IMG/VR virus record: IMGVR_UViG_3300045988_116781
Strand: one strand, 5' to 3'
Source of the DNA: a virus
Length of the DNA stretch: 58,428 nt
Shown: piece after piece, positions 1 to 58,428 of the stretch
Layout of the letters: every line of letters begins with the position of its first letter
Position numbering within the stretch: position 1 is the stretch's first letter
Made by a program: the position numbers and the translations under genes
The notes under the pieces: model-generated
The model's database searches: none
What the model saw: the letters and a program-made list of their open reading frames with translations, nothing else
What the model was told of the DNA's origin: nothing

Positions 1-137
1 ACAACGGAATTGCTGTGTCCGGGAACGAGAACCAAATCACGGTAATATCCGAGAAGTTCATCAGCCTGCTGGAGAAGAAAGACGAGCAGATAAATCGGCT
101 GCTCGACATCATAGAGGGTTTCAGAAAAGACAAGTGA
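1..137 (+). CDS. 3' portion of an XRE-like HTH regulator gene that starts at 58163 and crosses the circular junction
   Basis: Frame 3 is open from nt 3 to the TGA at 135-137 and reads NGIAVSGNENQITVISEKFISLLEKKDEQINRLLDIIEGFRKDK. Nt 1-55 duplicate 58374-58428, so this continues the ORF at 58163..58428. Confidence 0.6.
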   Translation, partial: NGIAVSGNENQITVISEKFISLLEKKDEQINRLLDIIEGFRKDK

Positions 138-140
138 GAT

Positions 141-356
141 ATGGAGAATTATAGCAGATACGTCATAGACCTGTTGAAGCAGTCTTTCTCGGATTACATC
201 GCTACCGGGGAAGTGGATGCGGAAAGGCTCACGGAAGCCCAAAAGAGGCTATCCCTTGAGCTTGACAGGTGCAAGGTGGGTAATTTACCATGCGATGAGT
301 TGGAAGCCCTGTACGGGGACGTAATGTGGCTTAAAAGCGACTTGTTGGGGATATGA
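141..356 (+). CDS. hypothetical small protein in the lysogeny module
   Basis: 71-aa ORF. Its ATG lies 3 nt after the upstream stop and it overlaps the next gene by 4 nt, suggesting an operon. No recognisable motif. Confidence 0.5.
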   Translation: MENYSRYVIDLLKQSFSDYIATGEVDAERLTEAQKRLSLELDRCKVGNLPCDELEALYGDVMWLKSDLLGI

Positions 357-655
357 GCAGGAAGAGGGCATACAGACCGGAAACGGTGGCGGTAATGGAA
401 CGCTTCTTTCAGGCTCTCGATGCGATTATCGAAGCCAAGATGATACGTGGCGTGCAGACATACTGCAACGAGTTCGGGATAAACAAGCGGCATCTGTACG
501 TCCAGCGGAAAGACCTGTTCAAAGGCTTCTTTGAAATCTATTGGATCATGCCGATGATACAGAAGTTCGGGGTATCTTCCGACTGGCTTCTGTTCGGCAA
601 GGGCGACATGTTCAAAAAGAAGCGGAAAAAGACGGATAACGATACGGAACAATGA
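353..655 (+). CDS. CI-type phage repressor-like HTH protein
   Basis: 100 aa. The segment FGINKRHLYVQRKDL...KFGVSSDWLLFGKGDMF resembles the phage CI-repressor HTH family signature (LDWLLtGkG). It sits next to the integrase/att region. Confidence 0.6.
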   Translation: MSRKRAYRPETVAVMERFFQALDAIIEAKMIRGVQTYCNEFGINKRHLYVQRKDLFKGFFEIYWIMPMIQKFGVSSDWLLFGKGDMFKKKRKKTDNDTEQ

Positions 656-691
656 AAAAGGGAGAGCATGACCGTTTTCCCTTTTCTTCTC

Positions 692-790
692 TTTTCCCCC
701 ATACCCCCTTATCTCATCTAAACCCTACTACTAAAAATTATATATACCTTATAGATATATTATATATAAATAGGGGGTTTAAGGGGGAAA
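692..790. repeat. imperfect inverted repeat (C5/G5-rich arms) flanking a 57-bp AT-rich spacer
   Basis: The left arm TTTTCCCCCATACCCCCTTA (692-711) pairs with the right arm AATAGGGGGTTTAAGGGGGAAA (769-790). The spacer 712-768 is almost pure A/T, including TATATA runs. Confidence 0.7.
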
Positions 791-800
791 GACTTCATTT

Positions 801-1144
801 TGTTATAACACTTGTTATAACAAAGTCTATAAGTCGCTGATTTTCAGTCGTTCGATTTTTGATTTTGGATTTGTTATAACAAAATTTTGCGCAAAAAACA
901 GCCTCTAAAAACAGGAACTTTTGCTGTAAATCAATTAGTTACAACTTTTGTTATAACTCTTGTTATAACACTTGTTATAACAAAGTCTATAAGTCGCTGA
1001 TTTTCAGTCGTTCGATTTTTGATTTTGGATTTGTTATAACAAAATTTTGCGCAAAAAACAGCCTCTAAAAACAGGAACTTTTGCTGTAAATCAATTAGTT
1101 ACAACTTTTGTTATAACTCTTGTTATAACACTTGTTATAACAAA
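801..1144. repeat. perfect 160-bp tandem duplication (2.15 copies)
   Basis: 801-960 is identical to 961-1120. A third copy starts at 1121 and diverges after 24 nt. Confidence 0.95.
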
Positions 1145-1334
1145 ATGCGTAACACGCCATTTCGGGCAAAAAATAAAAAACGGGCATTTGATTTTCAATT
1201 AGTTATGAAGTTTGTTATAACACTTGTTATAACAAAAATGAAAGCCGCTTTTTACTTAAAAACGGCTCATTTTTGAAAATCGCACTATTGATTTTCAATA
1301 AGATACAAACTTTGTTATAACTCTTGTTATAACA
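801..1334. promoter_or_regulatory. array of 14 copies of the 10-bp palindrome TGTTATAACA (iteron or arm-site-like)
   Basis: Copies start at 801, 813, 872, 949, 961, 973, 1032, 1109, 1121, 1133, 1213, 1225, 1313 and 1325. Three of them end in T instead of A. Clusters are spaced exactly 12 bp apart, and the last copy ends 3 nt before the integrase stop codon. Confidence 0.6.
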
Positions 1335-1337
1335 AAA

Positions 1338-2483
1338 TCAATCCAATATTTGGGGTATCTGCTGGACGGCTTTCTGCTTGTTCTTGTCGAGTACCTTTGC
1401 GTAAATCTGTGTTGTGGAGAGGTCCCGGTGTCCGAGAAGTTTCGACACGGTGTAGATGTCAGTGCCAAGGTCGAGCATCATTACGGCGAATGTATGCCGT
1501 CCGCAATGGAATGTTATCTCCTTGTCTATCCCTGCTCTCAGTACCCACCGCTTTATGGCTTCGTTGGTACACGATGGGGAATATATGTCCCCGAATACGC
1601 TTTCATTCGGTTTACCTCTCTTGCCCATAAGTTCCGCTGCCTGCGGCGTGATGTCAAGATATTCAAGACCTCCCGTCTTTTTCTGCTTGAAGATGATCCG
1701 GGTATATTCGCCCTGTTCGTGTACCTCTCCCCACGTCAGTTTCAGTATGTCGCTCCGGCGAAGTCCCGTCAGACACGAGAACAGGAACGCTTTTTTGATG
1801 TTTGGATATTCGCATTCGGTTTGCGCCAGCTTCTTCAACTCGTCAATAGTAAGGTACATTCTCGTTCCCTCCTCGGCCTTGAAGCCCTCTATGCCACGTA
1901 TCGGGTTGTGGGCGATAATCCTTTCATCGAAAGCCTGATTGAGACACGCACGCAGCTTGTTGAAGTAGCTGAGCTTTGAGTTCCTCGCCAAAGGTTTGTC
2001 CTTTGTCCGTTCCCGTTTGTCATTCTCCCATGCATTAGCCTTGTTGTCGAGATAGTCCCTGAAACCCTGTACCCATTCGGGGGTAATCTTTGCAAAGGTT
2101 ATCTTGTGGTTTTTCTCGTACTTCTCCAAATGCTTCAGGCACGAGTACCAGTTGCCCCAATTACCCCTGCTTTCAGTACCCAGCCGCTTTTCGCACATCG
2201 CACGGTAATAATCGAAGAAAAGGGTATCTTCCTTATATGCGGACTTGAAGCCATATTCGTCATTCTGTATCTCGACCGTGCGCTTTGCCCGGATGGCTTC
2301 CGCAAGCTGCATCGTCTGTCGGTTCTGCTCCTTGTCGGCACGTGTATGTTCCGGCACAAGGTAGAGTTTCAGGTATTCGTATTTTCGTCCCTCTTTCGTG
2401 AACACGTCAAGGTACAGGCTGGTATTTCCTGATGGCATGAGCCGCTTCCGCAGGTTTACCCGTTCTTTCTTTTTTCTATCCAT
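1338..2483 (-). CDS. int: tyrosine recombinase / phage integrase
   Basis: 381 aa. The C-terminal catalytic region reads ...CLTGLRRSD...HCGRHTFAVMMLDLGTDIYTVSKLLGHRDLSTTQIYAKV, which contains the R..HxxR..H..Y signature. Confidence 0.93.
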   Translation of the reverse strand: MDRKKKERVNLRKRLMPSGNTSLYLDVFTKEGRKYEYLKLYLVPEHTRADKEQNRQTMQLAEAIRAKRTVEIQNDEYGFKSAYKEDTLFFDYYRAMCEKRLGTESRGNWGNWYSCLKHLEKYEKNHKITFAKITPEWVQGFRDYLDNKANAWENDKRERTKDKPLARNSKLSYFNKLRACLNQAFDERIIAHNPIRGIEGFKAEEGTRMYLTIDELKKLAQTECEYPNIKKAFLFSCLTGLRRSDILKLTWGEVHEQGEYTRIIFKQKKTGGLEYLDITPQAAELMGKRGKPNESVFGDIYSPSCTNEAIKRWVLRAGIDKEITFHCGRHTFAVMMLDLGTDIYTVSKLLGHRDLSTTQIYAKVLDKNKQKAVQQIPQILD

Positions 2484-3053
2484 ATTCTTGTTACTTTTTT
2501 GGTGCTTTTGGTGCTCATTTTATATGAGCAACGATTTAGCACCAAAGTTACGGCATATTACCGACATAGCCATAGCAAATAAAGGGAAAATTTCAGATTT
2601 TTGTAAAATACTGTATTTCAATCTGTTTTTGCCGTTATTATTACCTGTTTTTGCTGTTTGGTTGCTATCTGTAAAGTCCTGATTTTTGCGACTTACTTTC
2701 CGATGCAGTAAGGTGACAAGTGTATCTATTTGATTTAATGCAAGTTGCTTGATTTGGTGCTATTGATTAGCAACGGAATAGCAACGATTTTGCGGAAATT
2801 AGTAACAATCGTATAGCAAAAATGGCTTCCGACCGATTTGTTTTGCTACTCCAAATATAGTCCAATTTTTCATTGGTTGTTACTTCTCCTGTGATGTCTC
2901 CCATATTGTGTATGGTTTCTCCGATGTCCCGTATTATGAAGTCTCCCGAAGTTGGCATATAAATAAAACAAACCCCCAGCAGTAGCAAGACCTGCCAGGG
3001 GCATTCAACGCAACCGATATAACGAATATACCAGTCTGTGCAAAGATATGAAT

Positions 3054-3374
3054 TTATTTTTTCAATTTGGACTTTAATATCATTTCTCCGTTGTCCTCAT
3101 TGCGGATAAATACGTCACATGTAGTGAGGTGGAACGTATGCCTTACCATAGCACCAAAGGAGTTTTTACCGCCAACCTCCAAAGTCCATTTCACTTCCCC
3201 GACTTTACTGTTCTCGTTCACTTCGTATTCTTCGCTGTAAACCTTGATTGAGGACGGGTCTTTGAATGTATCTTCAAAATAGAGCATATAGAGGTCTCTG
3301 CCACTCCTTACGGAAGACGGTTCGCAACTGTACAGCAGAACTGACAGCAATATGAATGATAATATCTTTTTCAT
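3054..3374 (-). CDS. small lipoprotein (moron candidate)
   Basis: 106 aa. Signal peptide plus lipobox: MKKILSFILLSVLLYSC. Confidence 0.6.
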   Translation of the reverse strand: MKKILSFILLSVLLYSCEPSSVRSGRDLYMLYFEDTFKDPSSIKVYSEEYEVNENSKVGEVKWTLEVGGKNSFGAMVRHTFHLTTCDVFIRNEDNGEMILKSKLKK

Positions 3375-3377
3375 GGA

Positions 3378-3866
3378 TTATCGTTTTGTGAATGTAATGT
3401 CGTTGTTATCTGCAGTTCCGTATGCACGGAGCTTGATTGTTGAGTTGTCCACGATGGTTAGGGTACGCTTATCTTCCTTGTTCGTCACTTCTCCGCTGCC
3501 AGTGTTGTACTCGTAAAATGAAATGGTCTGTTCCTGACCGTCATATACAGGTGTTGAGATAACGAGATAGCAAACTGAATGCGTCTCAACTCCTGTATAT
3601 GTTTCGTCTATTACAGCATCTCCGCAGGCTTTGAATGTTCCGAACAGACTTACAACTTCCTTTGGCTCTGAATAGGGCGTAAATGTGATTTCTTCGGTAC
3701 GGTATACTGTTGTACCGTTGTTGATTGAATACTCTCCGTAGAAAGTCCCTTGTAAGGCTTCCAGTACGGACTTCTCATGCTCGTTGAACCCGTTAAATTC
3801 CCCGTCGTCTTTGGAGCATGAGCCAAGCATCAGGATGACGGCAAGGATTGGTAGAACTTTTCGCAT
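3378..3866 (-). CDS. lipoprotein (moron candidate)
   Basis: 162 aa. Signal peptide plus lipobox: MRKVLPILAVILMLGSC. It lies 3 nt upstream of the next lipoprotein gene. Confidence 0.6.
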   Translation of the reverse strand: MRKVLPILAVILMLGSCSKDDGEFNGFNEHEKSVLEALQGTFYGEYSINNGTTVYRTEEITFTPYSEPKEVVSLFGTFKACGDAVIDETYTGVETHSVCYLVISTPVYDGQEQTISFYEYNTGSGEVTNKEDKRTLTIVDNSTIKLRAYGTADNNDITFTKR

Positions 3867-3991
3867 TATTCTTAATTTTAAGTTTCAAATTCCTATCCGT
3901 ATCGCCTTGCCGTTGTTCCCGGATGCGCATAAAAAACGTGGGCATCCCTCGTTGGTAAAGAGGCATCGCCAAACGCCCGTAGCCCACAAGG

Positions 3992-4019
3992 AAAATGCCC
4001 ACGCATATGACGTGGGCAT
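3992..4019 (-). terminator. candidate intrinsic terminator after the lysis cassette
   Basis: On the minus strand, ATGCCCACG-TCATATG-CGTGGGCAT forms a 9-bp stem and is followed by TTTTCC. It lies 138 nt downstream of the spanin-like gene. Confidence 0.4.
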
Positions 4020-4156
4020 CTACCATTGCTTTTAAGGCTACGTGAAATTTTGGCGATTTTCTTTACCTCAAAACAATAGCAAACGCTATACTTTTTCAAT
4101 ATGTCGCTCCAAAGGTACGCAATTTTTTCATATCGCGGCAACAATTTGCAGGATAA

Positions 4157-4636
4157 TCATATAAACCGCCTGATGAGAGCCAAAAACGGCTTCCTAAACA
4201 CATAGACCACAAGCACTACGAGCACGACCCAAAATCCCCTCATCTGTGTCTTCTGCCATTTGGTTAGCTCACGTTCTACCGGAACAATCTTCTCTACTTC
4301 AATATTACGGTAAATGATGCTGTCCTTACGCTCTTTCGGGACTTCAACGGGGATTCCCTTTTCCTGTGGTTTTGTCCTCAAATCATGGTAGAGCGTACCG
4401 TCAGAGTTTATCCGTGCATCTGACTCGGCAAAGTCGTTTTCAAGGTGTGAGGAACTGTCACGGGTCGTCCGCTCCGCCGTCTGTGCAGGAATTTCAACCG
4501 TAACTGTGTCGTGTATGTATTCAACCGTTTTAACGACCTCTACACGCACGCTGTCGCTTTGGACGGTAGTCAGCTTCCGGCTTGTGCCACAAGCCGTGAG
4601 AAGCAAAATTAAGGTGCAAATAAGGGCTGTTTTCAT
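4157..4636 (-). CDS. unimolecular-spanin-like lipoprotein with C-terminal TM helix
   Basis: The internal start MKTALICTLILLLTACG carries a lipobox, and the C-terminus FWVVLVVLVVYVF is a TM segment. Its ATG overlaps the endolysin stop (TAATG). Confidence 0.5.
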   Translation of the reverse strand: MKTALICTLILLLTACGTSRKLTTVQSDSVRVEVVKTVEYIHDTVTVEIPAQTAERTTRDSSSHLENDFAESDARINSDGTLYHDLRTKPQEKGIPVEVPKERKDSIIYRNIEVEKIVPVERELTKWQKTQMRGFWVVLVVLVVYVFRKPFLALIRRFI

Positions 4637-5145
4637 TACTCCGAGAATGTTAGTGAGTTGATACGATTTTTCCATCCTTTCAGGAAGCGTGTCTGTGACG
4701 GATCCCGTTTGACGATGTTCTCCACGAACTCGATGCGCCTGCTGTGGATTTTGTCGAACAGGGTGCGCTGGTCGGCTGTATTGATTGCGGTAAGGGTATC
4801 GTTCCCGACAATGCCGTCCACTGCCACACCGAGAATTTTCTGCACCTGCTTGATTGAGGTTACGGTTCCCGAAGCCCAAGCCCAATCAACAACAATATCG
4901 GCTATTGATTGGTTGTTGATGTCGTCTGCTTTCCACTTGTCCCAAAATCCACACTTAAAGATGTGAAGCCATTGTTCATCTGTGATGTTCTTCAACTGTT
5001 CCACCGTGGCTTCCTTTCCGTAGAAGTTCCTGAATGTACCTATGGTGATACCCTTGTTCGTTGCTCCGCCTCTGTCCAGCGGATCATCAACGAAACCGCC
5101 CTCCCAGCGGAGGATAAACGGTTTCAATAGTTCTGCCTTTGCCAT
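4636..5145 (-). CDS. endolysin, glycoside hydrolase family 108-like with peptidoglycan-binding C-terminus
   Basis: 169 aa. The N-terminal ILRWEGGFVDDPLDRGGATNKGIT matches the GH108 signature. Confidence 0.8.
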   Translation of the reverse strand: MAKAELLKPFILRWEGGFVDDPLDRGGATNKGITIGTFRNFYGKEATVEQLKNITDEQWLHIFKCGFWDKWKADDINNQSIADIVVDWAWASGTVTSIKQVQKILGVAVDGIVGNDTLTAINTADQRTLFDKIHSRRIEFVENIVKRDPSQTRFLKGWKNRINSLTFSE

Positions 5146-5153
5146 ATTGATAG

Positions 5154-5444
5154 TTATTTGGAATTGTTAGTAGTGTTGTCTATTTTCTTTTTACGCTCGC
5201 TCAAAGCCTTGTTGATACCGCCTCCGGCCATGAAACCGCCGATACACAGCATGAACAGTCCCAAAGCGTCAAGGTCTGTTTTAAGGTAGCCGTTGGTACA
5301 AACGTCCCATACCAAACAGAAGCACACACAGAAGCCAATCAATGCACCTACTATGCTTGACAGCACGAGTGCGAAAGACTTGCTGCTGTCAAGACTGTTC
5401 GCTTTTATCAGACTTTTCAGATATTCCGTTATTCCCATCTTCAT
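5154..5444 (-). CDS. holin candidate
   Basis: 96 aa with two hydrophobic helices and a charged tail (SERKKKIDN). It lies directly upstream of the endolysin. Confidence 0.55.
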   Translation of the reverse strand: MKMGITEYLKSLIKANSLDSSKSFALVLSSIVGALIGFCVCFCLVWDVCTNGYLKTDLDALGLFMLCIGGFMAGGGINKALSERKKKIDNTTNNSK

Positions 5445-5877
5445 TTATGCTTGGATAATATTTGTCATATTCGTGGTTGGCGAGTTTGACGAGACGGCAA
5501 TAATCCCTCGGAGGCATACGTTTCAAACATTCGTCATCAGGACGCACACAGATATTGTGTTGTGCTTCCATGAGTTTCAGTTTCAATTCGTTGTTCTCAC
5601 GTACAAGTTCATTGTTCAGCCTTTCCAACTCGTGCTTGTCAGAATAGAGGTTGTCAATGCGCTGGTTCAGCTCGTTGATTTTCCTATCCTGCTGTTCGAT
5701 ACGTTGTTTCAGGCTGTCAACGAGCTGTCTCATAACGTTAAGCTCCTTTTCTTCAGCCTCTATGTTCTTGATACGCCGTTCAGGCTTCATGAAGAACAGG
5801 AACTTTATCAATCCTATGCCACCGAGTGATGATACCACAAGGACTATTATCTTGACTATCTCGTTCAATATTTCCAT
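5389..5877 (-). CDS. N-terminal TM plus coiled-coil protein (lysis-associated, i-spanin-like or regulator)
   Basis: 162 aa with a TM segment (IVKIIVLVVSSLGGIGLIKFLFF) followed by a long heptad-rich region. It is the first gene of the lysis cassette. Confidence 0.45.
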   Translation of the reverse strand: MEILNEIVKIIVLVVSSLGGIGLIKFLFFMKPERRIKNIEAEEKELNVMRQLVDSLKQRIEQQDRKINELNQRIDNLYSDKHELERLNNELVRENNELKLKLMEAQHNICVRPDDECLKRMPPRDYCRLVKLANHEYDKYYPSINEDGNNGISEKSDKSEQS

Positions 5878-5906
5878 GCCTGTAAATTGATATTCGTTTA
5901 TGCGTT

Positions 5907-5937
5907 CAAAGATACTATTAAAGTACTTAATAAGTAC
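5907..5937 (-). promoter_or_regulatory. candidate promoter with palindromic operator upstream of the lysis cassette
   Basis: The minus strand reads GTACTTATTAAGTAC (5923-5937), then 8 nt, then the -7 box TATCTTTG (5907-5914). This is about 30 nt upstream of the ATG at 5877. Confidence 0.45.
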
Positions 5938-5955
5938 GCTATTGCGGCAAAAAAA

Positions 5956-8900
5956 TCAGTTCGTAATCCCCAGCCAGTCGTTTATATTCAGTATAATGAA
6001 CATGAATGAACCGTCATTGCGACTTGCATCGTCACTTGTATTTACGGTTATATACGATGAATATCTGCCTATTACTGTAGCCTTAATCGGTGCTTCACTA
6101 CTGCCCTGAGAATATCCTAATCCAGTAACAATAGCGATACAGTCATTTGCCGAATTGAACCAAGTAGAACTGAAATTCACTCTATACTGACCTACCCCTG
6201 TCCTTGATACGCTCATGGTCGTTCCGTCAAAAGTCTTGTAGCTTATGGAGGTTCCCGAACTTGATCCGGTAACGATACCCATAGCAAGCGCATTGAGTTT
6301 ACGGCCATATCTTGATTCCGTCATAAGGTTTATCCTGTTGAGCACAATCCAGCCGTAGAACTGCGTGGATGTTCCGTAACCGATAAGCTCTACACATTCA
6401 CGGGACAGCCTCAGGTAGTTCTTTGATATTCCGTTCTCATAGAAATACTTTCCTGTCGGTGCCGTGTACTCAATCGTCCCCTGCGAGTATTGGCTTCCCC
6501 AGCGGTAATTCGTGATGCACATCCTACGTCCGCTCTGCTTCACGTCCCATTCCAAATTTCCATTCGTAATCCAGCCTCCGCCTACTGAAATGGTCGCTAC
6601 GTTATCGTGCGTGGACTGCATGCCTCCAACCACGATTGAGTCTGTCTCCTGTACGAAAGGATTTCGCAATGAACCTTGCAGTAAGACATCCTTAAATGTA
6701 CCTCCCTCGAAAACTGCATTACGTCCCTTTACGGTGCCGTCTTCGGTAGTTTGGAAGTTGCCGTTCTTCGAATGGATGTTCTCGACAAGCAGATTTTCAG
6801 TATCAATCAAAGAGTTCTTCAGGTAACCTCCCTCAATGATTGTTTCTTTCATCACGGCATCCTGTTTAAGCTGTTTGAAGTCACCGTTGATGAAATTGTT
6901 AAGGCTGCTGTCGTCCGTGTATTTTGAAGCCTTTACCCAATCAGATGCGTAATAACTCCCCGAAGCTCTTGCGGTTTTACACCGCATTATGTCTCCTGAT
7001 GTACCCTGTACCCACAAATCCCCGATATCGTATGGCGGATAAGGTGTCGATACAAACACACGTCTTTTGCTGTCAGCCGTATCCTGTGCCTGCCCTGCTT
7101 TGGCAAGTGCCTCTACTGTGGCCGTGTCCGTTATCTCGACCCAAGAATACGAGCTGCCCGATTTAGTCCACCGCCAGGAACGTCCTGTTTTCAGGTTTGT
7201 AAACGTATCATTCAGATGCTTGTTTTTCTCCTCTGTAGTGGTCCATTGAGATGCAGGAACATTCGATGTAGTAGGGTTGTACTCATAGAAGAAGCTCTCT
7301 ATTGCCCCGTCTATCTGTGATTGCAGACCGCCTACGGCTTCCACGAACTCCTGCGCCTGCGTGTCGATACGCTCGTTCAGCTCATCTTCCAAATCGCTGA
7401 CGTTCTTATCCGTTCCGTTTGTGCTCCTGAACCTTATGTTTCCTCCGATTATGGAGTTTGCCAAGTCGAAATACGTCTTTCCGTCAGCAGAAACAATCTT
7501 GTCTGTTGTGATACGTCCGGGCAGAACTTCGGTAAAGCCGTACAGCGTAGCAAAGGAACGTTCCCCGTCATACTCGCTGTTGAGCACACCAACAAGCAGA
7601 TGGTAATATCCCGATACGTCATTCATGCCTATTGCGGTCGGAGAAAGCACAAATTCTCCCGTACCCGTGCCTGTCGGCACTTTGGCATAGAAGTAATACT
7701 TCTGTGATATTTGGTCGAGTACGGGGCTTGTATAGCCGCTCATAGTCCAATGCTTGTACGTGTTCTTATCACGGCTTGAGGTTATGGTGTCGATGCCGAG
7801 CGTCATGTGCTGCAATACGGTTGCAGGGGCTATGAGCTGCTTCGTTTCCTGATTGTACGTGATGTGGTACTGTATCGGGTTAAGGCTGCTGTCCACGAAG
7901 CGGAACTGCAAACTCTCGTCCCCGACAAGCATGGCCATAGTCTGTACCGCAATCGGATTGATACTGTTCGTGAAGTTCTCGAGTAAAGCCTGCTCCAACA
8001 TGTCGATTGTCTCCAAAGAGTCCCTGAACCTGCGTTTCGTGAACTGAATGATTTTCTTTTGGTTCTCATCCACAATAACGTTACCGTTCTCCAACTCGTT
8101 CAGAGTGGAGTTAAGGCTCTTTCCCGATACGCTGTTTGACAACTCCACCGTAGGAGCATACGGAGAAGTGAGATAGTCCTTTATGCCCGTTATCCTGATT
8201 TTCACACCGTCAGGCGCAAACTGATTGTCCGTAAACAGAACGTAACCGCCCACAACGAGCTTGCCGCCGACCTTTAGCCAGTTACGTTTTGCCCACATGC
8301 CCTGCAACTCTCCGCTGAACGTGAATTTGGTGTCCTCGTTCTCGTACAGATACCGGGCGGCTTCACGGAACATATCCCACGATGCGCCCGTCTTTGTTGC
8401 GTTGTCACAGATGTAGGCATCAGGAAGCATACATCCGAATATGGCGTAAGTGTCGCCCTCGTGAGGTATATACACGCCTCCGGGCATGGTCAGCCCGTCT
8501 ATCTCTTGCGGGACAATCTCAAACCGTCTTTCGGCGTGGTTGTACTTCAACTCGAAAGCCTTGTCATCTCCGGCCAGCATACCGCTCTGAAAGATGATGG
8601 TCATGTTTTCGCCCTCGATGAGATAGTCATTGTAGTTCAGGTTTTCGGGTATGGTGTTGTCTATGATGTCATAGAAGTTGTTGGCTTCATCTATGACCTC
8701 CACTTTCGTAACCTTGCCGACACGGGACGGATATATCTCCGAACAGTCCAGACTGTCCTCATTGTTGTAGAGTACAGCCTTATCCTGCCTCCTGATTGAA
8801 TAACCGTCAGCATCTGAAATGTAGGTGCGACCCTCGTATTCCAAGGTCTGCGATTTCGGAAGAAGAAGCTCTGCAGATCCGTACTTTGAGCGGTCTATGT

Positions 8901-9543
8901 TCTGCGAGCCTCCCTGAACAAAGAGGATTTCAACGGGACGGCTTCCCGTCTCAGTAGTGCGCCCCACACCCGGGACAAAGCCGTTACCCTTGCCGTAAGA
9001 CAAAGGTAACGGGTCGTCCTTGAAATATTCGACTTTCTTCAGGTGTATGGTCTTGCCGACTATCTCCCATTCGGAGTTGAACGTATCCGCAACGCTTTGC
9101 AGCGCATCGCTCACAAACGAATGGTCGAATGCGATAGTCTTCTCGGTTGATACGATACAATCCCCAACGGCCCAACCGCTGTCACGCTGGTTGAGATTGT
9201 CCACGATTACCTGAATGTACTCCTTGGGAGTGGCGCACATGGAGAATTTGAGCCGCTTGTCCACCGTGTTGCGGAGCTTGTAGCGGTTCAGCTGGTACTG
9301 TGCGCTCTCCATTATCAGGGTGTATTCAATATCCCGTGTCCCGTTCTTTTTGATGTTCGCAGGGGCGGCAAGGGTGTACCTTATCGCCATATACTCGCAC
9401 CATGCGCCTACGGGTATCTCAACGTATTCAGGAAGAGAGAATTTCAGCGTAAGGTTATGGTCGCCCATGAGCGAGCGGTAACGGTAGCTGTCATCGCTTT
9501 CCTGTACGTCCAGCGTTGTGTCGTTGAAGTGTATCGTTATCAT
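5956..9543 (-). CDS. large distal tail / host-specificity protein (Tal-like)
   Basis: 1195 aa. It lies downstream of the tape measure and Dit-like genes, and its size and position are typical of a siphovirus tail tip protein. Confidence 0.45.
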   Translation of the reverse strand: MITIHFNDTTLDVQESDDSYRYRSLMGDHNLTLKFSLPEYVEIPVGAWCEYMAIRYTLAAPANIKKNGTRDIEYTLIMESAQYQLNRYKLRNTVDKRLKFSMCATPKEYIQVIVDNLNQRDSGWAVGDCIVSTEKTIAFDHSFVSDALQSVADTFNSEWEIVGKTIHLKKVEYFKDDPLPLSYGKGNGFVPGVGRTTETGSRPVEILFVQGGSQNIDRSKYGSAELLLPKSQTLEYEGRTYISDADGYSIRRQDKAVLYNNEDSLDCSEIYPSRVGKVTKVEVIDEANNFYDIIDNTIPENLNYNDYLIEGENMTIIFQSGMLAGDDKAFELKYNHAERRFEIVPQEIDGLTMPGGVYIPHEGDTYAIFGCMLPDAYICDNATKTGASWDMFREAARYLYENEDTKFTFSGELQGMWAKRNWLKVGGKLVVGGYVLFTDNQFAPDGVKIRITGIKDYLTSPYAPTVELSNSVSGKSLNSTLNELENGNVIVDENQKKIIQFTKRRFRDSLETIDMLEQALLENFTNSINPIAVQTMAMLVGDESLQFRFVDSSLNPIQYHITYNQETKQLIAPATVLQHMTLGIDTITSSRDKNTYKHWTMSGYTSPVLDQISQKYYFYAKVPTGTGTGEFVLSPTAIGMNDVSGYYHLLVGVLNSEYDGERSFATLYGFTEVLPGRITTDKIVSADGKTYFDLANSIIGGNIRFRSTNGTDKNVSDLEDELNERIDTQAQEFVEAVGGLQSQIDGAIESFFYEYNPTTSNVPASQWTTTEEKNKHLNDTFTNLKTGRSWRWTKSGSSYSWVEITDTATVEALAKAGQAQDTADSKRRVFVSTPYPPYDIGDLWVQGTSGDIMRCKTARASGSYYASDWVKASKYTDDSSLNNFINGDFKQLKQDAVMKETIIEGGYLKNSLIDTENLLVENIHSKNGNFQTTEDGTVKGRNAVFEGGTFKDVLLQGSLRNPFVQETDSIVVGGMQSTHDNVATISVGGGWITNGNLEWDVKQSGRRMCITNYRWGSQYSQGTIEYTAPTGKYFYENGISKNYLRLSRECVELIGYGTSTQFYGWIVLNRINLMTESRYGRKLNALAMGIVTGSSSGTSISYKTFDGTTMSVSRTGVGQYRVNFSSTWFNSANDCIAIVTGLGYSQGSSEAPIKATVIGRYSSYITVNTSDDASRNDGSFMFIILNINDWLGITN

Positions 9544-10382
9544 TATCTGCTTTCGCTGTAAAGTTCTACATAGATGCCTACCAAGTCGGCGAGAGGCTGG
9601 TAAACGGGAATTTCAGTATTACGGGTACACAGGTAGGTAATGCCGTCCTGGATGTAATACTTGCCCTGCTCCAGCTCCATATTGTTGTTGTACGGTATCG
9701 GGTCGTCAGCAGTACCGGATGCGGTCTCTACGATTTCCGTGTACAGGCTTTCAGTACCTGTTCCCGGTCGCCATTGTTCCTGTACGGTGTGCTGCTGGAG
9801 GACTTTCCACAGCCTGCCGTCACATTGCATCTTGTCGCCCTGCTTGACCTCCTTTCCGATGAGCGTTTCCCATTCGGGATATACGCTCTTTACTGACAGG
9901 GCATCGTTGTCGGTCAGGCTCATCGTGTTCACGGTAAGCATGAGCAGCTTTGCGATGTCTGCCATTCGTGGAGCGGATGCGGTTTTGGGTGTTCCCGGAT
10001 CAATCTCCAAATCCTCCTTTACCATGCTCTTGACTGACGAGACGAAAGCAAGGTATTCCTCGTATTCGGATACCACTCCAGCATCGGACAGTACGCCCTG
10101 CTGGTAGGCGTTGAATTGGTTGATGAGAGCCAGTTCCGCTTCTGCCGAATAGTCGGAGCGTATGACCGCTTCAACACACTTGCCGTATTCGGGCTTCCCG
10201 TGAATGGTGACCTCACGGCACGAATACTGAACTTTCTTTACCGATGATACAGGTTCTTCTTTCCCCTCCTGCATCATTTCATGCTGGACCTCTTCTTCCT
10301 GAATGTCCCAACGGTACAGGTAATTCCCGTTACCTACTGCCTCCAATTTAGGCGGCTTTGTGTCGTAATACGTACGTGTCAT
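9543..10382 (-). CDS. hypothetical tail-module protein
   Basis: 279-aa ORF. Its stop overlaps the start of the 1195-aa gene. No recognisable motif. Confidence 0.45.
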   Translation of the reverse strand: MTRTYYDTKPPKLEAVGNGNYLYRWDIQEEEVQHEMMQEGKEEPVSSVKKVQYSCREVTIHGKPEYGKCVEAVIRSDYSAEAELALINQFNAYQQGVLSDAGVVSEYEEYLAFVSSVKSMVKEDLEIDPGTPKTASAPRMADIAKLLMLTVNTMSLTDNDALSVKSVYPEWETLIGKEVKQGDKMQCDGRLWKVLQQHTVQEQWRPGTGTESLYTEIVETASGTADDPIPYNNNMELEQGKYYIQDGITYLCTRNTEIPVYQPLADLVGIYVELYSESR

Positions 10383-11385
10383 AAAATTCTGCTTTTAAGA
10401 TTGTTTTTAGTAAATGTCTCGAATTGCTGTATTTCGCCCAACCGAACCAGCTGCACAGAGCCTGACGGTAGTCCTCCAGCTTTACGTTGGCTTTCCTGTT
10501 CCATTTCGCCGCCGCACGGCAGAAGTTCTGCTTAATGCTTTTCCTGATAAGCGTCTGGTTGTGGTAAAATACGAAGCCTATAAAGTCCAATCCCCGGCCG
10601 TGCCTGTCGGAACGGTTATCCCCGATAGGAAACACTTGCTCGTTCCCTTTCAGGTTCAACTTCAAGTCTTTCATGTATTCCCTTATGTCTGCAAGAAGCC
10701 TGTGAAGCTCTTCTTTGCTCGATGCAAGGAATACCATGTCGTCCGCATAGCGGAAGTAGTATTTCACTCTCTTTACCTCTTTAACCCAATGGTCGAAATA
10801 TGCGAGATACAGGTTTGCGAAATACTGTGAAAGATAGTTGCCGATAGGCACTCCGGCTGCGCTGTCGATTATCTCGTCAAGAAGCCAAAGCGTGTCCTTG
10901 CACTTGATTTTCTTCCTGACGATTGACTTCAACACATCATGGTCGATTGACGGGTAGAACTTCCGAATGTCTATTTTCAGGCAGTACCGTGTGTTCTCAC
11001 GGTCTTTCATAGCCTGCTTGACCTTGCGCATCGCTCCATGTATGCCACGCTTCTTGATGCAGCTGTACGTGTCGGTAGTGAATATGGATACCCATATCGG
11101 CTCCAGCACGTTCATTATGGCATGGTGCAGGATGCGGTCGGGATAATAAGGCAGTCGGAAAATCTCACGTTCCTTTGGCTCGAATATGGTAAACGTCTCA
11201 TATTCCGAGTTCCTGAATGATTTGGTACGCAACATCTCATGCAAAGCAATGATGTTCGCTTCCCTGTTCCTGTCATGGAAACGCACACCGTATGTGTTCG
11301 CCTTACCACGTCTTGCCTTTTCGTCAGCGAGACGGAGGTTTTCCAGCGAGATGATTTTTTCGTATAAGTTGCCAAGTCTTTTCAT
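10348..11385 (-). CDS. DGR-type reverse transcriptase
   Basis: 345 aa. It has the RT motifs YADD (RYADDMVFL) and the DGR-typical IGNYLSQYFANLYL. A TR lies 132 nt upstream. Confidence 0.92.
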   Translation of the reverse strand: MKRLGNLYEKIISLENLRLADEKARRGKANTYGVRFHDRNREANIIALHEMLRTKSFRNSEYETFTIFEPKEREIFRLPYYPDRILHHAIMNVLEPIWVSIFTTDTYSCIKKRGIHGAMRKVKQAMKDRENTRYCLKIDIRKFYPSIDHDVLKSIVRKKIKCKDTLWLLDEIIDSAAGVPIGNYLSQYFANLYLAYFDHWVKEVKRVKYYFRYADDMVFLASSKEELHRLLADIREYMKDLKLNLKGNEQVFPIGDNRSDRHGRGLDFIGFVFYHNQTLIRKSIKQNFCRAAAKWNRKANVKLEDYRQALCSWFGWAKYSNSRHLLKTILKAEFYDTYVLRHKAA

Positions 11386-11517
11386 ACTGCTTTGCTTTTC
11401 TTAGTCGGGGCGTTCGGTAGCCCAAACAACGGGCGTTCCTACCAGCTCCTTTCTGACGTTATGTTTTTTGCCAAGAGGCAAGGCCGCTGCTCCCATATAT
11501 TTTTTAACCCATATTGA

Positions 11518-11633
11518 AAAGTATAGGTGAGAGCTGATGTTCGCATTCGTATTCGAGGGGGTGTTATTCGAGTTCGCATAGCTGAAGCCTGCATTCGCCC
11601 TGTTATTCGCATTACCGCTGAACAGCACACCAC
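11518..11633 (-). repeat. DGR template repeat (TR)
   Basis: This 116-bp segment is homologous to 12084-12199 and, in part, to 52000-52075. Every mismatch falls at a coding-strand adenine of this copy. It is rich in AAY codons (NANNRANAGFSYANSNNTPSNTNAN). Confidence 0.9.
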
Positions 11634-11662
11634 AAGAGCAGCCAACCTTTTTTCTCATTCTC

Positions 11663-12022
11663 TTACTCGAAATAGTACCTGTTCCCGTTACTCCGCAATG
11701 TTACCCTACGTGGGAACTTGCCCATCTCCTTAATCTTTTTCAGGACATACAGGATGTCCGCTGACCCCGTAAAGAATTTCTTTGCATCGGATTCCGGGCT
11801 GTCTTTGTCGGGCTTGATTTTGACCAAAGTCTGACCTTTTATCCCTTTCGCCTTGCTGAAACGTGTCGGGACTTCCTCGATGAAGTCCGTTACCCAAAAC
11901 GTGGTGTTCACGATTTTGGACTGTGTCGTCTCTGGGCAGTTGAAACTTCTGCTGTTCTCATCACGGGGGATTTGCAGGAAATCCAAAGAACCGTCATCTT
12001 CCAAATTGTTGTTCATGTTCAT
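11663..12022 (-). CDS. hypothetical protein at the DGR accessory (Avd) position
   Basis: 119-aa ORF between the target gene and the TR. I could not recognise Avd-like four-helix-bundle features. Confidence 0.5.
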   Translation of the reverse strand: MNMNNNLEDDGSLDFLQIPRDENSRSFNCPETTQSKIVNTTFWVTDFIEEVPTRFSKAKGIKGQTLVKIKPDKDSPESDAKKFFTGSADILYVLKKIKEMGKFPRRVTLRSNGNRYYFE

Positions 12023-12071
12023 ATCTTTTGCATTGTTGAGTTAAACTTCCTATGCGCTTCGTGCCAACGTG

Positions 12072-13508
12072 TTACGCTGGGATAAAGCAAAGGCGAGAGC
12101 CGAAGTTCGCATACGTATACGAGGGGGCGTTATACGAGTACGCAGAGCCGAAGCCCGCAGTCGCCCCGTAATTCGCAGAACCGCCGAACAGCACACCACG
12201 CAATGTTTCAGTAGTGGGTATGTTCGTGTAATGGTAATCACAGAAATAGGTAGTAGAACCTCCACCTACAACGGACGGCATGATTTCTCCGCCCTCTCCG
12301 AAAATTACCTCCTTTACATAGGATTCCGTTCGGGCTTCATTTCCGACATGGGACATGTTGTTATAGTTGCTGTCGTTGAAATATTCCGGATTGTCCGTGA
12401 CAAATACCTTGCTTAAACCGTCCCCGGTCGGTTCATTCGGAGAGATGCGCACATTGATACCGTCAGTCCATTGCCACAGATGTCCGAAAGGATTTTCGAT
12501 ACCTCTGTAACGTGGCACTTTGACGGTAAGCCCTGCGCTGTCGTATTCCTCCGGCATTGAGAACTCCACTTCGCCCGTACCGTTACCCAACTCGTCGGTA
12601 TATCCGCACGGAATGAATGGATAGTAGCCATTGAACGCACTCCATTTAGAACTGTTAAGATTGGTCACACCATCTCCGAGACCGCCCTGCGCATATCCGT
12701 TGCTGTCCTTTGAAGCGTTGAACGCCTTTTGAGAGTTCAGGGTTGCGTATTCGATGATAAAGAGCCAAAACAGGTCTTTCTGAATGTCATACGTCATGCA
12801 GTTCCACTCCTTTGTTGCGGATTTGCGCTTGCGTGCATAAGTGCGAAAGTTTGTACGTGAAATTGACGTTGCAGGTCTTCCAATCAGGGTACGGTAAGTT
12901 CCGTCCCATTCCGCATTGTTGTTACCTCCCCTGTAATCCGCAGTCTCATTGACAACGGAGCATAGCGTGGTCGTTGAACGCTGTACGGTGGCTTCATAGG
13001 CGGATACGTATTTCTTCCTTACCTGATGATAGCCGGGCAGGGGATATTCCGAAATCTTGACCCTGCGCTTGTTGCCCTCGGTCTCGAACTTGCGGTAGTA
13101 CATTGGAAGTTCCACCATGACTTGACCACGTGAACCGTCACGGGTGTTGCCTCTCCAATCGGCAGGATTGAGGTATTCCGTAACAGTGCCATCATCCGCC
13201 AAAAGACAGCCTTTCATCCGGCTTTGGATAGGCAGGCTCTTGTGCAGCTCCATGTTCCCGATACGGGTGCATTCGGGAGACGATACGGTGACATCGTACT
13301 CGATGCCATAGGCGCAGTTCTCTTCAAGGTAGGGCATAAAGGTAGCGAGAGCAGCCTTTTTGCTTTCCCCGTCCGTGTCAAGCACCTCACACAATAGTTC
13401 AAAGGGGTTTGTACCCTCCACTTCCGGCAGATCCGCCAGACGTTTTCCGTTCTCGAAAGCCTCGATGATTGAACGCACCTTGCTTTCTTCTTCGCTTGTT
13501 AATGCCAT
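12072..13508 (-). CDS. DGR target protein 1 (tail fibre / receptor-binding candidate with C-terminal variable region)
   Basis: 478 aa. The C-terminal GVLFGGSANYGATAGFGSAYSYNAPSYTYANFGSRLCFIPA is encoded by VR1. An upstream GIENPFGHLWQWTDG-type motif is typical of C-type-lectin/FGE-fold DGR targets. Confidence 0.85.
   Translation of the reverse strand: MALTSEEESKVRSIIEAFENGKRLADLPEVEGTNPFELLCEVLDTDGESKKAALATFMPYLEENCAYGIEYDVTVSSPECTRIGNMELHKSLPIQSRMKGCLLADDGTVTEYLNPADWRGNTRDGSRGQVMVELPMYYRKFETEGNKRRVKISEYPLPGYHQVRKKYVSAYEATVQRSTTTLCSVVNETADYRGGNNNAEWDGTYRTLIGRPATSISRTNFRTYARKRKSATKEWNCMTYDIQKDLFWLFIIEYATLNSQKAFNASKDSNGYAQGGLGDGVTNLNSSKWSAFNGYYPFIPCGYTDELGNGTGEVEFSMPEEYDSAGLTVKVPRYRGIENPFGHLWQWTDGINVRISPNEPTGDGLSKVFVTDNPEYFNDSNYNNMSHVGNEARTESYVKEVIFGEGGEIMPSVVGGGSTTYFCDYHYTNIPTTETLRGVLFGGSANYGATAGFGSAYSYNAPSYTYANFGSRLCFIPA
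12084..12199 (-). repeat. DGR variable repeat 1 (VR1)
   Basis: 116 bp aligned to the TR without gaps. All 19 mismatches are at TR adenines on the coding strand. Confidence 0.9.
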
Positions 13509-13512
13509 AATT

Positions 13513-13779
13513 TTAACTGTTTAATAGTTTGAAAACTGATTTGCTTCCTGATTTTATCAATGATGCAGCTCTTTCGCCGCTCATCCTGAGACGTTCGCCC
13601 GTATGCACAGGCCTCTTGCGTGTCCGTTTCGTTCCTGTCATGATTTTGCAGACAGGCTTTCCGTTGCTGACCACGAACATTACCGAACCGGGCGTATTGA
13701 GCCGCATAGCGTCATACTTCCTGAACGATGCCCAAGAGCGCATACGTCTCACTACCGATATGAAGATTGAGACTATCAT
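13513..13779 (-). CDS. small basic hypothetical protein
   Basis: The start MIVSIF... overlaps the upstream stop (ATGA). The gene ends 4 nt before the DGR target gene. Confidence 0.35.
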   Translation of the reverse strand: MIVSIFISVVRRMRSWASFRKYDAMRLNTPGSVMFVVSNGKPVCKIMTGTKRTRKRPVHTGERLRMSGERAASLIKSGSKSVFKLLNS

Positions 13780-14096
13780 ACCTGTTCCACCCAAGAACCG
13801 CTACCCCAATAGATGTCGCATTCTCCGAGTATCTCCATATCCGGCGCAATCTCCACTATCGCCATAGGCGACCAGTCGTTGTACGCTATGGGAGCATCGG
13901 AAAATCTCTCATCCTGATAGCATTTCACACTCAATACGGTATCCAGTGCTTCGGATGCCGTATCCTTTGGCCTGATGTAGACCGAAAACGGGGTGTCGTT
14001 AGGCAGCTTGAAGCCTTGCGACAGGCTTTCAATCTTGCCGTGGGACAGGATGCGTCCCCCGTTCATAAATTCGCTGATGTAACCTTTCTGTGCCAT
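13776..14096 (-). CDS. hypothetical tail-module protein
   Basis: 106-aa ORF in operon context. No recognisable motif. Confidence 0.45.
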   Translation of the reverse strand: MAQKGYISEFMNGGRILSHGKIESLSQGFKLPNDTPFSVYIRPKDTASEALDTVLSVKCYQDERFSDAPIAYNDWSPMAIVEIAPDMEILGECDIYWGSGSWVEQV

Positions 14097-14110
14097 AACC
14101 GAATGTATTT

Positions 14111-14785
14111 TTAGTTCAACCTGATATTTCCGTTTGCCGTCAGGCGCATAGATGTACGAGTGGCAAGCCTTATGGTCGGTGCAGTCACCTTAATCTGAAT
14201 GGTCCTGAAAAGAGCCATGTTGCAGGTAGGTATGACGTGTATTACGCTCGTTCCTGCACCGAGAACGGTGATCCTCCCGTCAGGGGTTACCGAAACCGCC
14301 TTATCATCTCCCAGGCAGAGTACATTCTGATGTACCCTTTCAGGAAGCAGTACTGCATCTATCTTGGCCGTCTTGTTGCCTGTTGTCAGATGAGCCGGAT
14401 AGCTCAACTCCATAGAGGTAGGGAACAGTCCCAACGCTTCAAGGTTGGATGCAGTCTCTATGATTTCCCGGCAGTCCTCCGTAGCCTGATTGGCTTCTTC
14501 CGTAGCATTCTCGCAACCCTCCTTTGCGGTATTCGCCGCATTTGCGGCGGTATTGGCGGTACTTGCCGCCGTGTTCGCATTTCCAGCGGCCGTATTTGCC
14601 GCCGATGTTGCGGAATTTGCGTTCGATATTACCGTCTGTACTGACTGCTTCAACGAGTTTACCGTGTTGGCGATATACTCCAGCGATACCTTTACGCTCC
14701 TGTTGAGCGCATCAACGCCTATGGTAAAAAGCCCCGTGAATGTCTCACAAAGCGGAAGTTCCGATATTTTCTTCTTCGTTGCCAT
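14111..14785 (-). CDS. Ig-like (Big_2-like) domain protein with Ala/Asn/Thr-rich repeat
   Basis: 224 aa. It has an ANSATSAANTAAGNANTAASTANTAANAANTA low-complexity stretch. The C-terminal VSVTPDGRITVLGAGTSVIHVIP...IKVTAP resembles bacterial Ig-like group 2 domains. Confidence 0.5.
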   Translation of the reverse strand: MATKKKISELPLCETFTGLFTIGVDALNRSVKVSLEYIANTVNSLKQSVQTVISNANSATSAANTAAGNANTAASTANTAANAANTAKEGCENATEEANQATEDCREIIETASNLEALGLFPTSMELSYPAHLTTGNKTAKIDAVLLPERVHQNVLCLGDDKAVSVTPDGRITVLGAGTSVIHVIPTCNMALFRTIQIKVTAPTIRLATRTSMRLTANGNIRLN

Positions 14786-14796
14786 ATATCATTTCC

Positions 14797-15723
14797 TTAA
14801 TCGTTTCTCAATAGGATATTGCTTTCTCCGTCCTCTGTAAGCACGAGCGCATCATCCTCGGTTGCCAGCAACGCATGGTTGCCAATCGGTCGGTAATTAG
14901 TGAACGTGAGCACTACCGAGAACTCGCACCAAACACGGCCGTTACGCATGATGTCGAACTTCGATACCGTGTTCTTCTTGTAGAAGCAGTCGAACTCCTC
15001 CACCGTCTTGTCAAGGTACAGGCTTCTTTCCTCCGGCTTCAGAAGTTCCGTAAACAGGGAGTTCCAACGCTTCCAGAATACGGTAACATTCGCCGCACGG
15101 ATAAGCAGCTTCAACGTCACGTCCTTTGCTTCATAAAAGACGTTTTCTCCGTCATACGAAACGCCTGCTACAGACTTGATGTCGATTGTAAGGTTCGGGC
15201 GCACGTTAGGGGCTTTCAGTATGCTGTCGTCACTTCCGTCAAGCACATATACACCGAACCGTGAGAAGTCGATACCGTCAAGCTCGTAGCCCGACTGATG
15301 CACGTCTTCCGCTCCTGTTGAATACGGCGTATCCTGATCCGGTTCGGGAAAATCATCTGCAAAACTCAAAGAAAGCTTGCCGAGATGTATTCTTGACGAC
15401 AGGGAGCCGTTGCTTACAAGCCTAAGTTTGTACGTCTTGCCAAGCTCCGTGAAGTTGAACGTATGATATGACTTGTCGGAAAGCAACTCGAACAGGTCAC
15501 TTGCAGAAGTGATATCGGTAATGCAGAACGATATGGCGAACGTCTTTGTGTCAAGTACAGGTGCGGACAGGTCGTATTCCTCCCCGTCATATTCCGGCCA
15601 TTCCGTACTTTCTATGTTCTTGAATGGCGGAAGCTGAATGAGAGCCTTGTACCCGTACTGTTCGACAAATACGCCGTATTCATCGAAAGCATCCGTTCCG
15701 TCTATGTAAAGCCTGCCTTTCAT
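14797..15723 (-). CDS. distal tail protein (Dit-like) candidate
   Basis: 308 aa. Called from its position downstream of the tape measure. Confidence 0.4.
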   Translation of the reverse strand: MKGRLYIDGTDAFDEYGVFVEQYGYKALIQLPPFKNIESTEWPEYDGEEYDLSAPVLDTKTFAISFCITDITSASDLFELLSDKSYHTFNFTELGKTYKLRLVSNGSLSSRIHLGKLSLSFADDFPEPDQDTPYSTGAEDVHQSGYELDGIDFSRFGVYVLDGSDDSILKAPNVRPNLTIDIKSVAGVSYDGENVFYEAKDVTLKLLIRAANVTVFWKRWNSLFTELLKPEERSLYLDKTVEEFDCFYKKNTVSKFDIMRNGRVWCEFSVVLTFTNYRPIGNHALLATEDDALVLTEDGESNILLRND

Positions 15724-15724
15724 A

Positions 15725-16213
15725 CTACATCAATATCCTTGCATGGTCCTGTCTGATGAATGTCACATCCGACTTGTCGTCTTTTTCGATACGCACTACC
15801 GAATATCCTCCGGCCAATACGGAGGCACTTGCCCCGTGCATCAAATGAAGCCTGTTTCCGGCGTTCTCACGGTATTTCACGGTCGCAACGGTGTCGCCTA
15901 TCAGAAACGCTTTGCGAGCCTCTGTAAGCGTTATCTTACCGCTGTCTATGTACACGCCGAAACGTTCGGGACGGTACTGCTTGAACTTCCTGAATGTCGC
16001 CAAGTCAGGAAAGCCGAATTTTGTCAGGAACTCGATGCCACGCGGGGAGAAGATGAGTTCCACAAGTCCCTCCAAATCCTCCGTTCCCTTGAACATGTCG
16101 CATTCCGCAAGCTTGCGTGCCATTTCACGGTCGCCCATGCTCATGCAGCGTTCCTGTGCGGCCTGTTTCGCCGCTTTCCATTCTTCCTGTATATGTCTTA
16201 CAAGCTCTTTCAT
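15725..16213 (-). CDS. hypothetical protein
   Basis: 162-aa ORF. Its start overlaps the tape measure stop by 4 nt. Confidence 0.45.
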   Translation of the reverse strand: MKELVRHIQEEWKAAKQAAQERCMSMGDREMARKLAECDMFKGTEDLEGLVELIFSPRGIEFLTKFGFPDLATFRKFKQYRPERFGVYIDSGKITLTEARKAFLIGDTVATVKYRENAGNRLHLMHGASASVLAGGYSVVRIEKDDKSDVTFIRQDHARILM

Positions 16214-19200
16214 CGCTGTATCCTTAATCCTTTTAATTGTATGTCGTTCAGGGTGCTTGAAACTTTTGATACTCTTTTATCCAAGTTGTCAAGCTTCGTG
16301 TTGGTCTCAGCCGTATTGTTCTCTATGCCCATGAGACGCTCCAGCACAAGGTTACCGATACGGTTAAGCTCCACAACTCCCGTCATTATCGAATAGGTAT
16401 GTCCCTGTATGGTAGTCAATCGGGCATTATTCTCGTCCACGCTCTCCTGTGAAGCGGTAGCAATGCCTTTCTGCGTACCCTCACGGGTGGTTTCTGCATC
16501 TCCCAATATGATGTCTTTCAATTCATCAGGAAGCCCCTCCATACCCTCGGAGAAGATGTTTACCAATCCGTACAGTTCATTGGCGAAAGCCCCCATACTG
16601 TTGTTTATGGCATCAATGCCCTTGAACGTGCCGTCATCGCCGAACCACTTTGTCTTATACCTGTCGAACAGCTGTCCGATGGGTTTTTCAAGAAGTTCTG
16701 TAACGAGCATACGCTTGACAATATCAGACACAATGTCGTCTACTGTGTCTTTCCATGCCTTTGCAGCATCCTCGCCCTCACGGAACGCATCAAAGAACGC
16801 ATCGCCGAGCTGTTCCGCAATGTCAGCCGCCGAGCCTCCGATAATGTCCTCTACCATCTCGTTGATGACAGCGACCATCTCATGACCAATCTCCTGAATG
16901 TCTCGCTTCCATTCTTCGATTTTGCCGCTGTCGCTGTCTTTCTTGCTGCTCTCCGCATTGATTTGCTGCTGGATAGCCAACTGCTGCTCCGCAAGGTTTT
17001 CGAGCTGGGAACGGCTGCTTTCGTACTTCTCCGCTCCCAAAGCCTTATCAGCGGAATATTCAATGTCCGCATAGGCATCCGCAATCTTCTCTATGGATTT
17101 TTGGTATATCTCACTTTGATAGAGTGCCGGCCCGATCAGACGGTAGACGCTGCTGTAATAGTAGGCGGTGGCGTTATGGAGTTCCAGAACCTCTGCGGTT
17201 GCTTCCCTTACCACGTCTTGCAGTTTTTGCAGGGAGTCGAAAGAGTTGTCCTGCATACGTACCACGTCCGCATTGTCAAGTTCCCATTGCAGCTGGTCTA
17301 TACGTCCTTGCAGACGCTCTATTTCTTCCTGATACTCCTCGTCATTATTGAACAGTCCGGCAATGGCGGTAGCTATCTGCAGGGCTGCGGATATAACCGC
17401 AAGTATCACGGATGCTTTCTCAACGGTGGAGATTGAGGCTGCTGCGGCGGTTGCGCTTGCCTGCATACCTGTACTTGCAGCACTTACTGTGCTCGACATG
17501 GCGGATGCAACGTTCTTTCCCACATCCCCTATGGCGGAAATTACAGTAGAGGTAGCATCCAGCACTTCGTCTATGAAGTCTATCGCCTTGCCTATACCTG
17601 CACCTACTTCATCGCTGAAAACGTCTGCCAAGTTCTTTGCATGGCCTCCTACGCTGTCGATAACGCCCTTTACATTGTTCAGCTGGTTGGCGAATGTCTT
17701 GTAGGACGTAGTGAGGTTGTTACGGGCTGTAAGCACTCCCTGTTCGGCGTTCTTGCTCCGTGTCTCTGCGCTGGTCAGGCGGTTGGTGGCATTAGTCACA
17801 TTCTCTACGGCCTGCGCATATTCTTCGGTGTCCTTTGAGGTCTTGCCATCCTGAACGAGCGCATCAAGTTCCTGCTGTGCCTGTATCGCAAGGTTATACT
17901 GTTCCTGTGCGGCGGTAAGCTCAATCTGCGCATCCTTGTACTCGTTGAGTGACGTGACTACCATGTCCTTTGCATCCCCGATGTCTTTCATGGCTTTTAT
18001 AAGTCCCGTGAAAGGGTTTCGGTTGGCAATCTCGTCCTCGATGGACTTGATAGCCTCCTGCATGTCCCTAATCTCGGTCACGTCCATATTGCCTTTGTTG
18101 GCATCGAACATGGATTGAACCTGTCCCAAAGTATGCTGTAGCGAAGAAAGCGACTGTTTGCTCAAATCCCCGAAAACGCTATCCCAATTTATATTTTTCT
18201 TGAACTGGTCTATATCGAGCTTTGACAGTTCTTCGAGATAGAGCCTGTTCGCTTCTGCTTGGTATTTTGCCGGAATGAGTGCAAGGCGGCTTTCCCAATC
18301 TTCCTGAAGCTGCTCACGTTTTTGGTAATAGTTGCCGTATGCAGAAAGCCAATAATCCTCCAATTCCTGCCCCTCTGCGGCGTTTATTTTTCCCGATAGG
18401 TCATTGTATTGGTCTTGTGTGATATTGCCTCCTGCAAGGTCTTTGCTGAGCTGCTTGCGCTGTTCCTGATAGGTGCGTTTTATGGCGTTTACCTTACGCT
18501 GTTCCTCCGAAACGAAAACGTCAGCCAAGTCCTCATACAGTCCCTTTATATATTCGGCATTCTCTTCCTCAGCCTCCCGGGTCTCGTTGGTTGCGGTTGC
18601 GTTAGCCGCATCCCTTTGTGTCTGAAATGCTTTACGGTCGGATTCCGAAAGTGTCTGACCGAGCTTTCCGAGCTTTTGAGACAGTTCCGCTTCTTCCTGG
18701 TCTATGGCGGAGATTGTCTGCTTCCTTTGGTTCTCGATTTCACGGAGACGTTTTTTAAGCCCATCTTGCAACGCAGATATTTCCGCATCCGAAGCATCGG
18801 CAAGCAACTGCTTACGCTGTTTTGCAATGTCTTCAAGCAGTTTTTTCCGTTCCTCAGCCTGTTTTTTCAGGTTGGTATTCTCTTTTGTGTCGCCTCCAAG
18901 GTCTTTGTATGCCTTTTCAGCCGCATCATACGTTTCTTTGGCTTTTTTGTATTGGTCGGAGGTGTACTTTGACCTCTCGCTGTTTATCTTGTCAAGTTCG
19001 GATTTAGCCTTTTCCCATTCTTTTCTTGCAGAGTCATAGTCCTGTTGGAACGTGGTCTGTGCGTTTTTCTGTGCCTGTAATGCCGATACTTTTGCATCCG
19101 CATCTTTCAGGCTTCCCTGCAAGTTGCGGAAACGCATATTGAGGAAAATATCCACGTTCCATATACCCAAGCTGTTTTCTGTCTTTCGCTGCTGTTCCTC

Positions 19201-20865
19201 GACCTTTTTCTTTACCCGGTCAAACTCTTTCCTGATGCTGTCTCTTTCGTCTATGGCCAGTTCAAGTTTCGTGTCAAGCGGCAAGGCTGCATATTCCGCT
19301 TCTTTGCGGATACGCTCTATCTCGTCTACATCTTTTTGCAGGCTATCAACGATTATCTGCACCTGTTCCTGCTTGTTTTCGAGAAGTCCTGTGCCGAATT
19401 CCTCACGCAACAGGTTTGCGTTTTGTTCAGACAGTTTTGTCCAATCCTCATCAGCCTGCTTGATGTCGTCAAGCAAGGTCTTGTACTTGTTCAGCTCATC
19501 TATCTTGTGCTGGTACGTTTCTTCATCCTGTATCTCGTTCAGACGCTTTGTCGTCTCTGAAAGGTCGGCGGCTGCAAGCTCTTGCATTGTGTATGCGTTG
19601 GTTATCTCCGGGCACAACTTTTTCAGACGTTCATAAGCCGCTATCTGTGAATAGTCTGTTTCCGTCTTGTCCCTGATGACATTGATACACTCGTCAATGG
19701 CTTGCCGTTCTTCTTCCAACTTCTGACGGTAAGCATCGCTGTCCTCATTCAGCTTTTCCTGTGCCTTTTCCGCATTGCTCGTGCTGTCTGTATAAAGCAC
19801 CAACGCCGTAACAACTCCGATGATAGCCGCTGCAAGGAGGACGTAGGGGTTTGCCCATGCGGTGATATTGAACGCCTGCTGTGCAGCCGTGAGCAATCCG
19901 AGTTCCTTTCGGAACATCATTATAAGCCGTATGCTCTCGGTAAGGTTTCGTGCCTTTTCCACCACCCATACAGCCATCAAAGCTGCCTTGTATGTGCCGT
20001 ATGCGGCCGCTACGGACAATATGGCGTTCAGGAACACATCATAATGTTCTACCATATTCGTAAGCAGGTTCACACCGCTTACGAACACGCTCTGCTGGCT
20101 GCTTCCTATCTCGTTGAGCATGGAGTTCCATGCGCCCTCCAAGTTGGACAACGCACCGTTTATGCCCTCCGATTGCTTTTCGAGCATTCCGTAGAACTGA
20201 CCTCCCTCAGCCGTTGCAGACGCAAAGGCTTTCTCCATATCCTCTGCGGATATTGTCCCCTTTGACATCTCGTCTCGGAGTTCTGCGATACTCTTGCCCG
20301 TGTCCTTTGACATTTGGTTTAACGGGTTGAAACCTGCGTTAATCATCTGCAGCAGGTCTTGACCCATGAGCTTGCCGTTAGCCGATGCCTGCGCAAAAGC
20401 CAGCACAAGGGATTGGAAACGCTCGGCATTGCCCATCGAAATGTCGCCGATTTGTTTCAATATTGGCATTACCTTTTCAGCCGCCACACCGAATCCGAGA
20501 AGCGTCTGCGCACCTTTGGCAAGCGGTTCGAGCGTCATAGGTGTCTTTACCTCGAACTCACGGATTGCCCCGAACAGTTCTTTTGCCTTGTCGGTAGAGC
20601 CGAGCAGGGTAGCAAAGGAGATTTCAAGCGACTCGATTTCGCCCCTGACCTGCACAACGCTACGGGCAAAGTTCGTCAGGGCGGTAACTGAGAAATATGC
20701 GGCGGCAGCAGTACCGATAGTCCTCATTGCACTGTCGATACGCTTGCTCTCGTTCTCTATGTTGCCGCCCATGCTCTTGAACTCGTTGGACGCTCTTTTT
20801 GCGGAAGCCTCCAACTGCGCCGTGTCAAGCGTTATGGCATAGGACAGTCTTTCTTTGTCGCTCAT
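16210..20865 (-). CDS. tail tape measure protein
   Basis: 1551 aa with long coiled-coil and alanine-rich segments. It lies immediately downstream of the frameshifted chaperone pair. Confidence 0.88.
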   Translation of the reverse strand: MSDKERLSYAITLDTAQLEASAKRASNEFKSMGGNIENESKRIDSAMRTIGTAAAAYFSVTALTNFARSVVQVRGEIESLEISFATLLGSTDKAKELFGAIREFEVKTPMTLEPLAKGAQTLLGFGVAAEKVMPILKQIGDISMGNAERFQSLVLAFAQASANGKLMGQDLLQMINAGFNPLNQMSKDTGKSIAELRDEMSKGTISAEDMEKAFASATAEGGQFYGMLEKQSEGINGALSNLEGAWNSMLNEIGSSQQSVFVSGVNLLTNMVEHYDVFLNAILSVAAAYGTYKAALMAVWVVEKARNLTESIRLIMMFRKELGLLTAAQQAFNITAWANPYVLLAAAIIGVVTALVLYTDSTSNAEKAQEKLNEDSDAYRQKLEEERQAIDECINVIRDKTETDYSQIAAYERLKKLCPEITNAYTMQELAAADLSETTKRLNEIQDEETYQHKIDELNKYKTLLDDIKQADEDWTKLSEQNANLLREEFGTGLLENKQEQVQIIVDSLQKDVDEIERIRKEAEYAALPLDTKLELAIDERDSIRKEFDRVKKKVEEQQRKTENSLGIWNVDIFLNMRFRNLQGSLKDADAKVSALQAQKNAQTTFQQDYDSARKEWEKAKSELDKINSERSKYTSDQYKKAKETYDAAEKAYKDLGGDTKENTNLKKQAEERKKLLEDIAKQRKQLLADASDAEISALQDGLKKRLREIENQRKQTISAIDQEEAELSQKLGKLGQTLSESDRKAFQTQRDAANATATNETREAEEENAEYIKGLYEDLADVFVSEEQRKVNAIKRTYQEQRKQLSKDLAGGNITQDQYNDLSGKINAAEGQELEDYWLSAYGNYYQKREQLQEDWESRLALIPAKYQAEANRLYLEELSKLDIDQFKKNINWDSVFGDLSKQSLSSLQHTLGQVQSMFDANKGNMDVTEIRDMQEAIKSIEDEIANRNPFTGLIKAMKDIGDAKDMVVTSLNEYKDAQIELTAAQEQYNLAIQAQQELDALVQDGKTSKDTEEYAQAVENVTNATNRLTSAETRSKNAEQGVLTARNNLTTSYKTFANQLNNVKGVIDSVGGHAKNLADVFSDEVGAGIGKAIDFIDEVLDATSTVISAIGDVGKNVASAMSSTVSAASTGMQASATAAAASISTVEKASVILAVISAALQIATAIAGLFNNDEEYQEEIERLQGRIDQLQWELDNADVVRMQDNSFDSLQKLQDVVREATAEVLELHNATAYYYSSVYRLIGPALYQSEIYQKSIEKIADAYADIEYSADKALGAEKYESSRSQLENLAEQQLAIQQQINAESSKKDSDSGKIEEWKRDIQEIGHEMVAVINEMVEDIIGGSAADIAEQLGDAFFDAFREGEDAAKAWKDTVDDIVSDIVKRMLVTELLEKPIGQLFDRYKTKWFGDDGTFKGIDAINNSMGAFANELYGLVNIFSEGMEGLPDELKDIILGDAETTREGTQKGIATASQESVDENNARLTTIQGHTYSIMTGVVELNRIGNLVLERLMGIENNTAETNTKLDNLDKRVSKVSSTLNDIQLKGLRIQR

Positions 20866-21161
20866 ACTCTTACTACTTCTTCATTCTCAAAATCATTGAA
20901 CAAATCAGGATTGTTAGCGTCCTTTGTCTCATCAAACAGGGGCTTGTCCTCATCGTCAGGCTTATCCCCGTACATTGGCGTGGCCTTACTGTACAATATG
21001 GCGTTGGTATAGCTGATGTCATACAACGCCTGACGGGCTGTTATTCCGAAAGTCTTTGATACTCCGAGAACGGTTGCCCAGATGCTGTCGTTTAGTTGCC
21101 CACTTCCTTTGTCGGCTTCAGAATGTTTGCCTCGTTTAGGGAAGTGGTAATGCCGAAAAAA
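20863..21161 (-). other. -1 programmed frameshift extension of the tail chaperone (GT-like product)
   Basis: The minus-strand heptamer T_TTT_TTC (plus strand GAAAAAA, 21155-21161) is in X_XXY_YYZ phase. The -1 frame then stays open with no ATG until a TGA that overlaps the tape measure ATG (20863-20865). Confidence 0.6.
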
Positions 21162-21607
21162 TCCCCGACCTCCAAATCCTGCAACCTGCGGACAATCACG
21201 TTCAGCATCACTGACGGTCTCATGTTCTCCAAGACGACTTTGGCAAGTTCAGCCTTTCTGTCAATGGTTACAGTTTCCTCCACTTCGACCTTTTTCAGCC
21301 CGAATAAGCGGCTTTTTACGACTTTCCGTGTAGTTGTCTCGGTCAGACCTTTTGCGCCCAAAATAAGGACTGCTACGATGTCGCCGAGAGCACGGTAATC
21401 CTTTGCTATGTGCAGTACCGAATACAAAATCTTATCTCCGCTTACGGGCTTCACTTCCGGAAGCGTTGATACGATTTCTGACACGAGTATCAGAGTGGCG
21501 ATTGACGGTGGTGCGATGTCATACTTCACGCCCTCCAGCTCGATGCTCGCAACTGGTCTCTCAAGGATGGCCGATGCGACTTTGCTTTCAATGGTCTGTT
21601 CTGTCAT
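21092..21607 (-). CDS. tail assembly chaperone (G-like)
   Basis: 171 aa. It lies between the tail tube and the tape measure and has a slippery heptamer near its 3' end. Confidence 0.65.
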   Translation of the reverse strand: MTEQTIESKVASAILERPVASIELEGVKYDIAPPSIATLILVSEIVSTLPEVKPVSGDKILYSVLHIAKDYRALGDIVAVLILGAKGLTETTTRKVVKSRLFGLKKVEVEETVTIDRKAELAKVVLENMRPSVMLNVIVRRLQDLEVGDFFGITTSLNEANILKPTKEVGN

Positions 21608-21626
21608 ATTCTAAAATCTAAATTTG

Positions 21627-21711
21627 CGGAGGGTGGAGGATTCGAACCTCCGGTGCGTTTCCGCACGCCTCGTTAGCAATGAGGTGCATTAAGCCGCTCT
21701 GCCAACCCTCC
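21627..21711 (-). tRNA. tRNA-Ser (anticodon GCU), type II with long variable arm
   Basis: The reverse complement folds as a cloverleaf. Acceptor stem: GGAGGGT/ACCCTCC. D stem: GCA/TGC. Anticodon loop: TTGCTAA. Variable arm: GTGCG-GAAA-CGCAC. T arm: GGAGG-TTCGAAT-CCTCC. No CCA is encoded. Confidence 0.85.
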
Positions 21712-21802
21712 GAATGGCTGTTCTATCCTGCCGAACAGCAAAGGGGTGTCTTTCCACACGTCAGATATGCTACTTGCCTGTTGATTGGGACTGTACTGAC
21801 TG

Positions 21803-22330
21803 TCAGTCGGCAGCGGCCCAGTCGGAAGCGGCGACCTTGAACTTCGTGTAAAGCTCTCCGTCTTCACAGGCAAGGATTTTGAACGTCACGTCCACATAGT
21901 GACCCTCCTCTTCTGATGATCCGGGACGGAAAGAAATATGGGTACGTCTTGCCTTGATACCTGTCGAGCCGATGTTCTTCGGGGTCAGCTTCAGGGAGAA
22001 GTCATCAGGAATTACGTTAGTAGTGACTTTCAATGTCTCGTTCCCAGAAGTTCCTGCCTTAACAGCTCCTGTCAGCTTGTTCTCCGTATCGAAGTCCATC
22101 TCCATGATACGGGTAGTGATAGATACCTGAGGCTCGCCCTCTTCCTCTGCCACTACCACACCTCCTGTGGCGACAGCCTGTAAGGTATCGCCGTCCTCTG
22201 TGGACATAGTGGTTGTTTTGTCCTTTATCGTGCCGATGTTAAAGAGTTCGGAAGCCATAGCTTCATCCGCACCTGTCTTTCCGACCTCAATCTTGCACTT
22301 CGACCACGACATGATTACTTTCTTTGCCAT
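21803..22330 (-). CDS. major tail tube protein candidate
   Basis: 175 aa. Called from its position upstream of the chaperone and tape measure genes. No sheath gene is nearby. Confidence 0.55.
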   Translation of the reverse strand: MAKKVIMSWSKCKIEVGKTGADEAMASELFNIGTIKDKTTTMSTEDGDTLQAVATGGVVVAEEEGEPQVSITTRIMEMDFDTENKLTGAVKAGTSGNETLKVTTNVIPDDFSLKLTPKNIGSTGIKARRTHISFRPGSSEEEGHYVDVTFKILACEDGELYTKFKVAASDWAAAD

Positions 22331-22342
22331 ATTCGTAAAGTG

Positions 22343-22762
22343 TTAAATTGTTATTCGTTTGAATTTTATCCTTACAGAAATGAAATGCTGTTCTATACCC
22401 TCCGCTTCCAATGATTTCGGTGTTCCGTCTTTCTCCAAGTCGTATTCGTTGCTGTCGTTTCCCTCGATGAACGATACGGCAAGTTCCTCCAGCTCGTCTA
22501 TGCGCTTGATGTTCTCCACCTTTGCCCCACTGCTTCGTACGGATATGTCCGGCACATAGATGTTCAGTACCACGATACCGCTCTGCACCTGTTCGTCCAC
22601 TCCGGACAGGAACTTGACAACGATGTCCTCCTTGTCCGACTCGGGAGGTCTCATGCCCTTGCGGTACACCTTTCCCGAAACAGCCTTTGCAAGTTCGCTT
22701 TTGGTCACGAACTCGAAAAAGTCCCGTTCTATGCGCTTTTCGGTTTTTGTTGCCATACTCAT
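22343..22762 (-). CDS. tail terminator / neck protein candidate
   Basis: 139 aa. Called on synteny only. Confidence 0.35.
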   Translation of the reverse strand: MSMATKTEKRIERDFFEFVTKSELAKAVSGKVYRKGMRPPESDKEDIVVKFLSGVDEQVQSGIVVLNIYVPDISVRSSGAKVENIKRIDELEELAVSFIEGNDSNEYDLEKDGTPKSLEAEGIEQHFISVRIKFKRITI

Positions 22763-23283
22763 CAGGTTTTTTTGAAGCCGAGTTGAAGTAAAAGACGTGG
22801 TACCAGTTCATCAGCAAGCAGTTCGGCAGACGCAAGCACGTTCAGGTTATGCAGTTCCTCCACATACACGGCGTATTTCATACCAGCGGCCACAATCAGG
22901 ACAATGCCCTGCGCATATCTTGCGGAGTATTCATCCGCAAGCCTGTCGAGCAAAGCCTGTCCCTCCTTGACCCCGTTGTCGCCCCGGCTTTTTACGAGAC
23001 GGCCTTTGGAGTTCCTGACCTTTTGGCTTCCCCGGTATGTCTTCGGCTTTCCATATTGGTAAGCATGACCATTGACCAGCACCACATAGCCGATAGAGCT
23101 GCGCAGATTGCCTGTGATGTCGTTGTACTCCCCGGCATTGCGTGCTTCCGTTATGCAACGTTCGCCCACATAGCAGAAAGTCTCGACACAACGCTCTTTC
23201 AGGCTGTCTGTCTTTGCCTTGATGTTCTTTACGATACCAAGGATGGTGTTCTTGCCGTGTATGGTTATCGCCGTTCTTGCCAT
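22762..23283 (-). CDS. head-tail connector / tail completion protein candidate
   Basis: 173 aa. Called on synteny only. Confidence 0.35.
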   Translation of the reverse strand: MARTAITIHGKNTILGIVKNIKAKTDSLKERCVETFCYVGERCITEARNAGEYNDITGNLRSSIGYVVLVNGHAYQYGKPKTYRGSQKVRNSKGRLVKSRGDNGVKEGQALLDRLADEYSARYAQGIVLIVAAGMKYAVYVEELHNLNVLASAELLADELVPRLLLQLGFKKT

Positions 23284-23284
23284 C

Positions 23285-23605
23285 TTACACCGTGATTTGT
23301 ATTCTTCCTACCGTTTCGAGTGCTTCGGTAGCCTGAATACGGTATTCGCCAAGGGCTTCTCCTGACCGCTCCAAATAGATACGGCTGGAGCTGAATTTGT
23401 CCTGTTCCTCAATCAGCACCACAAAGGAGGCTACACGGAACTCTCCGTCTTCGTATTTCCCCTTACGGTTGTCGCTGTTCGTCTTTATGGAACAGGGTAC
23501 AGGCTCGCTCCACTCTACGGCAGCTTCCGTATCGGGCTCTCCGTATTCGTTGAAGTCCGCAACCTCCTTGACTATCTCGTATTTCAGGAAACCGTTAGTT
23601 CTCAT
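23285..23605 (-). CDS. head-tail adaptor candidate
   Basis: 106 aa. Called on synteny only. Confidence 0.35.
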   Translation of the reverse strand: MRTNGFLKYEIVKEVADFNEYGEPDTEAAVEWSEPVPCSIKTNSDNRKGKYEDGEFRVASFVVLIEEQDKFSSSRIYLERSGEALGEYRIQATEALETVGRIQITV

Positions 23606-23612
23606 AAGGCAG

Positions 23613-23942
23613 TTACCACAAGTTAGAACCGTTCTCTATCGTCTTTACCGAAATCAGGTAATCATCTGCATCGAGACCGTAATCCTTGCACCACAGCTTG
23701 ATGTTCTCGTTGATTGCATCCTCACGTACAGAGGTGGAAACGCCGTTTTCTGTCCGGCTGCTCTCCACATAGCCCCTGACCAAGCGTACCGCCACCCGAA
23801 AGAGTTTTTCATCTTTCGGAGTGGCTTCCGCATCGCTGTCTATGCCCTCATTGAAAAGCATCATCTCCATTGCTCCACGGTCGGGATAGAACGTGTTGCA
23901 GATGGCGTTGCAAAGACCTCTCAATGCTTTCAGATTATCCAT
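23613..23942 (-). CDS. head-tail connector candidate
   Basis: I used the internal start MDNLKALRG... at 23942, 3 nt after the capsid gene stop. The longer ORF to 24062 would overlap the capsid gene. Confidence 0.35.
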   Translation of the reverse strand: MDNLKALRGLCNAICNTFYPDRGAMEMMLFNEGIDSDAEATPKDEKLFRVAVRLVRGYVESSRTENGVSTSVREDAINENIKLWCKDYGLDADDYLISVKTIENGSNLW

Positions 23943-23944
23943 GA

Positions 23945-25051
23945 TTATGACTGCGTTTTGAGGGTGTAGATACCGTTCATCTCCGTAATCACAGGCAAAG
24001 CGAATGCTTCCGCTTTGGTGAACTCTACGCCGTTCGAGCCCTGTGTCTCTCCTGCGCCCCACTGTGACACACGGATACGTCCGTAGTTGGAGTAGGCAAC
24101 GCCCGGCTCCTGTCTCAACTCGCTGTTGGCATAGGCGTTCTTTACGAGACCCAGTTTGCCGTCAGGAATGAACACCATATTCTTGGCGTTCCAAGGGGTA
24201 TACGGAGTACGCTGCGTGCCGTTCTGTACTCTAATCTGTCTACGGATAGGCTCGAATACAGGATAGCTGTTGGTCTGCATGTACTCGTTGATGTCCTTCA
24301 GCTGCACCATACGGGACGATTTGTCAGTTCCCCAAATCATCTGCTTCATCTTCTTCGAGCGGCACATGTAGGAGATGAGAGACGGGGCGCACAGCACTTT
24401 GCCGAAAACGACCTTGTCCTGTGCGGCATCGATAATCGACTGAATGTCCTCGAAGCAGTCCACGGTGTCCTTATTACCCTCTGTCCATTCTTTGGTTGAA
24501 CTTGCGATGTTCTCCGCTGGCTGGTTGAACTTGATAGATCCACGTACACCGCCTTCCGGGTTGGTAGTCTCATCCAGAGTGAAAACACCCTCGTTTGAGA
24601 GTGCGCCAAGGAAAATCATGTCGAGCTTTGCAAGCACGCTGTTTACAGGCGTTTTCACGTTGCCCCACATAAGGTCGATGAGCTGCTGTTTCTTCTGTCT
24701 GTCAGGCAGGGATTTGCTATCAAGGATTTGCAGAACCTTTCTGTAATCCTGAATGGTCATTGGCAGGGTAATGGCATGGTTTACGATTTTCTCTTTGAGA
24801 GTTTCCAGCCCCTCCGTGCCCAAAATAGCCTCCTTTGAACTGTCGCCGATTGTCGGTGCGGCAATACTGATGTTGTACTGTCCGATGATTTCCTCGAAGT
24901 CAAGTCCGATGGTCGGGGTGTCCCAATCAAGGTACTTCTCGAAAATCACTTGGTCGAACAACCTCTTGTTTCGTTCAGAGGCAGCATCGAAGCGAATCTG
25001 TACGACTTTCGTCAGTTCGCCGAAAATTGAACTATACTGAAACTGTGGCAT
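23945..25051 (-). CDS. major capsid protein
   Basis: 368 aa. Called from its size and its position after the scaffold and decoration-like genes. The N-terminus resembles major capsid protein E-like families. Confidence 0.7.
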   Translation of the reverse strand: MPQFQYSSIFGELTKVVQIRFDAASERNKRLFDQVIFEKYLDWDTPTIGLDFEEIIGQYNISIAAPTIGDSSKEAILGTEGLETLKEKIVNHAITLPMTIQDYRKVLQILDSKSLPDRQKKQQLIDLMWGNVKTPVNSVLAKLDMIFLGALSNEGVFTLDETTNPEGGVRGSIKFNQPAENIASSTKEWTEGNKDTVDCFEDIQSIIDAAQDKVVFGKVLCAPSLISYMCRSKKMKQMIWGTDKSSRMVQLKDINEYMQTNSYPVFEPIRRQIRVQNGTQRTPYTPWNAKNMVFIPDGKLGLVKNAYANSELRQEPGVAYSNYGRIRVSQWGAGETQGSNGVEFTKAEAFALPVITEMNGIYTLKTQS

Positions 25052-25058
25052 AGCGATA

Positions 25059-25652
25059 TTACTGCTTTATGAACAGAATGTTCGGGTTAGACTTAAGAGT
25101 TACCCCCTGAAGCCAATCGGCCGGGATAGGGTAATCCACATTGTTGTAGAGAACGACAGCCTCATACGCTGCGTCAATGGTCGGGATGCCAGTACCCTTG
25201 AACTCAAGGTCAGCACCGACAACCATGTTCGGTGTGTAAAGCGGCTTTGCGCTGCTCTGTCCGTCACTCTCCTGAATGCTGTCCCCAGCAACAAGGCCGG
25301 AGATGGCGGTTGCGAAAGTGATTACATCATAATCCGCATTGGAGGTGTCGATTTTGTTTACAGTTGTCGAAGTGGCAGTACCCAGCTTCTGCACCTTGTC
25401 GCCAACGGCAAAAAGATGCCCTTTGCTTACACGTGCATCGGTGGTCGTACCGCCGTCAAGAACCTTTGCAATCTTTACCACGCCTGCGCTCATCTCATCA
25501 AAATCTACCTGAATAGGAAGACCCCTACGCAGTACAGTCCCGACAGGGAATGTCTGTTTAGGCTTGAAACCGCCAGGCAGGATTTTGCATTCCCCACGCC
25601 AAATGACAGGGGTTTTGCCTGAAAAGGCCTGTTTCTTAAATTCGATAGCCAT
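25059..25652 (-). CDS. capsid-associated (decoration/cement) protein candidate
   Basis: 197 aa. It lies between the scaffold and the major capsid gene. Confidence 0.35.
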   Translation of the reverse strand: MAIEFKKQAFSGKTPVIWRGECKILPGGFKPKQTFPVGTVLRRGLPIQVDFDEMSAGVVKIAKVLDGGTTTDARVSKGHLFAVGDKVQKLGTATSTTVNKIDTSNADYDVITFATAISGLVAGDSIQESDGQSSAKPLYTPNMVVGADLEFKGTGIPTIDAAYEAVVLYNNVDYPIPADWLQGVTLKSNPNILFIKQ

Positions 25653-25679
25653 TGCTTGAATTTTTTAGAGGTTAAACAA

Positions 25680-26288
25680 TCATTTGTCCGGCAGAGACTC
25701 AGCCCAAGATTTGGCTTCATTCTTCATGGCTTCATCCGTGCCGCTTAACTCAAGTGCCGTGTCTTTCGGCATGAGCTTGTTGTTTACAAGTTTCTGTGCA
25801 AACTCCGTCAGAACCTTGTCGATGTCCGCATCATCAGCGATGCTGAAATTCTCCATAAGGAAATCGGGAATGTTCAGAGACTTGGCTTTGGCAGCGATTT
25901 GTTCCGCACGGCTCTTCTTCGTTTCGGCAGCTTTGAGGGTCTCGTTCTCCTTTACGAGATTGGCGATTTGCTCATCACGCTTCTTCATCTCAGACTTGAA
26001 CCATTCCGGCACGCTCTCGTTGCCCTTGTTTTCGCCCTCACCGTCACCATCTCCGTCTTCGGCAGATTGCTTCGTGGTTGATTGCTTCTTCTGTGTCTTC
26101 CTCGTTATCTCCGCCTGCATAGCCTTTGCAAACGGCACGAGAGAATCCACTTTCTTTGCGATGTCCTCATCGGAAGCATCGTCGGCAAGACCCTCCGAAC
26201 CCAATTCAACGAGTTCGCCGAGTGCCTTTTCCGTAAGCCCCATGTCCTTGCATTTGCTGGTCAGGAGCGTCAATAACTTCTTTTTCAT
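25680..26288 (-). CDS. scaffolding protein
   Basis: 202 aa, acidic and helical/coiled-coil (EDGDGDGEGEN, KKRDEQIANLVKENETLKAAE). It is the first gene of the capsid operon. Confidence 0.6.
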   Translation of the reverse strand: MKKKLLTLLTSKCKDMGLTEKALGELVELGSEGLADDASDEDIAKKVDSLVPFAKAMQAEITRKTQKKQSTTKQSAEDGDGDGEGENKGNESVPEWFKSEMKKRDEQIANLVKENETLKAAETKKSRAEQIAAKAKSLNIPDFLMENFSIADDADIDKVLTEFAQKLVNNKLMPKDTALELSGTDEAMKNEAKSWAESLPDK

Positions 26289-26323
26289 ACTCCGGGTATT
26301 CTTTGATTGGTCATATTACAGCG

Positions 26324-26364
26324 CAAATATAGCCATAAATCCCGAAAACGTACTTATTAAGTAC
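26324..26364 (-). promoter_or_regulatory. candidate promoter plus perfect 17-bp palindrome upstream of the capsid/tail operon
   Basis: CGTACTTATTAAGTACG (26349-26365) is a perfect palindrome. The minus-strand -7 box TATATTTG lies at 26324-26331, about 35 nt upstream of the ATG at 26288. Confidence 0.45.
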
Positions 26365-26506
26365 GTTTTTAATATATTTTTCCAAGAAAATTTTTATCCC
26401 GTCCAACTCACGGGCATACACGCTTTTACGCTGTTTTTCAAGTGATTGCACGAAAATTTCTTTGAAGATTTTTGCTGAAAAGTTTGCCTGTATTAAATAA
26501 AACCCA

Positions 26507-26540
26507 TACATTTGTCCCGTCAGACATACTTAATAAGTAC
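26507..26540 (+). promoter_or_regulatory. candidate promoter of the plus-strand island with a downstream operator-like palindrome
   Basis: The -7 box TACATTTG (26507-26514) is followed 11 nt later by ATACTTAATAAGTAC (26526-26540). The ATG is at 26585 and is preceded by AGGAGG. Confidence 0.4.
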
Positions 26541-26584
26541 GCCGACAAGATAAAAAACAGCAAATAAATTAGGAGGTAATCAAA

Positions 26585-26785
26585 ATGGTAACAAACGTAA
26601 TTATAGACGCAACAAGAGAGGGCTACTCAACCGAGCAAGTAAGAAACACGATGACTGTTAAGGAACTCATCGATGTACTTTCAGAATACGATGAAGATGC
26701 AAAAGTGTATCTGTCCCATGACAACGGATATACATACGGAGGCATCCGTTATGGCAGCTTTTCAGAACAGGAAACCGAAGAATAA
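26585..26785 (+). CDS. hypothetical small protein
   Basis: 66-aa ORF preceded by a strong RBS-like AGGAGGT. Confidence 0.5.
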   Translation: MVTNVIIDATREGYSTEQVRNTMTVKELIDVLSEYDEDAKVYLSHDNGYTYGGIRYGSFSEQETEE

Positions 26786-26803
26786 CTCAAAAACGCAACT
26801 GAT

Positions 26804-27169
26804 ATGACCGAGAAAGAATTTACAGACCGTACAGGTTACACGCCAAAGGATGATGAGTTTATCAAAATCCACGAAATGTATATGAATACCGACCTTGATA
26901 AGGACGCTTTCTGTAAGGCGTGGATGCACAACAAGGATTTGCTTGCCGAAATAGTTAAGCAGACAATCATAGCAAGGGAGCTTTACCAACAAAAGGACAG
27001 TCTTGCGGACTTTCTCATCACACAGGCAGAGAAATGGAGCGCATCCGATTTGAGGGAAAAGGCTATCGAAATGCTGGGAGATCGGGAGTACATACGCCGG
27101 AAAGTTACCAGAGGCTTCAACCTTTGGTATGATGACAGGGAATTGATTAACGAAATTTTGAAAAAGTAA
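26804..27169 (+). CDS. hypothetical protein
   Basis: 121-aa ORF, tightly packed with its neighbours. Confidence 0.5.
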   Translation: MTEKEFTDRTGYTPKDDEFIKIHEMYMNTDLDKDAFCKAWMHNKDLLAEIVKQTIIARELYQQKDSLADFLITQAEKWSASDLREKAIEMLGDREYIRRKVTRGFNLWYDDRELINEILKK

Positions 27170-27180
27170 GAATTAGAGTT

Positions 27181-27555
27181 ATGGAAGCGACAATTCAGCA
27201 AGTAGAACAGATAATTTCGGTACTTACAGACGATGAAAAACAACTCCTTAAAGATACTATCAATGAGGGAGGATGGGGAGACTCGGATTGGGAGTTCTTG
27301 GATGAGAACGGTAAAATAGAGACAGTATCAATGTACGGATATTGCACAAATGATGCGCACCTTGCCGGACACTTCAAAGGTCGTATAGTTTCCACGATGT
27401 TCAAGTCAATCTACAAGAAACTTTGCCCTGAACACAATAACCAAATAGGCAGATACATATCTCATTGCAATGATTGGTGGGGTGACGGATCAGGCGATAT
27501 GCTTTTCATCAGAACCGGATATTACAGGACATTCGAGAAATGGGCAAGATTATGA
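27181..27555 (+). CDS. hypothetical protein
   Basis: 124-aa ORF. Confidence 0.5.
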   Translation: MEATIQQVEQIISVLTDDEKQLLKDTINEGGWGDSDWEFLDENGKIETVSMYGYCTNDAHLAGHFKGRIVSTMFKSIYKKLCPEHNNQIGRYISHCNDWWGDGSGDMLFIRTGYYRTFEKWARL

Positions 27556-27926
27556 TACGGACAACGGTACAGGTATTTTTAAGAGCCGACAACGGCGAGC
27601 AAGACGAATTTATCACCCCGATAAATTTAACCCCTGACAAAGCCCGTAACTACTATGTAGGGCGAATTTTCAACATGGGTACGGTGGAGGACAAGATGAT
27701 GATGTGCTATGCCGTCCATATCCTGCAAGTACAGGAACGGAGAAAAGCTGTCGTGAAAGTTCAGACAAGCTTCGGCAGGAACTGCCTGAATGAGATTAGA
27801 GGTCTCAAAGAGGGCGAGGTTTTGGAGGGCTGGTACAACAAACAGAATAAGGCGTTCGATTTCACCTACAAGGGCAACGATGCGATGCTTTGGGTGGGTC
27901 AGAACTGCGAACTGATAAACGAGTAA
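27540..27926 (+). CDS. hypothetical protein
   Basis: 128-aa ORF that overlaps the upstream gene by 16 nt. Confidence 0.45.
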   Translation: MGKIMIRTTVQVFLRADNGEQDEFITPINLTPDKARNYYVGRIFNMGTVEDKMMMCYAVHILQVQERRKAVVKVQTSFGRNCLNEIRGLKEGEVLEGWYNKQNKAFDFTYKGNDAMLWVGQNCELINE

Positions 27927-27957
27927 TAACAAACAATTCAACGCAACCGATATTTTT

Positions 27958-29082
27958 ATGGAAACAACGATTTTAAGCAAAAAGAACTGCCACAGGGTAG
28001 CAACGGTAAGACAGGCTGGCAATCCGAATGCGCCTGTCTTGGATTTCAAGTTTCGGGAACATGAGGTAAGCCGCAACTTCTTCGGAAGCCAGCGTGCGCA
28101 TCTTGCAGGTGATACGGTGATAGATGATACCGATACCGAAATGGGCAAATGGGAGGTGGTGTCATGGAAGTATGTCGAGAACTTCGAGGATATGTGGGAC
28201 TTGGCTGTACGTGCCTTTGACGGCACCAGCCACAGCCCGGAGGAACGTGCGAGGTTCTACATACATTCGTATGAGGATACCCTGCAAAGCGACCTGAAGC
28301 TAATACCGAACGAGGAACAGGAACGATACACCGCCAAATTCAGGGAATGGGTGCGTACCCTGTTCGAGAGACACTCACGGATACTCAGCCCGATGATTAC
28401 AGGACCAGCACGTTTCCCGACTTCGAGGAACAACAAGGCGAACAACGCCTATGACAATGCTGTGAACGAGTTTGAGGAATGGCGCAAACGGGCTGTTAAA
28501 GCCATCAACAAGCGTATCGAGGATGCAAAGCCGGAGGAACAGAAGCAAGCGGAAGAATGGCTGCGACTGAAACGTGATATTGAAGACATTGCCGCCACTC
28601 TGAAAGCCATTGACACAGGCGAAAACAAATACAGTTATCGTCCCTTGTTTGTATCGAGCCTGTACGGCAAGCTGGAGCGCATCGCCAATAACGGAAAGGC
28701 AGATTTGATACTGAAAGCGACCGAATATATCAAACAACTAAACGAGACATTGCCCAAACCGATATTTACAGCCCGTCACAAGTTTTGGAAGCTCTCGGAG
28801 GTGGTGCAGGCTTCAATCAAAAAGGAAAGCGAATTACGGGGCAAGGATGATGCAGAAATGGCATTTGACGGCGGCATGGTGGTAAAGAACTATTCGGAGG
28901 ACAGACTTCAAATCCTGTTCGATGAAAAGCCGGATCAGGAAACAATCTCGAAATTGAAACATAACGGCTTCCGCTGGTCGCCACGCTTCAAAGCCTGGCA
29001 ACGTCAGCTTACCTCAAATTCTTTCTATGCGTGTGCGAGGGTAATACCTGTTACAGTTGAACAATTAAAAACAATGAATTAA
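27958..29082 (+). CDS. hypothetical protein; C-terminus resembles DUF3560-type proteins of conjugative elements
   Basis: 374 aa. The C-terminal RLQILFDEKPDQETISKLKHNGFRWSPRFKAWQRQL matches, from memory, the FDgKP...LK.hGFrWsp...aW signature. Confidence 0.4.
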   Translation: METTILSKKNCHRVATVRQAGNPNAPVLDFKFREHEVSRNFFGSQRAHLAGDTVIDDTDTEMGKWEVVSWKYVENFEDMWDLAVRAFDGTSHSPEERARFYIHSYEDTLQSDLKLIPNEEQERYTAKFREWVRTLFERHSRILSPMITGPARFPTSRNNKANNAYDNAVNEFEEWRKRAVKAINKRIEDAKPEEQKQAEEWLRLKRDIEDIAATLKAIDTGENKYSYRPLFVSSLYGKLERIANNGKADLILKATEYIKQLNETLPKPIFTARHKFWKLSEVVQASIKKESELRGKDDAEMAFDGGMVVKNYSEDRLQILFDEKPDQETISKLKHNGFRWSPRFKAWQRQLTSNSFYACARVIPVTVEQLKTMN

Positions 29083-29093
29083 AAATCGGGACT

Positions 29094-29465
29094 ATGAATA
29101 AAGAACAAATTAAAAAGGAATATAACGAACTCGTAAATAGCATTGAGGAAATGAGAATGTATGATGGGCGAAATACTGTTGACAGATATGTATGTAAGCG
29201 GTGTGGAGCGCATCTTTACACGACTTATATAGACAAGGGGGTTACGCCGTTCACCATTCAATGCAGGAGATGCTCAGTAGGTACAATGATACATGATAAG
29301 ACGTTCAGGAAAGAAACGATACCGTCATATATAGTGGTTTTGGGATGGTATAGACCTACATTAGAACAAACCTTAAGAATGTCAGAGGGGGCTATTTTTC
29401 ATGTTCTTAAAGGCGGTTTATTTTTGGAAGATGAGCTAAACGTAAATAGCGATGATAACGATTAA
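29094..29465 (+). CDS. hypothetical Cys4 zinc-ribbon protein
   Basis: 123 aa with CKRCGAHL...CRRCSVG. Confidence 0.45.
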   Translation: MNKEQIKKEYNELVNSIEEMRMYDGRNTVDRYVCKRCGAHLYTTYIDKGVTPFTIQCRRCSVGTMIHDKTFRKETIPSYIVVLGWYRPTLEQTLRMSEGAIFHVLKGGLFLEDELNVNSDDND

Positions 29466-29697
29466 CGATATTGTATTCTATGACAAACCGGGAAGTTGCG
29501 GCTCATGTCCGTTCTTTGATAACGGAGGAACCAGTAGCTTCCACGGTTCTGAAATAGGTTACTGCCGTTTGTTTGATGAAATGCACAGGCGATGGATAAA
29601 TCCGCCCCGGAGATGTCAAAAGCTGTTCAACAAGGCGTTCAGGATGCCGGAGGGCAGCAGGTTGGTAATAGTAAGAAAGGAGGAAGAAAATGAGTAA
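29452..29697 (+). CDS. hypothetical Cys-rich small protein
   Basis: 81-aa ORF with CGSCPFF...YCRLF...RRCQ. Confidence 0.4.
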   Translation: MITINDIVFYDKPGSCGSCPFFDNGGTSSFHGSEIGYCRLFDEMHRRWINPPRRCQKLFNKAFRMPEGSRLVIVRKEEENE

Positions 29698-29941
29698 GAT
29701 ATACCATGTCGAGATGAAAGAGCCGATAGACGGAAAGCGGCACTTCTACTTCGGCTCACAGGCCGCTATTTACGAGGTTTTCAGCACCTCACAGGTGGGC
29801 ATAAGCTACAAATCATTGACGAACAAATACGACCTCACAGAGAAGCCGTACGAGAACAGGAAGTGCATAATCCGCATCGGGGAACTTATCAGGAAGCCGA
29901 CCAACAGAGGGCCGAGACCTCAGCAGTTTTTCCACTACTGA
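29690..29941 (+). CDS. hypothetical small protein
   Basis: 83-aa ORF. Confidence 0.4.
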   Translation: MSKIYHVEMKEPIDGKRHFYFGSQAAIYEVFSTSQVGISYKSLTNKYDLTEKPYENRKCIIRIGELIRKPTNRGPRPQQFFHY

Positions 29942-30007
29942 GACCAGTACCTGATAGAAAATCCGTACCTTTGTAGTAACATTCAACGCAATCAAATAGA
30001 TATAACC

Positions 30008-30763
30008 ATGTTAGGAGCAATTATAGGTGATATTGTAGGCTCACGTTTCGAGTTCAACAATGTAAAAAGCAAGAGTTTTAAGCTGTTCACGAAAGAGTGT
30101 TCATTTACAGACGATACAATCTGTACGGTAGCCGTTGCGGATGCTATCTTGTCCGGCAAGAGTTACCGGGACAGCGTACACGAATGGTGCAGCAAATATC
30201 CTAATCCGATGGGTGGGTACGGCGGCTCATTCGCACAATGGGTACATTCTGACGATCCACAACCTTATTACAGTTTCGGCAACGGCTCAGCGATGCGTGT
30301 AAGTCCGATTGGCTTATATTATCATACTGCTGATAGTGTGCTTTTGGAAGCAAAAAAAACTGCTGAAATAACCCATGACCACCCTGAAGGTATCAAGGGG
30401 GCTCAGGTTACCGCCATGTGCGTATTTATGTCTCGTTGGGGATTTACAACTGACGACATAACTAAATATGCTGTATCTGAATATGGAGAAATCCCGAAAT
30501 TCGTGCCGTTCTCCAATCCGTTCAACGAGACCTGCATGAATGCTGTCCCCGTGTCAGTCTCATGTGTTCTTAATAGCACCTGTTTTGAGGAAGCCATAAG
30601 AAACGCAATGATTGTCGGTGGTGACAGCGATACGATAGGTGCGATTACAGGCGGCATTGCGGAAGCGATGTACGGTGTTCCCGTAGACCTGAAAGATATT
30701 GCGATGTCGTATCTTCCTGATGAAATGAAACGAGTTATAAACCGATTTTACAGTGAGCTATGA
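30008..30763 (+). CDS. ADP-ribosylglycohydrolase family protein
   Basis: 251 aa. The N-terminal MLGAIIGDIVGSRFEF...SFTDDT and the C-terminal GGDSDTIGAITGGIAEAMYG are hallmark ARH/DraG-family motifs. Confidence 0.8.
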   Translation: MLGAIIGDIVGSRFEFNNVKSKSFKLFTKECSFTDDTICTVAVADAILSGKSYRDSVHEWCSKYPNPMGGYGGSFAQWVHSDDPQPYYSFGNGSAMRVSPIGLYYHTADSVLLEAKKTAEITHDHPEGIKGAQVTAMCVFMSRWGFTTDDITKYAVSEYGEIPKFVPFSNPFNETCMNAVPVSVSCVLNSTCFEEAIRNAMIVGGDSDTIGAITGGIAEAMYGVPVDLKDIAMSYLPDEMKRVINRFYSEL

Positions 30764-31074
30764 GCAAACGAGATGAGCTATTGACTTCATGTAGATATTA
30801 CAAGGGCGAAAATGAAAACCCTTACAAAGATGGGAACAAAGCCCTATTTTGGGAATATGAGAAGAATTGGCTTGATATGTTCCTTGACGAGAGCCAAACC
30901 CTCATAGAATACAGGGATGAGTATGTAAAAGACGGTCTGCTGGACTTTGAGAGCAAGGATGATGTACCTACAACTCTCAAAGCCATGCTTTACAACCGTT
31001 TTCTCTATTGGTTGGAAGGGTCTCCGACCGAGTTCAAAAAATTCTATAAGGAACAGTATTTGGGTCAAATCTGA
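30760..31074 (+). CDS. hypothetical protein
   Basis: 104-aa ORF. It overlaps the ARH stop by 4 nt and is convergent with the minor head gene, overlapping it by 10 nt. Confidence 0.45.
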   Translation: MSKRDELLTSCRYYKGENENPYKDGNKALFWEYEKNWLDMFLDESQTLIEYRDEYVKDGLLDFESKDDVPTTLKAMLYNRFLYWLEGSPTEFKKFYKEQYLGQI

Positions 31075-33563
31075 CCTACCACTTCAACGTCTATAAAGTA
31101 TCTCCAGCCCGATTTCTCAACCTTTGTGATGCGAAATCGGGTATTTCTTTGTATCAGCATTTCGTTCTCAGAAGAATATGCAGAACGTCCGTCAATATAG
31201 AGCATCTTTGTCCCTTTCGGGCAGTAAATGTTTATTATATTACCACCAAATCCTGTCCCTTTTGCTGCTCCACAACTCATAAATGCAGTATCTGTGATGC
31301 TTTTACCCACAAGGGCGTTCAGGCTGCTTTCGTCCAAAGATGCAAGTTGCAGGAATCCTGCTAATCCCTCATCATCAACTCCACGTTGTAGCCAAATATC
31401 CTTATCGTATGTCGATTTATTGATAAGGTTTGTCAGGCTGTCTATGTCTTTCGGTGCTAACGGGCTTTCATTGTCAAGAGGAACATTGCCTATACCCTTG
31501 AAGTTAGATTTTCCCCATGCACCGTCATATCCTCTCAAAGGCCTGTTTACATATCCGCTTCCTGATGTATATCTCCAAGCCGCATCCTGTTCTTCTTTTG
31601 AAGCAGTATTGTATATCTCATCCGCTTTGTCCTTGAACTTGTTTACAGAATTGCTGGATGTCTTACACCATATAGCCTTGTCCTTTCTGTCTTTGGTATA
31701 AGCACTCTCATCAAAGGTTGTTGATTGACCTTTGCCGAACAGTCTTTTGGCGTTCCGTTGAGCCGCAGCTTTGTCGAGTTGCTCACGCTTCTTTTTGATG
31801 TCGAGTATCGTTTGCTGTGCGGCTGCTTTGTCCTTGCTGGATATAGCATCCTGCAATTTTGCCACAAGGTCAAGATACGGTTGCGACTTCGTTTTGAAGC
31901 TGCTTATGTTCTTGAACTCATTGCTGATGTTCTCCCAATCGAGAGCGTCCGACACTTTTTCGAGCTGCTTCTTGTAGGCATTCTGCGCCACCTCCCATGT
32001 GGAGTATTTCTGATGTTTCTGTACCCAGTCTATCTCGAACGACAGTTTGGACTTCTGTTTCTCCAAAGAGAGACCAGCCCAACTGTCCAGCTTCTTCTGC
32101 ACGGCTTCATTAACAGCTTTTGCCTCCGACATAGAGAACTGACGTGCAACCTGCATCGGATTGTCGAGATATGAGTAGGAGAGGATTTCCTTGCCGACCG
32201 CTTTCAGCCTGCGAGCCTCTTTGAGTATCGTATCGAGATTGCCGCCGTTGAGTGCTTTCTGCAATGCGGATGTATCAACGTCCGAGATACCGCCCATGTA
32301 GGACAGAATGCTCTGGCCGTACTTGCGTGTAGCCCTGCGCTCGTTCCATGCCTTGCGTATGGCCGCTTCCTGTTCGGGTGTCCTGCTGGCGTGCCGGATC
32401 TCTGCGTTGCGTAAAGTCCAACGCCGCTTGATGTCCTGTATCTGTCCGGGCGTTCTTGCCGCATGGCGTTCTTTGGCTGTTTCCAAAGCCGTAGGGGGAT
32501 TTATAATCCTGTCAACGGTCTTCTTATTGTTCTTGATGAAATAAGGCAGCGTACCACGTTCTTTTGCCTTTTCTATGCGTTCTGCGTTGTCTATTGCCCA
32601 TGACTTGAAGTTACCCGGCATGTCGGCAATGACTTTCCCCGAAATGTCGTAATCCTCTCCATTCAGTTTCGCCTGCTGCATGGCCATCATATCCTTTTCT
32701 GATAACAAGACAGGAACTACGTAGCAGAAGCATTGAGGATGCCATCCGTCAAAGACAAAATTTTTAGGATATCTTCCGGCAAGTGTGTCACAGATATCGG
32801 TCACAGGGTGGTTGCGTGACAGGTGTATTTCCTGACCTATCACGAAGTCCATCTGCTGCCAGCGTGTATTGTCAGCCCTGCGGTATGCGATGTTTGTTTC
32901 TGTTCGGGCGATACGCATGGCGTTCTTTGCCGATGAGCGGTAAACGCCCTGTCCCGGGTGATAAGCCTTTGCCGCCTTTGACAGCTTCAGGTTGCCTTTC
33001 TCATCTCGTATTCTGCGGAACAGCTTATCGGGATTATTCAGGTATTGCCGGACGTATCTCGATATTTGGGATGCGCTGTCGCCGTCTCCAATGGCCACGG
33101 TCATGGCAAGTTCCATTTCGGAGCGTAGCTGCTTCACGGGCTGCCAAATACGGTCTGACAGGTTAAGTCCGGCTTCGCTCCGGCTGATGAAAGCCTCCAT
33201 AGCCTCCGTGTTTCGCTCAAACCATCCTGCGAAACGCTTGTCTGAAAGTATCTCCTTACCGAAACAGGATGCGGCAAGCTCATCGCAAGCGGTGTTAGCC
33301 TCGTCCCATTCAAGAGTGATGTCGTTCTTGATTGCGGCATATACTGCGGAATGTAGGTTTCTAAGCCTGTCCGAGACTTTCTTTGCGATTTTCTTCTGTT
33401 CTGAATAGCGAAACACCTCTCCATCGTCCAAATGCGGTACAGAGGACGTTAAGGCAAGAATATCGTTTACCGCTACGGCAAACAATTTCCTTACCTGTTC
33501 CGCATACCTCTCTGTACGGTTGAGAAGTGCGAGATATTCCTTTTTCCCTGTTTCAGTAACCAT
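31065..33563 (-). CDS. minor head protein (SPP1 gp7 / Mu F-like) fused to a C-terminal ADP-ribosyltransferase domain
   Basis: 832 aa. The central IARTETNIAYRRADN...HPQCFCY is typical of gp7/MuF head morphogenesis proteins. The C-terminal roughly 190 aa carry R-S-E ART motifs: YVNRPLR, FMSCG and ENEMLIQ. Confidence 0.75.
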   Translation of the reverse strand: MVTETGKKEYLALLNRTERYAEQVRKLFAVAVNDILALTSSVPHLDDGEVFRYSEQKKIAKKVSDRLRNLHSAVYAAIKNDITLEWDEANTACDELAASCFGKEILSDKRFAGWFERNTEAMEAFISRSEAGLNLSDRIWQPVKQLRSEMELAMTVAIGDGDSASQISRYVRQYLNNPDKLFRRIRDEKGNLKLSKAAKAYHPGQGVYRSSAKNAMRIARTETNIAYRRADNTRWQQMDFVIGQEIHLSRNHPVTDICDTLAGRYPKNFVFDGWHPQCFCYVVPVLLSEKDMMAMQQAKLNGEDYDISGKVIADMPGNFKSWAIDNAERIEKAKERGTLPYFIKNNKKTVDRIINPPTALETAKERHAARTPGQIQDIKRRWTLRNAEIRHASRTPEQEAAIRKAWNERRATRKYGQSILSYMGGISDVDTSALQKALNGGNLDTILKEARRLKAVGKEILSYSYLDNPMQVARQFSMSEAKAVNEAVQKKLDSWAGLSLEKQKSKLSFEIDWVQKHQKYSTWEVAQNAYKKQLEKVSDALDWENISNEFKNISSFKTKSQPYLDLVAKLQDAISSKDKAAAQQTILDIKKKREQLDKAAAQRNAKRLFGKGQSTTFDESAYTKDRKDKAIWCKTSSNSVNKFKDKADEIYNTASKEEQDAAWRYTSGSGYVNRPLRGYDGAWGKSNFKGIGNVPLDNESPLAPKDIDSLTNLINKSTYDKDIWLQRGVDDEGLAGFLQLASLDESSLNALVGKSITDTAFMSCGAAKGTGFGGNIINIYCPKGTKMLYIDGRSAYSSENEMLIQRNTRFRITKVEKSGWRYFIDVEVVGQI

Positions 33564-33570
33564 AAATCAG

Positions 33571-35016
33571 TTATTCAGCCGTTGGTAATACTTCTTCCTC
33601 CGTTCTGTTCCCGAATAAATCTGCATTCGCTTTCTGCCGTTCCTCTTTCTCCTTTTCAATCCGCTGCAACTCCTTTGCATGGTCTTTGACAAGCGGATTG
33701 AGTTCAACTGCGCCCTCTTGGCTGATAAGCCCAGCATCGTACATCTTGACGATATTGGATATGCATTCCGTGATGTCCTCCCCGAACGGCTCTTGAAACT
33801 CGTGCCCGATCTGCAGTTTGGAGCATTCCTCTTTCAGGGAAATGTCAAGCACGTTTCCGATAATGGCGGTTATCAGACTGGCCGTCCTGTCAAGCAGTTC
33901 ATCGTGTATCTCCTTATGCTTCGATGCCTTGATGTCTGCAAGCAGCATGACCGTACGCAACGCCTTTGCCGAAAGCTGCGAGATGCTTTTCATCGTGTCG
34001 AGACTTATTTTCGGCGTGAATGTCTTGGAATAGATTTGGTCTTGCAGCCATTCGATTTCGTCTTTCTTCGATTGCGGCGCATTATCCCATGTGAGGTACT
34101 TTGCAGCCTTATCCACTCCGTCCTGTCCTTTCGTGATGAGCAGTTTGTTGGCATCTTTCTTTTCAGGCAGATTTTTTACCACTTCTGCATCCATGATGGC
34201 GATAGGGTCGGCGAAATAGTCGTTTGTGTCCGCAGAGCGGCTGGCGATGTACTCCTCACGGTGTATCAGAGGCTCAACGCCTGCCCATTCCTTTTTCTGC
34301 TGGAACAGGATGATGGGGATTTTCCCCACGAGGTTTTCTTCTTCCTCCACCTCCCAGCCGAGACCGCCACGGACACACTTGTAGATGGTGTTCGGGGTAT
34401 AGATGTCGAAATGATACTCCACCTTGTCGTTTGCCTTGACGTAGTATCCCCAGCCTATGGAAATGATGTTCTCGAACTGGTCCCAGCGCACATAGATGTC
34501 ATCTCCCTTGCTCTTTGCGAGAACACGTATCTGTACGTCAGGGTTGCCGTCATTATCCCTGAATACACGGAACAGCATTGCACTCTCCGTTTCCGCTCCG
34601 GCTATGCGCTTGCATTGACGTATCTTGCTGTTGAAATGTGTATTCTTGATAACGTCCATGTACTTGTTGAAAGCCCTGTCCGTATTCTCTGATAGTTGAG
34701 ACCATTTCACGGGACGACCATACAGGAACACGAGCGAGATTTCATTGATATACACAGGGTACGGTACAGGCAGTTTCCATACAGGCTCTTTCCGTAGGAA
34801 CTTGCCGTTCTTGTCCGTGATGATTTTGTCCTCACGCTTCATTATCTGATGCGAGAACGTGTCATAGTCCTTGATAGCGTCAAGGATAAGCTCGCTCCTG
34901 TTGCTCATCGAGTCTATGACCGCACCGATGTCTTTGGCTTGCAACAGCTTCTCGAACTCCTGATTACGTCCCACGAGCTGATTGACGTAATTCCGAAATA
35001 CATTAAAGTAATTCAT
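33571..35016 (-). CDS. portal protein
   Basis: 481 aa. It lies between TerL and the gp7-like minor head protein. Confidence 0.7.
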   Translation of the reverse strand: MNYFNVFRNYVNQLVGRNQEFEKLLQAKDIGAVIDSMSNRSELILDAIKDYDTFSHQIMKREDKIITDKNGKFLRKEPVWKLPVPYPVYINEISLVFLYGRPVKWSQLSENTDRAFNKYMDVIKNTHFNSKIRQCKRIAGAETESAMLFRVFRDNDGNPDVQIRVLAKSKGDDIYVRWDQFENIISIGWGYYVKANDKVEYHFDIYTPNTIYKCVRGGLGWEVEEEENLVGKIPIILFQQKKEWAGVEPLIHREEYIASRSADTNDYFADPIAIMDAEVVKNLPEKKDANKLLITKGQDGVDKAAKYLTWDNAPQSKKDEIEWLQDQIYSKTFTPKISLDTMKSISQLSAKALRTVMLLADIKASKHKEIHDELLDRTASLITAIIGNVLDISLKEECSKLQIGHEFQEPFGEDITECISNIVKMYDAGLISQEGAVELNPLVKDHAKELQRIEKEKEERQKANADLFGNRTEEEVLPTAE

Positions 35017-35037
35017 AACTTGTTTTATTTTAATTGT

Positions 35038-36510
35038 TTACAATCCAAATGTACCTTTGCCGAGTGCGTCATAGTCTATGTCGTCATCATCGTTCAAAAG
35101 GTCGTTTATAGCATATCCGAGTATATCTACATATTCGTCATGGGGCTGGGTCGGGAAACCGCATACCTCTTTCAGGAACTCCTCATTCCAGCTGCCCTCC
35201 ACGATGTACACCCGGCCGCACTCTATGCGAGGGGAAACCACACGCAGCCTGACCTCCTTACTGTCGTCAGGTGTGGGCGTTTCCTTGACATTGAGCGTGG
35301 ATATTTCCTTTAGCATCTGAACAACGCTGATACCGTTCGCCTTTGGCTCGATATGCAGCTTGCTCTCTCCTGTTGCCCCGTGCGATGCCATATACTCCGG
35401 AAGAAAGCGCAACAGATCCGGCATCTCTTTCCACACTTTTTGCGCATCCACGAGATACACGCTGTTCCTTATCCTGCAAGCAGCCAAAATGCCGCTCGGG
35501 TCGTTGTCTGTCCTCTGCTTCTTGTTGTATGCGGTATCGAGATAGAAGTGTATCGTTTCCCGAAACCGCAAAGCCATGAAGTCAGAGTACGATATCCTGC
35601 GAAACCACTCATCCTTGACAATGTTACCGCCGTCCACTATCGGGGACTGTTCGTATTGTCCTGCATAGCCGAGACTGCCGAGGTCTATTTTCGCTTCTTC
35701 CAGGACAGACCTGTTGAGCCGGACAGGGTCGAGAAGCCCGTCCACGTATTTGTCCCGAAGTTCAACGGGCTTTACCATGTCCGACAGTTCGGCTGGCAGA
35801 CACACGTGCCGTATCTTTTCGCCCTTGCGCTTCAACAGGTAGCCCGTAACGTCTTCCTCATGCAGACGCTGCATGACGGTAATCATCGGGGTGTTCTCCT
35901 TGTTTACCTTTCGTGAGGACAGCGTTTTCACATGCTCGTTTGCCTGTAATCTTAACGGCTCGCTGTCCGCCTGTTTCGGGTTCTGCGGGTCATCGTTGAT
36001 TATCACGTGGGCATGGAAGCCTGTAATGGTCGCACCTGTTGATGTGGCGTAACGGAAGCCTCCCTGCGTGTTCTCGTAGTGCTGCTTTCCCTGTTTATCA
36101 CGTCTCAATACGATTTCAGGAAACAGTTTGCGGAACTTGTCGCTCTGAATGATGTCCTTTGATTTCGTTGCGTGCTCTATTGACAGACCACCCGAATACG
36201 AGTTTGTAATAGCCCTCAATGTGGGGTCATTAATCCATAACCATACCGGGAACATGATTGTGACGATTGTCGATTTTGTTGTTCCCGGAGGAATATTGAT
36301 GATAAGGTCATAAGGTTTCGGCTCTCGGTTTATGATTGATACCGAGAGCTTCTGCAACTCATCGCACAGATAGGGTATGTGCCAGTTGTAAATGGGCTTT
36401 TCCGATATGATAACGTCCCAAAACATCTTCACGAAGTAGAAAAAACTCTTCCGGCACTCATCTGCTACGACTTGTATTCCCAACGCCGTATAATCAATGT
36501 TCCGTATCAT
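35038..36510 (-). CDS. terL: terminase large subunit
   Basis: 490 aa with Walker A-like PPGTTKST and Walker B-like VIINDDP. The C-terminal nuclease region is in a typical position. Confidence 0.85.
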   Translation of the reverse strand: MIRNIDYTALGIQVVADECRKSFFYFVKMFWDVIISEKPIYNWHIPYLCDELQKLSVSIINREPKPYDLIINIPPGTTKSTIVTIMFPVWLWINDPTLRAITNSYSGGLSIEHATKSKDIIQSDKFRKLFPEIVLRRDKQGKQHYENTQGGFRYATSTGATITGFHAHVIINDDPQNPKQADSEPLRLQANEHVKTLSSRKVNKENTPMITVMQRLHEEDVTGYLLKRKGEKIRHVCLPAELSDMVKPVELRDKYVDGLLDPVRLNRSVLEEAKIDLGSLGYAGQYEQSPIVDGGNIVKDEWFRRISYSDFMALRFRETIHFYLDTAYNKKQRTDNDPSGILAACRIRNSVYLVDAQKVWKEMPDLLRFLPEYMASHGATGESKLHIEPKANGISVVQMLKEISTLNVKETPTPDDSKEVRLRVVSPRIECGRVYIVEGSWNEEFLKEVCGFPTQPHDEYVDILGYAINDLLNDDDDIDYDALGKGTFGL

Positions 36511-36925
36511 TCAGCACCTGTTCCCCGATAGTTAGCAGGACTTTCCTCTGCTCATCCGTGAGCTTGCTCAAATCAATTTCGGCGGCTTTCAGCAACGGTT
36601 CTCCGTTAGCCCCCGTATGCTCCAACCGCTCACTATATCCACGGTCTTTCATCTGCGTTTTGGCGTAGAAGATTATCATCGTGGTGTCGCCCTCTTTCAT
36701 CTTCTTCAGGATAAGGGCTTCCGCAAAGTCCTTCTGCAGCTCCTTGATATCCTCCACCTTTTCGGCAAAGTCGCTGTCCTCCTTAAGCCACTTGTAGAAA
36801 GTGAAACGGGATATGCCAGCCGCCTTGCAGGCAGAAGCAACGATGCCGGAACTCTTGTTCAGGGCATCAAGCACAACCTCCTTGTCTTTGGCTATGCGTT
36901 CCTGTATTGTCTCATTTGTTGCCAC
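36494..36925 (-). CDS. terS: terminase small subunit
   Basis: 143 aa with an HTH (ACKAAGISRFTFYKWLKED). It overlaps the TerL start. Confidence 0.7.
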   Translation of the reverse strand: MATNETIQERIAKDKEVVLDALNKSSGIVASACKAAGISRFTFYKWLKEDSDFAEKVEDIKELQKDFAEALILKKMKEGDTTMIIFYAKTQMKDRGYSERLEHTGANGEPLLKAAEIDLSKLTDEQRKVLLTIGEQVLNDTEH

Positions 36926-38009
36926 GTCTTTCCTCTAATTGCTGGTTTTCTTTCATTATGTCGCCGAGTATTACCCGGTATGTCCTTTTTTTCGGGTCAC
37001 CTGCCACAAGCATTTGGTAAAGCCTCTTGCATGTTGCGGATGATGTGCGCTCATCTACACGGGCATACAGTTTCTTCGCTTCCTTGTAACCCGGGTACAT
37101 GTCGGGGTGCTGGCTCGCTTTCTTCATTTCCTCTTTGAGCACGATACGGTAATCCTTATCCTTGTCGAGGTCGAACTTCTGATCCTGCTTCGTGCTTCGG
37201 AACATATCAGTGTCCCAGTACAGCATCACGAGGTCGGCGTTCGGCTCTCTCCTGATGACACGTTCGTACAGGTCGGGATAGAACTCCAGCACCTTTGGCA
37301 AAGTCTTGATAGTATCGATTGAAAAGAACTGCGAAATCCTTAGCTTATTCAACGCTACGCCCACTTTGTATAGGTAGATGTAGGTCATGGGGATTTGAAG
37401 CCCGTACAGTTTGATGTAAAGCCATACATCGCTGTCTTTCCAATCATACATGGGATAGATGAACGGGCTTTTGTCCGTCTTTAACGATATGGCGGTTCTT
37501 CGCTGTACGCTTTCAGCCATACGTAGACCCACCATCTGCGGTACTTTCTTGAAAATCTTTTCCCCAAAATACTGATAGGTCATTCCCATACGGAAATCCT
37601 TGTGGTTGCGTATGGCGAACTTCGGCATGGGACGTACCCAAACGCTTTCCTTGCCCGGCTCCCAGCAGATAAAACTTTCATCGTTCGCCAACTTGTTGCA
37701 GCAGTTGTAGTGCTTTATGGGCAGACAGAACCAGTAGAACCTTGCTCCGAGAGAGAGAAAACGAGACCTCCAGTCCTTGACTATCTCCTCCACGTCAGGG
37801 TATATCGCTTCCTCATCGAAGAATATCACAATCAGACGGGAGAACGGTATGCCGTATTTCTGCATCGTCTTGACAACGATGTCAGCCATACAGATACTGT
37901 CCTTGCCGCCTGAAAAGCTCAACGCAACGAGCTTGTTGTTATTGAAGGCTTCGAGAACCCTGCGCTCCGCCGCCTCCACGACCGAAATATTCAACGTCTT
38001 TTGGAACAT
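36912..38009 (-). CDS. PAPS reductase-like PP-loop ATP pyrophosphatase (IbrA-like)
   Basis: 365 aa with the PP-loop LSFSGGKDS and a long C-terminal extension, as in IbrA-type proteins. Confidence 0.65.
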   Translation of the reverse strand: MFQKTLNISVVEAAERRVLEAFNNNKLVALSFSGGKDSICMADIVVKTMQKYGIPFSRLIVIFFDEEAIYPDVEEIVKDWRSRFLSLGARFYWFCLPIKHYNCCNKLANDESFICWEPGKESVWVRPMPKFAIRNHKDFRMGMTYQYFGEKIFKKVPQMVGLRMAESVQRRTAISLKTDKSPFIYPMYDWKDSDVWLYIKLYGLQIPMTYIYLYKVGVALNKLRISQFFSIDTIKTLPKVLEFYPDLYERVIRREPNADLVMLYWDTDMFRSTKQDQKFDLDKDKDYRIVLKEEMKKASQHPDMYPGYKEAKKLYARVDERTSSATCKRLYQMLVAGDPKKRTYRVILGDIMKENQQLEERRGNK

Positions 38010-38012
38010 AGG

Positions 38013-38543
38013 CTATCCACGTTTGATGATTGTCGCCTTGCTGAATGTCTGATGCCGCTGTGTTACGAGCTTCAGGAATGTTTCCCGGTCTATTTTTGAA
38101 AGACGGAAGATTTCCTCACGGCTCATGCCCAGCTTCTTCGATATTTCGTCCACCGAAAGCCCCTCATCGAGAAGTTTCTTGACGATGTTCTCCATAGGCT
38201 CAAGCAGGTGCGTACCCCTTGCACGGTTGAATGTCACAGTTCCGGCCATGTCGTCCGTTGCGTTGTCATGCGCAACAATCACGACCGGGATTTTACCGCC
38301 GAGCAATGTCTTCAACGGCTCACGCCCTGACACCATCCAACGGTGGAAACCGTCTATGATAGTGTAGTCGGGACGTATCACGATAGGGAAACAGAAACCG
38401 TTATTGAGAATACTTTCCGTAAGCAGTTTCAGGTTCTTTTCAAGCACCTTGTTAGGGTTGTAGTCATTCGGTTTGACCAACTCACGGTCTATGAACTGCA
38501 AGTTCCGCAGCGGGGCGAAAAGGTCTTTTTGTTGCTTGCTCAT
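38013..38543 (-). CDS. ParB-like nuclease domain protein (IbrB-like)
   Basis: The start MSKQQKD overlaps the upstream stop (ATGA). The protein has the ParB/Srx-type motif IIDGFHRW and a C-terminal HTH-like region (VDEISKKLGMSREEIFRL). Confidence 0.6.
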   Translation of the reverse strand: MSKQQKDLFAPLRNLQFIDRELVKPNDYNPNKVLEKNLKLLTESILNNGFCFPIVIRPDYTIIDGFHRWMVSGREPLKTLLGGKIPVVIVAHDNATDDMAGTVTFNRARGTHLLEPMENIVKKLLDEGLSVDEISKKLGMSREEIFRLSKIDRETFLKLVTQRHQTFSKATIIKRG

Positions 38544-39121
38544 AACGTAATCTCCTTTCCGCAATGAGGACAAACCATAGTGCGTGCTGGCTGCATGCCG
38601 CTGTCGATGTCCTCAAATTCATCTGTCTGTTCCTCCTGTTTCTCCTGCGGTATGCTCTCCACGGACTTCTTCTGTGCTGGCTGCGTAAAGTCCACGCCCA
38701 TATTGTCAGTGGATACCTCGTTGATGATTGCTTCCAAGTAGTCATCCGTAAAGCCGATGATACCTGTCTCCCCAATCTCACGGATGATATCCTCCACCTT
38801 GCCGAAATTGATGTAGGACAGGGATTGGATTTTGTTGTCCTCCAAAACGAGCTTCATTTTCTGCTTGTCGGACAGACCATGCATGACAACCACGTCCGCA
38901 TCCGTGCGGCCGAGCTTTTCGAGTGCGAGCTTCTTACCGTGTCCGCAGAGTATCTGCATCTTCTCATCCACGATGATAGGATAATACTGCCCGTATGTTT
39001 CCATACTTTGAGCGATAGCCTTTACCTGTTCCTCCGGATGGATGTTCGGATTGTTGGGGAACTCTTTTAATTCCGTAACCTTTACGGTCTTTCTTTCCTG
39101 TGTTACTTTTGATTTTGACAT
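38540..39121 (-). CDS. ParB-like nuclease domain protein with C-terminal zinc-ribbon-like tail
   Basis: 193 aa with NPNIHPEEQVKAIAQSMETYGQYYPIIVDE..ILCGHGKKLA and a C-terminal CPHCGKE. Confidence 0.6.
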   Translation of the reverse strand: MSKSKVTQERKTVKVTELKEFPNNPNIHPEEQVKAIAQSMETYGQYYPIIVDEKMQILCGHGKKLALEKLGRTDADVVVMHGLSDKQKMKLVLEDNKIQSLSYINFGKVEDIIREIGETGIIGFTDDYLEAIINEVSTDNMGVDFTQPAQKKSVESIPQEKQEEQTDEFEDIDSGMQPARTMVCPHCGKEITL

Positions 39122-39122
39122 A

Positions 39123-39917
39123 TCATTTAGCGTTTAGAAATTGTTTTGCTGATTCAATGTATTGAGCCGCTTCCTCCACGATTTGAGGTGCAATCCCATA
39201 CACCTCCTGCCAACCGTTCTGTACAGAGCCGCACCATTGGCGTGCAGCCCATACACCCGTGCCAACCGTGAAGCCGTTTTTCCAATCGTAGATAGGCGGC
39301 ATGTTGCGCCCCATGAAGTAGTGTATCACGGCCAGTACCTCCTCATGCTTCCAATTGGCGATAGGGGACAGGCGTGTTACCCCGTTCCGGTCGGTGTAGC
39401 AGTTCTGACCCTTACCGCCCGTATAGTTGCCGTCCTGCGTGCGCCTGCCGAGACAGATAACCTCCAAATGCTTCTCCTTGAAGAACCAAGCCTGTGCCCG
39501 GTGCTGTATGATGTGAAACCATTGTGCCGCTTTCTTGCTGTCGGTCGGGAAAAGCATATCCTGATGCTTTGCGAGCCATTGCAGGTCAAGTTTGGCGTTG
39601 TCCCATACTGCAAGACCTTTCGGGCTGTTCTCTTTAATCCAAGCCAAGAATTGGGGGTATTCGAGTTTTGAGGCTATGCCGATAACGCAGTCTGTAATGC
39701 CAGCCTTTTCACAGACGTATTGCAGGGCAAGGCTGTCCTTTCCTCCGCTCCAAGCGTATCCGGCTCGTTTGCCTGCCGTCTGCTTCCTGATGTCGGCTAC
39801 AGCATGATCCACGAGAGCCTGTGCCTCTTGCAGGGACACGAGACTTTCTATCTCGTTCCAAGCCTTGACGAAATCGTCATTGCTTGAAGTCTGTTTCTTT
39901 CCTATTATCTGTTTCAT
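39123..39917 (-). CDS. PAPS reductase-like PP-loop ATP pyrophosphatase
   Basis: 264 aa with the PP-loop YAWSGGKDS. Confidence 0.65.
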   Translation of the reverse strand: MKQIIGKKQTSSNDDFVKAWNEIESLVSLQEAQALVDHAVADIRKQTAGKRAGYAWSGGKDSLALQYVCEKAGITDCVIGIASKLEYPQFLAWIKENSPKGLAVWDNAKLDLQWLAKHQDMLFPTDSKKAAQWFHIIQHRAQAWFFKEKHLEVICLGRRTQDGNYTGGKGQNCYTDRNGVTRLSPIANWKHEEVLAVIHYFMGRNMPPIYDWKNGFTVGTGVWAARQWCGSVQNGWQEVYGIAPQIVEEAAQYIESAKQFLNAK

Positions 39918-39923
39918 ATCCTG

Positions 39924-40526
39924 TCAGTTGAAATTGTACGCTATGTTCACGCCGATAGTCTCCATGCCGCCGTCATATTTCAGCTGAAACCAAAGTTCAG
40001 GCGTGAGTTTGAAGCGGACGTTAGCTATCACTCCGGGCATTGCCCTCATGGAATATCCCACGTTGAACACAAGCCACCTGTAAGTATAACCACCCACGAC
40101 CTGCAATCGGTCGCCGTCACAGAAGCGGTCGCCGTTGAAAAGGTTGTCCCAAGTGGCATCCACCATAAAGCCCAAAGGCAGCTTTACCGTTCCCGATAAA
40201 GTCTGCCTGTATTTGTTGGTTTTCCAGTCATAGATGTTCCGGCTCAATATGTAGAAGCGGTCGGCAATATTGAAGTTCAGCCATATTGCCGGAGAGAACG
40301 CCTGTGTATTGAAGTTGTACTGCGCAACGCCTGTCACGTTAAACCATTTCGCCACGTCCATCCTGTAACCTACAAACGGGTTGAATGTGGCAGAGCCTCC
40401 GTCATAGGGCTGGCTCAGCGAGAGCCAAACCCTATACTTTGTCGGTTGTGTGATACCGTCATATACCTGTGCCTTTGTGGTCGCCATTACCAGCAGAGCC
40501 GCTATGAGTAGTAGAAATCGTTTCAT
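39924..40526 (-). CDS. small outer-membrane beta-barrel protein candidate
   Basis: 200 aa. It has the signal peptide MKRFLLLIAALLVMATTKAQ, alternating aromatic/polar strand patterns, and an aromatic C-terminus (NIAYNFN). Confidence 0.5.
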   Translation of the reverse strand: MKRFLLLIAALLVMATTKAQVYDGITQPTKYRVWLSLSQPYDGGSATFNPFVGYRMDVAKWFNVTGVAQYNFNTQAFSPAIWLNFNIADRFYILSRNIYDWKTNKYRQTLSGTVKLPLGFMVDATWDNLFNGDRFCDGDRLQVVGGYTYRWLVFNVGYSMRAMPGVIANVRFKLTPELWFQLKYDGGMETIGVNIAYNFN

Positions 40527-40541
40527 CGTTCCAATTTTGAA

Positions 40542-42011
40542 TTAGTATAAATTGAGGTTTCTGTTCACAGTAGGTTTGTCTTTCATCACTCTCGCCATGA
40601 TGCCCGATGTGCAGATAGTGAGAAGCGAGCCTGTGAGGATGAGCGGAATGTTGCCGTGCAGGTTACCGTATGCGAAAATCGGAAGACCTACAATCAGGCT
40701 GGCCATGATGCCGTAATACAGTCCACGTTCTGACATCTTCCTGCCGTTGATGGCAAAGATTGTCGGGAGCATTACGGAGCTTCTCAAAGTACCGTAGAAC
40801 AGGAACAGGCAGGTTATGGTTATTCCCGGTATGTTTGCTACCACGATAGCCAAGACTGTAACGGCGACCATAGCGATACGGGCGATGTCCACCGAACTGA
40901 GTATGCGCTTTCCTATGCGTATTGCTCCGAGACTGCCTTTGCCGAACTTGTCTGCAATCCGCATTGATACATCATGTCCTGCGATTGAGGACACGGCGCA
41001 CATGATACTGTCCACGGTCGAGACGAGACCTGACAGGATAAGCAGGAAAAACAGGTAGAGAAACCATTTCGGGGTAAAGGCGATAACAGCCCCTACATTG
41101 ACAAGCTGCGTGTCGGCAATATCCAAACCTGCCCCCGATGCGAAAAAGCCGAATATGGACAGGGAAACGGGCACTACGGCGAATATCAGAGCCGCAAGCA
41201 GCATCGTATTCTTCACTTTGTCATGCTTTACACAGAATACACGTTGCCAAAACATCTGGTCGCCGAATGTTCCTGAAAGCAATCCTATCGTGGTGGGTAT
41301 TCCGAAAGAGAGCATCACGGCTATGCCGTTCTTATCGAACAGGTTGTCGAAATCGCCGCTTATGCCGCCCAAACCATTGACAAGCGTATCAAATCCGGCG
41401 TTCGATGTCATGATAGGCAGTCCCATGAGAAGCACAACCACGATGAAGCCCATTTTCACGAAGTCTGTCGTGATGCTCCCTCTGATACCGTTCGTAAGCG
41501 AGTAGAGCAGCGGTATTACTGCGAGCAATACGGTCGTCCAAAAGAAAGGTAGTCCCGTAATCTTGTGGAAGATTGCCGCTCCGGCCAAAAGCTGTACCGC
41601 CATTGAACACACCTGAAGCCCGAAACTCTCTATCAGGAACATGTTGTGTGCCCTCTTGCTGTACTTCTCCCGTATGTAGTCCGAAAACGTCCATCCGTTA
41701 GGTCTGAGGTTGCGCATCTTCTTTGCAAAGAATGCGAACAGCACCAGCGTAAGCACGTTCGGAACTACGAACCAAAATACACCAGCTAATCCCTGCGTAT
41801 AGGCTTTCTCCGCCGCCGTGAACATGGACGGTGCCCATACCCACGTTGCCGCCATTGAAAAGGCTGTCAAAATCCACGATGCCGAACGGTCGGCCACCAA
41901 AAACTCCGATTTGGTCTGTTCCCTCTTCCGGAGCAATGCGATGATGCCTACCATTGCAAGAAAATATCCGATTATCAGCATCAATCCGTCTGTCTTGCTT
42001 AAAATTTCCAT
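40542..42011 (-). CDS. sodium:solute symporter (SSS) family transporter
   Basis: 489 aa and polytopic (about 12-13 hydrophobic helices). The N-terminal region FLVADRSASWILTAFSMAATWVWAPSMF is typical of the SSS family. Confidence 0.7.
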   Translation of the reverse strand: MEILSKTDGLMLIIGYFLAMVGIIALLRKREQTKSEFLVADRSASWILTAFSMAATWVWAPSMFTAAEKAYTQGLAGVFWFVVPNVLTLVLFAFFAKKMRNLRPNGWTFSDYIREKYSKRAHNMFLIESFGLQVCSMAVQLLAGAAIFHKITGLPFFWTTVLLAVIPLLYSLTNGIRGSITTDFVKMGFIVVVLLMGLPIMTSNAGFDTLVNGLGGISGDFDNLFDKNGIAVMLSFGIPTTIGLLSGTFGDQMFWQRVFCVKHDKVKNTMLLAALIFAVVPVSLSIFGFFASGAGLDIADTQLVNVGAVIAFTPKWFLYLFFLLILSGLVSTVDSIMCAVSSIAGHDVSMRIADKFGKGSLGAIRIGKRILSSVDIARIAMVAVTVLAIVVANIPGITITCLFLFYGTLRSSVMLPTIFAINGRKMSERGLYYGIMASLIVGLPIFAYGNLHGNIPLILTGSLLTICTSGIMARVMKDKPTVNRNLNLY

Positions 42012-42046
42012 GTCGTTTTTTGAAATGTTAGATTTGTTAGTCCGTG

Positions 42047-42081
42047 CAAATATACTAATAAAGCGTACTTGTTAGGTACGC
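42047..42081 (-). promoter_or_regulatory. candidate promoter plus palindrome upstream of the transporter/packaging operon
   Basis: The minus strand reads GCGTACCTAACAAGTACGC (42063-42081), then 8 nt, then the -7 box TATATTTG (42047-42054). This is about 35 nt upstream of the ATG at 42011. Confidence 0.45.
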
Positions 42082-42102
42082 TTTAAGCCAAAAAAAGAGT
42101 TT

Positions 42103-42450
42103 TTACCTCAAATAATCATTTACTTGCGCTATAAAGCTCTCGATTGAGCGGCACAAAATGTACTTGTAGCCAACATTCTCCACCGACTGCTGCCAAGCCT
42201 TTTGCGAGTCACGCTGCCGACCGTCCACCGTCTTCATCTCGATACACAGACCGTGATAGCCTTTGGACGGAAGAAGCAACAGCAGGTCTGCAACTCCAGC
42301 CGTTACACCTTCGCCTTTCATAATCCTTGCCTCGAACTTTCCACGCTGACCGCCGTTCGGTACTGCGAACAGGTTTAAGGCGAAGTGCGGATATTGAAGC
42401 CTGAACCACTTCACGCAAGCCGTCTGTATTCTGCTTTCGTCATGTCTCAT
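42103..42450 (-). CDS. VRR-NUC domain nuclease
   Basis: 115 aa with GVADLLLLLP...GLCIEMKT (D...ExK nuclease motif). Confidence 0.7.
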   Translation of the reverse strand: MRHDESRIQTACVKWFRLQYPHFALNLFAVPNGGQRGKFEARIMKGEGVTAGVADLLLLLPSKGYHGLCIEMKTVDGRQRDSQKAWQQSVENVGYKYILCRSIESFIAQVNDYLR

Positions 42451-42477
42451 ACGTCAAAACCTCCTTTCTTGCACAAA

Positions 42478-42903
42478 TCAGAACGGCAAATCGTCATCAT
42501 CTGCACCTTGCGAGCTGCCGCCTCCCGAATAGGTGTTCTGCTGGGGTTGTTGCTGGCCGTTGTCCTGCCTGCGGTCGAGCATCTGCATGATGTCCCCGTG
42601 AATTTCGGTCACATACCGCTTTATGCCGTTCCGGTCGTCATAGCTGCGTGTCCTTATCTTTCCCTCGATATACACGGACGAGCCTTTATGCAGGTACTGT
42701 CCGGCAATCTCTGCGAGTTTTCCCCACAGTACGATGTTGTGCCATTCGGTGCGGTCGGGTACGGTAGTGCCTCCCTGTGTGGTGTAGCCCTTTTCGGTTG
42801 TCGCCACCGAGAACTGCGTGACCTTTGTCCCGGTTTGCAGGGTGTCCACTTTCGGCTCTTGCCCCACAAACCCGATAATCGTTACCTTGTTGATTGAAGC
42901 CAT
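42478..42903 (-). CDS. ssb: single-stranded DNA-binding protein
   Basis: 141 aa with an OB-fold N-terminus (INKVTIIGFVGQEPKV...WHNIVLWGKLAE), a Gly/Gln-rich linker and an acidic tip (DDDLPF). Confidence 0.92.
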   Translation of the reverse strand: MASINKVTIIGFVGQEPKVDTLQTGTKVTQFSVATTEKGYTTQGGTTVPDRTEWHNIVLWGKLAEIAGQYLHKGSSVYIEGKIRTRSYDDRNGIKRYVTEIHGDIMQMLDRRQDNGQQQPQQNTYSGGGSSQGADDDDLPF

Positions 42904-42938
42904 TGTACTACTAATAATGTTTGTATTTATATTATATA

Positions 42939-43496
42939 TTATACTATACTATCCTCTACTGACTTGTTAGTATCAGAGCCGTAGCGGAACGGTGTAAAGT
43001 GTATCACGATACCCGTAAACAGCTTCTTCTCCTGTGGCTCTTTGCCGAAAAACCACTCCTTGAAGTCCTCCAAAGGCAAACCGTCATTCGCTGCAAGTTG
43101 CTCTACATTTGCAACCTGTTTGCCGTCTATTGCCGCTTTGAGCGTTTTTGTGTCAGGGTCGTATGACATGGTTATACGTTGGCATCCGATACAGTTGCCG
43201 TGTATCTGGAAGATTTCCTCCTGTGGCGAGTTGTAGGGGCGTGCGCTCCATTGACGGACGGAAAGGTAGAACCCTCCGCTGTCAATCTTGCTGATATTAT
43301 GCTTCCACCTTGCAAAGTTTGCCCGAATGGTGTGTATCTTGCGCCCCTTTACAACCGTACCGTCAAGCTCCGATACCGTTTCCTGACAGCCGTTGAGCGT
43401 GTTGTTCAGTTTCTCCCTGAAGTGGGTAGGCTCTCCTTTCCTCGAATGACAGAGGGGAAAGCGTTTCGATAGTGTCAGAATGATTTTCTTCTTCAT
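42939..43496 (-). CDS. hypothetical protein
   Basis: 185-aa ORF in the early operon. Confidence 0.45.
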   Translation of the reverse strand: MKKKIILTLSKRFPLCHSRKGEPTHFREKLNNTLNGCQETVSELDGTVVKGRKIHTIRANFARWKHNISKIDSGGFYLSVRQWSARPYNSPQEEIFQIHGNCIGCQRITMSYDPDTKTLKAAIDGKQVANVEQLAANDGLPLEDFKEWFFGKEPQEKKLFTGIVIHFTPFRYGSDTNKSVEDSIV

Positions 43497-43517
43497 TTTC
43501 GTATTGGTTTTAACTGT

Positions 43518-43745
43518 TTATTTGCCCTCCATTGAGCTATCGTAATGCGGATAATCAAATATATTCCCCAGATGCGGTTGCGCCTCTGAACGCCCAAGAA
43601 TACCCTCTACACGGGTTATCTCATCGTCTATCTCTTTCTCCAGCTGCTTGCTCTTTTGGAGGGCGATTGATGAACGGTTCTTGAAGTATTCTTTCTGCAT
43701 CCGGCGCATCTGCACAACCTTGTCGTAAAACTCTCGTGGCTTCAT
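43518..43745 (-). CDS. hypothetical small protein
   Basis: 75-aa ORF. Confidence 0.4.
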   Translation of the reverse strand: MKPREFYDKVVQMRRMQKEYFKNRSSIALQKSKQLEKEIDDEITRVEGILGRSEAQPHLGNIFDYPHYDSSMEGK

Positions 43746-43748
43746 AGC

Positions 43749-44084
43749 TTAATCCCCATTTTTGCCTGAAAGTTCCAACCGTGCTATGGTTTCCAACTCC
43801 CGTAAATCTTTCTCCAGCTTCTCACGTTGCTCGTCCATTACCTTTACGCCTATGGCCGGAGAGATGTTGAATACCCTCATTGATGATGCTATTCCGTCAG
43901 GTATTCCAAGCTGCATACCTTTACCAAATCTGCCGAATGGGCTGTCAGGTATAGGCTCGTGACTTTCTGCCTCACGCTTCCTTGTCTTTTCTACTTCTTC
44001 AAGCATTTCTTTCTTTAGCCTGTCTATTTCCTCGATTTGCTGGTAGCAGTTGTAAATCCTGCGTGCTGTTTCTTTTGTAATCAT
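43749..44084 (-). CDS. hypothetical protein
   Basis: 111-aa ORF. Confidence 0.4.
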   Translation of the reverse strand: MITKETARRIYNCYQQIEEIDRLKKEMLEEVEKTRKREAESHEPIPDSPFGRFGKGMQLGIPDGIASSMRVFNISPAIGVKVMDEQREKLEKDLRELETIARLELSGKNGD

Positions 44085-44596
44085 TGTTTTTCCTCCTGTA
44101 TTTGTTTGATTTTTAATTTCATTCTTTCTTCTGCCGCCCGTACGTTGGCTATCTTTGTTGCGAGCTTCTCACGGGCTTTCTGCAGATCTGTATCGGTATT
44201 CTCATCAAAGAATAGGTTATGCGCCCGGTTGTAGGCTACATATTCCTCAATCTTGCGCCGAACCTTTGTAACCTGTGCCTTTGCCGATATGAGCCGATGC
44301 AAATCCTCGTTCAGCCGGGTATCCATTCCCAAACGCTTATCGTAATAGCTCGTGTAGCATCTGATGTTTCCTTTCGGGTATTTGCATACGAACCTTGACT
44401 TTCTCCACTCGATTACCCACCGCCTGCGCTCGTACACCTCACGGGGCAAATCGTAACAGAACAGGCGTTCGTAATTGCATCTCCCGTCTGTACGCTCAAT
44501 GCTGATGAATACCCAATGCTGTACCTCCAGCTCTTTTTCTGCTTTGGCATAGTCCTTTGCCAGCTGTATGAAATCATCTATACGTTCCTGTGCCAT
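44081..44596 (-). CDS. hypothetical protein
   Basis: 171-aa ORF with a 4-nt overlap with the downstream gene. Confidence 0.45.
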   Translation of the reverse strand: MAQERIDDFIQLAKDYAKAEKELEVQHWVFISIERTDGRCNYERLFCYDLPREVYERRRWVIEWRKSRFVCKYPKGNIRCYTSYYDKRLGMDTRLNEDLHRLISAKAQVTKVRRKIEEYVAYNRAHNLFFDENTDTDLQKAREKLATKIANVRAAEERMKLKIKQIQEEKQ

Positions 44597-44599
44597 TGC

Positions 44600-45076
44600 C
44601 TAATCGGTTAAAGTGAACAGTTCAAGTTGTCGTACAGGCTCTTTATAGTCTCTGTGCGCTATCATGAAAGCACTCCGAAGTTCGGCTTCTATTTCATCAA
44701 GAATTTTCTTGCCCACATTATTACGGTCGGCATTCCTGTTTATCTGCAGAGCCGCCTCCAAACTGCCATTTATCCGTTTGTCGTCCATAAATACCGAATA
44801 CTCCGTGAACATTCTGTTGGAATGTTCCGCATCCAGCTTTTCGTTATCCGTCTGCTTGCGCATGTAAACCGTTTCCTGAAACTTACCCACAGTCCTTAAT
44901 GTCTTTTCCTCGTTCTGCCTGTCGTTCTCGAAGATTACGGATATGGCCTCTTTCTTGCGGATTTTGTTCACTTTCGACCACCCGTAAAAGACACGTAGGT
45001 TTTTGCCATGAATACGGCTGCGTTCATTTTGATGCTTGCTGTCGAGAATGAAAAGCCGTTCACGTAAACTATACAT
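44600..45076 (-). CDS. hypothetical protein
   Basis: 158-aa ORF. Confidence 0.4.
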   Translation of the reverse strand: MYSLRERLFILDSKHQNERSRIHGKNLRVFYGWSKVNKIRKKEAISVIFENDRQNEEKTLRTVGKFQETVYMRKQTDNEKLDAEHSNRMFTEYSVFMDDKRINGSLEAALQINRNADRNNVGKKILDEIEAELRSAFMIAHRDYKEPVRQLELFTLTD

Positions 45077-45554
45077 TTTGACCTCCTTTCTTCAATTCTA
45101 CAATAAGTAAATCTGCCAATTCCAATGCGTTGTTTACCGTGGTTTCAATCTCAATCCTTGTGAAACAATCAGCATTGAGCGCAACTCCTCTGATGGCTTC
45201 TTTTGCTATCTCATACCTGCGCTGTTCCCAGTCAATTTCCTTTGAGAACTCCAAAGCGAACATCGGGAACTTACGGCCATCATCTGTTTCGTAAAATGCC
45301 AACTTAGCATTAAGCGGTTCACGGCAAGGTCTTACCATAACCGTTTCTCCCGTATCCTTAACCACGACTTTCTGCATTTCGGCACGGTTTTCCGTGTTTT
45401 TGGAACGGTTTTGCTCCTGTTTGGCACGCTCCCTGACCATTTTCGTATGTTCTGCCACGCAAGCCTTGCACCTGCGTGGATATGATTTGCTGAACTCCGA
45501 AATGTGCTTTTCCTGTCCGCACACCTCACAAACTTTGTATTCTGAATTATCCAT
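45069..45554 (-). CDS. hypothetical protein with N-terminal Cys4 zinc-finger-like motif
   Basis: 161 aa with CEVCGQEK...CKAC. Confidence 0.45.
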   Translation of the reverse strand: MDNSEYKVCEVCGQEKHISEFSKSYPRRCKACVAEHTKMVRERAKQEQNRSKNTENRAEMQKVVVKDTGETVMVRPCREPLNAKLAFYETDDGRKFPMFALEFSKEIDWEQRRYEIAKEAIRGVALNADCFTRIEIETTVNNALELADLLIVELKKGGQNV

Positions 45555-45557
45555 AAT

Positions 45558-48068
45558 TTATGCTCCTATTAAGTCAAACAATGTCGGTGCGGTAACCTCC
45601 TGCTCAATCTCTTTCAGGTAGGAAATACCGTCTCTCCAATAGTCATAGTTCAGTTCGGTAGACAGACCCATGCGCCCCATTTTCACGGCGCAGTACGGCA
45701 CCGTCTGAATACCTCCGAACGGGTCAAAAACGACTTCTCCCTTGTTGGAATACCTCTCGATGAGCCTTTCCACTATGTCAAGCTGCAACGGGCAGATATG
45801 GTTCTGCTTTTTCTTCTGCGACTGCTTCGTGTTCAGGGTGCGCATCCGTACCACATCGTCCCAAATCCAATCCTTTTTGCTTACCGGATCTACCGCCATG
45901 AATGTCTTCGGCAGCTTCCCGTAAGCCTCCAGCTCCTCCGCAAAGGCGATATGCTCCTCATAGTTGTAGACATGCTCGCTCTCGTACTTCCTGAACAGGG
46001 AACGTATCTTGTCTATGCCCAAGCCTTTCATGTCCTCGAAACTCAAAAGGGAGTTGCCCGAAGACTTCCAGCTTGCGTGAGCGTCAATCTGCCAGCGTGC
46101 CAGCGAATAATCCTCCTTGCTTTTCTCCACACGGCAATCCGCATAAGCCTTTGAGGTATCGGTAGGCAGCTTGCGGAACAGAAGCACGTATTCAGGACAC
46201 CCTACGCCCATTTTCGAGCCGTCCTTGCGCATTTCACCATAGCCCAAGCGGTACGTCTGGTTATTCTCCCTTACCACGTCTGTATCGACCGTTATGCGTC
46301 CCATATACCGGAAGCCATGCTTCATGTAGTGGAACACGGCCATGTCCGAAAACGGGTCTATGGTAGGCATTCCGTCCCCGGTTGCGTTACCGAACAGCAC
46401 CCGGTCTTTCACATGCACGCACAGAAGTCTGCCCGGCTGTAAAATCCGCATCAGTTCGGGAGTGAGATAGTCCATCTGCTCAAAGAACTTCTCATTATCC
46501 TGATTATGCCCGAAGTCGTTGTATGTCGGCGTGTACTCGTAGTGGTTGGAGAACGGTATGCTGGTCACAATAAGACCGACCGAGTTTTCCAGCATGTTCT
46601 GACACTCCAGCACGTTGTCGTTGTTTATCGCTCTCCACATCTTGCCCGACTGTTCCTCACGCTTGGAGAACATGTAGCGCATCATCTTTTCCTCTGCCTG
46701 TAATCCGAACAGCCCGTTTTCCCGTATGATGTTCGCCATATTCTCGACCATGTTGTTATGCTGCGCCCACTTCTGCATGAATGACTTGAAAATCTCCTGT
46801 TCGCTCTCAGCATACACCAAATACAGCTCAACCGGGTATTTCTGCATAAAGCGGTGTATGCGTGCCACTGCCTGAAACTTGTCGTTGAAACGGTAGTCGA
46901 TGAACATTATAGCCTTGTGGCAATGGTATTGGAAATTCAAGCCCTCTCCGAGCATTTCAGGCTTTGCGGCAAGGTATTTCAGTTTACCGTCCTTGAAGTC
47001 CTGAATAATGCTGTCCGCTTCCTCATCGTCCTGCGAACCGTAGACCGCCTTGCATCCGGGAATGGCTTTGCACAGCTCGACACGTTCCGCTTCCAAGTCG
47101 TGCCACAAAAGGAAATGGTCATCCTTATTCTCCGGGCGATTTATTATCTCCACCACACGGGCGATTTTCACAGGCATACAGTCCCTGCGCTCCCGTGCCG
47201 CATCCTGCAAGCTCAAGGCTGCTGAACGGAACATCATAGCCTGTCCGTCCCTGTCCTGCATCGGCATTGAATTGTCCACCTCTACGATTTCCTCATGCAC
47301 GTGCAGTTCAGGAAGCTCATACCCGATATCGGGGTAGCCCAAGTCTGACGGCTTCGTCAGGAACAAAGCCCATGTGCTTACCCATAGCCAAAACTCCTTT
47401 TCCTTGTGCGGATAGAGCGTTAGGTTGTTCGCCTTTGTGCTGTCTCTTTGGAAAAACCTCGTAAGAGCCTGTCCCGTGTCCATTACGCCGAGATAACCTG
47501 CATAATGTATCAACTCCTTGTATCGGTTGGGAGACGGCGTAGCGGTCGCCACAAAGCGGTACGGCACATTGCTGAACAACGGCAGGAACTCCTGATAGGT
47601 CTTTGTTCCGAAGCCACGCAGCACGCTCGCTTCATCCAAAGATGTTGCGGTGAAGTATGAAGGATCTATACGTACCCCGTCCTCACCGTCACGTACACGC
47701 TCGTAGTTGGTTATCATTATTTCGGTAGGGCATTCCATTACCTCCTGCATGGTGCGAACATAGGTCACTTCCATGCCGAGATGTTCCTTTGCCTGATGCA
47801 GGAACTCAATCACTACACGCTTGGGGCAAACAATCAATCCTTTGCCGCCCTCATGCTTCAGGATTATACGGAGGATTTCAAGCTGGGTTACGGTCTTCTG
47901 CATACCGAAGCTGCTGAATACAGCCCTGCAACCGCCCTTAACAGCCCAGCGAACGGTATCTTTGACGTGAGGATATAGATTTGGTGTCAGCTCATCCGTA
48001 CTGACCTCGAAGCCCGTGTTATGGCTTATCGCCATCTTGTCTCTGAGAAATGCAATATATGGTTTCAT
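45558..48068 (-). CDS. SF2 (SNF2/DEAD-like) helicase fused to a beta-class N6A/N4C DNA methyltransferase
   Basis: 836 aa. Helicase motifs: FGMQKT, SLDEAS, ATATPSPN and QAVARIHR. Methyltransferase motif IV-like TSIPF is followed by C-terminal motif I VFDPFGGIQT. Confidence 0.7.
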   Translation of the reverse strand: MKPYIAFLRDKMAISHNTGFEVSTDELTPNLYPHVKDTVRWAVKGGCRAVFSSFGMQKTVTQLEILRIILKHEGGKGLIVCPKRVVIEFLHQAKEHLGMEVTYVRTMQEVMECPTEIMITNYERVRDGEDGVRIDPSYFTATSLDEASVLRGFGTKTYQEFLPLFSNVPYRFVATATPSPNRYKELIHYAGYLGVMDTGQALTRFFQRDSTKANNLTLYPHKEKEFWLWVSTWALFLTKPSDLGYPDIGYELPELHVHEEIVEVDNSMPMQDRDGQAMMFRSAALSLQDAARERRDCMPVKIARVVEIINRPENKDDHFLLWHDLEAERVELCKAIPGCKAVYGSQDDEEADSIIQDFKDGKLKYLAAKPEMLGEGLNFQYHCHKAIMFIDYRFNDKFQAVARIHRFMQKYPVELYLVYAESEQEIFKSFMQKWAQHNNMVENMANIIRENGLFGLQAEEKMMRYMFSKREEQSGKMWRAINNDNVLECQNMLENSVGLIVTSIPFSNHYEYTPTYNDFGHNQDNEKFFEQMDYLTPELMRILQPGRLLCVHVKDRVLFGNATGDGMPTIDPFSDMAVFHYMKHGFRYMGRITVDTDVVRENNQTYRLGYGEMRKDGSKMGVGCPEYVLLFRKLPTDTSKAYADCRVEKSKEDYSLARWQIDAHASWKSSGNSLLSFEDMKGLGIDKIRSLFRKYESEHVYNYEEHIAFAEELEAYGKLPKTFMAVDPVSKKDWIWDDVVRMRTLNTKQSQKKKQNHICPLQLDIVERLIERYSNKGEVVFDPFGGIQTVPYCAVKMGRMGLSTELNYDYWRDGISYLKEIEQEVTAPTLFDLIGA

Positions 48069-48080
48069 CTTGTTGCCGAT

Positions 48081-49232
48081 TTAGAAATACACGTTTGTCA
48101 ATGCTCTGCCGTTGCTCTCGATTTGATACAATCCCTTTTGCGGTTCTGTCAGCTTCAGGTCTTCAACACGACCGAAGCGGTGGTAGTTGTTGCACAAGTC
48201 CACCACCCATGATTCCTGCTTGTCCTTGTGTGGTCTTATTGCCCGACCTATCATCTGATAGTAAAGCGAAAGGCTCATTGTGGGACGTGCAAGAACGACC
48301 GTATCAAGTTCGGGATAGTCAAATCCTGTAGTGAGTACCCCGACATTCGCTACGACTTTTATCTGTCCAGACTTGAACTTTTCAAGTATCTGCTCACGCT
48401 CTGATTTAGGGGTGGACCCTGAAACAATGGCACAACATCCGAATGTCTTTTCAAGCCGTTCTGCTTCTTTCAGGAAACGTGTAAATACAAGTATTCCCCG
48501 GCGGTTCACTTTAAGAAGCCGCTCGATGATGTTGCACAGGTGCTGGTAGAAATTCACACGCTTGTATTCGCTCAGTACCGATTTTTCGGAATAGTCCGCA
48601 CCTGTGGTGTTGTACCGCAGCTTCTTCATGTCAAGCGGACTGAGTTGGAAATACCGCATCGGCGACAGGTAGCCCCGTTCCGAAAGTTCCCCAATCTGTA
48701 CATGGTACAGCACGCTTGAAAATACGCATGGTCTCGTGCGTGTGATGAATTTCAGCATAGAGCCGAAGTCAAGGCTCGAATACAGCCTGTAAGGCGTGGC
48801 GGTTAATCCCAAAACCTTGCATTTTATGGCTGTCAGGAAGTCTTTGTACATGCCCTCTTTCGGGTTCACCAAATGGCATTCGTCTATGATTACATACCTG
48901 AATGCCCTGAACAGTTGCGGATTGCTCTTTACGCTGCCTATCGTGGCGAATGTGATCCGGCGTATTTCCTTGCTGTTAAATGAAGCCGAATACACAGAAC
49001 AGTCCCAAACGCCGTATGATTGCAGCTTTGCATAATTCTGTTCCAATATCTCCTTGCTTGGCTGGAATATGAGTGTAGGAGCGTCCAGCCGTGCGGCAAT
49101 GTCCGCTATCACAAGGCTCTTGCCGCTTCCTGTCGGCAGGACTATGATTGCGTTCTTGTTGCTGCTCCTGTCCTGGAAGAACGCCGTTGCAGCGTCGCTT
49201 GCTTTTTTCTGATAGTCTCTTAACTGATACAT
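48081..49232 (-). CDS. DEAD/DEAH-box (SF2) helicase
   Basis: 383 aa with LPTGSGKS (Walker A), IIDECH (motif II) and GFDYPELD...QMIGRAIR (motifs V/VI). Confidence 0.8.
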   Translation of the reverse strand: MYQLRDYQKKASDAATAFFQDRSSNKNAIIVLPTGSGKSLVIADIAARLDAPTLIFQPSKEILEQNYAKLQSYGVWDCSVYSASFNSKEIRRITFATIGSVKSNPQLFRAFRYVIIDECHLVNPKEGMYKDFLTAIKCKVLGLTATPYRLYSSLDFGSMLKFITRTRPCVFSSVLYHVQIGELSERGYLSPMRYFQLSPLDMKKLRYNTTGADYSEKSVLSEYKRVNFYQHLCNIIERLLKVNRRGILVFTRFLKEAERLEKTFGCCAIVSGSTPKSEREQILEKFKSGQIKVVANVGVLTTGFDYPELDTVVLARPTMSLSLYYQMIGRAIRPHKDKQESWVVDLCNNYHRFGRVEDLKLTEPQKGLYQIESNGRALTNVYF

Positions 49233-49254
49233 ATTATTCGTTGCGTTGATTATT

Positions 49255-49980
49255 CTATCTACGTGACTGACCTTTCAGGTGTATCACGTTGTAGGTCTTA
49301 AATCTGTCCTCCAACCTCCCGTAACCGTCCGCAAAGTATTCCTTTAGCTCCGATGCCGTCAGGTTGGTTGTTATGTGGGCGAACTTTCCTTGCTGCGCCC
49401 AAATCTCGTTTCTTGCGTGGAAAAAGTCAGTCACAAGGACTTTCGTATCTGTTCCGAAATGCAGATGAGTCTGTAACCCTACGTCATTGAGGCAGACGTT
49501 GAACGGCTTTCCCTCGAATGATTGCGTACCGTCCTCATTGTAGGTGTACTTATCGAGATGGTTGTGCATCTTGTAGTAATTTATCATCTGCGTTACCGAC
49601 AGGTTCACAAAGGCGTTTGGGTTTCCCGTCCTTTTGAGGTAGTCAGCAAATACCTGCATGAGCATCGTCTTTCCGACACCGACCTCTCCGCATATCATCA
49701 GGTTTTTGTGTATCGTGTAGCCCTTGCCCGGGAACACATCCTCCGCTTTCTTGCAGTTATTGAAGTAATAGAGCAGAAAATGTATGATGTCCCGGTTATT
49801 GTCATCGATTACAAACCGTTTGAACTGCTTGGCAAGCACTACGTTACCACAGGTACACAGCAAGTTGCCGTGCTGCTTGAAAACCGTTTCATCGGTCAGG
49901 TCGTCAAAATCCCTCCTCATAGTTACGTTCCATTGCTTTTGCAGCTGGAGCATTATTGAGTTTATCTTTTGCGCTTCCAT
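49255..49980 (-). CDS. DnaC/IstB-like AAA+ ATPase (helicase loader candidate)
   Basis: 241 aa with Walker A GEVGVGKT and Walker B-like VCLNDVG. The start codon is uncertain; alternative ATGs lie at 49953 and 49920. Confidence 0.6.
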   Translation of the reverse strand: MEAQKINSIMLQLQKQWNVTMRRDFDDLTDETVFKQHGNLLCTCGNVVLAKQFKRFVIDDNNRDIIHFLLYYFNNCKKAEDVFPGKGYTIHKNLMICGEVGVGKTMLMQVFADYLKRTGNPNAFVNLSVTQMINYYKMHNHLDKYTYNEDGTQSFEGKPFNVCLNDVGLQTHLHFGTDTKVLVTDFFHARNEIWAQQGKFAHITTNLTASELKEYFADGYGRLEDRFKTYNVIHLKGQSRR

Positions 49981-50734
49981 ACAGGTTATTGTTTCGTTTC
50001 AGATATTTATCCACGCACCAATTCAGTATCGCACGGTAATCATCCTTGTACCGCTTGCCTGATGATGCCTTGTAGTTGTCGAGTATCTCTACGAGTTCCT
50101 TTGCGCCGTCCTCCCCGTAACTGTTCACGAGCTTTGCGTATTCCGCTTCCGTCATTCTGACAAATTCGGCGTACTGCTTCTTCTCGACAGCAGGTTTCGT
50201 CTTTTTCGGTTTCGTGGCCGGCTTCTGCTCCGGTTCTTCGGGCTTCCGTTCAGTTTCAGCCTGCGGTATCTCGTTAGCCTGTGAATACCGCCTTGCCATT
50301 CCCTTTTGTCCGGCGTTTGTCCGTCTCTCACTCAATGAACCGTCACGGATCATCCTCTTTTGGCAGAGCGTGTTCCCATCGATATACAGGCATTCGTTCT
50401 CTATAAGTTCCCGAAGTCCCATCTCGATTTCCTCCTGTCCAAAAGGAAGATGTCTTGACAGCTTCAAAGCGAACTTCACTATAAGGCTGTCCTCATCCGT
50501 AACCTCCTCCAAATCCTTTTCAGAGAGAGCGATTTTTCCATACTCGGCAGACTTGTGCATCAGGCACATGATACGAATGTAGACACCGTGAGCCCTTGCA
50601 GAGCATTCCGCAAGACGTTCGTCCGACATGAATGCGTCCACATACAGGGGTAGGAATGGTGAGTTTCTACGTGCCATTATCACAGTCTTTATAAGCCCCC
50701 TCCAAAAGAGGAAGGGGCATTGTACTACATTCAT
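49904..50734 (-). CDS. replication protein candidate (DUF1376/YdaU-like N-terminus, DnaD-like C-terminus)
   Basis: 276 aa. FLPLYVDAFMSDERLAECSARAHGVYIRIMCLMH resembles DUF1376. The C-terminal KRYKDDYRAILNWCVDKYLK resembles DnaD/phage replication domains. Confidence 0.5.
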   Translation of the reverse strand: MNVVQCPFLFWRGLIKTVIMARRNSPFLPLYVDAFMSDERLAECSARAHGVYIRIMCLMHKSAEYGKIALSEKDLEEVTDEDSLIVKFALKLSRHLPFGQEEIEMGLRELIENECLYIDGNTLCQKRMIRDGSLSERRTNAGQKGMARRYSQANEIPQAETERKPEEPEQKPATKPKKTKPAVEKKQYAEFVRMTEAEYAKLVNSYGEDGAKELVEILDNYKASSGKRYKDDYRAILNWCVDKYLKRNNNLYGSAKDKLNNAPAAKAMERNYEEGF

Positions 50735-51447
50735 CAGATTTCAAGAACTGCGATATCGGGTGCTATTTTGCATATTCCCTCGATTACCGTATCAATCGCA
50801 CCGTCTTTGGTCTGCTCGGTCATGTCGTTTGCTTCCGGCGATACGAGCGTACAGGTCAGGTCGTCTGGATTGAAATAGGTCTCACATTCGATTTCAACAG
50901 GCTTTCCGCCCTTGAAAATCGGTACTTTGATTGTGAACGCTTCCGGCAGGTTGCTCTCGATTTTCTGTGCGAGAAGCAGCCGTTTGTCCCCTTTGCGCAA
51001 GTCCACTTCAGCCTCCACATCCTTGTTCACTTTCGCCCTGAAGTTGCGGAGCAGGGAAACAAGCTCCATTGCTGCCTGCTTGTTGTCGAAATACGAGCGG
51101 TTCATTTTGATGAACTCCGACATCTCGATAGGGGTGCGGTACTGTCCCTGATTGATGCCGAATTTCAGAAACACGGGGTGAAGCTGGAGTTGTCCCTTGA
51201 TTTCCGTGCGGTAATGGTTATTCTCGTCAATAACGAGCTGTATGCTCATCTCCTCCCGATCCACCGCTACAAATGCTTTCTTCTGCTCAATCTCCGTAAT
51301 GCGCTTTTCAAGCCATCTCAGGGGCGCATCGAGCGTTCCGAAGATTACTACCTGTTGGGGTTCTTTCGGTTCAAGAGCGGCACCCGTAAGCACCTCTAAC
51401 GTCTTTATTCCGTTCTCTACTGTAATGTTCAAATCTTTCGGTTGCAT
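50734..51447 (-). CDS. hypothetical protein
   Basis: 237-aa ORF with an ATGA overlap with the downstream gene. Confidence 0.45.
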   Translation of the reverse strand: MQPKDLNITVENGIKTLEVLTGAALEPKEPQQVVIFGTLDAPLRWLEKRITEIEQKKAFVAVDREEMSIQLVIDENNHYRTEIKGQLQLHPVFLKFGINQGQYRTPIEMSEFIKMNRSYFDNKQAAMELVSLLRNFRAKVNKDVEAEVDLRKGDKRLLLAQKIESNLPEAFTIKVPIFKGGKPVEIECETYFNPDDLTCTLVSPEANDMTEQTKDGAIDTVIEGICKIAPDIAVLEI

Positions 51448-51458
51448 AATTTTCTGTT

Positions 51459-51908
51459 TTAATCGTTATCTGTACCTGTTTTGCTTCTCGGTGTCTCAGG
51501 TCTCAATGCCTGAAACAGCGTTGTCTGTCTCTCATCAGGGCGCATCGGACGGCAGTCCACAAGTATTCCCTGTTTGTTGTAGAAACCGACCATCTGCTCA
51601 TCATGGTCACAGAACTTGTAGCAGTCCTCGACCACATACTCGGACTTGCTTTTGATGTTGGCAAGAAGCTCCTGCTTCTCGGTCTCCAGCGGCTTTTTCC
51701 TGAGCTTGAACTCATCGTTTGCCGCTTTCTTCTCTTCGTCAATGTCGTTGATGTCGATGACAATCTTTGACAGACGGTCTTTCATTGTCTCCATTTCGTC
51801 AGGTGTAAAGGCTTTCATGTAGCCTACTTCTTCCACCTTATCCGCATTGTCGGAGAGCATCTGTATCCGTTCCTTTTCGGACAGGTCTGCGAATAATACT
51901 TTTTCCAT
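51459..51908 (-). CDS. hypothetical coiled-coil protein
   Basis: 149-aa ORF. Confidence 0.45.
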   Translation of the reverse strand: MEKVLFADLSEKERIQMLSDNADKVEEVGYMKAFTPDEMETMKDRLSKIVIDINDIDEEKKAANDEFKLRKKPLETEKQELLANIKSKSEYVVEDCYKFCDHDEQMVGFYNKQGILVDCRPMRPDERQTTLFQALRPETPRSKTGTDND

Positions 51909-51926
51909 TGTGCGATATTTTTAGGG

Positions 51927-52514
51927 TTAGCCAAGATTGAAGTACGACCACAGGTCGATGAACTGCTTGCCGCAATACGTGGCGAGTTCTTCGCTCTTTA
52001 AGCAAAGGCGAGAGCCGACGGACGCAGTCGTAGTCGAGGGGGCGTGATACGAGTACGCAGAGCCGAAGCCCGCATAGTGTTCTGAAACTCTGTCCCGTAC
52101 GTCCATCATACGGCGTTCTTTCTTTTCCTCTACGCTCATTTCGTCAAGCTCTTTTTGTGTGTAGAGCCAAAACCAAGGATACCACCTTACCTCGTCTTTG
52201 GTGAACTGTGGCTCCCAGCCCTCGTTTAGAGCTGCTACGACAATCCTTAGCTGGAGATATGCTTCAAGGTTCGGAGACAGATTTTCTCCTAAATTCCATT
52301 CTTTTACGAACGGGTGTTCGCTGCCAAGTTCACGGCAAGCGTCATTGAATGTCCTTACACGAGCCATGATGTTCTTCTGCTGGAACATATCCTTTCCGAA
52401 TATTGCTTCAAGCATCTTTTTCGTTGCCTTATCCGCTTCGTTGTAGTTCTTGATAAGGTTCTCTTTTGAAATTTTTACTTCACTCATTGTTACTGAAATT
52501 TTGATGTTGTCCAT
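51927..52514 (-). CDS. DGR target protein 2 (small early-region protein carrying VR2)
   Basis: 195 aa. The segment AGFGSAYSYHAPSTTTASVGSRLCL is encoded by a 76-bp copy of the TR. 25 further residues follow the VR. Confidence 0.7.
   Translation of the reverse strand: MDNIKISVTMSEVKISKENLIKNYNEADKATKKMLEAIFGKDMFQQKNIMARVRTFNDACRELGSEHPFVKEWNLGENLSPNLEAYLQLRIVVAALNEGWEPQFTKDEVRWYPWFWLYTQKELDEMSVEEKKERRMMDVRDRVSEHYAGFGSAYSYHAPSTTTASVGSRLCLKSEELATYCGKQFIDLWSYFNLG
52000..52075 (-). repeat. DGR variable repeat 2 (VR2, remote, 5'-truncated relative to the TR)
   Basis: 76 bp aligned without gaps to TR 11519-11594. All 16 mismatches are at TR coding-strand adenines. Its 3' boundary sequence is the same as that of VR1. 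Confidence 0.8.
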
Positions 52515-52950
52515 AATTCTTTCTGTTTGATTGTTTCTTTCTCCATTCTTTGTCTGGGTCAGGTATTTCGGTATTCAGGAACTCACGGGCGAAATCCCTA
52601 ACGTTGTCCACATAGGCCGAGAATGTCACCGTGTCCATCGTGGCGGTAGAGTGGGGAAACTCCACAACCTCGCCTGTCTGCTTGTTCACGGCACTTTCCT
52701 TTGTGAACTTCGATTTGCAGAACTCATGCACCTGCTCTGTGTTGGTGAAATCGTCCCATCCGGCATCTATCAGAGCATCGAGCAGGATAGGATAGACACA
52801 CCCCCAAAGCCATGCGTTCTGGTCATTGCTCCGGTTTCCCCGTACACGCTTCACGGTCAGCATATAGATACCGTCAGTGCATCCCCTGAAAGCCTCGTAA
52901 ACCCTACGCAGGTCAAACCGTCCGCCTTTCTTGATTACCTGTAAAATCAT
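52480..52950 (-). CDS. NinB/Orf-like recombination mediator candidate
   Basis: 156 aa. NRSNDQNAWLWGCVYPIL resembles the lambda NinB motif NRSLDQNRKLWACL. Confidence 0.45.
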   Translation of the reverse strand: MILQVIKKGGRFDLRRVYEAFRGCTDGIYMLTVKRVRGNRSNDQNAWLWGCVYPILLDALIDAGWDDFTNTEQVHEFCKSKFTKESAVNKQTGEVVEFPHSTATMDTVTFSAYVDNVRDFAREFLNTEIPDPDKEWRKKQSNRKNYGQHQNFSNNE

Positions 52951-53309
52951 ACTTCCTGACCAATCTGTTTTTCCAATGCCATACGCACGGCCTTGATTGC
53001 GTTCTCACGCCCTTTCAGGCTTTCGATGTAGTCCACAACCTCCTGACGGTTTTCAGCCCTGTAATAGCCTTTTCCCGAAGCGATAAGGCATGTTACCAAG
53101 CCATGTATGCGTATGTGGTTGATGATTTTCCTAATCCGTACCTCCGTAACCTTGTAACCATTGTTGCGGAGCGATATGCAGATGTGGCCGTTGCTTACAG
53201 CGTTCGCCGCACCTGTCCTGTTCGACAGCCCTCTTACGATTATCGGCAACAGGGTGTTTTTCTCGTAACCGTTCAACGGACGTGTCTCGTTCTCAAAACC
53301 GTGTAGCAT
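52947..53309 (-). CDS. hypothetical protein
   Basis: 120-aa ORF. Confidence 0.45.
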   Translation of the reverse strand: MLHGFENETRPLNGYEKNTLLPIIVRGLSNRTGAANAVSNGHICISLRNNGYKVTEVRIRKIINHIRIHGLVTCLIASGKGYYRAENRQEVVDYIESLKGRENAIKAVRMALEKQIGQEV

Positions 53310-53310
53310 G

Positions 53311-54048
53311 TCAGTATGGATTTATTGAAAGGTTAAGCTCCAGCCCGGCGACCGCCGCATATACGGGCTTTCCCGATGTCTCCTGCACCTCACGGACAAA
53401 CCGTCTTTCATCGCTGTTGCCGTTAGAGAGATGTATCAGGACTATCTCGTTCACTCCCGACAGGTCGTTTGCCCTCAATATCCCTTTGGTCGTCTCAATC
53501 TCCATGTGCGAGTGTATCAATCTCGGTTTCATTGACAGCGTCACAGATCCGGCCTCTATCTTCGTATCCAAGATGTCCTCCGCATAGTTGGCTTCCAGCA
53601 GGATGTGGTTCAGTCCCGGCACTCTGTATTCGAGCATCATCGTGTCCGTCACGAAAAGCATACGCCCCATGTCCTCATGCTCGATGATGAAGCCCACGCA
53701 CGGAACATCGTGGCATACTGGTATTGCAAAGACCTTGAAGCCTCCCACAATGTAGCCGTGCATGGGTTCAATCTCTTTTCTGAATGACAGCGAGTCGATG
53801 CCTTTAGCCTTGAACACGGACGGGAGAGCGAGTACCGTGATGCCGTTTGAGACAAAATCCCTGACATATTTCGCATGGTCGTTGTGCTCATGGGTAATGA
53901 CAGCCCCGACAACCTTTGAAAGCTGCCATTTCAGGGCTTTCTTCACTTCGGAGAAGCGTACCCCTGCCTCGATGATTAAAGCCTCCTTATCGTTCTGCAA
54001 TACGTAGCAGTTGCCGTTGCTGTCACTCCCAAGAACATTCAGTCTCAT
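53311..54048 (-). CDS. metallo-beta-lactamase-fold hydrolase (candidate recombination exonuclease)
   Basis: 245 aa with the HxHxDH motif (THEHNDHAKY). It is adjacent to recT. Confidence 0.7.
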   Translation of the reverse strand: MRLNVLGSDSNGNCYVLQNDKEALIIEAGVRFSEVKKALKWQLSKVVGAVITHEHNDHAKYVRDFVSNGITVLALPSVFKAKGIDSLSFRKEIEPMHGYIVGGFKVFAIPVCHDVPCVGFIIEHEDMGRMLFVTDTMMLEYRVPGLNHILLEANYAEDILDTKIEAGSVTLSMKPRLIHSHMEIETTKGILRANDLSGVNEIVLIHLSNGNSDERRFVREVQETSGKPVYAAVAGLELNLSINPY

Positions 54049-54069
54049 AGCTCAACCCTCCATGATTGA

Positions 54070-55026
54070 TTAATATCCCGGACCATCTGCAGGTTCTTCA
54101 CTCGCAGCCGTAGCTGGTGCAGGTGACTGCGCCGGAGCAGTATTTACAGGCTCGAACGTGGTGTCGATGTTGATTACCTGCGCATTCGCACCGTCAAGCA
54201 CCATGTCCCGGTTGTTCATCGTGTCGTCGTCAGCAGCCATAGCACCCTGCATCTCGATTGACAGGTAACCGTACTTTGAGAGCAGCCGCCTGATTACGGT
54301 CTTCAATGCCATGTCGTTGAAGTTGCCCTCCCAGCCGACTTTCTTGCTCACTACCGATGTGTTGGCCAGTTTCTCCAGCTGGTCTATGGTAGTCTCTTTC
54401 TTCACGGACGGGGAGTAGCGTTTGGCGTATGATGCCATGTCGTGAACGGTCATGTAGAGCGTCTTTGCAAAGCCGTTCAGCAGCTCGAAGTAGCAGAAAT
54501 ATCCTGCAACCTTGTCCGATGTCCTTTCGCCGTCAAAGGCGATTTCTCCGGTCAGTTTGTTTACCTTGCGCACCTCTCCCTCATAGACCAAATCGGCGTT
54601 GATTGTGCGGTACTGCCCCGTGCGCATTGCGAGCTGGATATAGCCTTTGTAACCGGGTACGAATGTCGGTGTAGGCACTTTTACCCAAGTCCCGTCAGGC
54701 TGCTTCACGCTGTTGTTGAATACCACGATATAGGCAAAGCCCAAAGCCCTGTTTATCGGCAGGTTCATCGTGGCTGCTTTCAGAGCCTCTGCAACAACCT
54801 GATTGGGGTTGCAGGCTTGCAGCTGGCTGTCGCTGTTGTAAAGGTCGATGATTGAGGTCACGAATGCGTCCTTATGGTCTTTCAGGACGTTTGCGAACTG
54901 CTCCTGAATTGACGGAGCATGAAGAACGCTTTTAAGCAGTTCCACTTTCGGGTTCACTCTGCGTTCCGTTACTGCGGTCGTCTGACCGTTGCCCTGCTGT
55001 GCAGGGGCTTGATTTGGATTGTTCAT
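54070..55026 (-). CDS. recT: RecT-family single-strand annealing protein
   Basis: 318 aa. The region GYKGYIQLAMRTGQYRTINADLVYEGE is typical of RecT. Confidence 0.8.
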   Translation of the reverse strand: MNNPNQAPAQQGNGQTTAVTERRVNPKVELLKSVLHAPSIQEQFANVLKDHKDAFVTSIIDLYNSDSQLQACNPNQVVAEALKAATMNLPINRALGFAYIVVFNNSVKQPDGTWVKVPTPTFVPGYKGYIQLAMRTGQYRTINADLVYEGEVRKVNKLTGEIAFDGERTSDKVAGYFCYFELLNGFAKTLYMTVHDMASYAKRYSPSVKKETTIDQLEKLANTSVVSKKVGWEGNFNDMALKTVIRRLLSKYGYLSIEMQGAMAADDDTMNNRDMVLDGANAQVINIDTTFEPVNTAPAQSPAPATAASEEPADGPGY

Positions 55027-55038
55027 GTTGCGTTGAAT

Positions 55039-55272
55039 TTATTTGTTATTGACTGCGCAGAGTTTCGCCGCCTTGTCGGCTACGCCCTGCAAAAATTCCG
55101 TGTATTCGGACAGGTAGAAGCCCTCGTGTGTCTCTACCACATTTCCGTCCTGCTTTACTTCCACAACACCCGTTTTGAGGTTTGCGATTACTTCAACCCG
55201 ACCGCCGGGCATGGTGTGGATCATCAAGCTATCCGCTGTCTCGAAGCGTGTTTCCCAGTTGTACCTTTCCAT
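55039..55272 (-). CDS. hypothetical small protein
   Basis: 77-aa ORF. Confidence 0.4.
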   Translation of the reverse strand: MERYNWETRFETADSLMIHTMPGGRVEVIANLKTGVVEVKQDGNVVETHEGFYLSEYTEFLQGVADKAAKLCAVNNK

Positions 55273-55276
55273 ACCG

Positions 55277-57235
55277 CTATTCGATTACAAGTTCCTTGTC
55301 GGTGGATACTACGAGCCGTATTTTCTGTGACTGTGTAGGTAGCAGCTCGTTCACGCTTTCCGCATTGTCGATGAATATCGGGGCATACACTCCGTTTGAG
55401 CCGCATATTGCGTTGATGATGTCAAGTCCGGCGTTGATACGTCCTGCATCGTTCAGGTCAGAGAAAGGCACTCCGTTCACGGTTGCTTCACAGGTCTCGA
55501 CCTCTCCGCCGTTTATCTGCGTATCGAACATCTTGAACCTGACGATATGGAACATGCCGTTAATTTTGCGCTCTACGGCTTCGATACGGGATTTTGAGAA
55601 CGATGCGATAGTGAACTCTATGCCCTCCAGCTCCGCAACCTCCTGCGACTGCTTGCGCATCATTGTTTCGAGTTCTGCGATACGCTCGTTGTTGCGCTTG
55701 ATGATGTCCTTTTTGGAAAGCATCTTTTTCAGTTCGTCAATGGCTGACTGTAACGTGCCCTTGCCCTCGACAAGTTCCGATGTGTCGCTTCCTGTGTCTG
55801 TGGCTGTCTCGTTCTCGATTTGGTTTTTGAGTTCCGTTTCCTGATTGCACAGGTCGATGTAACGCTTGTCGGCGGCTATTACCGACTCCGTTTCAGGTTC
55901 TACAAGCTCGTTCAGGTAAAGCGATGAGGATTTCTGTGCGTCAATCCACGCCCGTTTTGATGCGATGTTCACTTCAGCCTGCGCCTTTGCTTTCTCTATG
56001 GCTTCACGTTTAGCCTTTACTTCAAGCCCCTTCTGCTTGTTCAGTTCCAAGCGTTTAGCCTTGTTCCGGCTGAATGTTTCCGAAAGCTCCTGCTGGCGGC
56101 TCTCTATCTCATCCACCTCGAACCTGCGCTTGCAGGTAGGGCAGATAAACTCATCCTCGTTGAACGTGAGTTGTTCTGCATTTATGGACTTCCATTCGGC
56201 AAGCAGACTGTTTCGTGTCTCTGCAAGGGCTGCAAGCTGCCTGTCATATTCCTGTATTTCCGATTGGAGTGCGGCTATCGCACGTTCCTCTCCGTTGATT
56301 TTTGAGATGAGTTCGTTGCGTGCGCTCTGCTGTCTGCGATAATCAGCAAGCAGTTCTTCCTTGATTTTGAATTTCAGTTCGGATTTTGCGGCGTAAATAT
56401 CTCCTTGTTTCCTTATGAGTTCGGCACGTCTCTTGTTTGCTTCCTTTGCAGCCTTGGATGCGTCCAGCAACTGTTGTTCAATGTTGGCCAGCTGTGCGTT
56501 CTTGCTTGCGAGTTCGCTCTCGATAGCGTCCCAGTCCTCCGCTTCCGGCATGTCACGTTTGCGCTCGTCAATACGTGACGGTATCATGTCAAGTTCGTTC
56601 TTGATCCGGCGTTTCTTTGCCTGAATTTCACGCTTGTACTCCTCAAGGTTCTTTCCAGTCAGTTTTGCCAACAGGTTCTCGAAGTCCGGGTTACCCTGAG
56701 CTATTTCAGTATCCGAAACGCCTCCGGCCATCTGAATGAGCATCTGCCGCTGTACGTCCGCTTTCTGTTTCGTGAAATACAGGGGGTTGGTTATGAACTT
56801 GAAGACCTCTTCCGTGCATATTGCGGCTATCTTGTCGTTGTACTCCTTTACGGAACACGGAACTCCGTTATACAGACGCTCTTCCTCGTGTCCGTCAAAG
56901 ACTTCTTCGGCAGAGCCTCTTTTCTTCGTCCATTTCTCGTTGTACCTGCGGCACAGGGTCACTTCCTCGCCGTTCACGAGCAATGTAACGGTTACCTCGT
57001 GCGGTATCTTCGGTATCGCTTTCCCGGTCTCATCATAGGTCTTGATACCGAAATTCTTTCTGTCCTTGCTGTCCTTTCCGAACAGTACCCATGTGAAGCC
57101 GTCAAAGATTGAGGTCTTGCCCAATCCGTTGTCTGCACTGATGCTTGTCAGGTCGCTGTCGAAATCGACCGTCAAATCCCTGATACCCTTAAAGTTCAGG
57201 AAATCCATTCTGGTAATGACTATCCGTTTACTCAT
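55277..57235 (-). CDS. Rad50/SbcC-like AAA ATPase with coiled coil and zinc hook
   Basis: 652 aa with N-terminal Walker A (DNGLGKTS), a long coiled coil containing CPTC, and a C-terminal D-loop region (FIDNAES). Confidence 0.7.
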   Translation of the reverse strand: MSKRIVITRMDFLNFKGIRDLTVDFDSDLTSISADNGLGKTSIFDGFTWVLFGKDSKDRKNFGIKTYDETGKAIPKIPHEVTVTLLVNGEEVTLCRRYNEKWTKKRGSAEEVFDGHEEERLYNGVPCSVKEYNDKIAAICTEEVFKFITNPLYFTKQKADVQRQMLIQMAGGVSDTEIAQGNPDFENLLAKLTGKNLEEYKREIQAKKRRIKNELDMIPSRIDERKRDMPEAEDWDAIESELASKNAQLANIEQQLLDASKAAKEANKRRAELIRKQGDIYAAKSELKFKIKEELLADYRRQQSARNELISKINGEERAIAALQSEIQEYDRQLAALAETRNSLLAEWKSINAEQLTFNEDEFICPTCKRRFEVDEIESRQQELSETFSRNKAKRLELNKQKGLEVKAKREAIEKAKAQAEVNIASKRAWIDAQKSSSLYLNELVEPETESVIAADKRYIDLCNQETELKNQIENETATDTGSDTSELVEGKGTLQSAIDELKKMLSKKDIIKRNNERIAELETMMRKQSQEVAELEGIEFTIASFSKSRIEAVERKINGMFHIVRFKMFDTQINGGEVETCEATVNGVPFSDLNDAGRINAGLDIINAICGSNGVYAPIFIDNAESVNELLPTQSQKIRLVVSTDKELVIE

Positions 57236-57246
57236 AATGCGTTGAA

Positions 57247-57522
57247 TTATTTGTTTTTAGTAACTATATATGTCGATGCCTTGCTGTCTATCTCCGCATT
57301 GGTCGGTATGCGGTCCTGAAGCTGCCATTCCTCTATCTCCGACTTCTTGAAGTACACCTTCTTGCCCTGCTTGTAGTGTGGTATGTTCCGGCTGCTTACA
57401 AGGTGGTAGATACGGCTCTTGCTCACGTTGAGCATCAATGCCACTTCCTCCACGTCAAGAACCTCTTTCGAGTTGAGACGCACGAGCTTTTCTATTCTGT
57501 CCAACTGTTCCTGCATAGTCAC
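57247..57522 (-). CDS. excisionase-type (MerR/HTH_17-like) DNA-binding protein
   Basis: 91 aa. LDVEEVALMLNVSKSRIYHLVSSRNIPHYKQGKKVYFKKSEIEEW is typical of the Xis/AlpA family. Confidence 0.65.
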   Translation of the reverse strand: MTMQEQLDRIEKLVRLNSKEVLDVEEVALMLNVSKSRIYHLVSSRNIPHYKQGKKVYFKKSEIEEWQLQDRIPTNAEIDSKASTYIVTKNK

Positions 57523-57743
57523 ACCTCCTCATCTTCGTCAAGTTCGGGTATAAGGTTTCTTTTCTCCCAGTATGAAGCGAGCCTGTAGACCAAATAGGCG
57601 GTGGCGAAGCCGATGCCTTTTGATATGATGAATGCGCTCCACCATGCTTCGTTTTCCGCTGGCTCGGACACGATGCAGATTAGTGAAATCATAGACAGGA
57701 TGCCTAACACCCATATTCGCCAGTTAATAATCTCTTTTCTCAT
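57519..57743 (-). CDS. small two-TM membrane protein
   Basis: 74 aa with two hydrophobic helices and an acidic tail. Confidence 0.45.
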   Translation of the reverse strand: MRKEIINWRIWVLGILSMISLICIVSEPAENEAWWSAFIISKGIGFATAYLVYRLASYWEKRNLIPELDEDEEV

Positions 57744-57973
57744 AGCTGTACCTCCTCTTTTGCCGGAAACAGGTGCTTCACGTCCACGTTGTACTTCTTT
57801 GCGATGATTGTCTGTGCGAGTTCGTCAGGCACTTGTCGGCCTGACAGCCAAAACCGAACTGTAACCTCGCTCCTGTGAGTGAGTTCGGACACGTCCCTGA
57901 TAAACTGCTGTGCGGCAGTAGGCTTCCGAAGCTCCTCATCATACAGTTCTCTGAATGTCTTTTTTGCTGCCAT
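57740..57973 (-). CDS. Cro-like small regulator candidate
   Basis: I used the internal start MAAKKTFRELY.... The HTH-like segment is ELTHRSEVTVRFWLSGRQVP. It is divergent from the XRE-like gene at 58163. Confidence 0.5.
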   Translation of the reverse strand: MAAKKTFRELYDEELRKPTAAQQFIRDVSELTHRSEVTVRFWLSGRQVPDELAQTIIAKKYNVDVKHLFPAKEEVQL

Positions 57974-57997
57974 TATGCTATTTATTTGCTTTTTTGC

Positions 57998-58028
57998 TTG
58001 CCTAATAAGTACGCTATGACTATATTTG
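57998..58028 (+). promoter_or_regulatory. candidate promoter/operator in the divergent switch region
   Basis: The degenerate palindrome TTGCCTAATAAGTAC (57998-58012) is followed by 8 nt and then the -7 box TATATTTG (58021-58028), upstream of the ATG at 58163. Confidence 0.4.
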
Positions 58029-58162
58029 CACGCAAGATTAAACCTATTGTTGCGATAACTTTTCCTATCGTGACACAAAGGTAAACAGTTTTATTGGTAT
58101 AGGCAAATAAAATCATCGTTTTCTGCAAAGAAATTTGTGTGCCATTATGTAACGAATTGAAT

Positions 58163-58428
58163 ATGAGCGGCGAAGAAGTAAAAGAAAAACTCAAGCAGGA
58201 GGGCATAGTATTCTCGGAATTAGCCCGTTTGCTCGGTTACGACAGCGACCAGCGGCTGCACTCGGCATTGAAAGCCAACGATGTCAGGAGCGGCCTTATC
58301 GAGGATATTGCCCGTGCGATAAATAAAAGTGTTTCTTGGTTCTACCCAGAGACCACCAAAACTGTTGCTACGGACAACGGAATTGCTGTGTCCGGGAACG
58401 AGAACCAAATCACGGTAATATCCGAGAA
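58163..58428 (+). CDS. 5' portion of the XRE-like HTH regulator (continues at nt 56-137 after the 55-nt overlap)
   Basis: MSGEEVKEKLKQEGIVFSELARLLGYDSDQRLHSALKANDVRSGLIEDIARAINKSVSWFY is HTH-like. The ORF runs off the window end in frame with 3..137. Confidence 0.6.
   Translation, partial: MSGEEVKEKLKQEGIVFSELARLLGYDSDQRLHSALKANDVRSGLIEDIARAINKSVSWFYPETTKTVATDNGIAVSGNENQITVISE
58374..58428. repeat. 55-nt terminal overlap, identical to nt 1-55
   Basis: Exact identity read directly from both ends. An ORF is continuous across the join. Confidence 0.95.

Follow-up and report, generated by a model that had tools for sequence, protein, structure and literature searches.

A probably active diversity-generating retroelement with a non-Avd accessory-position protein in the tail module of a temperate Bacteroidales phage

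Three described systems frame the diversity-generating retroelement (DGR) reported here. Bordetella phage BPP-1 carries its cassette in the order mtd–avd–TR–brt, with the structured RNA motif RT-10 as spacer (PMC5737381) and a variable repeat (VR) motif of CLec1 type. The lineage-3/CLec3 DGRs of Wu et al. (2018), such as that of crAssphage LMMB with the order target–TR–RT, are described as lacking avd (PMC5758913, PMC7290462), and 'SRLC/A' is their reported VR signature (PMC7290462). The Bacteroides uniformis siphophage "Bacuni" has one target beside accessory–TR–RT and a second, distant target (PMC8143477); its accessory is annotated as Avd, its targets carry DUF1566 and Fib_succ_major motifs and are similar to fimbrial tip proteins, and both of its VRs are strictly 3'-terminal. 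A DGR in the tail gene of a gut Bacteroidales phage is an expected find, and the present locus is one more well-documented case of a well-known system type, unusual mainly for an unrelated small protein in place of Avd.

The 58,428-nt stretch of viral DNA that was analysed (the window) holds the cassette within its tail module, with all cassette features on the minus strand, where an earlier sequence-only reading had put them. That reading had called the cassette complete: the reverse transcriptase (RT), template repeat (TR), accessory-position ORF and VR1-bearing target that it listed are all present, whereas a spacer RNA and a second target had been overlooked. The features are as follows.

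10348–11385, minus strand: DGR reverse transcriptase, 345 aa, with IGNYLSQ and YADD motifs (Pfam RVT_1, phrog_1423, 8ub7)
11388–11485, minus strand: structured spacer RNA, Rfam RT-17 (RF03020), between TR and RT
11518–11633, minus strand: TR, 116 nt with 32 adenines, aligning without gaps to VR1
11518–11535, minus strand: IMH*-like 3' end of TR, AGCTCTCACCTATACTTT, GC-rich
11663–12022, minus strand: 119-aa accessory-position protein, phrog_19665, pI 9.0, between target 1 and TR
12064–12080, minus strand: imperfect hairpin CCAGCGT-AAC-ACGTTGG, just 3' of VR1 and spanning the TAA stop codon
12072–13508, minus strand: target gene 1, 478-aa tail-module protein (phrog_5302 'tail protein', E = 4e-145)
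12084–12199, minus strand: VR1, 116 nt, codons 437–475 of target 1, aligning without gaps to TR
12084–12101, minus strand: IMH-like 3' end of VR1, GGCTCTCGCCTTTGCTTT, GC-rich
14797–15723, tail module: phrog_6305 tail protein
16210–20865, tail module: tape measure protein, 1551 aa
51927–52514, minus strand: target gene 2, 195 aa, phrog_11581 (E = 1e-63)
52000–52076, minus strand: VR2, matching the 3' 77 nt of TR, its 17 mismatches all falling on adenines of TR

The RT contains ...GVPIGNYLSQYFANLYL... and ...YFRYADDMVFL..., so that both the YADD motif and the DGR-typical IGNYLSQ attributed to it earlier are present in the ORF. It matches Pfam RVT_1 (E = 7e-20) and phrog_1423 (E = 4e-128). Its best match among solved structures is 8ub7, a 328-aa chain that we take to be bRT of the Bordetella phage, aligned over residues 2–326 (E = 9e-44) with IGNYLSQ paired with IGSLTSQ and YADD with YMDD. 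This is 24 orders of magnitude better than the match to group II intron RTs, the best of which reaches 3e-19; the retron match stands at 5e-19. The protein scores well short of the curated cut-offs set for the NCBIfam group II, retron and Drt models, and below those of all NCBIfam RT families. By similarity scores, the enzyme with its IGxxxSQ motif is thus closer to 8ub7 than to group II or retron RTs. Its closest relatives among deposited phages are the RTs of crAss-like phages, at 46–59% identity (46% for LMMB), and similarity would place the DGR in lineage 3.

TR and VR1 align over 116 bp each without gaps, with 97 identities and all 19 mismatches at coding-strand adenines of TR, reproducing the earlier count; by composition alone, the chance of such a distribution is (32/116)^19 = 2.4e-11. 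The homology ends abruptly at both sides. TR translates as GVLFSGNANNRANAGFSYANSNNTPSNTNANISSHLYF, in agreement with its description as built from AAY-rich codons. It is a non-translated copy, 566 nt from VR1, and the RT begins 132 nt downstream of its end. VR1 occupies codons 437–475 of 478, bearing out its placement in the last ~40 aa of the protein. Apart from rare changes at TR index 98, variability in VR stops at index 95; beyond it, the GC-rich 3' segment carries fixed VR/TR differences, G/A at index 105 and T/A at index 109, which hold in 78/88 and 78/88 family pairs. This is the sequence pattern of an IMH/IMH* pair, the segment at which mutagenesis ends on the 3' side.

Between TR and the RT lies a full-length match to RT-17 (1–95/95) at 50.7 bits, above the gathering score of 40.4. 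Of 18 diverse related cassettes, 16 have the motif in this place too. RT-10, its sister motif, occupies the corresponding place in BPP-1 (PMC5737381), and the RT-17 spacer is presumed to be the recruiting and priming element of the DGR RNA. The hairpin noted earlier 3' of VR1 is present in the sequence, beginning four bases past the end of TR/VR homology and forming seven pairs, including one G–T. It belongs to the minimum-energy fold, with an energy no better than that of shuffled sequences (z = 0.07). Among 76 distinct downstream sequences from relatives, 43 contain its core, GCGTAACACG, the only part that recurs, without covariation among the 76 and with stems mostly of 3–5 bp. An inverted repeat downstream of IMH was found in 34% of DGRs by Wu et al. 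(PMC5758913).

Target 1 yields no Pfam match and no PDB sequence match, and its residues 207–475 match the C-terminus of the 2494-position profile phrog_14959. Its AlphaFold2 model, with a pLDDT of 42.8 overall and under 30 throughout the C-terminus, is too uncertain to show a C-type lectin fold, the fold expected of a variable protein (alternatively Ig) and the one that the earlier reading proposed to look for. The one feature pointing to a class is the C-terminal motif GSRLC, similar to that described for CLec3 (PMC7290462); together with the phrog_14959 link, it suggests that target 1 may belong there.

VR2 lies ~40 kb from the cassette, in the replication module, where target gene 2 neighbours genes for a replisome organizer and a NinB/Orf recombination mediator. 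It encodes residues about 147–171 of target 2, close to, yet short of, the 3' end of the gene, with 23 more residues following; there is no conserved counterpart of the hairpin after it. None of the 3899 database clusters of the target 2 family has a Pfam domain or a name, and homology between the two targets is limited to the 40 VR residues (hhalign probability 97%). VR2 is diversified at adenine sites in relatives L102–L104. In three more distant phages it co-varies with its cognate TR: in L116/L024, L115/L064 and L117/L041, VR2 follows the TR of its own contig, non-adenine differences included.

In a between-sample comparison of consensus assemblies from 14 collinear genomes, the VR1 sites that are adenine in TR had a diversity of 0.46 per site, against 0.006 for the other VR1 sites and 0.0047 for TR; the accessory gene and the RT differ at 0.004 and 0.005 per site. 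The region upstream of target 1 is also diverse between genomes (0.16 per site). In 19 related loci, TR differs from that of the window by 0–1 base changes and VR1 by 10–17 sites, almost all of them TR adenines. L012 was left out of this comparison for a one-base register shift; its own TR/VR pair, realigned with BLAST, has 19 mismatches, 95% at TR adenines. Relatives whose RTs share 98–99% identity, and whose accessory proteins match at 99% or completely, have each their own VR1, a pattern that calls for many recent rounds of retrohoming in the lineage. The comparison of the 14 collinear relatives supports DGR activity at the level of sequence. Adenines of TR in NAG appear as G in VR ~97% of the time, which is evidence from natural populations that the outcome of mutagenesis depends on sequence context as well as on adenine identity.

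Upstream of TR, with its stop codon 30 nt away, the accessory gene encodes a small basic protein, the position and character of Avd. The cautious wording 'accessory-position' proved apt, as no resemblance of the protein to Avd, or to HRDC or MutS-like accessories, could be detected. Searches with it and 34 diverse relatives gave no Pfam, NCBIfam or PDB sequence match; the 35 family members have no Pfam match to any accessory-related family at E ≤ 1, and tblastn at E ≤ 1e-3 found no match to the protein in 50,697 phage records. The following accessory classes were rejected: the Avd family (23S_rRNA_IVP / TIGR02436) by sequence, with empty Pfam, NCBIfam and PDB family-profile searches; HRDC and MutS-like MSL, with no HRDC or MutS Pfam match; and CH1 (160–169 aa, acidic, pI about 4.7; PMC5758913), which 119 aa and pI 9.0 do not fit. 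A low-confidence model (pLDDT 55.6) is beta-rich, in the order strand-strand-strand-helix-strand-strand, with no significant PDB fold match. Given the lack of Avd similarity and the low confidence of the model, position is what suggests an accessory role. The family comprises 544 clusters at 90% identity, and the protein is possibly new as an accessory.

By all the sequence features tried, the cassette is a DGR, embedded in the tail module as the earlier reading proposed: the RT is of DGR type, TR and VR differ at adenines only, and a tail-module gene carries the VR at its 3' end. Taking sequence evidence together, we put the probability that this is a functional DGR, carried by a temperate Bacteroidales tailed phage, at roughly 0.92. 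Tail-fibre tips are commonly hypervariable, and with the 0.16 differences per site upstream of target 1, positive selection or recombination between tail-fibre alleles might be invoked for VR1, the RT then belonging to a group II intron, a retron or a defence system. This is scarcely credible, as VR1 variation is confined to the adenines of an invariant, non-translated TR 566 nt away (0.46 vs 0.006 per site), the RT is well under the curated group II, retron and Drt cut-offs, and Rfam yields RT-17 only, with no intron or retron RNA. Recent inactivation, which would make the TR/VR pattern a record of past activity, has precedents in public data, where in-frame accessory-RT deletion chimeras occur and one related TR (L040) has lost many adenines. 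A relic is nonetheless very improbable here: the RT reading frame is unbroken and retains the catalytic motifs, TR keeps its 32 adenines, no part is missing from the window, and the near-identical relatives differ in VR1. The overall picture is of an ordinary and probably active DGR of the avd-less lineage.

The 119-aa ORF invites a separate doubt, that it is an ordinary phage gene caught between target and TR in a lineage-3-like DGR that needs no accessory. It resembles none of the known accessory classes checked, the related crAss-like RTs (46–59% identity) function in cassettes that lack an ORF of this kind (PMC7290462), and Wu et al. warn that a gene lying between DGR components may be no more than a phage gene (PMC5758913). 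We consider this unlikely, since an RT homologue follows the accessory homologue in 100 of 100 metagenome and viral loci that carry one, across different phage backbones and several Bacteroidales genera, with 56–100% identity where the RT is complete and, in uncut loci, the RT start about 250–370 nt downstream. In 91 of the 100 a full TR/VR pair (at least 100 nt) was detected, and these loci preserve the succession VR, accessory, TR, RT, down to an RT identity of 56%; the ORF lies within a ~2.7-kb module that otherwise unrelated backbones have in common. The stretch of L011 and L012 homologous to the window at the nucleotide level starts inside the target gene and stops at the RT stop codon, and the accessory ORF thus travels with the cassette. 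Its conservation equals that of the RT (0.004 vs 0.005 differences per site), and it is small and basic like Avd.

By analogy with BPP-1, an active DGR would work here as follows. The accessory gene, TR, RT-17 spacer and RT would be co-transcribed, and the structured spacer RNA would be bound by the RT, probably assisted by the 119-aa basic protein acting as Avd does elsewhere. The RT would copy TR into cDNA with misincorporation opposite adenines, mostly in AAY codons, and the cDNA would replace the 3'-terminal VR1 of the gene for the 478-aa tail protein; the 3' 77 nt of the cDNA would also replace VR2 in the remote 195-aa gene. Directionality would come from the GC-rich 3' segment with its fixed differences between VR (CTCGCCTTTGC) and TR (CTCACCTATGC). 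The expected outcome is a phage population varying at about 12 to 14 codons (within 444–469) of the tail protein tip, presumably with altered receptor binding.

The locus shares with BPP-1 the order of a target with 3' VR, small basic accessory, TR, structured spacer and RT, as well as adenine-specific differences, a GC-rich IMH-like 3' segment slightly different in VR and TR, a putative inverted repeat after VR, a tail protein as target, and an RT that aligns full length with 8ub7. It differs in an accessory unrelated to Avd by sequence, whose low-confidence model consists mostly of beta strands where Avd forms a four-helix bundle, in RT-17 instead of RT-10 (PMC5737381), in a short and weak hairpin, in a second remote target, and in a VR motif of CLec3-like rather than CLec1 type. 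With lineage-3/CLec3 DGRs it shares a target in tail-fibre position, a VR ending in ...GSRLC, and G-preceding TR adenines that appear as G in VR, here as in the crAss-type family. LMMB, in contrast, has no ORF between target and TR, where a conserved 119-aa ORF stands here; the present carrier is not crAss-like but a temperate tailed phage, its tape measure 1551 aa long, and has two targets. Bacuni is likewise a Bacteroidales phage with one adjacent and one distant target. Its DGR has no nucleotide match to the window, and it differs in its Pfam-recognizable targets (neither target here has a Pfam match), its Avd-annotated accessory, and its terminal VRs, whereas VR2 here matches part of TR and is followed by 23 codons.

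A more tentative proposal, which we regard as possible rather than likely, is that the locus represents a distinct DGR subtype, in which a non-Avd, possibly OB-like 119-aa protein and RT-17 replace Avd and RT-10, and that its RT, like those of related avd-less crAss-type DGRs, reads pre-G template adenines almost deterministically as G. If true, TR would hold two classes of adenine, the randomising adenines of AAY codons and 'cryptic guanine' adenines in NAG. The NAG-to-G bias bears on TR design and on context dependence, which was reportedly described for bRT in 2025. The candidate accessory, conserved, widespread and unrelated to Avd, would be a second RT-cofactor solution in an avd-less lineage. 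The second target, outside the structural module and using only the 3' two-thirds of TR, would offer a natural example of partial-tract retrohoming. The accessory, context-bias and second-target findings may be of use to those studying or engineering DGRs.

The diversity-generating retroelement (DGR) cassette occupies the minus strand, where every feature that the sequence-only reading had assigned to it was recovered at the positions listed here together with those of a second target. The reverse transcriptase (RT) carries GVPIGNYLSQYF and RYADDMVFL. The template repeat (TR) and the variable repeat of target 1 (VR1) align without gaps over 116 nt with 97 identities, as had been described, and their similarity ends sharply on both sides. 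All 19 mismatches fall on coding-strand TR adenines (n = 32), an outcome with a chance of 2.4e-11 by composition alone.

Elements of the DGR in the window
12072-13508, minus strand: target 1, ORF of 478 aa
12084-12199, minus strand: VR1, encoding residues 437-475 of target 1
11663-12022, minus strand: accessory-position ORF of 119 aa
11518-11633, minus strand: TR
11388-11485, coding strand: RT-17 spacer RNA
10348-11385, minus strand: RT, ORF of 345 aa
52000-52076, minus strand: VR2, third copy of the repeat
51927-52514, minus strand: target 2, ORF of 195 aa (phrog_11581; function unknown), extending 23 codons after VR2

The cassette is positioned between tape-measure/tail genes and the gene for a 1195-aa tail-associated protein. 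A tRNA-Ser (anticodon GCT; 21626-21711, minus strand) lies ~0.8 kb upstream of the tape-measure gene on the coding strand. A 279-aa ORF (9543-10382, minus strand) overlaps the RT stop, has a sub-threshold match to the carbohydrate-binding family CBM_5_12 (E 0.003) and is swapped for a 139-aa ORF in some relatives. An 85-aa ORF (11401-11658, minus strand), called in related contigs as 85 or 31 aa, spans the TR and extends into the RT-17 region; since the TR takes over an open frame from the VR, an artefact is the most likely explanation.

The RT matches Pfam RVT_1 (E 7e-20) and the phage RT family phrog_1423 (E 4e-128). Its best match among solved structures is the 328-aa chain 8ub7 (E 9e-44, residues 2-326), labelled 'Reverse transcriptase' by the tool, which we take to be the Bordetella phage RT (bRT); group II intron RTs (3e-19) and retron-type RTs (5e-19) follow. 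In the 8ub7 alignment, IGNYLSQ is placed opposite IGSLTSQ and YADD opposite YMDD. None of the NCBIfam group II, retron and Drt models scores the RT anywhere near its curated cut-off. Its nearest counterparts among deposited phages belong to crAss-like phages (46-59% identity), including crAssphage LMMB, whose DGR has been placed in lineage 3 of Wu et al., which lacks avd, the gene of the usual DGR accessory protein (PMC7290462, PMC5758913). By similarity, the RT would be assigned to the same lineage.

Twenty related loci were fetched from public assemblies via the accessory protein sequence. In a fixed-register comparison, the TR is identical or one base different in 19 of the 20; the remaining locus, L012, was excluded owing to a one-base shift, and BLAST realignment of its own TR/VR1 pair gave 19 mismatches, 95% of them at TR adenines. 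VR1 of the related loci differs from that of the window at 10-17 positions, nearly all TR adenines. Across 14 collinear genomes, diversity at these adenines stands apart from that of the other regions tabulated, a pattern expected from repeated mutagenic retrohoming and one that would be hard to obtain otherwise.

Mean pairwise differences per site among 14 collinear genomes (consensus assemblies, compared between samples)
VR1, TR-adenine positions: 0.46
VR1, other positions: 0.006
TR: 0.005
Accessory gene: 0.004
Spacer: 0.004
RT: 0.005

Just upstream of the target, the segment 13509-14522 (coordinates 1-1014 of loci L002-L020) shows 0.16-0.23 differences per site between genomes whose cassettes are otherwise ~99% identical. 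It encodes a 106-aa product and the C-terminal portion of a 224-aa alanine-rich tail-fibre-like protein, and its divergence looks like allele replacement unrelated to the DGR. In another related locus, L040, many AAY adenines are gone from the TR (4380-4496), which differs from its own VR at only eight sites; decay of this template, or its overwriting by the VR, may lie behind this.

The 119-aa protein is very probably a DGR component standing in the place of Avd. An accessory homologue is followed by an RT homologue in 100 of 100 metagenome and viral-contig loci, with 56-100% identity where the RT is complete, and in uncut loci the RT starts ~250-370 nt downstream. In 91 of these loci, the order is kept and a full-length TR/VR pair (at least 100 nt) with adenine-specific differences is present; most of the other nine are cut upstream, leaving small or nil space for the VR. 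In two of the related loci (L011 and L012), the flanks are unrelated to the window, and 92% nucleotide homology begins within the target, at codon ~124 or ~168, and stops near the end of the RT gene (L011 1384-4230, L012 1517-4106; about 10290-13140 in the window). Given these limits, the C-terminal target domain, accessory ORF, TR, spacer and RT travel together as a ~2.7-kb module, with which the DGR would carry its own receptor-binding domain, the C-terminal two-thirds of the target. That the ORF is instead a passenger gene seems unlikely. The protein (pI 9.0) matches only phrog_19665, of unknown function; nothing came from Pfam, NCBIfam or PADLOC-independent annotation. Avd, HRDC and MutS families gave no match to the protein or to any of 34 relatives reaching down to ~30% identity, and a family profile searched against PDB sequences returned nothing usable. 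With 104 clusters at 50% identity, the family is small; in gut samples, where it forms 544 clusters at 90% identity, it is abundant. It may coincide with one of the unnamed candidate accessory genes PAG1-4 of Wu et al. 2018, in which case it would have been described before. A tblastn match in Acinetobacter phage MD-2021a (E = 10) was dropped, being weak and having no RT nearby.

An AlphaFold2 model of the accessory protein, built from 34 sequences at low confidence (pLDDT 55.6), consists of three strands, a helix and two strands. At a guess, such an order of elements would make it an OB fold rather than a helical bundle. Foldseek of the model against the PDB gave no significant match; against BFVD, the top three matches are 'reverse transcriptase domain' proteins (E 1.5e-3 to 2e-2). 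A reading as an accessory-RT domain fusion was considered and set aside, the matches being treated as uninformative. Three proteins from public assemblies (P0271, P0293 and P0298) carry an N-terminal accessory segment joined to internal or C-terminal RT sequence, the TR having been deleted; they are in-frame deletion chimeras, representing decayed cassettes or assembly artefacts, not true fusions. Such chimeras probably explain the labels on the BFVD matches, and an hhalign comparison of the accessory family with the RT showed no resemblance.

The gap between TR and RT is filled by the Rfam motif RT-17 (RF03020), scoring 50.7 bits against a gathering score of 40.4, and the motif occupies the same position in 16 of 18 diverse related cassettes, L012, L024 and L025 among them. 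RT-10 fills this gap in the Bordetella phage BPP-1, and the motif authors speculated that further RT motifs do the same in other DGRs (PMC5737381); the window is an example bearing out that speculated link.

Seven TR adenines are never variable among 20 VR1 copies, each being fixed as a single base other than A: G at six of them and T at the seventh (index 109). In the TR compared with VR1 and VR2 and in loci L002-L101 and L182-L208, TR adenines preceding G (NAG) appear in VRs as G in ~97% of cases and never as C or T. In a set of 88 distinct TR/VR pairs, which includes 45 different TRs, interior CAG adenines give G 148 times and A four times, and in sixteen genome-derived loci the change from CAG to G holds in 25 of 25 cases. 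Adenines in AAY, TAT, CAT or GAA contexts yield all four bases. A synonymous third-codon site in the set (GCA to GCG) is G in 66 cases and A in two, so protein-level selection cannot explain everything. At exactly these NAG sites the family's own TRs carry either A or G, as if the two were equivalent. In the independent, accessory-less crAss LMMB family, G is likewise found at TAG (27/27), CAG (33/36), GAG (9/9) and AAG (9/9). Very-short-patch or mismatch repair and template dislocation were set aside, since they predict some C/T outcomes or A-to-C changes and none were seen. An enzymatic rule is the leading idea. For BPP-1 bRT expressed in E. coli, a 2025 preprint describes an error spectrum governed by the 3' neighbour, in which only C is misincorporated outside AAC/AC contexts, giving A-to-G (10.1101/2025.08.18.670894); the direction agrees with the one seen here, but the near-100% rate does not.

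Target 1 was modelled with AlphaFold2 from a 40-sequence alignment with a pLDDT of 42.8, falling below 30 over the C-terminus, and neither profile searches (PDB sequences, Pfam) nor Foldseek against the PDB connected it with any solved variable protein. At its end, the VR has GSRLC, a type of ending cited as a signature of lineage-3/CLec3 VRs (PMC7290462), and phrog_14959, whose ~2500-position profile recalls the very long CLec3 targets of Wu et al., matches residues 207-475 with its C-terminus. Together these features hint weakly at the CLec3 class. VR variation ends at TR index 95-98, and most of the family keeps CTCGCCTTTGC in the VR versus CTCACCTATGC in the TR; these 3' segments behave like IMH and IMH*.

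The hairpin previously proposed 3' of VR1, CCAGCGT-AAC-ACGTTGG, is present at 12080-12064 and appears in the computed fold as drawn, but its stability is no better than that of shuffled sequence (z = 0.07). It starts four bases past the repeat and contains the stop codon. Of 76 distinct related downstream sequences, 43 contain the 10-mer GCGTAACACG; most perfect stems measure 3-5 bp, and no compensatory changes were seen in the stems; VR2 has no conserved equivalent. As downstream inverted repeats occur in only a third of surveyed DGRs (PMC5758913), the hairpin speaks neither for nor against the DGR call.

VR2 matches the 3' 77 nt of the TR, with 17 of 17 mismatches at adenines. Its adenine sites are diversified in close relatives, and in three more distant phages VR2 tracks the TR of its own genome, non-adenine TR differences included, which marks target 2 as a real, co-evolving second target. 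Target 2 lies between a replisome-organizer homologue and a NinB/Orf recombination mediator, in the replication/recombination module and therefore outside the structural one; its homology to target 1 is confined to the 40 VR residues, and none of the 3899 clusters of its family is annotated. Assignment as a tentaclin, with an N-terminal C-lec and Ig domains, was rejected: tentaclins measure 313-649 aa and belong to Firmicutes phages, and target 2 is without Ig domains.

An exact 55-nt terminal direct repeat (1-55 = 58374-58428) identifies the window as a circular or terminally redundant assembly with a unit of 58,373 bp, so that VR2 is ~18 kb from the RT the other way round. At 800-1337, 2.2 copies of a 160-nt unit (100% identical) have internal 12-nt repeats containing GTTATAAC, and further degenerate copies continue to 1337; the array looks iteron- or operator-like. 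Megablast with the cassette and with 24 kb of the structural region found no nucleotide-level relative among deposited phages. Bacteroidales that carry homologous cassettes as prophages include Mediterranea massiliensis, Phocaeicola coprocola, Prevotella and Alloprevotella. DGRs of gut Bacteroidales phages, including those with two targets, are well documented (PMC8143477, PMC10743442, 10.1101/2024.11.15.621889), and the present DGR therefore falls within a known kind; what merits a specialist's attention is its accessory family and its NAG rule.

Follow-up and report, generated by a model that had tools for sequence, protein, structure and literature searches.

The 58,428-nucleotide stretch of viral DNA analyzed here (IMG/VR record IMGVR_UViG_3300045988_116781), which we call the window, encodes on its minus strand a phage head protein that ends in an ADP-ribosyltransferase (ART) domain and, converging on it from the plus strand, an ADP-ribosylglycohydrolase (ARH). 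This arrangement raises the question of whether the two enzymes are a toxin and its antidote, a pair that acts on a newly entered host, or neighbors by coincidence, with the ARH directed against a host defense. We are highly confident that the locus encodes a MuF polymorphic toxin of the Bxa type together with two immunity proteins and belongs to a temperate siphovirus-like prophage of gut Bacteroidales.

Experiments on the Bxa/BAH/Bsi system of a Bacteroides stercoris prophage were published in 2024 (Alexei 2024, PMC11699363). Bxa, an arginine-specific ART fused to MuF, is lethal to bacteria and was found to modify many proteins promiscuously and to kill E. coli; BAH erases the Bxa modification, and BAH alone rescues E. 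coli, for which its catalytic Glu is required; and Bsi binds Bxa and blocks the toxin, although the neutralization is partial and needs residues K89 and E92 (PMC11699363). A three-part toxin/eraser/blocker system is thus already known, and the window copy is one more divergent member of it. The link to the B. stercoris genes is suggested by the PHROG name of the toxin family and by matching numbering (869 aa, E820 and BAH E15), as described below.

Domain architecture of the MuF-like toxin gene

The toxin gene (positions 31065 to 33563, minus strand) encodes an 832-aa protein that was assigned to the Bxa family by its match to phrog_16625, "Bxa ADP-ribosyl transferase" (E 9.2e-202, in three stretches, of which the best covers residues 387-831). 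The original prediction had described an 832-aa MuF-like protein with a C-terminal ART at these positions, and both the coordinates and the match to PF03496 given below confirm it. The gene starts 7 nt downstream of the portal gene (33571 to 35016, minus strand; PF05133, E 2.9e-32), beyond which lies the large terminase gene (35038 to 36510, minus strand; phrog_38, E 3.3e-90). Compared with the 869-aa protein of Bacteroides phage Versailles, the window protein is 40% identical over 99% of its length.

Three regions were distinguished in the protein. Residues 1-360 (32484 to 33563, minus strand) form an N-terminal MuF-like head-protein domain that is recognized through PHROG matches (phrog_35295, E 8e-106; phrog_7625, E 7e-53; phrog_115 "minor head protein", E 7e-32); over the N-terminal part as a whole, the head-morphogenesis and minor-head PHROGs 7625, 115 and 1657 matched with E-values from 7e-53 to 1e-27. 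The Pfam model Phage_Mu_F (PF04233) reached only 12.7 bits (E 0.22) against a cut-off of 29.6, a cut-off that was passed by 0 of 16 homologues, and a PDB profile search with the full-length family returned no solved MuF domain, the matches being confined to the ART. Residues 361-620 (31704 to 32483, minus strand) comprise a middle domain, conserved among Bxa-like proteins in our alignment, and a linker of variable length at about residues 590-620, for which pLDDT is low where the structural model begins. The C-terminal ART domain occupies residues 621-832 (31068 to 31703, minus strand) and was identified by PF03496, an AF2 model and Foldseek. Of the features of MuF polymorphic toxins (Jamet et al. 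2017), a conserved N-terminal part, swappable C-terminal domains and a downstream small ORF are present: related MuF genes bear a non-ART domain, and a small ORF lies behind the toxin gene in most loci.

[quoted passage not shown]

The Pfam model ADPrib_exo_Tox (PF03496) matched residues 645-817 with 55.4 bits against a cut-off of 23.4 (E 6.4e-15). In a 17-sequence ART alignment, R727, S763 and the E799-x-E801 motif were invariant; their codons are at 31383-31385 (R727), 31275-31277 (S763), 31167-31169 (E799) and 31161-31163 (E801), on the minus strand. The three motifs that had been quoted for an R-S-E type ART were located at residues 671-677 (YVNRPLR), 761-765 (FMSCG) and 799-805 (ENEMLIQ). 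The Ser and Glu motifs of that assignment hold, but the triad Arg is more likely R727, which is in the sequence IWLQRG on strand beta-1 and aligned with LYRG of the Listeria protein Lmo0066, than R677 of YVNRPLR. R677 (in NRPLRG) is a second Arg, on the preceding helix, and is kept in at least 90% of the aligned ART sequences.

Structure prediction and comparison with known ARTs had been proposed as a check on this domain. The AF2 model (pLDDT 85, pTM 0.84) matched C3-like ARTs: in Foldseek, C3 exoenzymes were found with an E-value of 1e-13, and chain B of PDB entry 8za7, an ART, with a TM-score of 0.84. The C-terminal domain is a C3/VIP2-fold ADP-ribosyltransferase with an intact catalytic set.

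The ART domain is about 36-43% identical to the Bxa-type ART domain of Versailles. The NRPLRG helix is followed by a loop of 26 residues, and the domain lacks an insertion of about 22 residues that the Bxa-type domain has before the ExE motif. In C3-like ARTs, the region before this motif sets the choice of target. Because of the low identity and the missing insertion, the targets of the window enzyme may differ from those of the Bxa type.

Genes on the opposite strand

The 251-aa ARH is encoded at 30008 to 30763 (plus strand), so that the ARH that had been called at these positions, opposite to and convergent with the toxin gene, was recovered with 119 bits against a Pfam cut-off of 26.2 (ADP_ribosyl_GH, PF03747; E 3.6e-34). 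Its residues E15, FTDDT 33-37 (T34-D35-D36) and GGDSDT 204-209 (D206, D208 and T209) align with the catalytic Glu and the metal ligands of ARH3, and it is 54% identical to the ARH of Versailles. We predict that it provides enzymatic immunity in the manner of BAH.

Upstream of the ARH gene, a candidate Bacteroides-type -7 promoter motif, TACCTTTG, was found at 29966 to 29973 (plus strand; pattern TAnnTTTG), 34 nt before the ARH start. The pattern occurs 33 times in the window and 33 times were expected, and since it is not enriched, it is the position of this copy that suggests a promoter. A scan for sigma-70 promoters and terminators gave nothing above chance. Farther upstream is an 83-aa ORF (29690 to 29941, plus strand; phrog_10608, E 5.6e-26), which is at the position of BACSTE_RS09440. 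This ORF is not ART-specific, since 12 of the 24 ART-less MuF genes also have a homologue of it next to them.

The approximately 300 nt between the ARH and toxin genes had been taken for a gap, and a third component was thereby overlooked: a 104-aa ORF (30760 to 31074, plus strand), a candidate structural immunity protein resembling Bsi by position and by a match to phrog_19606 (E 2.6e-18). It overlaps both neighbors, with its ATG overlapping the ARH stop codon (ATGA) and its last 10 nt within the 3′ end of the toxin gene. A 107-aa ORF in the same position in Versailles is 38-41% identical to the 104-aa protein, which the family HMM scored at E 6e-42. The AF2 model of the 104-aa protein is all-helical (pLDDT 95), and no fold match was found in the PDB (best E 6.3). 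When K89 and E92 of Bsi were mapped through K86-Y87-A88-E89 of the Versailles protein, which assumes a 3-residue offset, they fell on Y83-W84-L85-E86 of the window protein. By this mapping, the Glu needed for neutralization is kept (E86) and the Lys is replaced by Tyr83, in a segment that is among the most variable of the family.

The small-protein family is large and has no Pfam coverage. Its members have a constant N-terminal module, which in the window protein spans residues 4-44 (30769 to 30891, plus strand) and was recognized in the alignment by the pattern CRYYKGE..NP..FW..E..W, together with varied C-terminal parts and frequent tandem fusions. The ORFs hit by an HMM of the module were almost exclusively those that immediately follow long MuF-toxin genes; 703 cluster representatives matched the module at E<=1e-3. 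It is possible, although we put it somewhat below an even chance, that these are modular antidote-like proteins of Bacteroidales MuF-toxin phages, in which an N-module of about 40 residues, perhaps docking on the conserved MuF part, is joined to interchangeable C-terminal parts paired to different ART or non-ART toxins. The tandem and often mixed-type fusions would give a single polypeptide immunity to several toxins. The convergent gene order would bring the variable parts of toxin and antidote together in one contiguous cassette that could be swapped as a unit, and the ARH would serve as a general back-up able to accommodate these exchanges. If this architecture is confirmed, the motif of the module would be a handle for finding the immunity genes of uncharacterized MuF toxins.

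Gene linkage and variation across the family

The linkage of the genes was counted in a non-redundant set of 65 MuF loci, each followed by 2.5 kb or more of sequence downstream. An ARH gene adjoins 38 of the 41 ART-bearing MuF loci, whereas it adjoins 0 of the 24 loci without an ART (Fisher p 7e-15, for loci that are not phylogenetically independent). Eight ARH-linked C-termini that had been missed by the ART profile were all ART-like, seven passing Pfam ART models and one having the motifs only.

In phage Versailles, the gene order is the same: portal, MuF-ART, and then the convergent small ORF and ARH. The Versailles MuF-ART is 869 aa long, with the second Glu of the ExE motif at position 820, as in the published Bxa numbering. 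In a sister phage (L087), identities to the window are 87% for the portal protein, 81-91% for MuF residues 1-600 and 76% for the ARH, but only 42% for the ART domain and 29% for the small protein. At the DNA level, an identity of about 0.8-0.9 drops to 0.33-0.55 over the interval from about 31850 to 30850. The two phages thus share similar flanks but diverge in the ART domain, which is of a different subtype in the sister phage, and in most of the small gene.

Across the family, ART identity was uncorrelated with MuF identity (rho 0.06). Co-variation between the ART and the small protein was weak (Mantel rho 0.20, p of about 0.05; partial 0.19, p of about 0.056), and an alternative calculation based on multiple sequence alignments gave a rho near 0. 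In view of this weak result, tight co-evolution of the two is not claimed, and we report only the local difference in the cassette between the sister phages.

A 99% identical copy was found in Mediterranea massiliensis, and the cluster nearest to the window protein is 98% identical and has 414 member sequences, with close relatives on many contigs. A Megablast search of the phage collection with this locus gave no match, the B. stercoris reference locus was not found in the genome-collection scans, and Benler 2021, on related phages, makes no mention of the ART or ARH.

Proposed mechanism and alternative explanations

The late operon of terminase, portal and MuF-ART genes would yield a minor head protein whose last approximately 210 residues act as an R-S-ExE ADP-ribosyltransferase. 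With NAD+ as substrate, this domain would modify arginines of many proteins by ADP-ribosylation, to an extent lethal to the cell that produces it. On the opposite strand, the ARH and the translationally coupled 104-aa protein would be expressed, probably from a promoter of their own; the ARH would hydrolyze the Arg-ADP-ribose marks, and the 104-aa protein would bind the ART domain and block its active site. The toxin would leave the cell at lysis, either inside virions or free. For the window copy, the observed basis consists of homology, intact catalytic residues, fold, conserved gene order and strict co-occurrence. Shared activities for this divergent copy, a separate promoter for the antidotes and packaging of the toxin are what we infer.

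A different role for the same enzymes would be host takeover in the manner of T4 Alt, in which a capsid-borne MuF-ART enters with the DNA and modifies proteins of the new host, perhaps tuning the choice between lysis and lysogeny or shutting down host functions, and the ARH and small protein later reset or limit the modification, so that they form a timed writer/eraser circuit and are not merely self-protection. The fusion of the toxin to a MuF-like head protein, in a gene that immediately follows that of the portal, is in keeping with this role, and SPP1 gp7 is a low-copy, portal-bound capsid protein, with injection of MuF toxins hypothesized by several authors (PMC5576092, PMC10083569, PMC9503650). 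Among the viral structural neighbors of the window ART, there are also many fusions of an ART to MuF or minor-capsid proteins, as well as an RNA polymerase ADP-ribosylase of the Alt type. Nevertheless, capsid packaging of MuF toxins has only the status of a hypothesis in the literature (PMC5576092, PMC10083569), where no MuF toxin has been demonstrated in virions or injected; the promiscuity of Bxa and its lethality to E. coli do not favor a takeover role, and Bxa has been reported to be active outside the bacterium, on epithelial cells. We consider such a role unlikely, although it is compatible with the toxin/antidote explanation and differs from it only in the biological role assigned.

The original prediction had offered both a writer/eraser (toxin/antidote) pair and an ARH that counters host ADP-ribosylating defense. 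The former matches the characterized and already known Bxa/BAH pair (PMC11699363). The latter would have the ARH chiefly strip the ADP-ribose marks of host ART immunity, its adjacency to a phage ART being coincidental; ARH and macrodomain erasers are plausible counter-defense tools, and the ARH is within a separately oriented island of small genes. This is very improbable, given the strict linkage of ARH genes to ART-bearing MuF genes in otherwise related head modules, which extended to all eight ART-like C-termini that the ART profile had missed, and the rescue of E. coli from Bxa by BAH alone, for which its catalytic Glu is needed. Decay of the ART domain or of the antidotes into inactive remnants has almost no likelihood: some family members do lack both conserved arginines (e.g., P0053 and P0117), and three ART loci have no ARH, but the catalytic and metal-binding residues of the window proteins are all intact, the ORFs are full length, and the abundance of close relatives, including the 414-member cluster, also speaks against decay.

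Comparison with known systems

Phage T4 Alt, a head-associated protein, has the Alt/VIP2-type ART fold of the window protein; however, Alt has no MuF fusion and neither an eraser nor a blocker beside it, and packaging, which is demonstrated for Alt, is assumed for the window protein. The Tre1/Tri1 pair of Serratia proteamaculans (PDB 6DRE/6DRH) is similar in consisting of an arginine-directed antibacterial ART (Tre1 against the window ART, E 5.6e-5) and an ARH-family immunity protein that neutralizes it. Unlike the window toxin, Tre1 relies on a PAAR domain for its delivery by type VI secretion. The single protein Tri1 reportedly both erases and occludes, whereas in the window system these predicted roles are split over two genes; Tri1 was absent from the sequence matches of the window ARH. 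The best solved match of the window ART was the Listeria monocytogenes effector-immunity pair Lmo0066/Lmo0067 (PDB 8za7; E 2.3e-11, TM 0.84 normalized to the target), and its ARH partner matched the window ARH (E 2.4e-8). That pair is neither MuF-fused nor phage-borne, and its ARH and ART were crystallized as a complex; BAH, by contrast, failed to co-purify with Bxa (PMC11699363). [quoted passage not shown]

The closest counterpart is Bxa/BAH/Bsi of the B. stercoris ATCC 43185 prophage (Brown et al. 2021; PMC11699363), in which an R-S-ExE ART likewise forms the C-terminus of a MuF-like head protein. Next to the toxin gene is that of an ARH with E15 as its catalytic residue, the two are separated by a gene for a protein of about 100 aa, and one more small ORF precedes the ARH. 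The window protein differs in its length (832 compared to 869 aa), in its ART, which is of a different subtype from that of the Bxa-numbered Versailles protein in identity, loop and insertion, and in having Tyr in place of the Lys equivalent to K89 of Bsi. Because the region before the ExE motif, which sets target choice in C3-like ARTs, is very different in the window subtype, caution is needed when extrapolating the effect of Bxa on the host epithelium to all "Bxa homologues". Since the toxin of this system and its two antidotes were already characterized in 2024, the locus, as one more divergent copy, adds little by itself; it extends Bxa-type toxins to Mediterranea prophages, and it indicates a shuffling of ART subtypes and of their small partners among phages that are close relatives.

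Organization of the locus

The window represents a temperate prophage of siphovirus-like type: an integrase gene lies at 1338-2483 and a major head gene at 23945-25051, genes for tail and tape measure are also present, and the minus strand carries a packaging block. Mediterranea massiliensis strain 118_WCHN has a copy with a MuF-ADP-ribosyltransferase (MuF-ART) protein 99% identical to that of the window. The genes for the large terminase (35038-36510), the portal (33571-35016) and the 832-aa MuF-ART (31065-33563) follow one another on the minus strand with a spacing near zero, and a 4.5-kb plus-strand island of small genes is directed towards the 832-aa gene. The end of this island contains an 83-aa ORF (29690-29941), the ADP-ribosylglycohydrolase (ARH) gene (30008-30763) and a 104-aa ORF (30760-31074), all on the plus strand. 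The original prediction gave correct coordinates and motifs, but the gap of about 300 nt that it placed between the two enzymes is the 104-aa gene, which it missed. The start of the 104-aa ORF overlaps the ARH stop codon (ATGA), and its 3′-terminal 10 nt overlap those of the 832-aa gene on the opposite strand. The ends of these convergent genes form a short inverted repeat, GGTCA AATC TGACC (31063-31076), one gene per strand, and the last three residues of either protein are therefore Gly-Gln-Ile.

Elsewhere in the island, a Cys-rich 123-aa ORF (29094-29465) with weak zinc-ribbon matches is present in the window and in locus L091, and is missing from the sister phages L087 and L090 as a clean indel of ~370 nt.

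A Bacteroides-type −7 motif (TACCTTTG, 29966-29973) is located 34 nt 5′ of the ARH start. A similar motif lies 5′ of the plus-strand island at 26507 (TACATTTG; region 26483-26514, plus strand), with TTTG 20 nt further upstream, and another lies on the minus strand (26331-26324) upstream of the head-gene block; these two form a divergent pair within the 515 nt that separate the island from the head-gene block. The −7 motif was not enriched overall in the window, and so the argument by which we infer putative promoters here is solely one of position.

The toxin domain

The N-terminal part of the 832-aa protein matches head-morphogenesis and minor-head families (PHROGs), residues 645-817 match the Pfam family ADPrib_exo_Tox (E 6.4e-15), and the toxin matches PHROG family 16625, "Bxa ADP-ribosyl transferase" (E 9e-202). 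In an alignment of 17 ART domains, R727 (IWLQRG), S763 (FMSCG) and both E799 and E801 (ENE) were invariant, whereas R677 (NRPLRG) was shared by 90% or more of these domains. The proposed R-S-E type is therefore intact, but because of this difference in conservation the arginine of the triad is most likely R727, on strand beta-1, rather than the NRPLR arginine that had been quoted. The R727 position aligns with the LYRG of Lmo0066. Arginine-directed ARTs usually have the ExE form of the motif, and the ExE of the window agrees with measurements showing Bxa, the toxin of a Bacteroides stercoris prophage, to be arginine-specific.

As had been proposed, the structure of the ART domain was predicted and compared with known ARTs. 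The AlphaFold2 model of residues 600-832 (mean pLDDT 85, pTM 0.84) matched C3 exoenzymes (Foldseek E about 1e-13), and the best superposition (Foldseek; target-normalised TM 0.84, rmsd 3.3) was with 8za7 chain B, an ART that belongs to an effector-immunity pair of ART and ARH from Listeria. Structural neighbours among viral models were VIP2-like proteins, MuF or minor-capsid ART fusions and one Alt-like RNA polymerase ADP-ribosylase.

Some close relatives of the toxin (P0053 and P0117 in the alignment of Bxa-like proteins A1, also P0020, P0033 and P0061) lack one or both conserved arginines, reading EPLF.. and WMQHGE for PLRG and WLQRG, with the Ser and ExE retained; such ART variants may be inactive or may have an altered chemistry. 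One MAG (L016:4971-7547) has two ORFs in place of a single MuF-ART gene, one of 422 aa for MuF and one of 400 aa carrying the ART; the cause is either a frameshift or an error in assembly.

The ARH and its association with ART

The window ARH matches PF03747 at 119 bits (Pfam), and alignment to ARH3 structures showed that Glu15, the TDD motif (34-36) and the D-x-D-T motif (206-209) are present. Its nearest sequence relative is ARH3 (E 4.6e-13), followed by Lmo0067 (E 2.4e-8), DraG (E 6e-6) and, weakest, ARH1 (E 7e-4). In BAH, the eraser partner of Bxa, Glu15 is required for activity and rescue (PMC11699363).

The original prediction left open whether the ARH reverses the action of the adjacent ART or counters an ADP-ribosylating defence of the host. 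Of 95 loci gathered around MuF-gene relatives, 65 were non-redundant with at least 2.5 kb downstream, and among these an ARH was present behind 38 of the 41 ART-ending MuF genes, in contrast to 0 of the 24 lacking an ART (Fisher p 7e-15, uncorrected for relatedness). So close a linkage favours an ARH that acts for the ART of the phage itself over one directed at a host defence. Further ARH-linked MuF genes had a C-terminal domain that was missed by the ART profile; eight were inspected, and seven of these match Pfam ART models, the eighth having S-T-T and ExE motifs only.

Several ART-bearing MuF genes (L022/L023, L034 and L057) lack an ARH in the roughly 4.6-5 kb that follow them. In L022 and L023 its place is taken by two tandem genes resembling that of Bsi, the blocker of Bxa, which suggests that the eraser is dispensable where blockers suffice.

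The small protein and the N-module

For the 104-aa ORF, a PHROG match was obtained (phrog_19606, E 2.6e-18) but none to Pfam, even at E 10. AF2 modelled its product confidently as a bundle of helices (pLDDT 95) for which no PDB neighbour was found. In Bacteroides phage Versailles, the gene order is portal, 869-aa MuF-ART and then a convergent 107-aa ORF and 257-aa ARH, with identities to the window of 36-43% (ART), 38-41% (small ORF) and 54-55% (ARH). The second Glu of the Versailles ExE is at position 820 and the Versailles small ORF has K-Y-A-E, which fit the published residues Bxa E820 and, with a three-residue offset, Bsi K89/Y90/E92. The corresponding segment in the window, Y83-W84-L85-E86, is among the most variable of the family, of which Bsi is the sole functionally tested member. 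The 83-aa upstream ORF also has homologues next to 12 of the 24 MuF genes without ART, consistent with the report that the upstream small ORF RS09440 gives no protection (Alexei et al. 2024, PMC11699363), if these ORFs, matched by position only, correspond.

The first ~40 residues of the small protein (CRYYKGE..NP..FW..E..W; 30769-30891), here called the N-module, are found again in the small ORFs that converge on MuF toxin genes, both those of several ART subtypes and those with an unrelated candidate toxin domain, family A4 (L018, L025, L029, L067). The N-module is constant whatever the toxin domain (the window, these four loci, L061, L022 and L064), and the C-terminal parts of the ORFs vary. 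In the collected loci, almost all matches to an N-module profile were ORFs −25 to +59 nt from a long MuF gene's stop codon; apart from one stray case, there were none behind MuF genes that are short and lack a toxin. A search of 1.84 billion representatives gave 703 proteins at E ≤ 1e-3, 108 of them at E ≤ 1e-10. In the best 150 of the 703, 99 had a single module at the N terminus of a ~100-aa protein and about a third had tandem modules (two in 45, three in 5 and four in 1). The N-modules formed one BLAST cluster, whereas the C-terminal parts of 181 units formed 28, the largest (124 units) including the type found in the window; 10 of 44 multi-unit proteins repeat a single type, and the others mix types. 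None of eight N-module representatives had a Pfam match, and Pfam has no family for the module. The motif is unmentioned in Alexei et al. 2024 (PMC11699363), and may be described elsewhere in the literature.

The A4 domain is ~200 aa long and C-terminal on MuF proteins (L018:4333-4932, L025, L029, L067), with the motifs FKNQFEVGTGGG ... SYLELQYHG.LT.DC.ES. Searches of Pfam, PHROGs and the PDB gave no match to it, and it bears no relationship to the ART fold (an hhalign probability of 0.4% with the ART profile). Downstream lies a small ORF with the N-module, and there is no ARH nearby. A4 is a candidate new toxin domain.

Exchange of toxin domains between phages

The sister phage L087 has a backbone in common with the window but a different toxin domain and small protein: identities were 92% (terminase), 87% (portal), 81-91% (MuF residues 1-600), 76% (ARH) and 81% (83-aa ORF), compared to 42% for the ART domain and 29% for the small protein. 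DNA identity was about 0.8-0.9 down to ~31900 and 0.33-0.55 at ~31850-30850, and recovered within the ARH gene. This comparison shows that the ART domain differs jointly with most of the small gene. Locus L089, on the other hand, has a very different backbone (portal 24%) and yet the most similar ART (74%). Over 22 loci, ART similarity was uncorrelated with that of MuF (rho 0.06) or ARH (0.03). The ART domain therefore moves without being tied to the phage backbone. The correlation of ART with small-protein similarity in the same loci was weak (0.20, Mantel p about 0.05), which falls short of demonstrating a general, tight co-evolution of the two.

Comparison with known systems

MuF toxins have been described as a polymorphic toxin family since Jamet et al. 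2017 (PMC5576092); their packaging in the capsid and injection have been proposed, not demonstrated, in the papers cited on Bxa and MuF toxins. Bxa, a MuF-fused ART, modifies non-muscle myosin II of epithelial cells and aids colonisation (Brown et al. 2021, as cited in PMC11699363 and PMC10083569). It kills E. coli by promiscuous arginine ADP-ribosylation, BAH reverses this modification and rescues cells, Bsi binds Bxa and neutralises it partly, and BAH-like and Bsi-like genes co-occur with bxa orthologues across gut Bacteroidales (Alexei et al. 2024, PMC11699363). Because of this published work, the toxin-antidote idea of the original prediction is correct in its main line of a writer and an eraser, but it is not novel, and it lacked the third gene. 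The locus is real and intact, a divergent MuF toxin system of the Bxa/BAH/Bsi kind, and it is predicted, with high confidence, to function as a toxin accompanied by its eraser and its blocker.

Follow-up and report, generated by a model that had tools for sequence, protein, structure and literature searches.

Many gut prophages from two bacterial phyla carry a conserved cassette of five or six genes, led by a transporter gene, ahead of their packaging genes. We describe it here in a viral DNA (IMG/VR virus record IMGVR_UViG_3300045988_116781); "the window" refers to the whole 58,428-nucleotide stretch. The original prediction was that two PP-loop genes and two ParB-like genes precede the terminase, and all four open reading frames are on the minus strand at the expected places with the expected motifs, with terS, terL, and the portal gene coming next (Table 1). 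The unit is larger than these four genes, since the symporter gene and the predicted barrel gene immediately upstream also belong to it.

Table 1. Features of the cassette and its surroundings in the window
Feature	Positions	Strand	Remarks
Intergenic control region	42012-42102	minus	hairpin, TAnnTTTG match, TAACA-repeat motif
Sodium:solute symporter family protein	40542-42011	minus	489 aa; leads the cassette
Small predicted outer-membrane beta-barrel protein	39924-40526	minus	200 aa
PAPS_A	39123-39917	minus	264 aa; YAWSGGKDS
ParB_A	38540-39121	minus	193 aa
ParB_B	38013-38543	minus	176 aa counted from ATG; IIDGFHRW
PAPS_B	36912-38009	minus	365 aa; SFSGGKDS
Small terminase subunit, terS	36494-36925	minus	phrog_4044, E=3.5e-12; Pfam Sf6_terminase, E=1.9e-5; GTG start
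Large terminase subunit, terL	35038-36510	minus	phrog_38, E=3.3e-90; Terminase_6C
Portal	33571-35016		after terL

Organization and conservation of the cassette

The genes of the cassette are tightly packed. Overlapping ATGA stops and starts had been claimed, and the sequence has one at the ParB_A/ParB_B junction but at no other. PAPS_A and ParB_A are separated by a 1-nt spacer, ParB_B and the PAPS_B gene downstream of it by a 3-nt spacer, and terS and the end of PAPS_B share 14 nt. The packaging operon runs on downstream, and no minus-strand terminator-like site was found from the symporter gene to the head genes.

The intergenic region ahead of the symporter gene is a candidate promoter. It contains a 10-bp hairpin, AAAGCGTAC...GTACGCTTT (fold -17 kcal/mol, z=-2.3), followed 43 nt ahead of the symporter ATG by TATATTTG, which matches the Bacteroides -7 box TAnnTTTG. 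The TAACA-repeat motif TAACAAATCTAACA comes after this match, at 42026-42039, and occurs only once within the window. The arrangement of hairpin, TAnnTTTG, and AACAAATGTTACA was also found in seven other loci (L095, L036, L132, L096, L146, L097, and L080).

Of 80 bacterial genome loci retrieved through PAPS_A, about 78 have the block symporter-(barrel)-PAPS_A-ParB_A-{IbrA,IbrB}; of 72 viral contigs retrieved through PAPS_B, about 60 have it. The symporter gene immediately precedes PAPS_A or ParB_A in about 78 of these genome loci, and about 60 of the viral loci likewise have it directly upstream. Since more than 150 independent loci have a common gene order, its recurrence is far beyond chance. 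Between Bacteroidales and Clostridia the five proteins have mean identities of 29-59%, and PAPS_A is 50-56% identical. The cassette is always directly ahead of terS/terL, and three unrelated terminase families are represented. The mirror arrangement of the two pairs holds for this DNA and for Bacteroidales, where the barrel gene is present, but it is not a general feature, because Clostridia have a tandem order and no barrel gene.

Several variants help to define the unit. Loci L229-L237 and L244 have no PAPS_A, and show that the symporter, ParB_A, IbrA, and IbrB make up the core. The two pairs are not the natural unit, as ParB_A accompanies IbrA/IbrB even where PAPS_A is missing. In L086 and L091 the cassette is deleted and the packaging genes are retained, which fits the dispensable, accessory function expected of it. 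The L020-type variant has no symporter gene but encodes weak glutamine-amidotransferase-like and cupin proteins beside PAPS_A, a gene content that fits a need for a small-molecule donor.

The symporter belongs to the sodium:solute symporter family. It matches Pfam SSF (E=4.8e-24; residues 37-436 against profile positions 1-404 of 406) and phrog_20720 (E=6e-125), while its match to TIGR00813 (E=1.6e-30, 106.5 bits) is under the 184-bit cut-off. Its nearest solved structures are the DUR3 urea/polyamine symporters, with a match limited to the N-terminal 190 residues, and the choline transporter CHT1. The next protein is predicted from its sequence features to be an outer-membrane beta-barrel. It carries a signal peptide, MKRFLLLIAALLVMATTKAQ, and ends in ...IAYNF; it has no match in Pfam, PHROG, NCBIfam, or PDB, and its family HMM finds matches solely in Bacteroidales-type loci. 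Faecalibacterium phage Taranis encodes a different multi-pass membrane protein at the corresponding position. Since the barrel is confined to the Bacteroidales version and Taranis has an alternative membrane protein in the same place, transport looks like an integral part of the cassette.

The PP-loop and ParB-like proteins

PAPS_A is a PP-loop ATP-pyrophosphatase-fold protein and an accessory member of the cassette. It belongs to phrog_424 (E=6.6e-20), and WSGGKDS, QH, GRRxxDGN, RxSP, and HE are invariant in its family, whose alignment has no conserved cysteine motif. Its predicted structure (AF2 pLDDT 94) gave generic PP-loop fold matches alone, with TM of at most 0.53. PAPS_B, a PP-loop protein of the IbrA/YbdN type, has a helical C-terminal domain. 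It matches phrog_2302 (E=4e-73) and aligns with E. coli YbdN over 279 aa at 29% identity (E=7e-29), and YbdN is in turn found by the PAPS_B family HMM (4.2e-56). Its invariant motifs are SGGKDS, DEE, GxRxxESxQR, PxYDW, RxSQFFSxDT, and GDPKxR. The best Pfam PAPS_reduct stretch covers residues 156-206 only and DUF3440 is not matched at E<=0.01; the BLAST alignment to YbdN continues to residue 254 and passes through a conserved RISQFFS / RICEPFG segment. Cys95, Cys103, and Cys115 are 93-98% conserved and replaced in some members; they and the near-conserved His100 of the phage form are missing from YbdN. The predicted structure (AF2 pLDDT 77.6) gave generic PP-loop / FAD synthase fold matches. 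Both PP-loop proteins are probably enzymes rather than mere regulators, since SGGKDS and other catalytic-type motifs are invariant in both families.

The usual annotation of such proteins places them in sulfate assimilation, as viral cysH/cysD auxiliary metabolic genes (PMC11318856, PMC12323421, PMC10434257, bioRxiv 10.1101/2021.01.05.425418), and there are indeed partial matches to Pfam PAPS_reduct and NCBIfam CysD. However, PAPS_A scores 22.3 bits against PAPS_reduct, slightly below the gathering cut-off of 22.5, and E. coli CysH matches no cassette family HMM at E<=10. In E. coli CysH the PP-loop is replaced by SSSFG and the catalytic cysteine is in a C-terminal ECGLH, whereas an alignment with CysH showed that PAPS_A and PAPS_B both have SGGKDS, the intact ATP-pyrophosphatase motif, and no cysteine at the ECGLH position. 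The cysH label is therefore unsupported for either protein. The obligatory ParB partners would also have no role in sulfate reduction, and we consider this explanation very improbable.

ParB_A has a divergent ParB/Srx N-domain, an acidic linker, and a C-terminal CPxCG (CPHCG here) that is conserved in its family. It matches phrog_620 (E=1.6e-39) and nothing in Pfam. Its homologs include the N-terminal parts of phrog_498 "DNA methyltransferase" (E=7.6e-29, positions 30-187 of 633) and of PADLOC MTase_II (E=9.5e-10). These phage ParB-domain DNA methyltransferases are typically encoded just ahead of terS. Unlike them, ParB_A is free-standing and has neither a methyltransferase domain nor box II arginines; it ends after the acidic linker and CPHCG, and we rejected a fused methyltransferase. 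ParB_B matches Pfam ParB_N (E=4.9e-7), phrog_2159 (E=4e-60), and E. coli YbdM (35% identity, E=2e-27). Among 81 sequences, conservation reaches at least 95% in its motifs PNDYNPNKV, TIIDGFHRW, NRARGTH, and GMxxEExFRLS, and it combines an IbrB/YbdM-type ParB/Srx domain with a helix-turn-helix. A canonical ParB CTPase partition protein was rejected for both, as the GERRxRA box II arginines are absent. The box II position reads DGFHRW in ParB_B and CGHGKK in ParB_A, with G.G alone conserved; the conserved segment of the ParB_A family is IlxGxG. No ParA was found among the scanned ORFs, and positions 35000-43000 contain no parS-like repeats, only repeats at chance level.

The two pairs had been described as duplicated. 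When the PP-loop proteins were compared with each other by BLASTP, and likewise the ParB proteins, the matches were at motif level only, and a profile-profile comparison of the PP-loop proteins aligned 52 columns, around the PP-loop. Judged by sequence, pair A and pair B are not paralogous copies and have only the PP-loop or ParB core in common; PAPS_A and ParB_A belong to two families distinct from IbrA/IbrB.

Relation to known systems

As had been suggested, one pair is of the IbrA/IbrB type: PAPS_B and ParB_B are homologs of IbrA/IbrB of E. coli ECOR-9 and YbdN/YbdM of K-12 (COG3969 PAPS-reductase-like/DUF3440 plus ParB-like), which are paralogous to each other. The two genes are adjacent in all of them, and PAPS_B/ParB_B have SGGKDS, GxRxxES, PxYDW, PNDYNPN, DGFHR, and NRARG in common with these homologs. 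Unlike them, the cassette pair is in a phage late operon that also encodes a symporter, another ParB, and in most cases another PP-loop enzyme, and in Bacteroidales cassettes its order is inverted. IbrAB reportedly activate the prophage eib genes, a result attributed to Sandt et al. (2002) and said to be the only genetic one for the family. The annotation "co-activator of prophage gene expression" also occurs. The E. coli K-12 ybdNM genes are chromosomal and controlled by a LysR-type repressor (PMC9068703). The accessible literature gives no biochemical function for the phage pairs, in line with the original prediction, and we found no mechanistic paper on the cassette there.

Pairs of this type had been noted to recur in prophages, and they do recur in phages, beside packaging genes. 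Riemerella phage PJN03, Taranis, and mycobacteriophage Gadjet (gp1, gp4, gp5) encode a ParB_A-like protein, IbrA, and IbrB beside their terminase genes; the IbrA/IbrB pair adjoins TerL in Gadjet, and in Flavobacterium phage FCV-1 it has TerL on one side and portal on the other. None of the three trios includes an SSF symporter or PAPS_A, and among 50,697 GenBank phage records the symporter and PAPS_A were found only in one unannotated faecal contig, MT836198.

DndC is a PP-loop, PAPS-reductase-like ATP pyrophosphatase. ParB/Srx-superfamily proteins are established partners of DNA-modifying enzymes in DNA phosphorothioation (DndB with DndC) and in the insertion of 7-deazaguanine into DNA (DpdB with DpdA) (PMC12839542). 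In contrast to these systems, the cassette has no DndA/D/E, DpdA, DpdC, or invariant Fe-S cysteines, and has a transporter instead. DndC-type phosphorothioation was rejected: none of the four proteins has a Dnd match in a PADLOC scan (E<=0.01), including to the DndC HMM, the cysteines are not invariant, and dndA (or iscS), dndD, and dndE are absent here and in more than 150 related loci. The neighbors in the window are the genes for the symporter, the barrel, VRR-NUC, terS, and terL. No nickase, SMC-like ATPase, cysteine desulfurase, glycosylase, or transglycosylase gene was found alongside the cassette. PAPS_B also weakly matches BrxP of BREX type 4 (E=1e-8, 31.9 bits), which has a PAPS-reductase-like PP-loop domain, but the BrxP profile spans 779 positions and includes additional domains, and the cassette has no other BREX gene.

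Possible functions of the cassette

The most plausible class of explanation is a DNA modification or packaging-associated role. The proposed link to DNA comes from the helix-turn-helix of ParB_B, the homology of ParB_A to a methyltransferase-fused N-domain, and the DndB and DpdB precedents. We tentatively favor, with somewhat less than even confidence, a late-expressed, ATP-dependent adenylating system that targets DNA and draws on an imported metabolite. The four genes would be the enzymatic and DNA-binding part of the late-operon cassette. Co-produced with the packaging proteins, the system would consume ATP and adenylate, with nucleic acid as its target. The ParB/Srx proteins may recruit the PP-loop enzymes to replicated phage DNA shortly before packaging, and these enzymes would activate a group through adenylation. 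The symporter would bring in a small co-substrate that is insufficient in the cell; the outer-membrane barrel would be included in hosts with two membranes, and PP-loop protein A would be optional. We infer that the system acts on DNA, that its enzymes are fed by the symporter, and that the likely benefit is packaged DNA shielded from host restriction-type defenses. However, it is difficult to propose a PP-loop reaction that would act on double-stranded DNA and leave base pairing intact.

A purely small-molecule pathway fits the cassette enzymes equally well, because ParB/Srx folds can be small-molecule kinases and because of the matches to SerK and to FAD synthase/FMN adenylyltransferase. In this scheme a metabolite taken up by the symporter would be phosphorylated by the ParB/Srx-fold proteins, in the manner of SerK and sulfiredoxin, and adenylylated by the PP-loop proteins, in the manner of FMN adenylyltransferase. 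The pathway would yield a cofactor, nucleotide conjugate, or counter-defense metabolite, and its substrate would not be DNA. ParB_B has weak matches to the ADP-dependent serine kinase SerK in NCBIfam (E=7e-4) and to a free serine kinase in PDB (E=0.03), and the top fold matches of PAPS_B, human FAD synthase and yeast FMN adenylyltransferase, are at the superfamily level only (TM of at most 0.36). The tight cross-phylum linkage with a transporter and the amidotransferase-like and cupin genes of the L020-type variant point the same way. The pathway is nevertheless unlikely, as it leaves unexplained the fixed place in or beside the packaging modules of unrelated phages, the highly conserved helix-turn-helix of ParB_B, and the relation of ParB_A to the type fused to DNA methyltransferases.

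That helix-turn-helix, the true membership of pair B in the IbrA/IbrB (YbdN/YbdM) family, and the place of the cassette at the boundary of replication and late genes would also suit transcription co-activators, which would induce late, virion, or lysogenic-conversion genes, perhaps through a mechanism such as counter-silencing. We regard this as rather unlikely. The cassette is probably itself late, since it lies downstream of a candidate late promoter and overlaps terS, and Firmicutes relatives have a dedicated regulator just upstream (RinA-like in Taranis, a phrog_36 regulator in L164). Moreover, a plain activator needs neither invariant catalytic motifs in two ATP-pyrophosphatases nor a linked transporter, and the deletion variants retain their packaging genes. 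Alternatively, the ParB-like proteins could mark or condense the genome for terminase, with the symporter importing a counter-ion such as a polyamine. The genes are beside or inside the packaging modules of very different phages, an IbrB-like gene is directly ahead of TerL in Gadjet, which has no annotated terS, and DUR3 transporters are the nearest solved relatives of the symporter, over its N-terminal part only. But the window has its own terS, some relatives without the cassette keep terS, terL, and portal, and no role is left for two PP-loop enzymes, which makes a packaging helper quite unlikely.

If the favored reading of an adenylating system directed at DNA is extended, the cassette could represent a novel nucleic-acid modification pathway of gut prophages, a more doubtful proposal. 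Such phages would supply their own means of taking up a metabolite, namely an inner-membrane symporter, joined in Bacteroidales by an outer-membrane channel, and two ParB-guided PP-loop adenylating enzymes would attach this metabolite to the genome just before packaging. The chemistry of this putative pathway would differ from that of Dnd, Ssp, and Dpd. If nucleic-acid modification is the true function, many of the "cysH/cysD auxiliary metabolic genes" in gut viromes would be reassigned to this cassette.

Gene content and organization of the cassette

The four minus-strand ORFs for two PP-loop proteins (PAPS_A and PAPS_B) and two ParB-like proteins (ParB_A and ParB_B) are exactly where the original prediction placed them, followed by terS, terL, and the portal gene, and the four-gene observation is real and non-random. 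The ATGA overlaps described between these tightly packed genes were seen only at the ParB_A/ParB_B junction, while the other junctions have 1- and 3-nt spacers; the end of PAPS_B overlaps the GTG-started terS by 14 nt. The IbrA/IbrB assignment holds for PAPS_B and ParB_B, homologs of E. coli K-12 YbdN (E=7e-29) and YbdM (E=2e-27), which are paralogs of IbrA and IbrB. It does not hold for PAPS_A and ParB_A, which show no relation to YbdN or YbdM.

The genes had also been described as a duplicated mirror pair, and this reading is wrong in detail. BLASTP aligned only the SGGKDS and YDWK motifs of PAPS_A and PAPS_B, and 47 residues (28% identity) of ParB_A and ParB_B. Profile–profile comparison of the PP-loop proteins, using alignments of 40 and 41 sequences, aligned just 52 columns around the PP-loop. 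A recent duplication of the pairs was thus ruled out. No relation of PAPS_A to lambda NinC was detectable. In a 1.8-kb contig, protein P0072 (411 aa) is a full PAPS_A type fused to the PAPS_B-type C-terminal helical domain (VSQFFSIDT...GDPKLR), which could be a deletion fusion of natural origin or could have arisen in assembly.

Features of the window and of related loci (L-numbers)
Sequence	Feature	Coordinates	Strand	Description
Window	Symporter	40542-42011		489-aa sodium:solute symporter; Pfam SSF, 4.8e-24; phrog_20720, 6e-125
Window	Barrel protein	39924-40526		200 aa; signal peptide; C-terminal ...AYNF
Window	PAPS_A	39123-39917	minus	264 aa; YAWSGGKDS; phrog_424, 6.6e-20
Window	ParB_A	38540-39121	minus	193 aa; phrog_620, 1.6e-39
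Window	ParB_B	38013-38543	minus	176 aa from ATG; IIDGFHRW; phrog_2159, 4e-60; Pfam ParB_N, 4.9e-7
Window	PAPS_B	36912-38009	minus	365 aa; SFSGGKDS; phrog_2302, 4e-73
Window	Candidate control region	42012-42102	minus	91-nt gap upstream of symporter
Window	Minor head/head-morphogenesis protein	31065-33563	minus	832 aa; C-terminal Bxa-type ADP-ribosyltransferase domain; phrog_16625, E=9e-202
Window	ADP-ribosylglycohydrolase	30008-30763	plus	phrog_6572, E=3e-65
Window	Inverted-skew island	26800-30800	plus	GC and AT skew reversed
Window	Primase-like protein	27958-29082		phrog_19458
Window	tRNA-Ser (GCU)	21626-21711	minus	
Window	Tyrosine integrase	1338-2483	minus	phrog_1, E=3e-52
Window	Repeats	860-883, 1020-1043	plus	identical 24-mers TGATTTTGGATTTGTTATAACAAA, 160 nt apart
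L020	Cassette without symporter	3675-7958		
L086	Natural deletion	5098-7083		
L091	Natural deletion	519-3868		
L252 (Gadjet)	IbrB-like gp5 and TerL start	2148-4471		
L133	Leader	6430-6625		

The conserved unit extends beyond these four genes. Directly upstream of PAPS_A is a gene for a putative barrel protein, which had no match in any library and none in Pfam or PDB even at E=10, and then a symporter gene. Related loci were tabulated with family HMMs built from the window proteins. About 60 of the 72 viral contigs fetched via PAPS_B have the order symporter-barrel-PAPS_A-ParB_A-ParB_B-PAPS_B-terS-terL-portal, and most of the others are cut at contig ends. Among 80 bacterial genome loci fetched through the PAPS_A alignment, 59 are exactly symporter-PAPS_A-ParB_A-PAPS_B-ParB_B and seven are minor variants, all from Clostridia (e.g., Lachnospiraceae, Oscillospiraceae, and Anaerotruncus), while 12 are of the Bacteroidales type, in which the barrel gene is present and the last two genes are inverted. 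Therefore, the mirror arrangement is present in the window but is the gene order of a single lineage, since the Clostridia loci carry PAPS_B-ParB_B. Mean identity between the window and Clostridia proteins is 42% for the symporter, 52% for PAPS_A, 29% for ParB_A, 43% for PAPS_B, and 59% for ParB_B. L164, one of the Clostridia loci, is from the lysogen Anaerotruncus colihominis DSM 17241. A much closer PAPS_A, with 98% identity, is in the prophage of Mediterranea massiliensis 118_WCHN (L095; contig NZ_JAUDEL010000018.1). The barrel protein is restricted to hosts with an outer membrane. Two Bacteroidales-type cassettes that include the outer-membrane barrel gene (L096 and L097) are nevertheless in MAGs binned as Eubacteriales or Oscillospiraceae, and these are probably binning errors. 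The object is an IbrA/IbrB-type ParB/PP-loop system in a widespread variant that is linked to a transporter.

A search reaching distant IbrA relatives found symporter-bearing cassettes without PAPS_A, in the order symporter-ParB_A-PAPS_B-ParB_B (L231-L237 and L244) or symporter-barrel-ParB_A-ParB_B-PAPS_B (L229 and L230). Riemerella phage PJN03 has ParB_A, ParB_B, and PAPS_B only. In Faecalibacterium phage Taranis, a multi-pass membrane protein of an unrelated kind precedes a ParB_A-like 'nuclease', IbrA, and IbrB, and mycobacteriophage Gadjet encodes gp1 (ParB_A-like), gp4 (IbrA-like), and gp5 (IbrB-like) directly ahead of TerL. Therefore, ParB_A goes with IbrA/IbrB even where PAPS_A is missing, PAPS_A is an add-on, and the 'two pairs' originally taken as the unit are an unnatural description. 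Membership of the Taranis membrane protein in the SSF family was not demonstrable (hhalign probability 9%). In Gadjet, gp5 overlaps the TerL start, and a small terminase is not annotated.

Other variants were also seen. Loci L019-L022 lack the symporter and have the order ParB_A-PAPS_B-ParB_B-PAPS_A; between PAPS_A and terS they encode two more proteins, one weakly similar to class-II glutamine amidotransferases and the other a cupin. In two natural deletions, most of the cassette is gone and terS, terL, and portal remain: in L086, VRR-NUC is directly followed by a truncated ParB_B and PAPS_B, and L091 keeps the symporter and barrel genes and residues 113-354 only of PAPS_B. L135, L158, and L162 have an additional PAPS_B-family gene upstream of the symporter besides the usual copy.

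Conserved residues and predicted activities

In the family alignments, PAPS_A has an intact SGGKDS and invariant QH, GRRxxDGN, RxSP, and HE, and PAPS_B has an intact SGGKDS and invariant DEE, H100, GxRxxESxQR, PxYDW, RxSQFFSxDT, and GDPKxR. In E. coli CysH, the P-loop reads SSSFG and the catalytic cysteine is part of a C-terminal ECGLH. This cysteine has no counterpart in PAPS_A or PAPS_B when aligned with E. coli CysH, and CysH matched none of the cassette family HMMs. Since SGGKDS is intact, both proteins are predicted to be ATP pyrophosphatases (adenylating enzymes) and not PAPS reductases; a CysH or auxiliary metabolic gene function was rejected on these motifs. Membership in DndC was also rejected, as PADLOC models (E≤0.01) matched none of the four proteins to Dnd. 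PAPS_B has three cysteines that are 93-98% conserved, not invariant, and missing in YbdN. The AlphaFold models (pLDDT 94 for PAPS_A and 78 for PAPS_B) matched generic PP-loop folds alone (CysH, GMP synthase ATP-PPase, TtuA, CysD, FAD synthase, TilS, and LarE; TM-scores ≤0.53), so solved and predicted structures in PDB and BFVD place the two enzymes at superfamily level only.

Box II of ParB_B is the DGxHR variant, as in sulfiredoxin, DndB, and the serine kinase SerK, and not GERR; its HTH is conserved. The box II arginines have been lost from ParB_A, which has a conserved CPxCG at its C-terminus. ParB_A belongs to the kind of ParB N-domain found in phages as a fusion to DNA methyltransferases, with matches to the N-terminal portions of phrog_498 (7.6e-29) and PADLOC MTase_II (9.5e-10). 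The closest solved relatives of the symporter are DUR3 urea/polyamine symporters and a choline transporter, as distant matches. Its substrate was not indicated by DUR3, CHT1, PanF, or PutP, which are all distant, or by the 120 closest homologs, which are generically named.

Genomic position and candidate control regions

The cassette is directly upstream of packaging genes with three unrelated large-terminase families: phrog_38/Terminase_6C type in the window, Terminase_3 in L020, and lambda GpA in L164. In Flavobacterium phage FCV-1, an IbrB/IbrA pair sits between TerL and portal. The gap upstream of the window symporter holds a 10-bp hairpin, a TAnnTTTG match (-7-like box) 43 nt before the symporter ATG, and a TAACA-repeat motif, TAACAAATCTAACA, that occurs once in the window. 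This layout is common to seven related Bacteroidales loci, where AACAAATGTTACA is the counterpart of TAACAAATCTAACA at the same place, and the gap may hold a late promoter and its operator. A scan of the window found no minus-strand terminator-like site from the symporter until past the head genes, and we infer from the sequence that the cassette forms the first genes of a late operon. From 35 to 43 kb, parS-like and other repeats gave chance-level matches alone.

In Clostridia, a regulator gene is just upstream of the cassette (phrog_36 in L164; RinA-like in Taranis). Between regulator and symporter are a conserved GTAAAATYCTAAATC element, a GC-rich terminator-like hairpin with a T-run, and a second hairpin (GCTCCTYY...GGAGG) predicted to sequester the symporter ribosome-binding site, often with a mini-ORF of 3-6 codons over the anti-SD arm (e.g., MKLL*, MLL*, and MLPP*). 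These elements were seen in L133, with equivalents in L141, L153, L108, L164, L173, L163, L166, L157, and others. No RNA family or riboswitch reached the Rfam gathering score ahead of the symporter in eight Firmicutes loci; the L133 leader had one sub-threshold match, to DUF2815 RNA (15.6 bits). The leader could be an antitermination target or a riboswitch, and a riboswitch ligand would name the transported compound.

Elsewhere in the window, a tyrosine integrase is present and thus the element is a temperate prophage; the paired 24-mers beside the integrase may be arm-type sites. The tRNA-Ser gene is within the structural-gene region. The late genes on the minus strand are broken up by a plus-strand island, perhaps an inserted module, that includes the primase-like gene. 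The minor head protein gene is adjacent and divergent to the ADP-ribosylglycohydrolase gene, and together they resemble a toxin/antidote pair in which the virion delivers the toxin.

Proposed function and significance

Two adenylating enzymes and two ParB/Srx proteins are linked to a dedicated uptake system in two phyla and in late operons, a pattern indicative of a catalytic role that would consume an imported small molecule. Its target would be a nucleic acid, with phage DNA ahead of packaging the likeliest, a reading that we hold tentatively and at somewhat less than even chances. Several features favor such a target: ParB_B has an HTH, ParB_A is related to methyltransferase-fused domains, packaging genes adjoin the cassette, the deletion variants show it to be dispensable, and DndB-DndC and DpdB-DpdA offer precedents in which ParB-like proteins are partners of DNA-modifying enzymes (PMC12839542). 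Alternatively, the proteins might form a free small-molecule pathway of a kinase and an adenylyltransferase, akin to the route from riboflavin via FMN to FAD, which we consider unlikely. Transcription co-activation in the style of IbrAB is slightly less probable still, since the cassette itself reads as late and other genes encode regulators. A role as packaging helper or in counter-ion import is improbable, and sulfate assimilation is very improbable.

Phage papers label such genes IbrA/IbrB 'co-activators', or PAPS reductase/cysH auxiliary metabolic genes credited with boosting host sulfur metabolism (PMC4541368, PMC11318856, PMC12323421, PMC10434257, PMC6145125, bioRxiv 10.1101/2021.01.05.425418); one of them records phrog_424 and, two ORFs away, phrog_2302 in a prophage of Clostridium clostridioforme, and makes no remark on it. 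Our full-text literature search found no paper giving a mechanism for the phage ParB/PAPS-reductase-like pairs and no description of the cassette or its symporter linkage. Such pairs are common in phages, with the IbrA type in 220 GenBank phage records. Among 50,697 GenBank phage records, both the symporter and PAPS_A were absent save for one unannotated fecal contig, and no cultured phage in this set carries the full cassette.

Gut-virome studies count these genes as sulfur assimilation, and the catalytic signature, which is not that of CysH, calls for reannotation. Because the IbrA/IbrB-type pair is tied to a transporter across two phyla, with a predicted outer-membrane channel only where there is an outer membrane, a specific small molecule is probably involved. 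The transporter link makes the function testable, as the question becomes which metabolite is put onto what target. If the target is DNA, this would be a new phage counter-defense chemistry in dominant human gut bacteria.

Follow-up and report, generated by a model that had tools for sequence, protein, structure and literature searches.

In a temperate phage of gut Bacteroidaceae, a gene for an SSS-family transporter and a gene for a secreted beta-barrel protein open a conserved cassette that runs into the packaging genes, and the two-membrane uptake route predicted from this pair is quite probably coupled functionally to the four enzyme genes that follow it. The explanation as a whole, which joins two-step uptake, transcription in a late operon and coupled enzymes, is held with confidence only a little better than even. 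Modification of the phage DNA is the leading inference for what the cassette does, not a demonstrated function. There is no experimental support for transport, timing or modification, and the case rests on genomics and predicted folds.

The window, that is, the whole stretch of 58,428 nucleotides that was analysed (IMG/VR virus record IMGVR_UViG_3300045988_116781), belongs to a PhiBxa-like phage and shows 99% identity to a contig from an isolate of Mediterranea massiliensis. It encodes an integrase (1338-2483), indicating a temperate phage, and a GH108 endolysin (4636-5145) within its lysis cassette. On the minus strand, the 489-aa transporter gene (40542-42011) is followed after 15 nt (40527-40541) by the 200-aa barrel gene (39924-40526), and another 6 nt (39918-39923) separate the barrel gene from the first enzyme gene; the head-to-tail arrangement and both gaps had been given in a preliminary description of this DNA and were confirmed. 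Downstream of the enzyme genes on the same strand lie terS (36494-36925; Pfam Sf6_terminase, 1.9e-5), whose start overlaps the end of the last enzyme gene, terL (35038-36510; Pfam Terminase_6C, 9.6e-6) and an SPP1-type portal gene (33571-35016; PF05133, 2.9e-32), which continues the transcription unit of terS and terL. A megablast search of the cassette region against cultured and GenBank phages returned no match, and a tblastn search with the transporter matched only four unannotated faecal contigs, MT836198 among them. The earlier remark that no system of such composition had been described is upheld by the literature searched on symporters, proline symporters included, in combination with ParB, PAPS reductase, phages or prophages, in which the cassette is not described; searches on IbrA/IbrB surfaced only blood-retinal-barrier papers.

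The transporter, the first gene of the cassette, is a member of the SSS family of LeuT-fold inner-membrane symporters according to Pfam SSF (PF00474; E 4.8e-24 and 85.4 bits, where the cutoff is 22.8, over residues 37-436), and it also matches phrog_20720 (6e-125). A more specific assignment was not obtained from NCBIfam, where the superfamily model TIGR00813 gave 106.5 bits, under its cutoff of 184, and neither the PanF model (53 bits, cutoff 328) nor the PutP model (35 bits, cutoff 515) was satisfied. When the family profile was compared with PDB sequences, DUR3 (1e-37) and CHT1 (8e-25), both of the SSS family (TC 2.A.21), were the best matches, followed by vSGLT (1.5e-19), and the transporter carries a DUR3-like sequence signature. 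One non-phage relative, with 33% identity, was found in Bdellovibrionales; its neighbours, genes for a trypsin, a peroxidase and a photolyase, are uninformative on the substrate.

In AtDUR3, urea binding and proton coupling depend on W93, W95, T98, Y117, Q124, N305, D312, Y315, W338 and E402 (PMC11840088). The phage transporter shares with AtDUR3 the TM1 W-x-W dyad (W93 and W95), the TM6 Asp (D312, here D251) and the TM7 Pro, and has Ser in place of T98, but it differs at six sites (Y117 to F81, Q124 to T88, N305 to L244, Y315 to F254, W338 to F277 and E402 to I336), all of which are replaced invariably in the phage family; it is also approximately 200 residues shorter than DUR3 and lacks its C-terminal domain. 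On account of the replaced binding-site residues, urea was rejected as the substrate. The clues to the actual substrate conflict, the transporter pocket being aromatic and hydrophobic with Asp residues, in contrast to the net basic lumen of the barrel. An amine, which the aromatic pocket would suggest, was not adopted because of that net basic lumen, and the best guess, which is speculative, is a zwitterionic or carboxylate-bearing solute such as an amino-acid-like compound.

The second gene had been described as encoding a beta-barrel-like protein, and structure prediction agrees: the AlphaFold2 model (pLDDT 88, pTM 0.78) comprises a signal-peptide helix and 12 strands, consistent with a secreted outer-membrane channel that may be substrate-specific. 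The ORF begins with MKRFLLLIAALLVMATTKAQ, and the signal-peptidase site is predicted between KA and Q. Outer-membrane proteins exported in Bacteroidota follow a 'Q-rule', whereby the SPase I site is followed by Gln; in the barrel family A19 is nearly invariant, Q20 is invariant, and the C terminus carries an aromatic beta-signal (...AYNFN, ...ALQFN or ...AYHF). In Foldseek searches against the PDB, the top match was the KdgM porin (4fqe; E 9.4e-6, TM 0.58/0.66), with VhGalP (8xua) and NanC (2wjr) also matched, at TM-scores of only 0.5-0.66, so that a KdgM/NanC-type fold, with 12 strands in a monomer of about 200 residues and a polar charged lumen, is supported by prediction only. In the model, residues along the strands point alternately to a hydrophobic face and to a conserved polar face that lines the lumen (11 K/R versus 5 D/E), and almost all invariant residues are located on this lumen-facing side. 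Sequence-based comparisons were uninformative: no Pfam or NCBIfam match at E 0.01 or better and no PHROG match was found, the family profile found nothing among PDB sequences at E 10 or better, and Foldseek against BFVD returned only generic barrels with low TM-scores. The family is tiny and phage-restricted, with 223 homologues recovered by sequence search and only 40 representatives among 1.84e9 proteins. In a Prevotella lineage, transporter and barrel are contained in a single ORF (SSF, linker, signal peptide, barrel). An assembly error was considered and rejected as the origin of this fusion, since a second, independent sequence, 95% identical overall and most different in the linker, likewise remains open through that diverged linker.

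Upstream of the transporter, the promoter-like element and palindrome (42047-42081) noticed earlier were recovered, and their context could be extended. A Bacteroides-type -7 box, TATATTTG (42047-42054, minus strand), which fits TAnnTTTG, the Bacteroides -7 promoter consensus, lies 8 nt downstream of a 19-bp palindrome, GCGTACCTAACAAGTACGC (42063-42081, minus strand), a candidate operator of a phage regulator; no -33 TTTG was found at this promoter. Only four intergenic TAnnTTTG boxes occur on the minus strand in the window, this one included. The palindrome belongs to a family of four full sites (the others at 5921-5939, 26348-26366 and 26524-26542) and one partial site (57996-58014), where none would be expected by chance. 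The promoter of the lysis cassette (5914-5939, minus strand) has a geometry identical to that of the transporter promoter, with the palindrome at 5921-5939, 8 nt and then TATCTTTG, the box at 5914; it lies upstream of the GH108 endolysin gene. A hairpin formed by the palindrome at 42063-42081, behind the VRR_NUC gene, is a further possibility. Between the box and the start codon, the 5' leader (42012-42046, minus strand) contains a direct repeat, CTAACA-AAT-CTAACA (42040-42026), and an A-rich run; relatives carry TTACA-N4-5-TTACA and then AAAAA at the same place, and in Bacteroidales relatives a lineage-specific palindrome and a -7 box are retained, 40-56 nt ahead of the start codon of the SSF gene. 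No terminator-like site was detected on the minus strand in the scanned region 49500-33000, which spans everything from the SSF start (42011) up to and including the portal gene. In Firmicutes versions, a gene for a RinA/DUF1492 late activator is positioned directly upstream of the cassette. The inference that the cassette is transcribed late (in the lytic phase) rests on the shared operator and geometry, on the lack of terminator-like sites and on its placement behind late-activator genes.

The four enzyme genes, all on the minus strand, encode two proteins of the PP-loop ATP pyrophosphatase type and two ParB-like proteins. PAPS264 (264 aa, 39123-39917; PF01507, 1.4e-4; phrog_424) has the motifs WSGGKDS and LGRRxxDGN. 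It is followed by ParB193 (193 aa, 38540-39121; phrog_620, 1.6e-39), a ParB/Srx-fold protein with a C-terminal CxxC knuckle that is similar to the ParB domain found in methyltransferase fusions of phages (phrog_498) and matches Noc at 7.7e-4. ParB186 (186 aa, 38013-38573, or 176 aa if started from the ATG at 38543; PF02195, 5.6e-7; phrog_2159, 2.8e-60) combines a ParB N-terminal domain, which includes the motif DGFHRW, with a helix-turn-helix; it matches Spo0J in the PDB (1vz0, 5.7e-7) and, weakly, the ADP-dependent serine kinase SerK (NCBIfam, 8.6e-4; PDB 5x0b, 0.036). The last enzyme, PAPS365 (365 aa, 36912-38009; PF01507, 8.5e-9; phrog_2302, 4e-73), is IbrA-like, and its family alignment shows SGGKDS together with an invariant cluster C95-x4-H100-x2-C103-x11-C115. 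The SGGxDS signature of PP-loop enzymes is thus met, SGGKDS being invariant in both families. Genuine PAPS reductase (CysH) has a catalytic C-terminal cysteine in a motif of the ECGLH type; no cysteine is conserved in the PAPS264 alignment, PAPS365 has no C-terminal Cys motif, and the NCBIfam CysH model gave 16.5 bits versus a cutoff of 154, so neither protein qualifies. PADLOC returned only weak matches to BrxP (PAPS365, 1e-8) and to methyltransferase-ParB proteins, without any Dnd or Ssp match in the cassette. Comparison of both PP-loop and both ParB proteins with PDB sequences found no informative relatives, and the chemistry of the cassette is consequently a guess.

Across related loci, the cassette follows the order transporter, PAPS264, two ParB-like genes and PAPS365, with terS and terL directly after it. 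The counts given here derive from best-80 lists that include redundant metagenomic contigs, and the loci are not phylogenetically independent. Among the Bacteroidales-type loci in these lists, 55 of 74 have the full order SSF-barrel-PAPS264-ParB193-ParB186-PAPS365-terS-terL-portal, 4 more have it except that the last gene or genes were not recovered in the search, and all four enzyme genes are present in approximately 62 of the 74. In the Clostridia-type lists, SSF-PAPS264-ParB-PAPS365-ParB occurs in 50 of 56 loci, and the genes upstream of the cassette offered no substrate clue. The barrel gene directly follows the transporter gene in 72 of the 74 Bacteroidales-type (diderm) loci with enough flanking DNA, whereas it is found in none of the 56 Clostridia-type (monoderm) loci, the barrel-less SSFs being named from Flavonifractor, Agathobaculum, Anaerotruncus, Eubacterium and Lachnospiraceae. 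This adjacency and the number of homologues (at least 1200 for the transporter and the 223 for the barrel) establish that the two are real genes and not chance ORFs. Conversely, a search starting from PAPS365 recovered the SSF in nearly every locus with upstream DNA. The linkage between SSF and enzymes extends over two bacterial phyla and from 32% to 70% G+C, is retained in the 70% G+C loci, where the gene order is rearranged, and precedes at least four non-homologous terminase types: SPP1/Terminase_6C (as in the window), lambda GpA, Terminase_5/AAA and Terminase_6N. A 34% G+C lineage has tandem SSF paralogues. In one lineage, a CTP_transf_3 cytidylyltransferase adjoins tandem SSFs.

The association is not absolute. 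The enzymes have been lost from some 6-8 of the 74 Bacteroidales-type loci in which the SSF persists, alone or together with the barrel; those with the pair but without PAPS/ParB genes are in-place deletion derivatives, with a truncated barrel or SSF, which indicates that the block is dispensable for phage viability. In Riemerella phage PJN03, ParB-ParB-PAPS365 (64%)-terS occurs without a transporter, and IbrA-like genes are present in many cultured phages, so the transporter is not obligatory for the enzymes. On genomic grounds alone, these results favour three claims of the preliminary description, namely that the pair belongs to a lytic operon running into terS and terL (a lysis-type promoter and no terminator-like site), that it is linked to the PAPS/ParB genes (the conserved orders and the recovery of the SSF from PAPS365) and that the two proteins form a two-membrane route (the diderm-monoderm distribution and the fusion ORF), although no transport activity has been shown; the further claim, that the pair is not a random moron, stands because the loci without enzymes are deletion derivatives and not unrelated contexts.

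A different membrane protein occupies the transporter slot in Faecalibacterium phages Taranis and Pioen. This 333-aa protein, for which at least 866 homologues were found, is modelled as a minimal LeuT fold (pLDDT 89), and its top structural matches in the PDB are CHT1 (TM 0.65), then DMT1, AdiC and BetP. A comparison of the SSF profile with Taranis gp35 by hhalign was not significant (probability 4.6%), and homology between the two is therefore claimed at the level of the fold only.

In the proposed mechanism, the promoters of the transporter and of the lysis cassette would both be activated, at a late stage of the lytic cycle, by a phage regulator bound at the palindrome. The barrel would act as a small substrate-specific outer-membrane channel and the SSS protein as an ion-coupled LeuT-fold symporter of the inner membrane, and as the first two genes of a regulated late operon they would be coupled to the next four, which form two pairs, each made up of a PP-loop ATP pyrophosphatase and a ParB-like protein that binds DNA or acts as an NTPase. 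Channel and symporter would admit a small, polar solute present in the gut lumen; both the direction of transport and the use of the imported solute by the enzymes are inferred. Targeted by the ParB proteins, the PP-loop enzymes might use ATP to adenylate either a position in the phage DNA or the solute and then join the two, and the genome would thereby be chemically marked just before it is packaged by the terminase, whose genes follow directly. That DNA is the target is plausible but falls short of probable; it is speculative, and no modification has been shown. Pointing in this direction are the helix-turn-helix and Spo0J match of ParB186, the likeness of ParB193 to methyltransferase fusions, the weak BrxP match of PAPS365 and the action on DNA of DndC and SspD, two enzymes of the PAPS-reductase family (PMC12707154), as well as a report that a phage PAPS reductase counters Dnd (Piel 2022, cited in PMC13551039). 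ParB/Srx-fold proteins can also be small-molecule kinases, which counts against DNA modification. The most far-reaching version is that a widespread family of temperate gut phages of Bacteroidales and Clostridia imports an exogenous small molecule through a phage-encoded transporter, with a phage-encoded porin in diderm hosts, and attaches it covalently to phage DNA before packaging by TilS/DndC-like chemistry, ParB-like proteins guiding the adenylation of the target by PP-loop enzymes. Such a new environment-dependent hypermodification is considered rather unlikely, though compatible with the evidence.

Several other explanations account for part of these observations. The cassette could serve small-molecule metabolism or anti-defence, the imported solute being phosphorylated or adenylylated by the ParB/Srx-fold and PP-loop proteins into a cofactor-like, nucleotide-like or decoy molecule that would itself aid late infection or counteract an immune pathway of the host. 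CysD and eukaryotic FAD synthetase are examples of adenylyltransferases in the PAPS-reductase superfamily that act on small molecules; partial CysD-like matches were obtained with NCBIfam, ParB186 has its weak SerK match, the CTP_transf_3 gene beside tandem SSFs recalls licABCD, an import-activate-attach pathway, and the transporter linkage is explained as well as by the main model. Even so, this possibility is rated as rather improbable, given that the helix-turn-helix region of ParB186 is clear and its Spo0J match better than that to SerK, that ParB193 resembles DNA-targeting ParB domains, and that the invariable place before terS/terL across unrelated packaging systems suggests a role in DNA or packaging. 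A still less probable alternative treats the pair as a lysogenic-conversion moron, a nutrient-uptake factor for the lysogen that sits beside the PAPS/ParB genes by shared ancestry only. Such a role would suit a phage that the integrase and the M. massiliensis contig mark as temperate and in whose group a further host-fitness factor is present, the Bxa ADP-ribosyltransferase (PMC11699363), and it would agree with the promoter directly upstream of the pair and with deletion variants showing that the block is dispensable. It fails, however, to account for a PP-loop/ParB linkage maintained in two phyla across the full G+C range, in rearranged orders and before at least four unrelated terminase types, for a different LeuT-fold protein in the same slot of Taranis-like phages, for the 6-nt gap after the barrel gene without a predicted terminator-like site, or for an operator common to the promoters of the pair and of lysis; among the loci examined, the pair was never encountered in an unrelated context.

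Regulation and exclusion fare worse. As a signal-sensing module, the cassette would pass an imported cue to IbrA/IbrB-like control of phage or host expression, in keeping with the DNA-binding character of the ParB proteins (Spo0J match) and with homologues in FP_Taranis annotated as IbrA/IbrB 'co-activators of prophage gene expression'. That annotation is not mechanistic, and to our knowledge altered expression of the prophage Eib genes is the only experimental phenotype of E. coli IbrAB. Moreover, transcription of the cassette apparently accompanies that of the lysis genes and late structural genes and comes after any lysis-lysogeny decision, and a regulatory role would hardly account for two PP-loop enzymes that consume ATP, which makes this reading very improbable. 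Exclusion is a frequent role of inner- and outer-membrane proteins encoded by phages, and with its phage-restricted barrel the pair might be thought to remodel the envelope or exclude superinfecting competitors without transporting any solute. This is scarcely credible when the transporter keeps the SSS/LeuT hallmarks, the W-x-W dyad and TM6 Asp, when the conserved barrel residues face the lumen and not the surface loops, and when neither the linkage to cytoplasmic enzymes nor the inferred late timing would be explained.

Pairs of PAPS-reductase-like and ParB-like genes beside terminase genes are among the commonest unexplained features of phage genomes and are routinely mislabelled as auxiliary genes of sulfur metabolism. 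Here such enzymes are linked, over hundreds of contigs of gut phages, to an importer of their own, which a dedicated outer-membrane channel accompanies in Gram-negative hosts, and this tie implies that the reaction probably consumes a metabolite from outside the cell late in infection. Should the product turn out to mark DNA, the chemistry of the gut lumen would determine how well the phages resist host defences. Culturable systems exist in Faecalibacterium phage FP_Taranis and in prophages of Mediterranea massiliensis, Flavonifractor plautii, Agathobaculum desmolans and Anaerotruncus colihominis.

Compared with known systems, the barrel resembles KdgM/NanC porins in its predicted 12-strand monomeric fold, its size of approximately 180 residues, its net basic conserved lumen and its partnership with a specific inner-membrane transporter (for NanC, a sialic-acid transporter), but it lacks sequence similarity to them, and its family is tiny and confined to phages. 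The enzymes are closest in arrangement to IbrA/IbrB, a PAPS-domain protein with an adjacent ParB-like protein: PAPS365 with ParB186 and PAPS264 with ParB193 constitute such pairs, the position upstream of terS is shared, and cassette homologues are annotated as IbrA/IbrB in FP_Taranis and Streptococcus phages. PAPS365 shows approximately 29% identity to annotated IbrA over 70% of its length and has no Pfam match at E 0.01 or better to DUF3440, the C-terminal domain of IbrA; the cassette differs in having two pairs and a dedicated LeuT-fold transporter, with a porin in diderm hosts. Phage clusters for 7-deazaguanine DNA modification reportedly include precursor transporters, as Hutinet and colleagues are said to have described in 2019, and thus share a phage-encoded importer feeding a DNA-modification pathway, but their transporter families, enzymes and chemistry are different, the present cassette has no DpdA/TGT or Que genes, and we know of no outer-membrane component in such clusters. 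DndB/DndC, SspD and BrxP belong to systems in which a PP-loop enzyme of the PAPS-reductase family is combined with a partner of the ParB superfamily acting on DNA (PMC10853773, PMC12707154), and the cassette has this combination of families in common with them; it differs from Dnd and Ssp in being devoid of DndA/IscS, DndD/SspC and DndE/SspB, and its transporter is unprecedented in Dnd, Ssp and BREX systems.

The window is a PhiBxa-like temperate phage of Bacteroidaceae (PhiBxa is described in PMC11699363), since an 89.9-kb scaffold from the isolate Mediterranea massiliensis 118_WCHN carries this DNA, its proteins being 99% identical. Almost all of its genes are on the minus strand, and the recognizable ones include a tyrosine integrase (1338-2483), GH108 endolysin (4636-5145), tape-measure protein (16210-20865), major capsid protein (23945-25051), SPP1-type portal (33571-35016), large terminase (terL, 35038-36510), small terminase (terS, 36494-36925), SSB (42478-42903) and RecT (54070-55026). 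A MuF minor head protein is fused to a Bxa-like ADP-ribosyltransferase toxin (31065-33563 (-); best match, the PHROG named 'Bxa') beside a convergent small ORF (30760-31074 (+)) and an ADP-ribosylglycohydrolase gene (30008-30763 (+)), in agreement with the published Bxa/Bsi/BAH toxin-immunity arrangement. The plus-strand block 26000-31000, which holds these toxin-immunity genes and several ORFs without family match, is of lower G+C (0.42-0.44) and has GC and AT skew opposite to the remainder of the genome. A tRNA-Ser(GCU) gene (21626-21711 (-)) is located within the structural gene region. In addition, an 836-aa protein in which an N6/N4 DNA methyltransferase domain is fused to SNF2-like helicase domains (45558-48068 (-)), adjoined by a DEAD/ResIII helicase (48081-49232), represents a potential second DNA-modification function in the same phage.

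Directly before the terminase genes lies a cassette comprising a 489-aa symporter gene, SSF (40542-42011 (-)), a 200-aa barrel gene (39924-40526 (-)), and genes for two PAPS-reductase-like PP-loop proteins and two ParB-like proteins, designated by their lengths as PAPS264, ParB193, ParB186 and PAPS365. The preliminary description regarded SSF and the barrel as a tightly spaced uptake pair, and its gene models hold: SSF belongs over its full length to the sodium:solute symporter (SSS) family (PF00474, 4.8e-24, well over the gathering score), the intergenic gaps are 15 nt between SSF and barrel and 6 nt between barrel and the next gene, and the barrel has a typical signal peptide. An AlphaFold2 model of the barrel based on 39 homologues (pLDDT 88, pTM 0.78) consists of the signal helix followed by 12 beta strands. 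When this model was compared with the PDB by Foldseek, KdgM ranked first (4fqe, E 9.4e-6, TM 0.58/0.66), with further hits to NanC and to VhGalP, an oligogalacturonate porin of Vibrio. One face of the strands is hydrophobic, and the polar face carries nearly all invariant residues, with 11 K/R versus 5 D/E (faces were assigned by secondary-structure parity, not from coordinates), a pattern that agrees with a specific channel and not with a barrel of structural role. The lumen is net basic, as in KdgM and NanC, to which the barrel is likened here although its sequence does not place it in that family. No match was found in Pfam, NCBIfam or PHROG, and the family is tiny and phage-restricted, with only 40 representatives among 1.84 billion proteins.

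Conservation of the cassette was assessed in 18 SSF-containing loci from one-genome-per-species contigs (17 from Bacteroidales-type phages) and in the best 80 of 371 IMG/VR matches. As with all versions of the cassette, the locus counts derive from redundant metagenomic contigs and from the best 80 of longer match lists. Among the best 80 of 371 matches, 74 Bacteroidales-type loci had at least 5 kb downstream of SSF; the barrel directly follows SSF in 72 of these, and the full order SSF-barrel-PAPS264-ParB193-ParB186-PAPS365-terS-terL-portal is found in 55. This arrangement persists even where SSF identity has fallen to 54-57% and that of the barrel to 37-39%. Occurrence of the pair in unrelated contexts would have refuted the link to the neighbouring enzymes drawn in the preliminary description; the pair was never found in one. 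The exceptions are in-place deletions, in which the barrel is cut to 175 aa and abuts terS (L042, L043, L049, L051) or is cut to 147 aa (L097), SSF is followed by a C-terminal fragment of PAPS365 (L106), SSF is cut to 409 aa beside terS (L087), or the barrel is fused to a PAPS365 fragment (L098). The block between VRR_NUC and terS can thus be dispensed with, and its decay proceeds from the inside.

In a Prevotella MAG (L020, 10001-12307), SSF, a linker of ~90 aa, the barrel signal peptide and the barrel form a single 768-aa ORF. A second, independent fused protein (P0352) of 762 aa is 95% identical, with an open frame and substitutions concentrated in the linker, which is helical in this lineage. 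Since SSS proteins have a cytoplasmic C-terminus, the internal signal sequence could serve as an extra transmembrane segment whose cleavage frees the barrel into the periplasm. In one Bacteroidales sublineage (L017, L018, L019, L021, L023), two small ORFs of ~89 and ~103 aa lie between SSF and barrel.

The cassette also extends beyond Bacteroidales. In MT836198, a faecal phage contig of 58% G+C, an SSF 41% identical to that of the window has a stop codon overlapping the start of a PAPS264 homologue, followed by a ParB with the same C-terminal CxxC as a window ParB and by a PAPS365 homologue, without a barrel. With this SSF as query, 169 IMG/VR matches were obtained, and counts were taken from the 56 loci that extend 5 kb or more downstream of SSF. 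Among the matches listed, the order SSF-PAPS264-ParB-PAPS365-ParB is present in 50/56 loci, PAPS264 alone is missing in five of the 56, and the barrel occurs in none of the 56. The G+C content of these loci ranges from 32% to 63%. Exact-sequence look-ups placed barrel-less SSFs, whose protein clusters contain up to 4443 members, in Flavonifractor plautii, Agathobaculum desmolans, Anaerotruncus colihominis, Eubacterium sp. and Lachnospiraceae; all named hosts are monoderm Clostridia, an assignment made only from the names on five protein clusters. Clostridia-type cassettes are followed by terminases and portals that are not related to the window's own, namely a lambda GpA-type terminase with lambda-type portal, a Terminase_5/AAA type with Phage_portal_3, or a Terminase_6N type. 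When the search was reversed and PAPS365 served as query, almost all loci with upstream DNA again contained an SSF, among them two at 70% G+C in which the order is ParB-PAPS365-ParB-SSF-terL. Because it outlasts changes in host phylum, base composition, gene order and packaging neighbours, the SSF-enzyme linkage is, as far as sequence can tell, the classical signature of functional coupling. In a 34% G+C lineage (L226, 2784-6387), a CTP_transf_3 cytidylyltransferase gene directly precedes two tandem SSF paralogues, which are followed by ParB-PAPS365-ParB-terS-terL, and this may be a sign that the imported compound undergoes nucleotide activation.

The cultured Faecalibacterium phages FP_Taranis and Pioen carry a RinA-like activator, a 333-aa 'transporter membrane protein', a ParB, a PP-loop protein annotated as IbrA, a ParB annotated as IbrB, terS and terL. 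The 333-aa protein (FP_Taranis gp35, L268 4302-5303; also in L269-L273) occupies the SSF slot and has at least 866 homologues, with more distant members in a full cassette (membrane protein, PAPS263, ParB196, PAPS378, ParB174, terS, GpA-type terL). It has no Pfam match, and hhalign against the SSF profile gave no significant similarity. AlphaFold2 modelled a LeuT fold (pLDDT 89, pTM 0.87), whose best PDB matches were the SSS member CHT1 (TM 0.65), then DMT1, AdiC and BetP, and the prediction is of a minimal LeuT-fold transporter with 10 helices. On the strength of this model, all cassette versions bearing a membrane gene are predicted to carry a LeuT-fold secondary transporter.

The promoter-like element reported before the transporter is indeed present, and its surroundings bear on the timing of expression. 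The box TATATTTG (42054-42047 (-)) matches the Bacteroides -7 promoter consensus TAnnTTTG, and 8 nt upstream is a perfect palindrome, GCGTACCTAACAAGTACGC (42063-42081), in the position of the -33 TTTG, which is lacking. It belongs to a 19-bp family, RCGTACTTAWTAAGTACGY, with full copies at 5921-5939, 26348-26366, 26524-26542 and 42063-42081, all in promoter regions, and a partial copy at 57996-58014 (0 expected by chance). The 5921-5939 promoter, which heads the lysis cassette including the GH108 endolysin gene, has geometry identical to that of the SSF promoter: palindrome, TTTAATAG spacer, then TATCTTTG. A single phage regulator probably uses the palindrome as its operator and works as a switch. 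Two copies replace the -33 element, one in the SSF/packaging promoter and one in the lysis promoter; the two at 26.3-26.5 kb, in a divergent region, flank a plus-strand -7 box. In relatives, a lineage-specific palindrome and -7 box are kept 40-56 nt before the SSF start codon. In the window, no minus-strand terminator-like sites were detected in a scan from 49500 down to 33000 (SSF through portal gene). In Firmicutes versions, the gene directly upstream of the transporter is a late-activator gene of the DUF1492 or RinA type. Because of the shared palindrome and geometry, the conserved promoter, the absence of a terminator and the late-activator neighbour, it can be argued that the late operon begins with the uptake genes and that these are regulated together with lysis, an inference made without expression data. 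The 5' leader (42012-42046) contains the direct repeat CTAACA-AAT-CTAACA and then, ahead of the start codon of SSF, an A-rich run. Upstream regions of relatives (L001-L099) show TTACA-N4-5-TTACA followed by an A-rich run, and this conserved leader could be a translational or regulatory element.

With regard to the substrate, SSF lies within the SSS family but outside every characterised subfamily. Its family profile matches DUR3 best (1e-37), then CHT1 (8e-25) and vSGLT (1.5e-19), and PHROGs label the family 'unknown function'. Urea-site residues of AtDUR3 (PMC11840088) were mapped onto the family alignment: W93 and W95 (W57 and W59 in the phage SSF), D312 (D251) and P342 (P281) are kept, T98 is conservatively changed (S62), and Y117 (F81), Q124 (T88), N305 (L244), Y315 (F254), W338 (F277) and E402 (I336) are replaced by invariant others. 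Urea is therefore an unlikely substrate. The mapping indicates a more aromatic and hydrophobic pocket than in DUR3, and the clues from SSF pocket and barrel lumen point in different directions; both would be met, as a guess, by a small compound that is zwitterionic or bears a carboxylate.

All functional statements on the cassette are inferred from sequence, predicted structure and gene neighbourhood. PAPS264 and PAPS365 keep the SGGKDS motif; the former has no conserved cysteine, the latter an invariant C-x4-H-x2-C-x11-C cluster, and features of true PAPS reductases are absent from both. ParB186 has a ParB N-terminal domain, an HTH region and a Spo0J match. The main rival reading is small-molecule metabolism by the cassette, because ParB/Srx-fold proteins can be kinases, and a weak SerK match points the same way. 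Weighing for action on DNA, ParB193 resembles ParB domains fused to phage DNA methyltransferases. In TilS, PP-loop chemistry adenylates a base carbonyl, to which an amine is added. PAPS365 weakly matches BrxP, and both DndC, with DndB, and SspD are PP-loop enzymes with ParB-superfamily partners that act on DNA (PMC10853773, PMC12707154). Dnd is reportedly defeated by a phage PAPS reductase (Piel 2022, as cited in PMC13551039). On these precedents, the favoured reading is that the cassette would use the imported solute to modify phage DNA late in infection, before packaging, in line with the import for replication or DNA modification originally suggested.

Related sets of enzyme genes also exist where a transporter is absent. 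In the cultured Bacteroidota phage vB_RanS_PJN03 of Riemerella (L267, ON245412), for example, the order ParB-ParB-PAPS365 (64% identity)-terS-terL occurs without transporter or barrel, so the transporter appears to serve as a supply module without being universally required. Full-text searches on symporter, PAPS reductase, ParB, prophage and phage retrieved no published description of the cassette, in line with the earlier remark that no described system of such composition was known to its author. The chance that its chemistry is wholly new is considered substantial. In its enzyme half, the cassette resembles the widespread and mechanistically unexplained IbrA/IbrB pairs; it differs from IbrAB-like phage modules in adding a dedicated one- or two-membrane import route.
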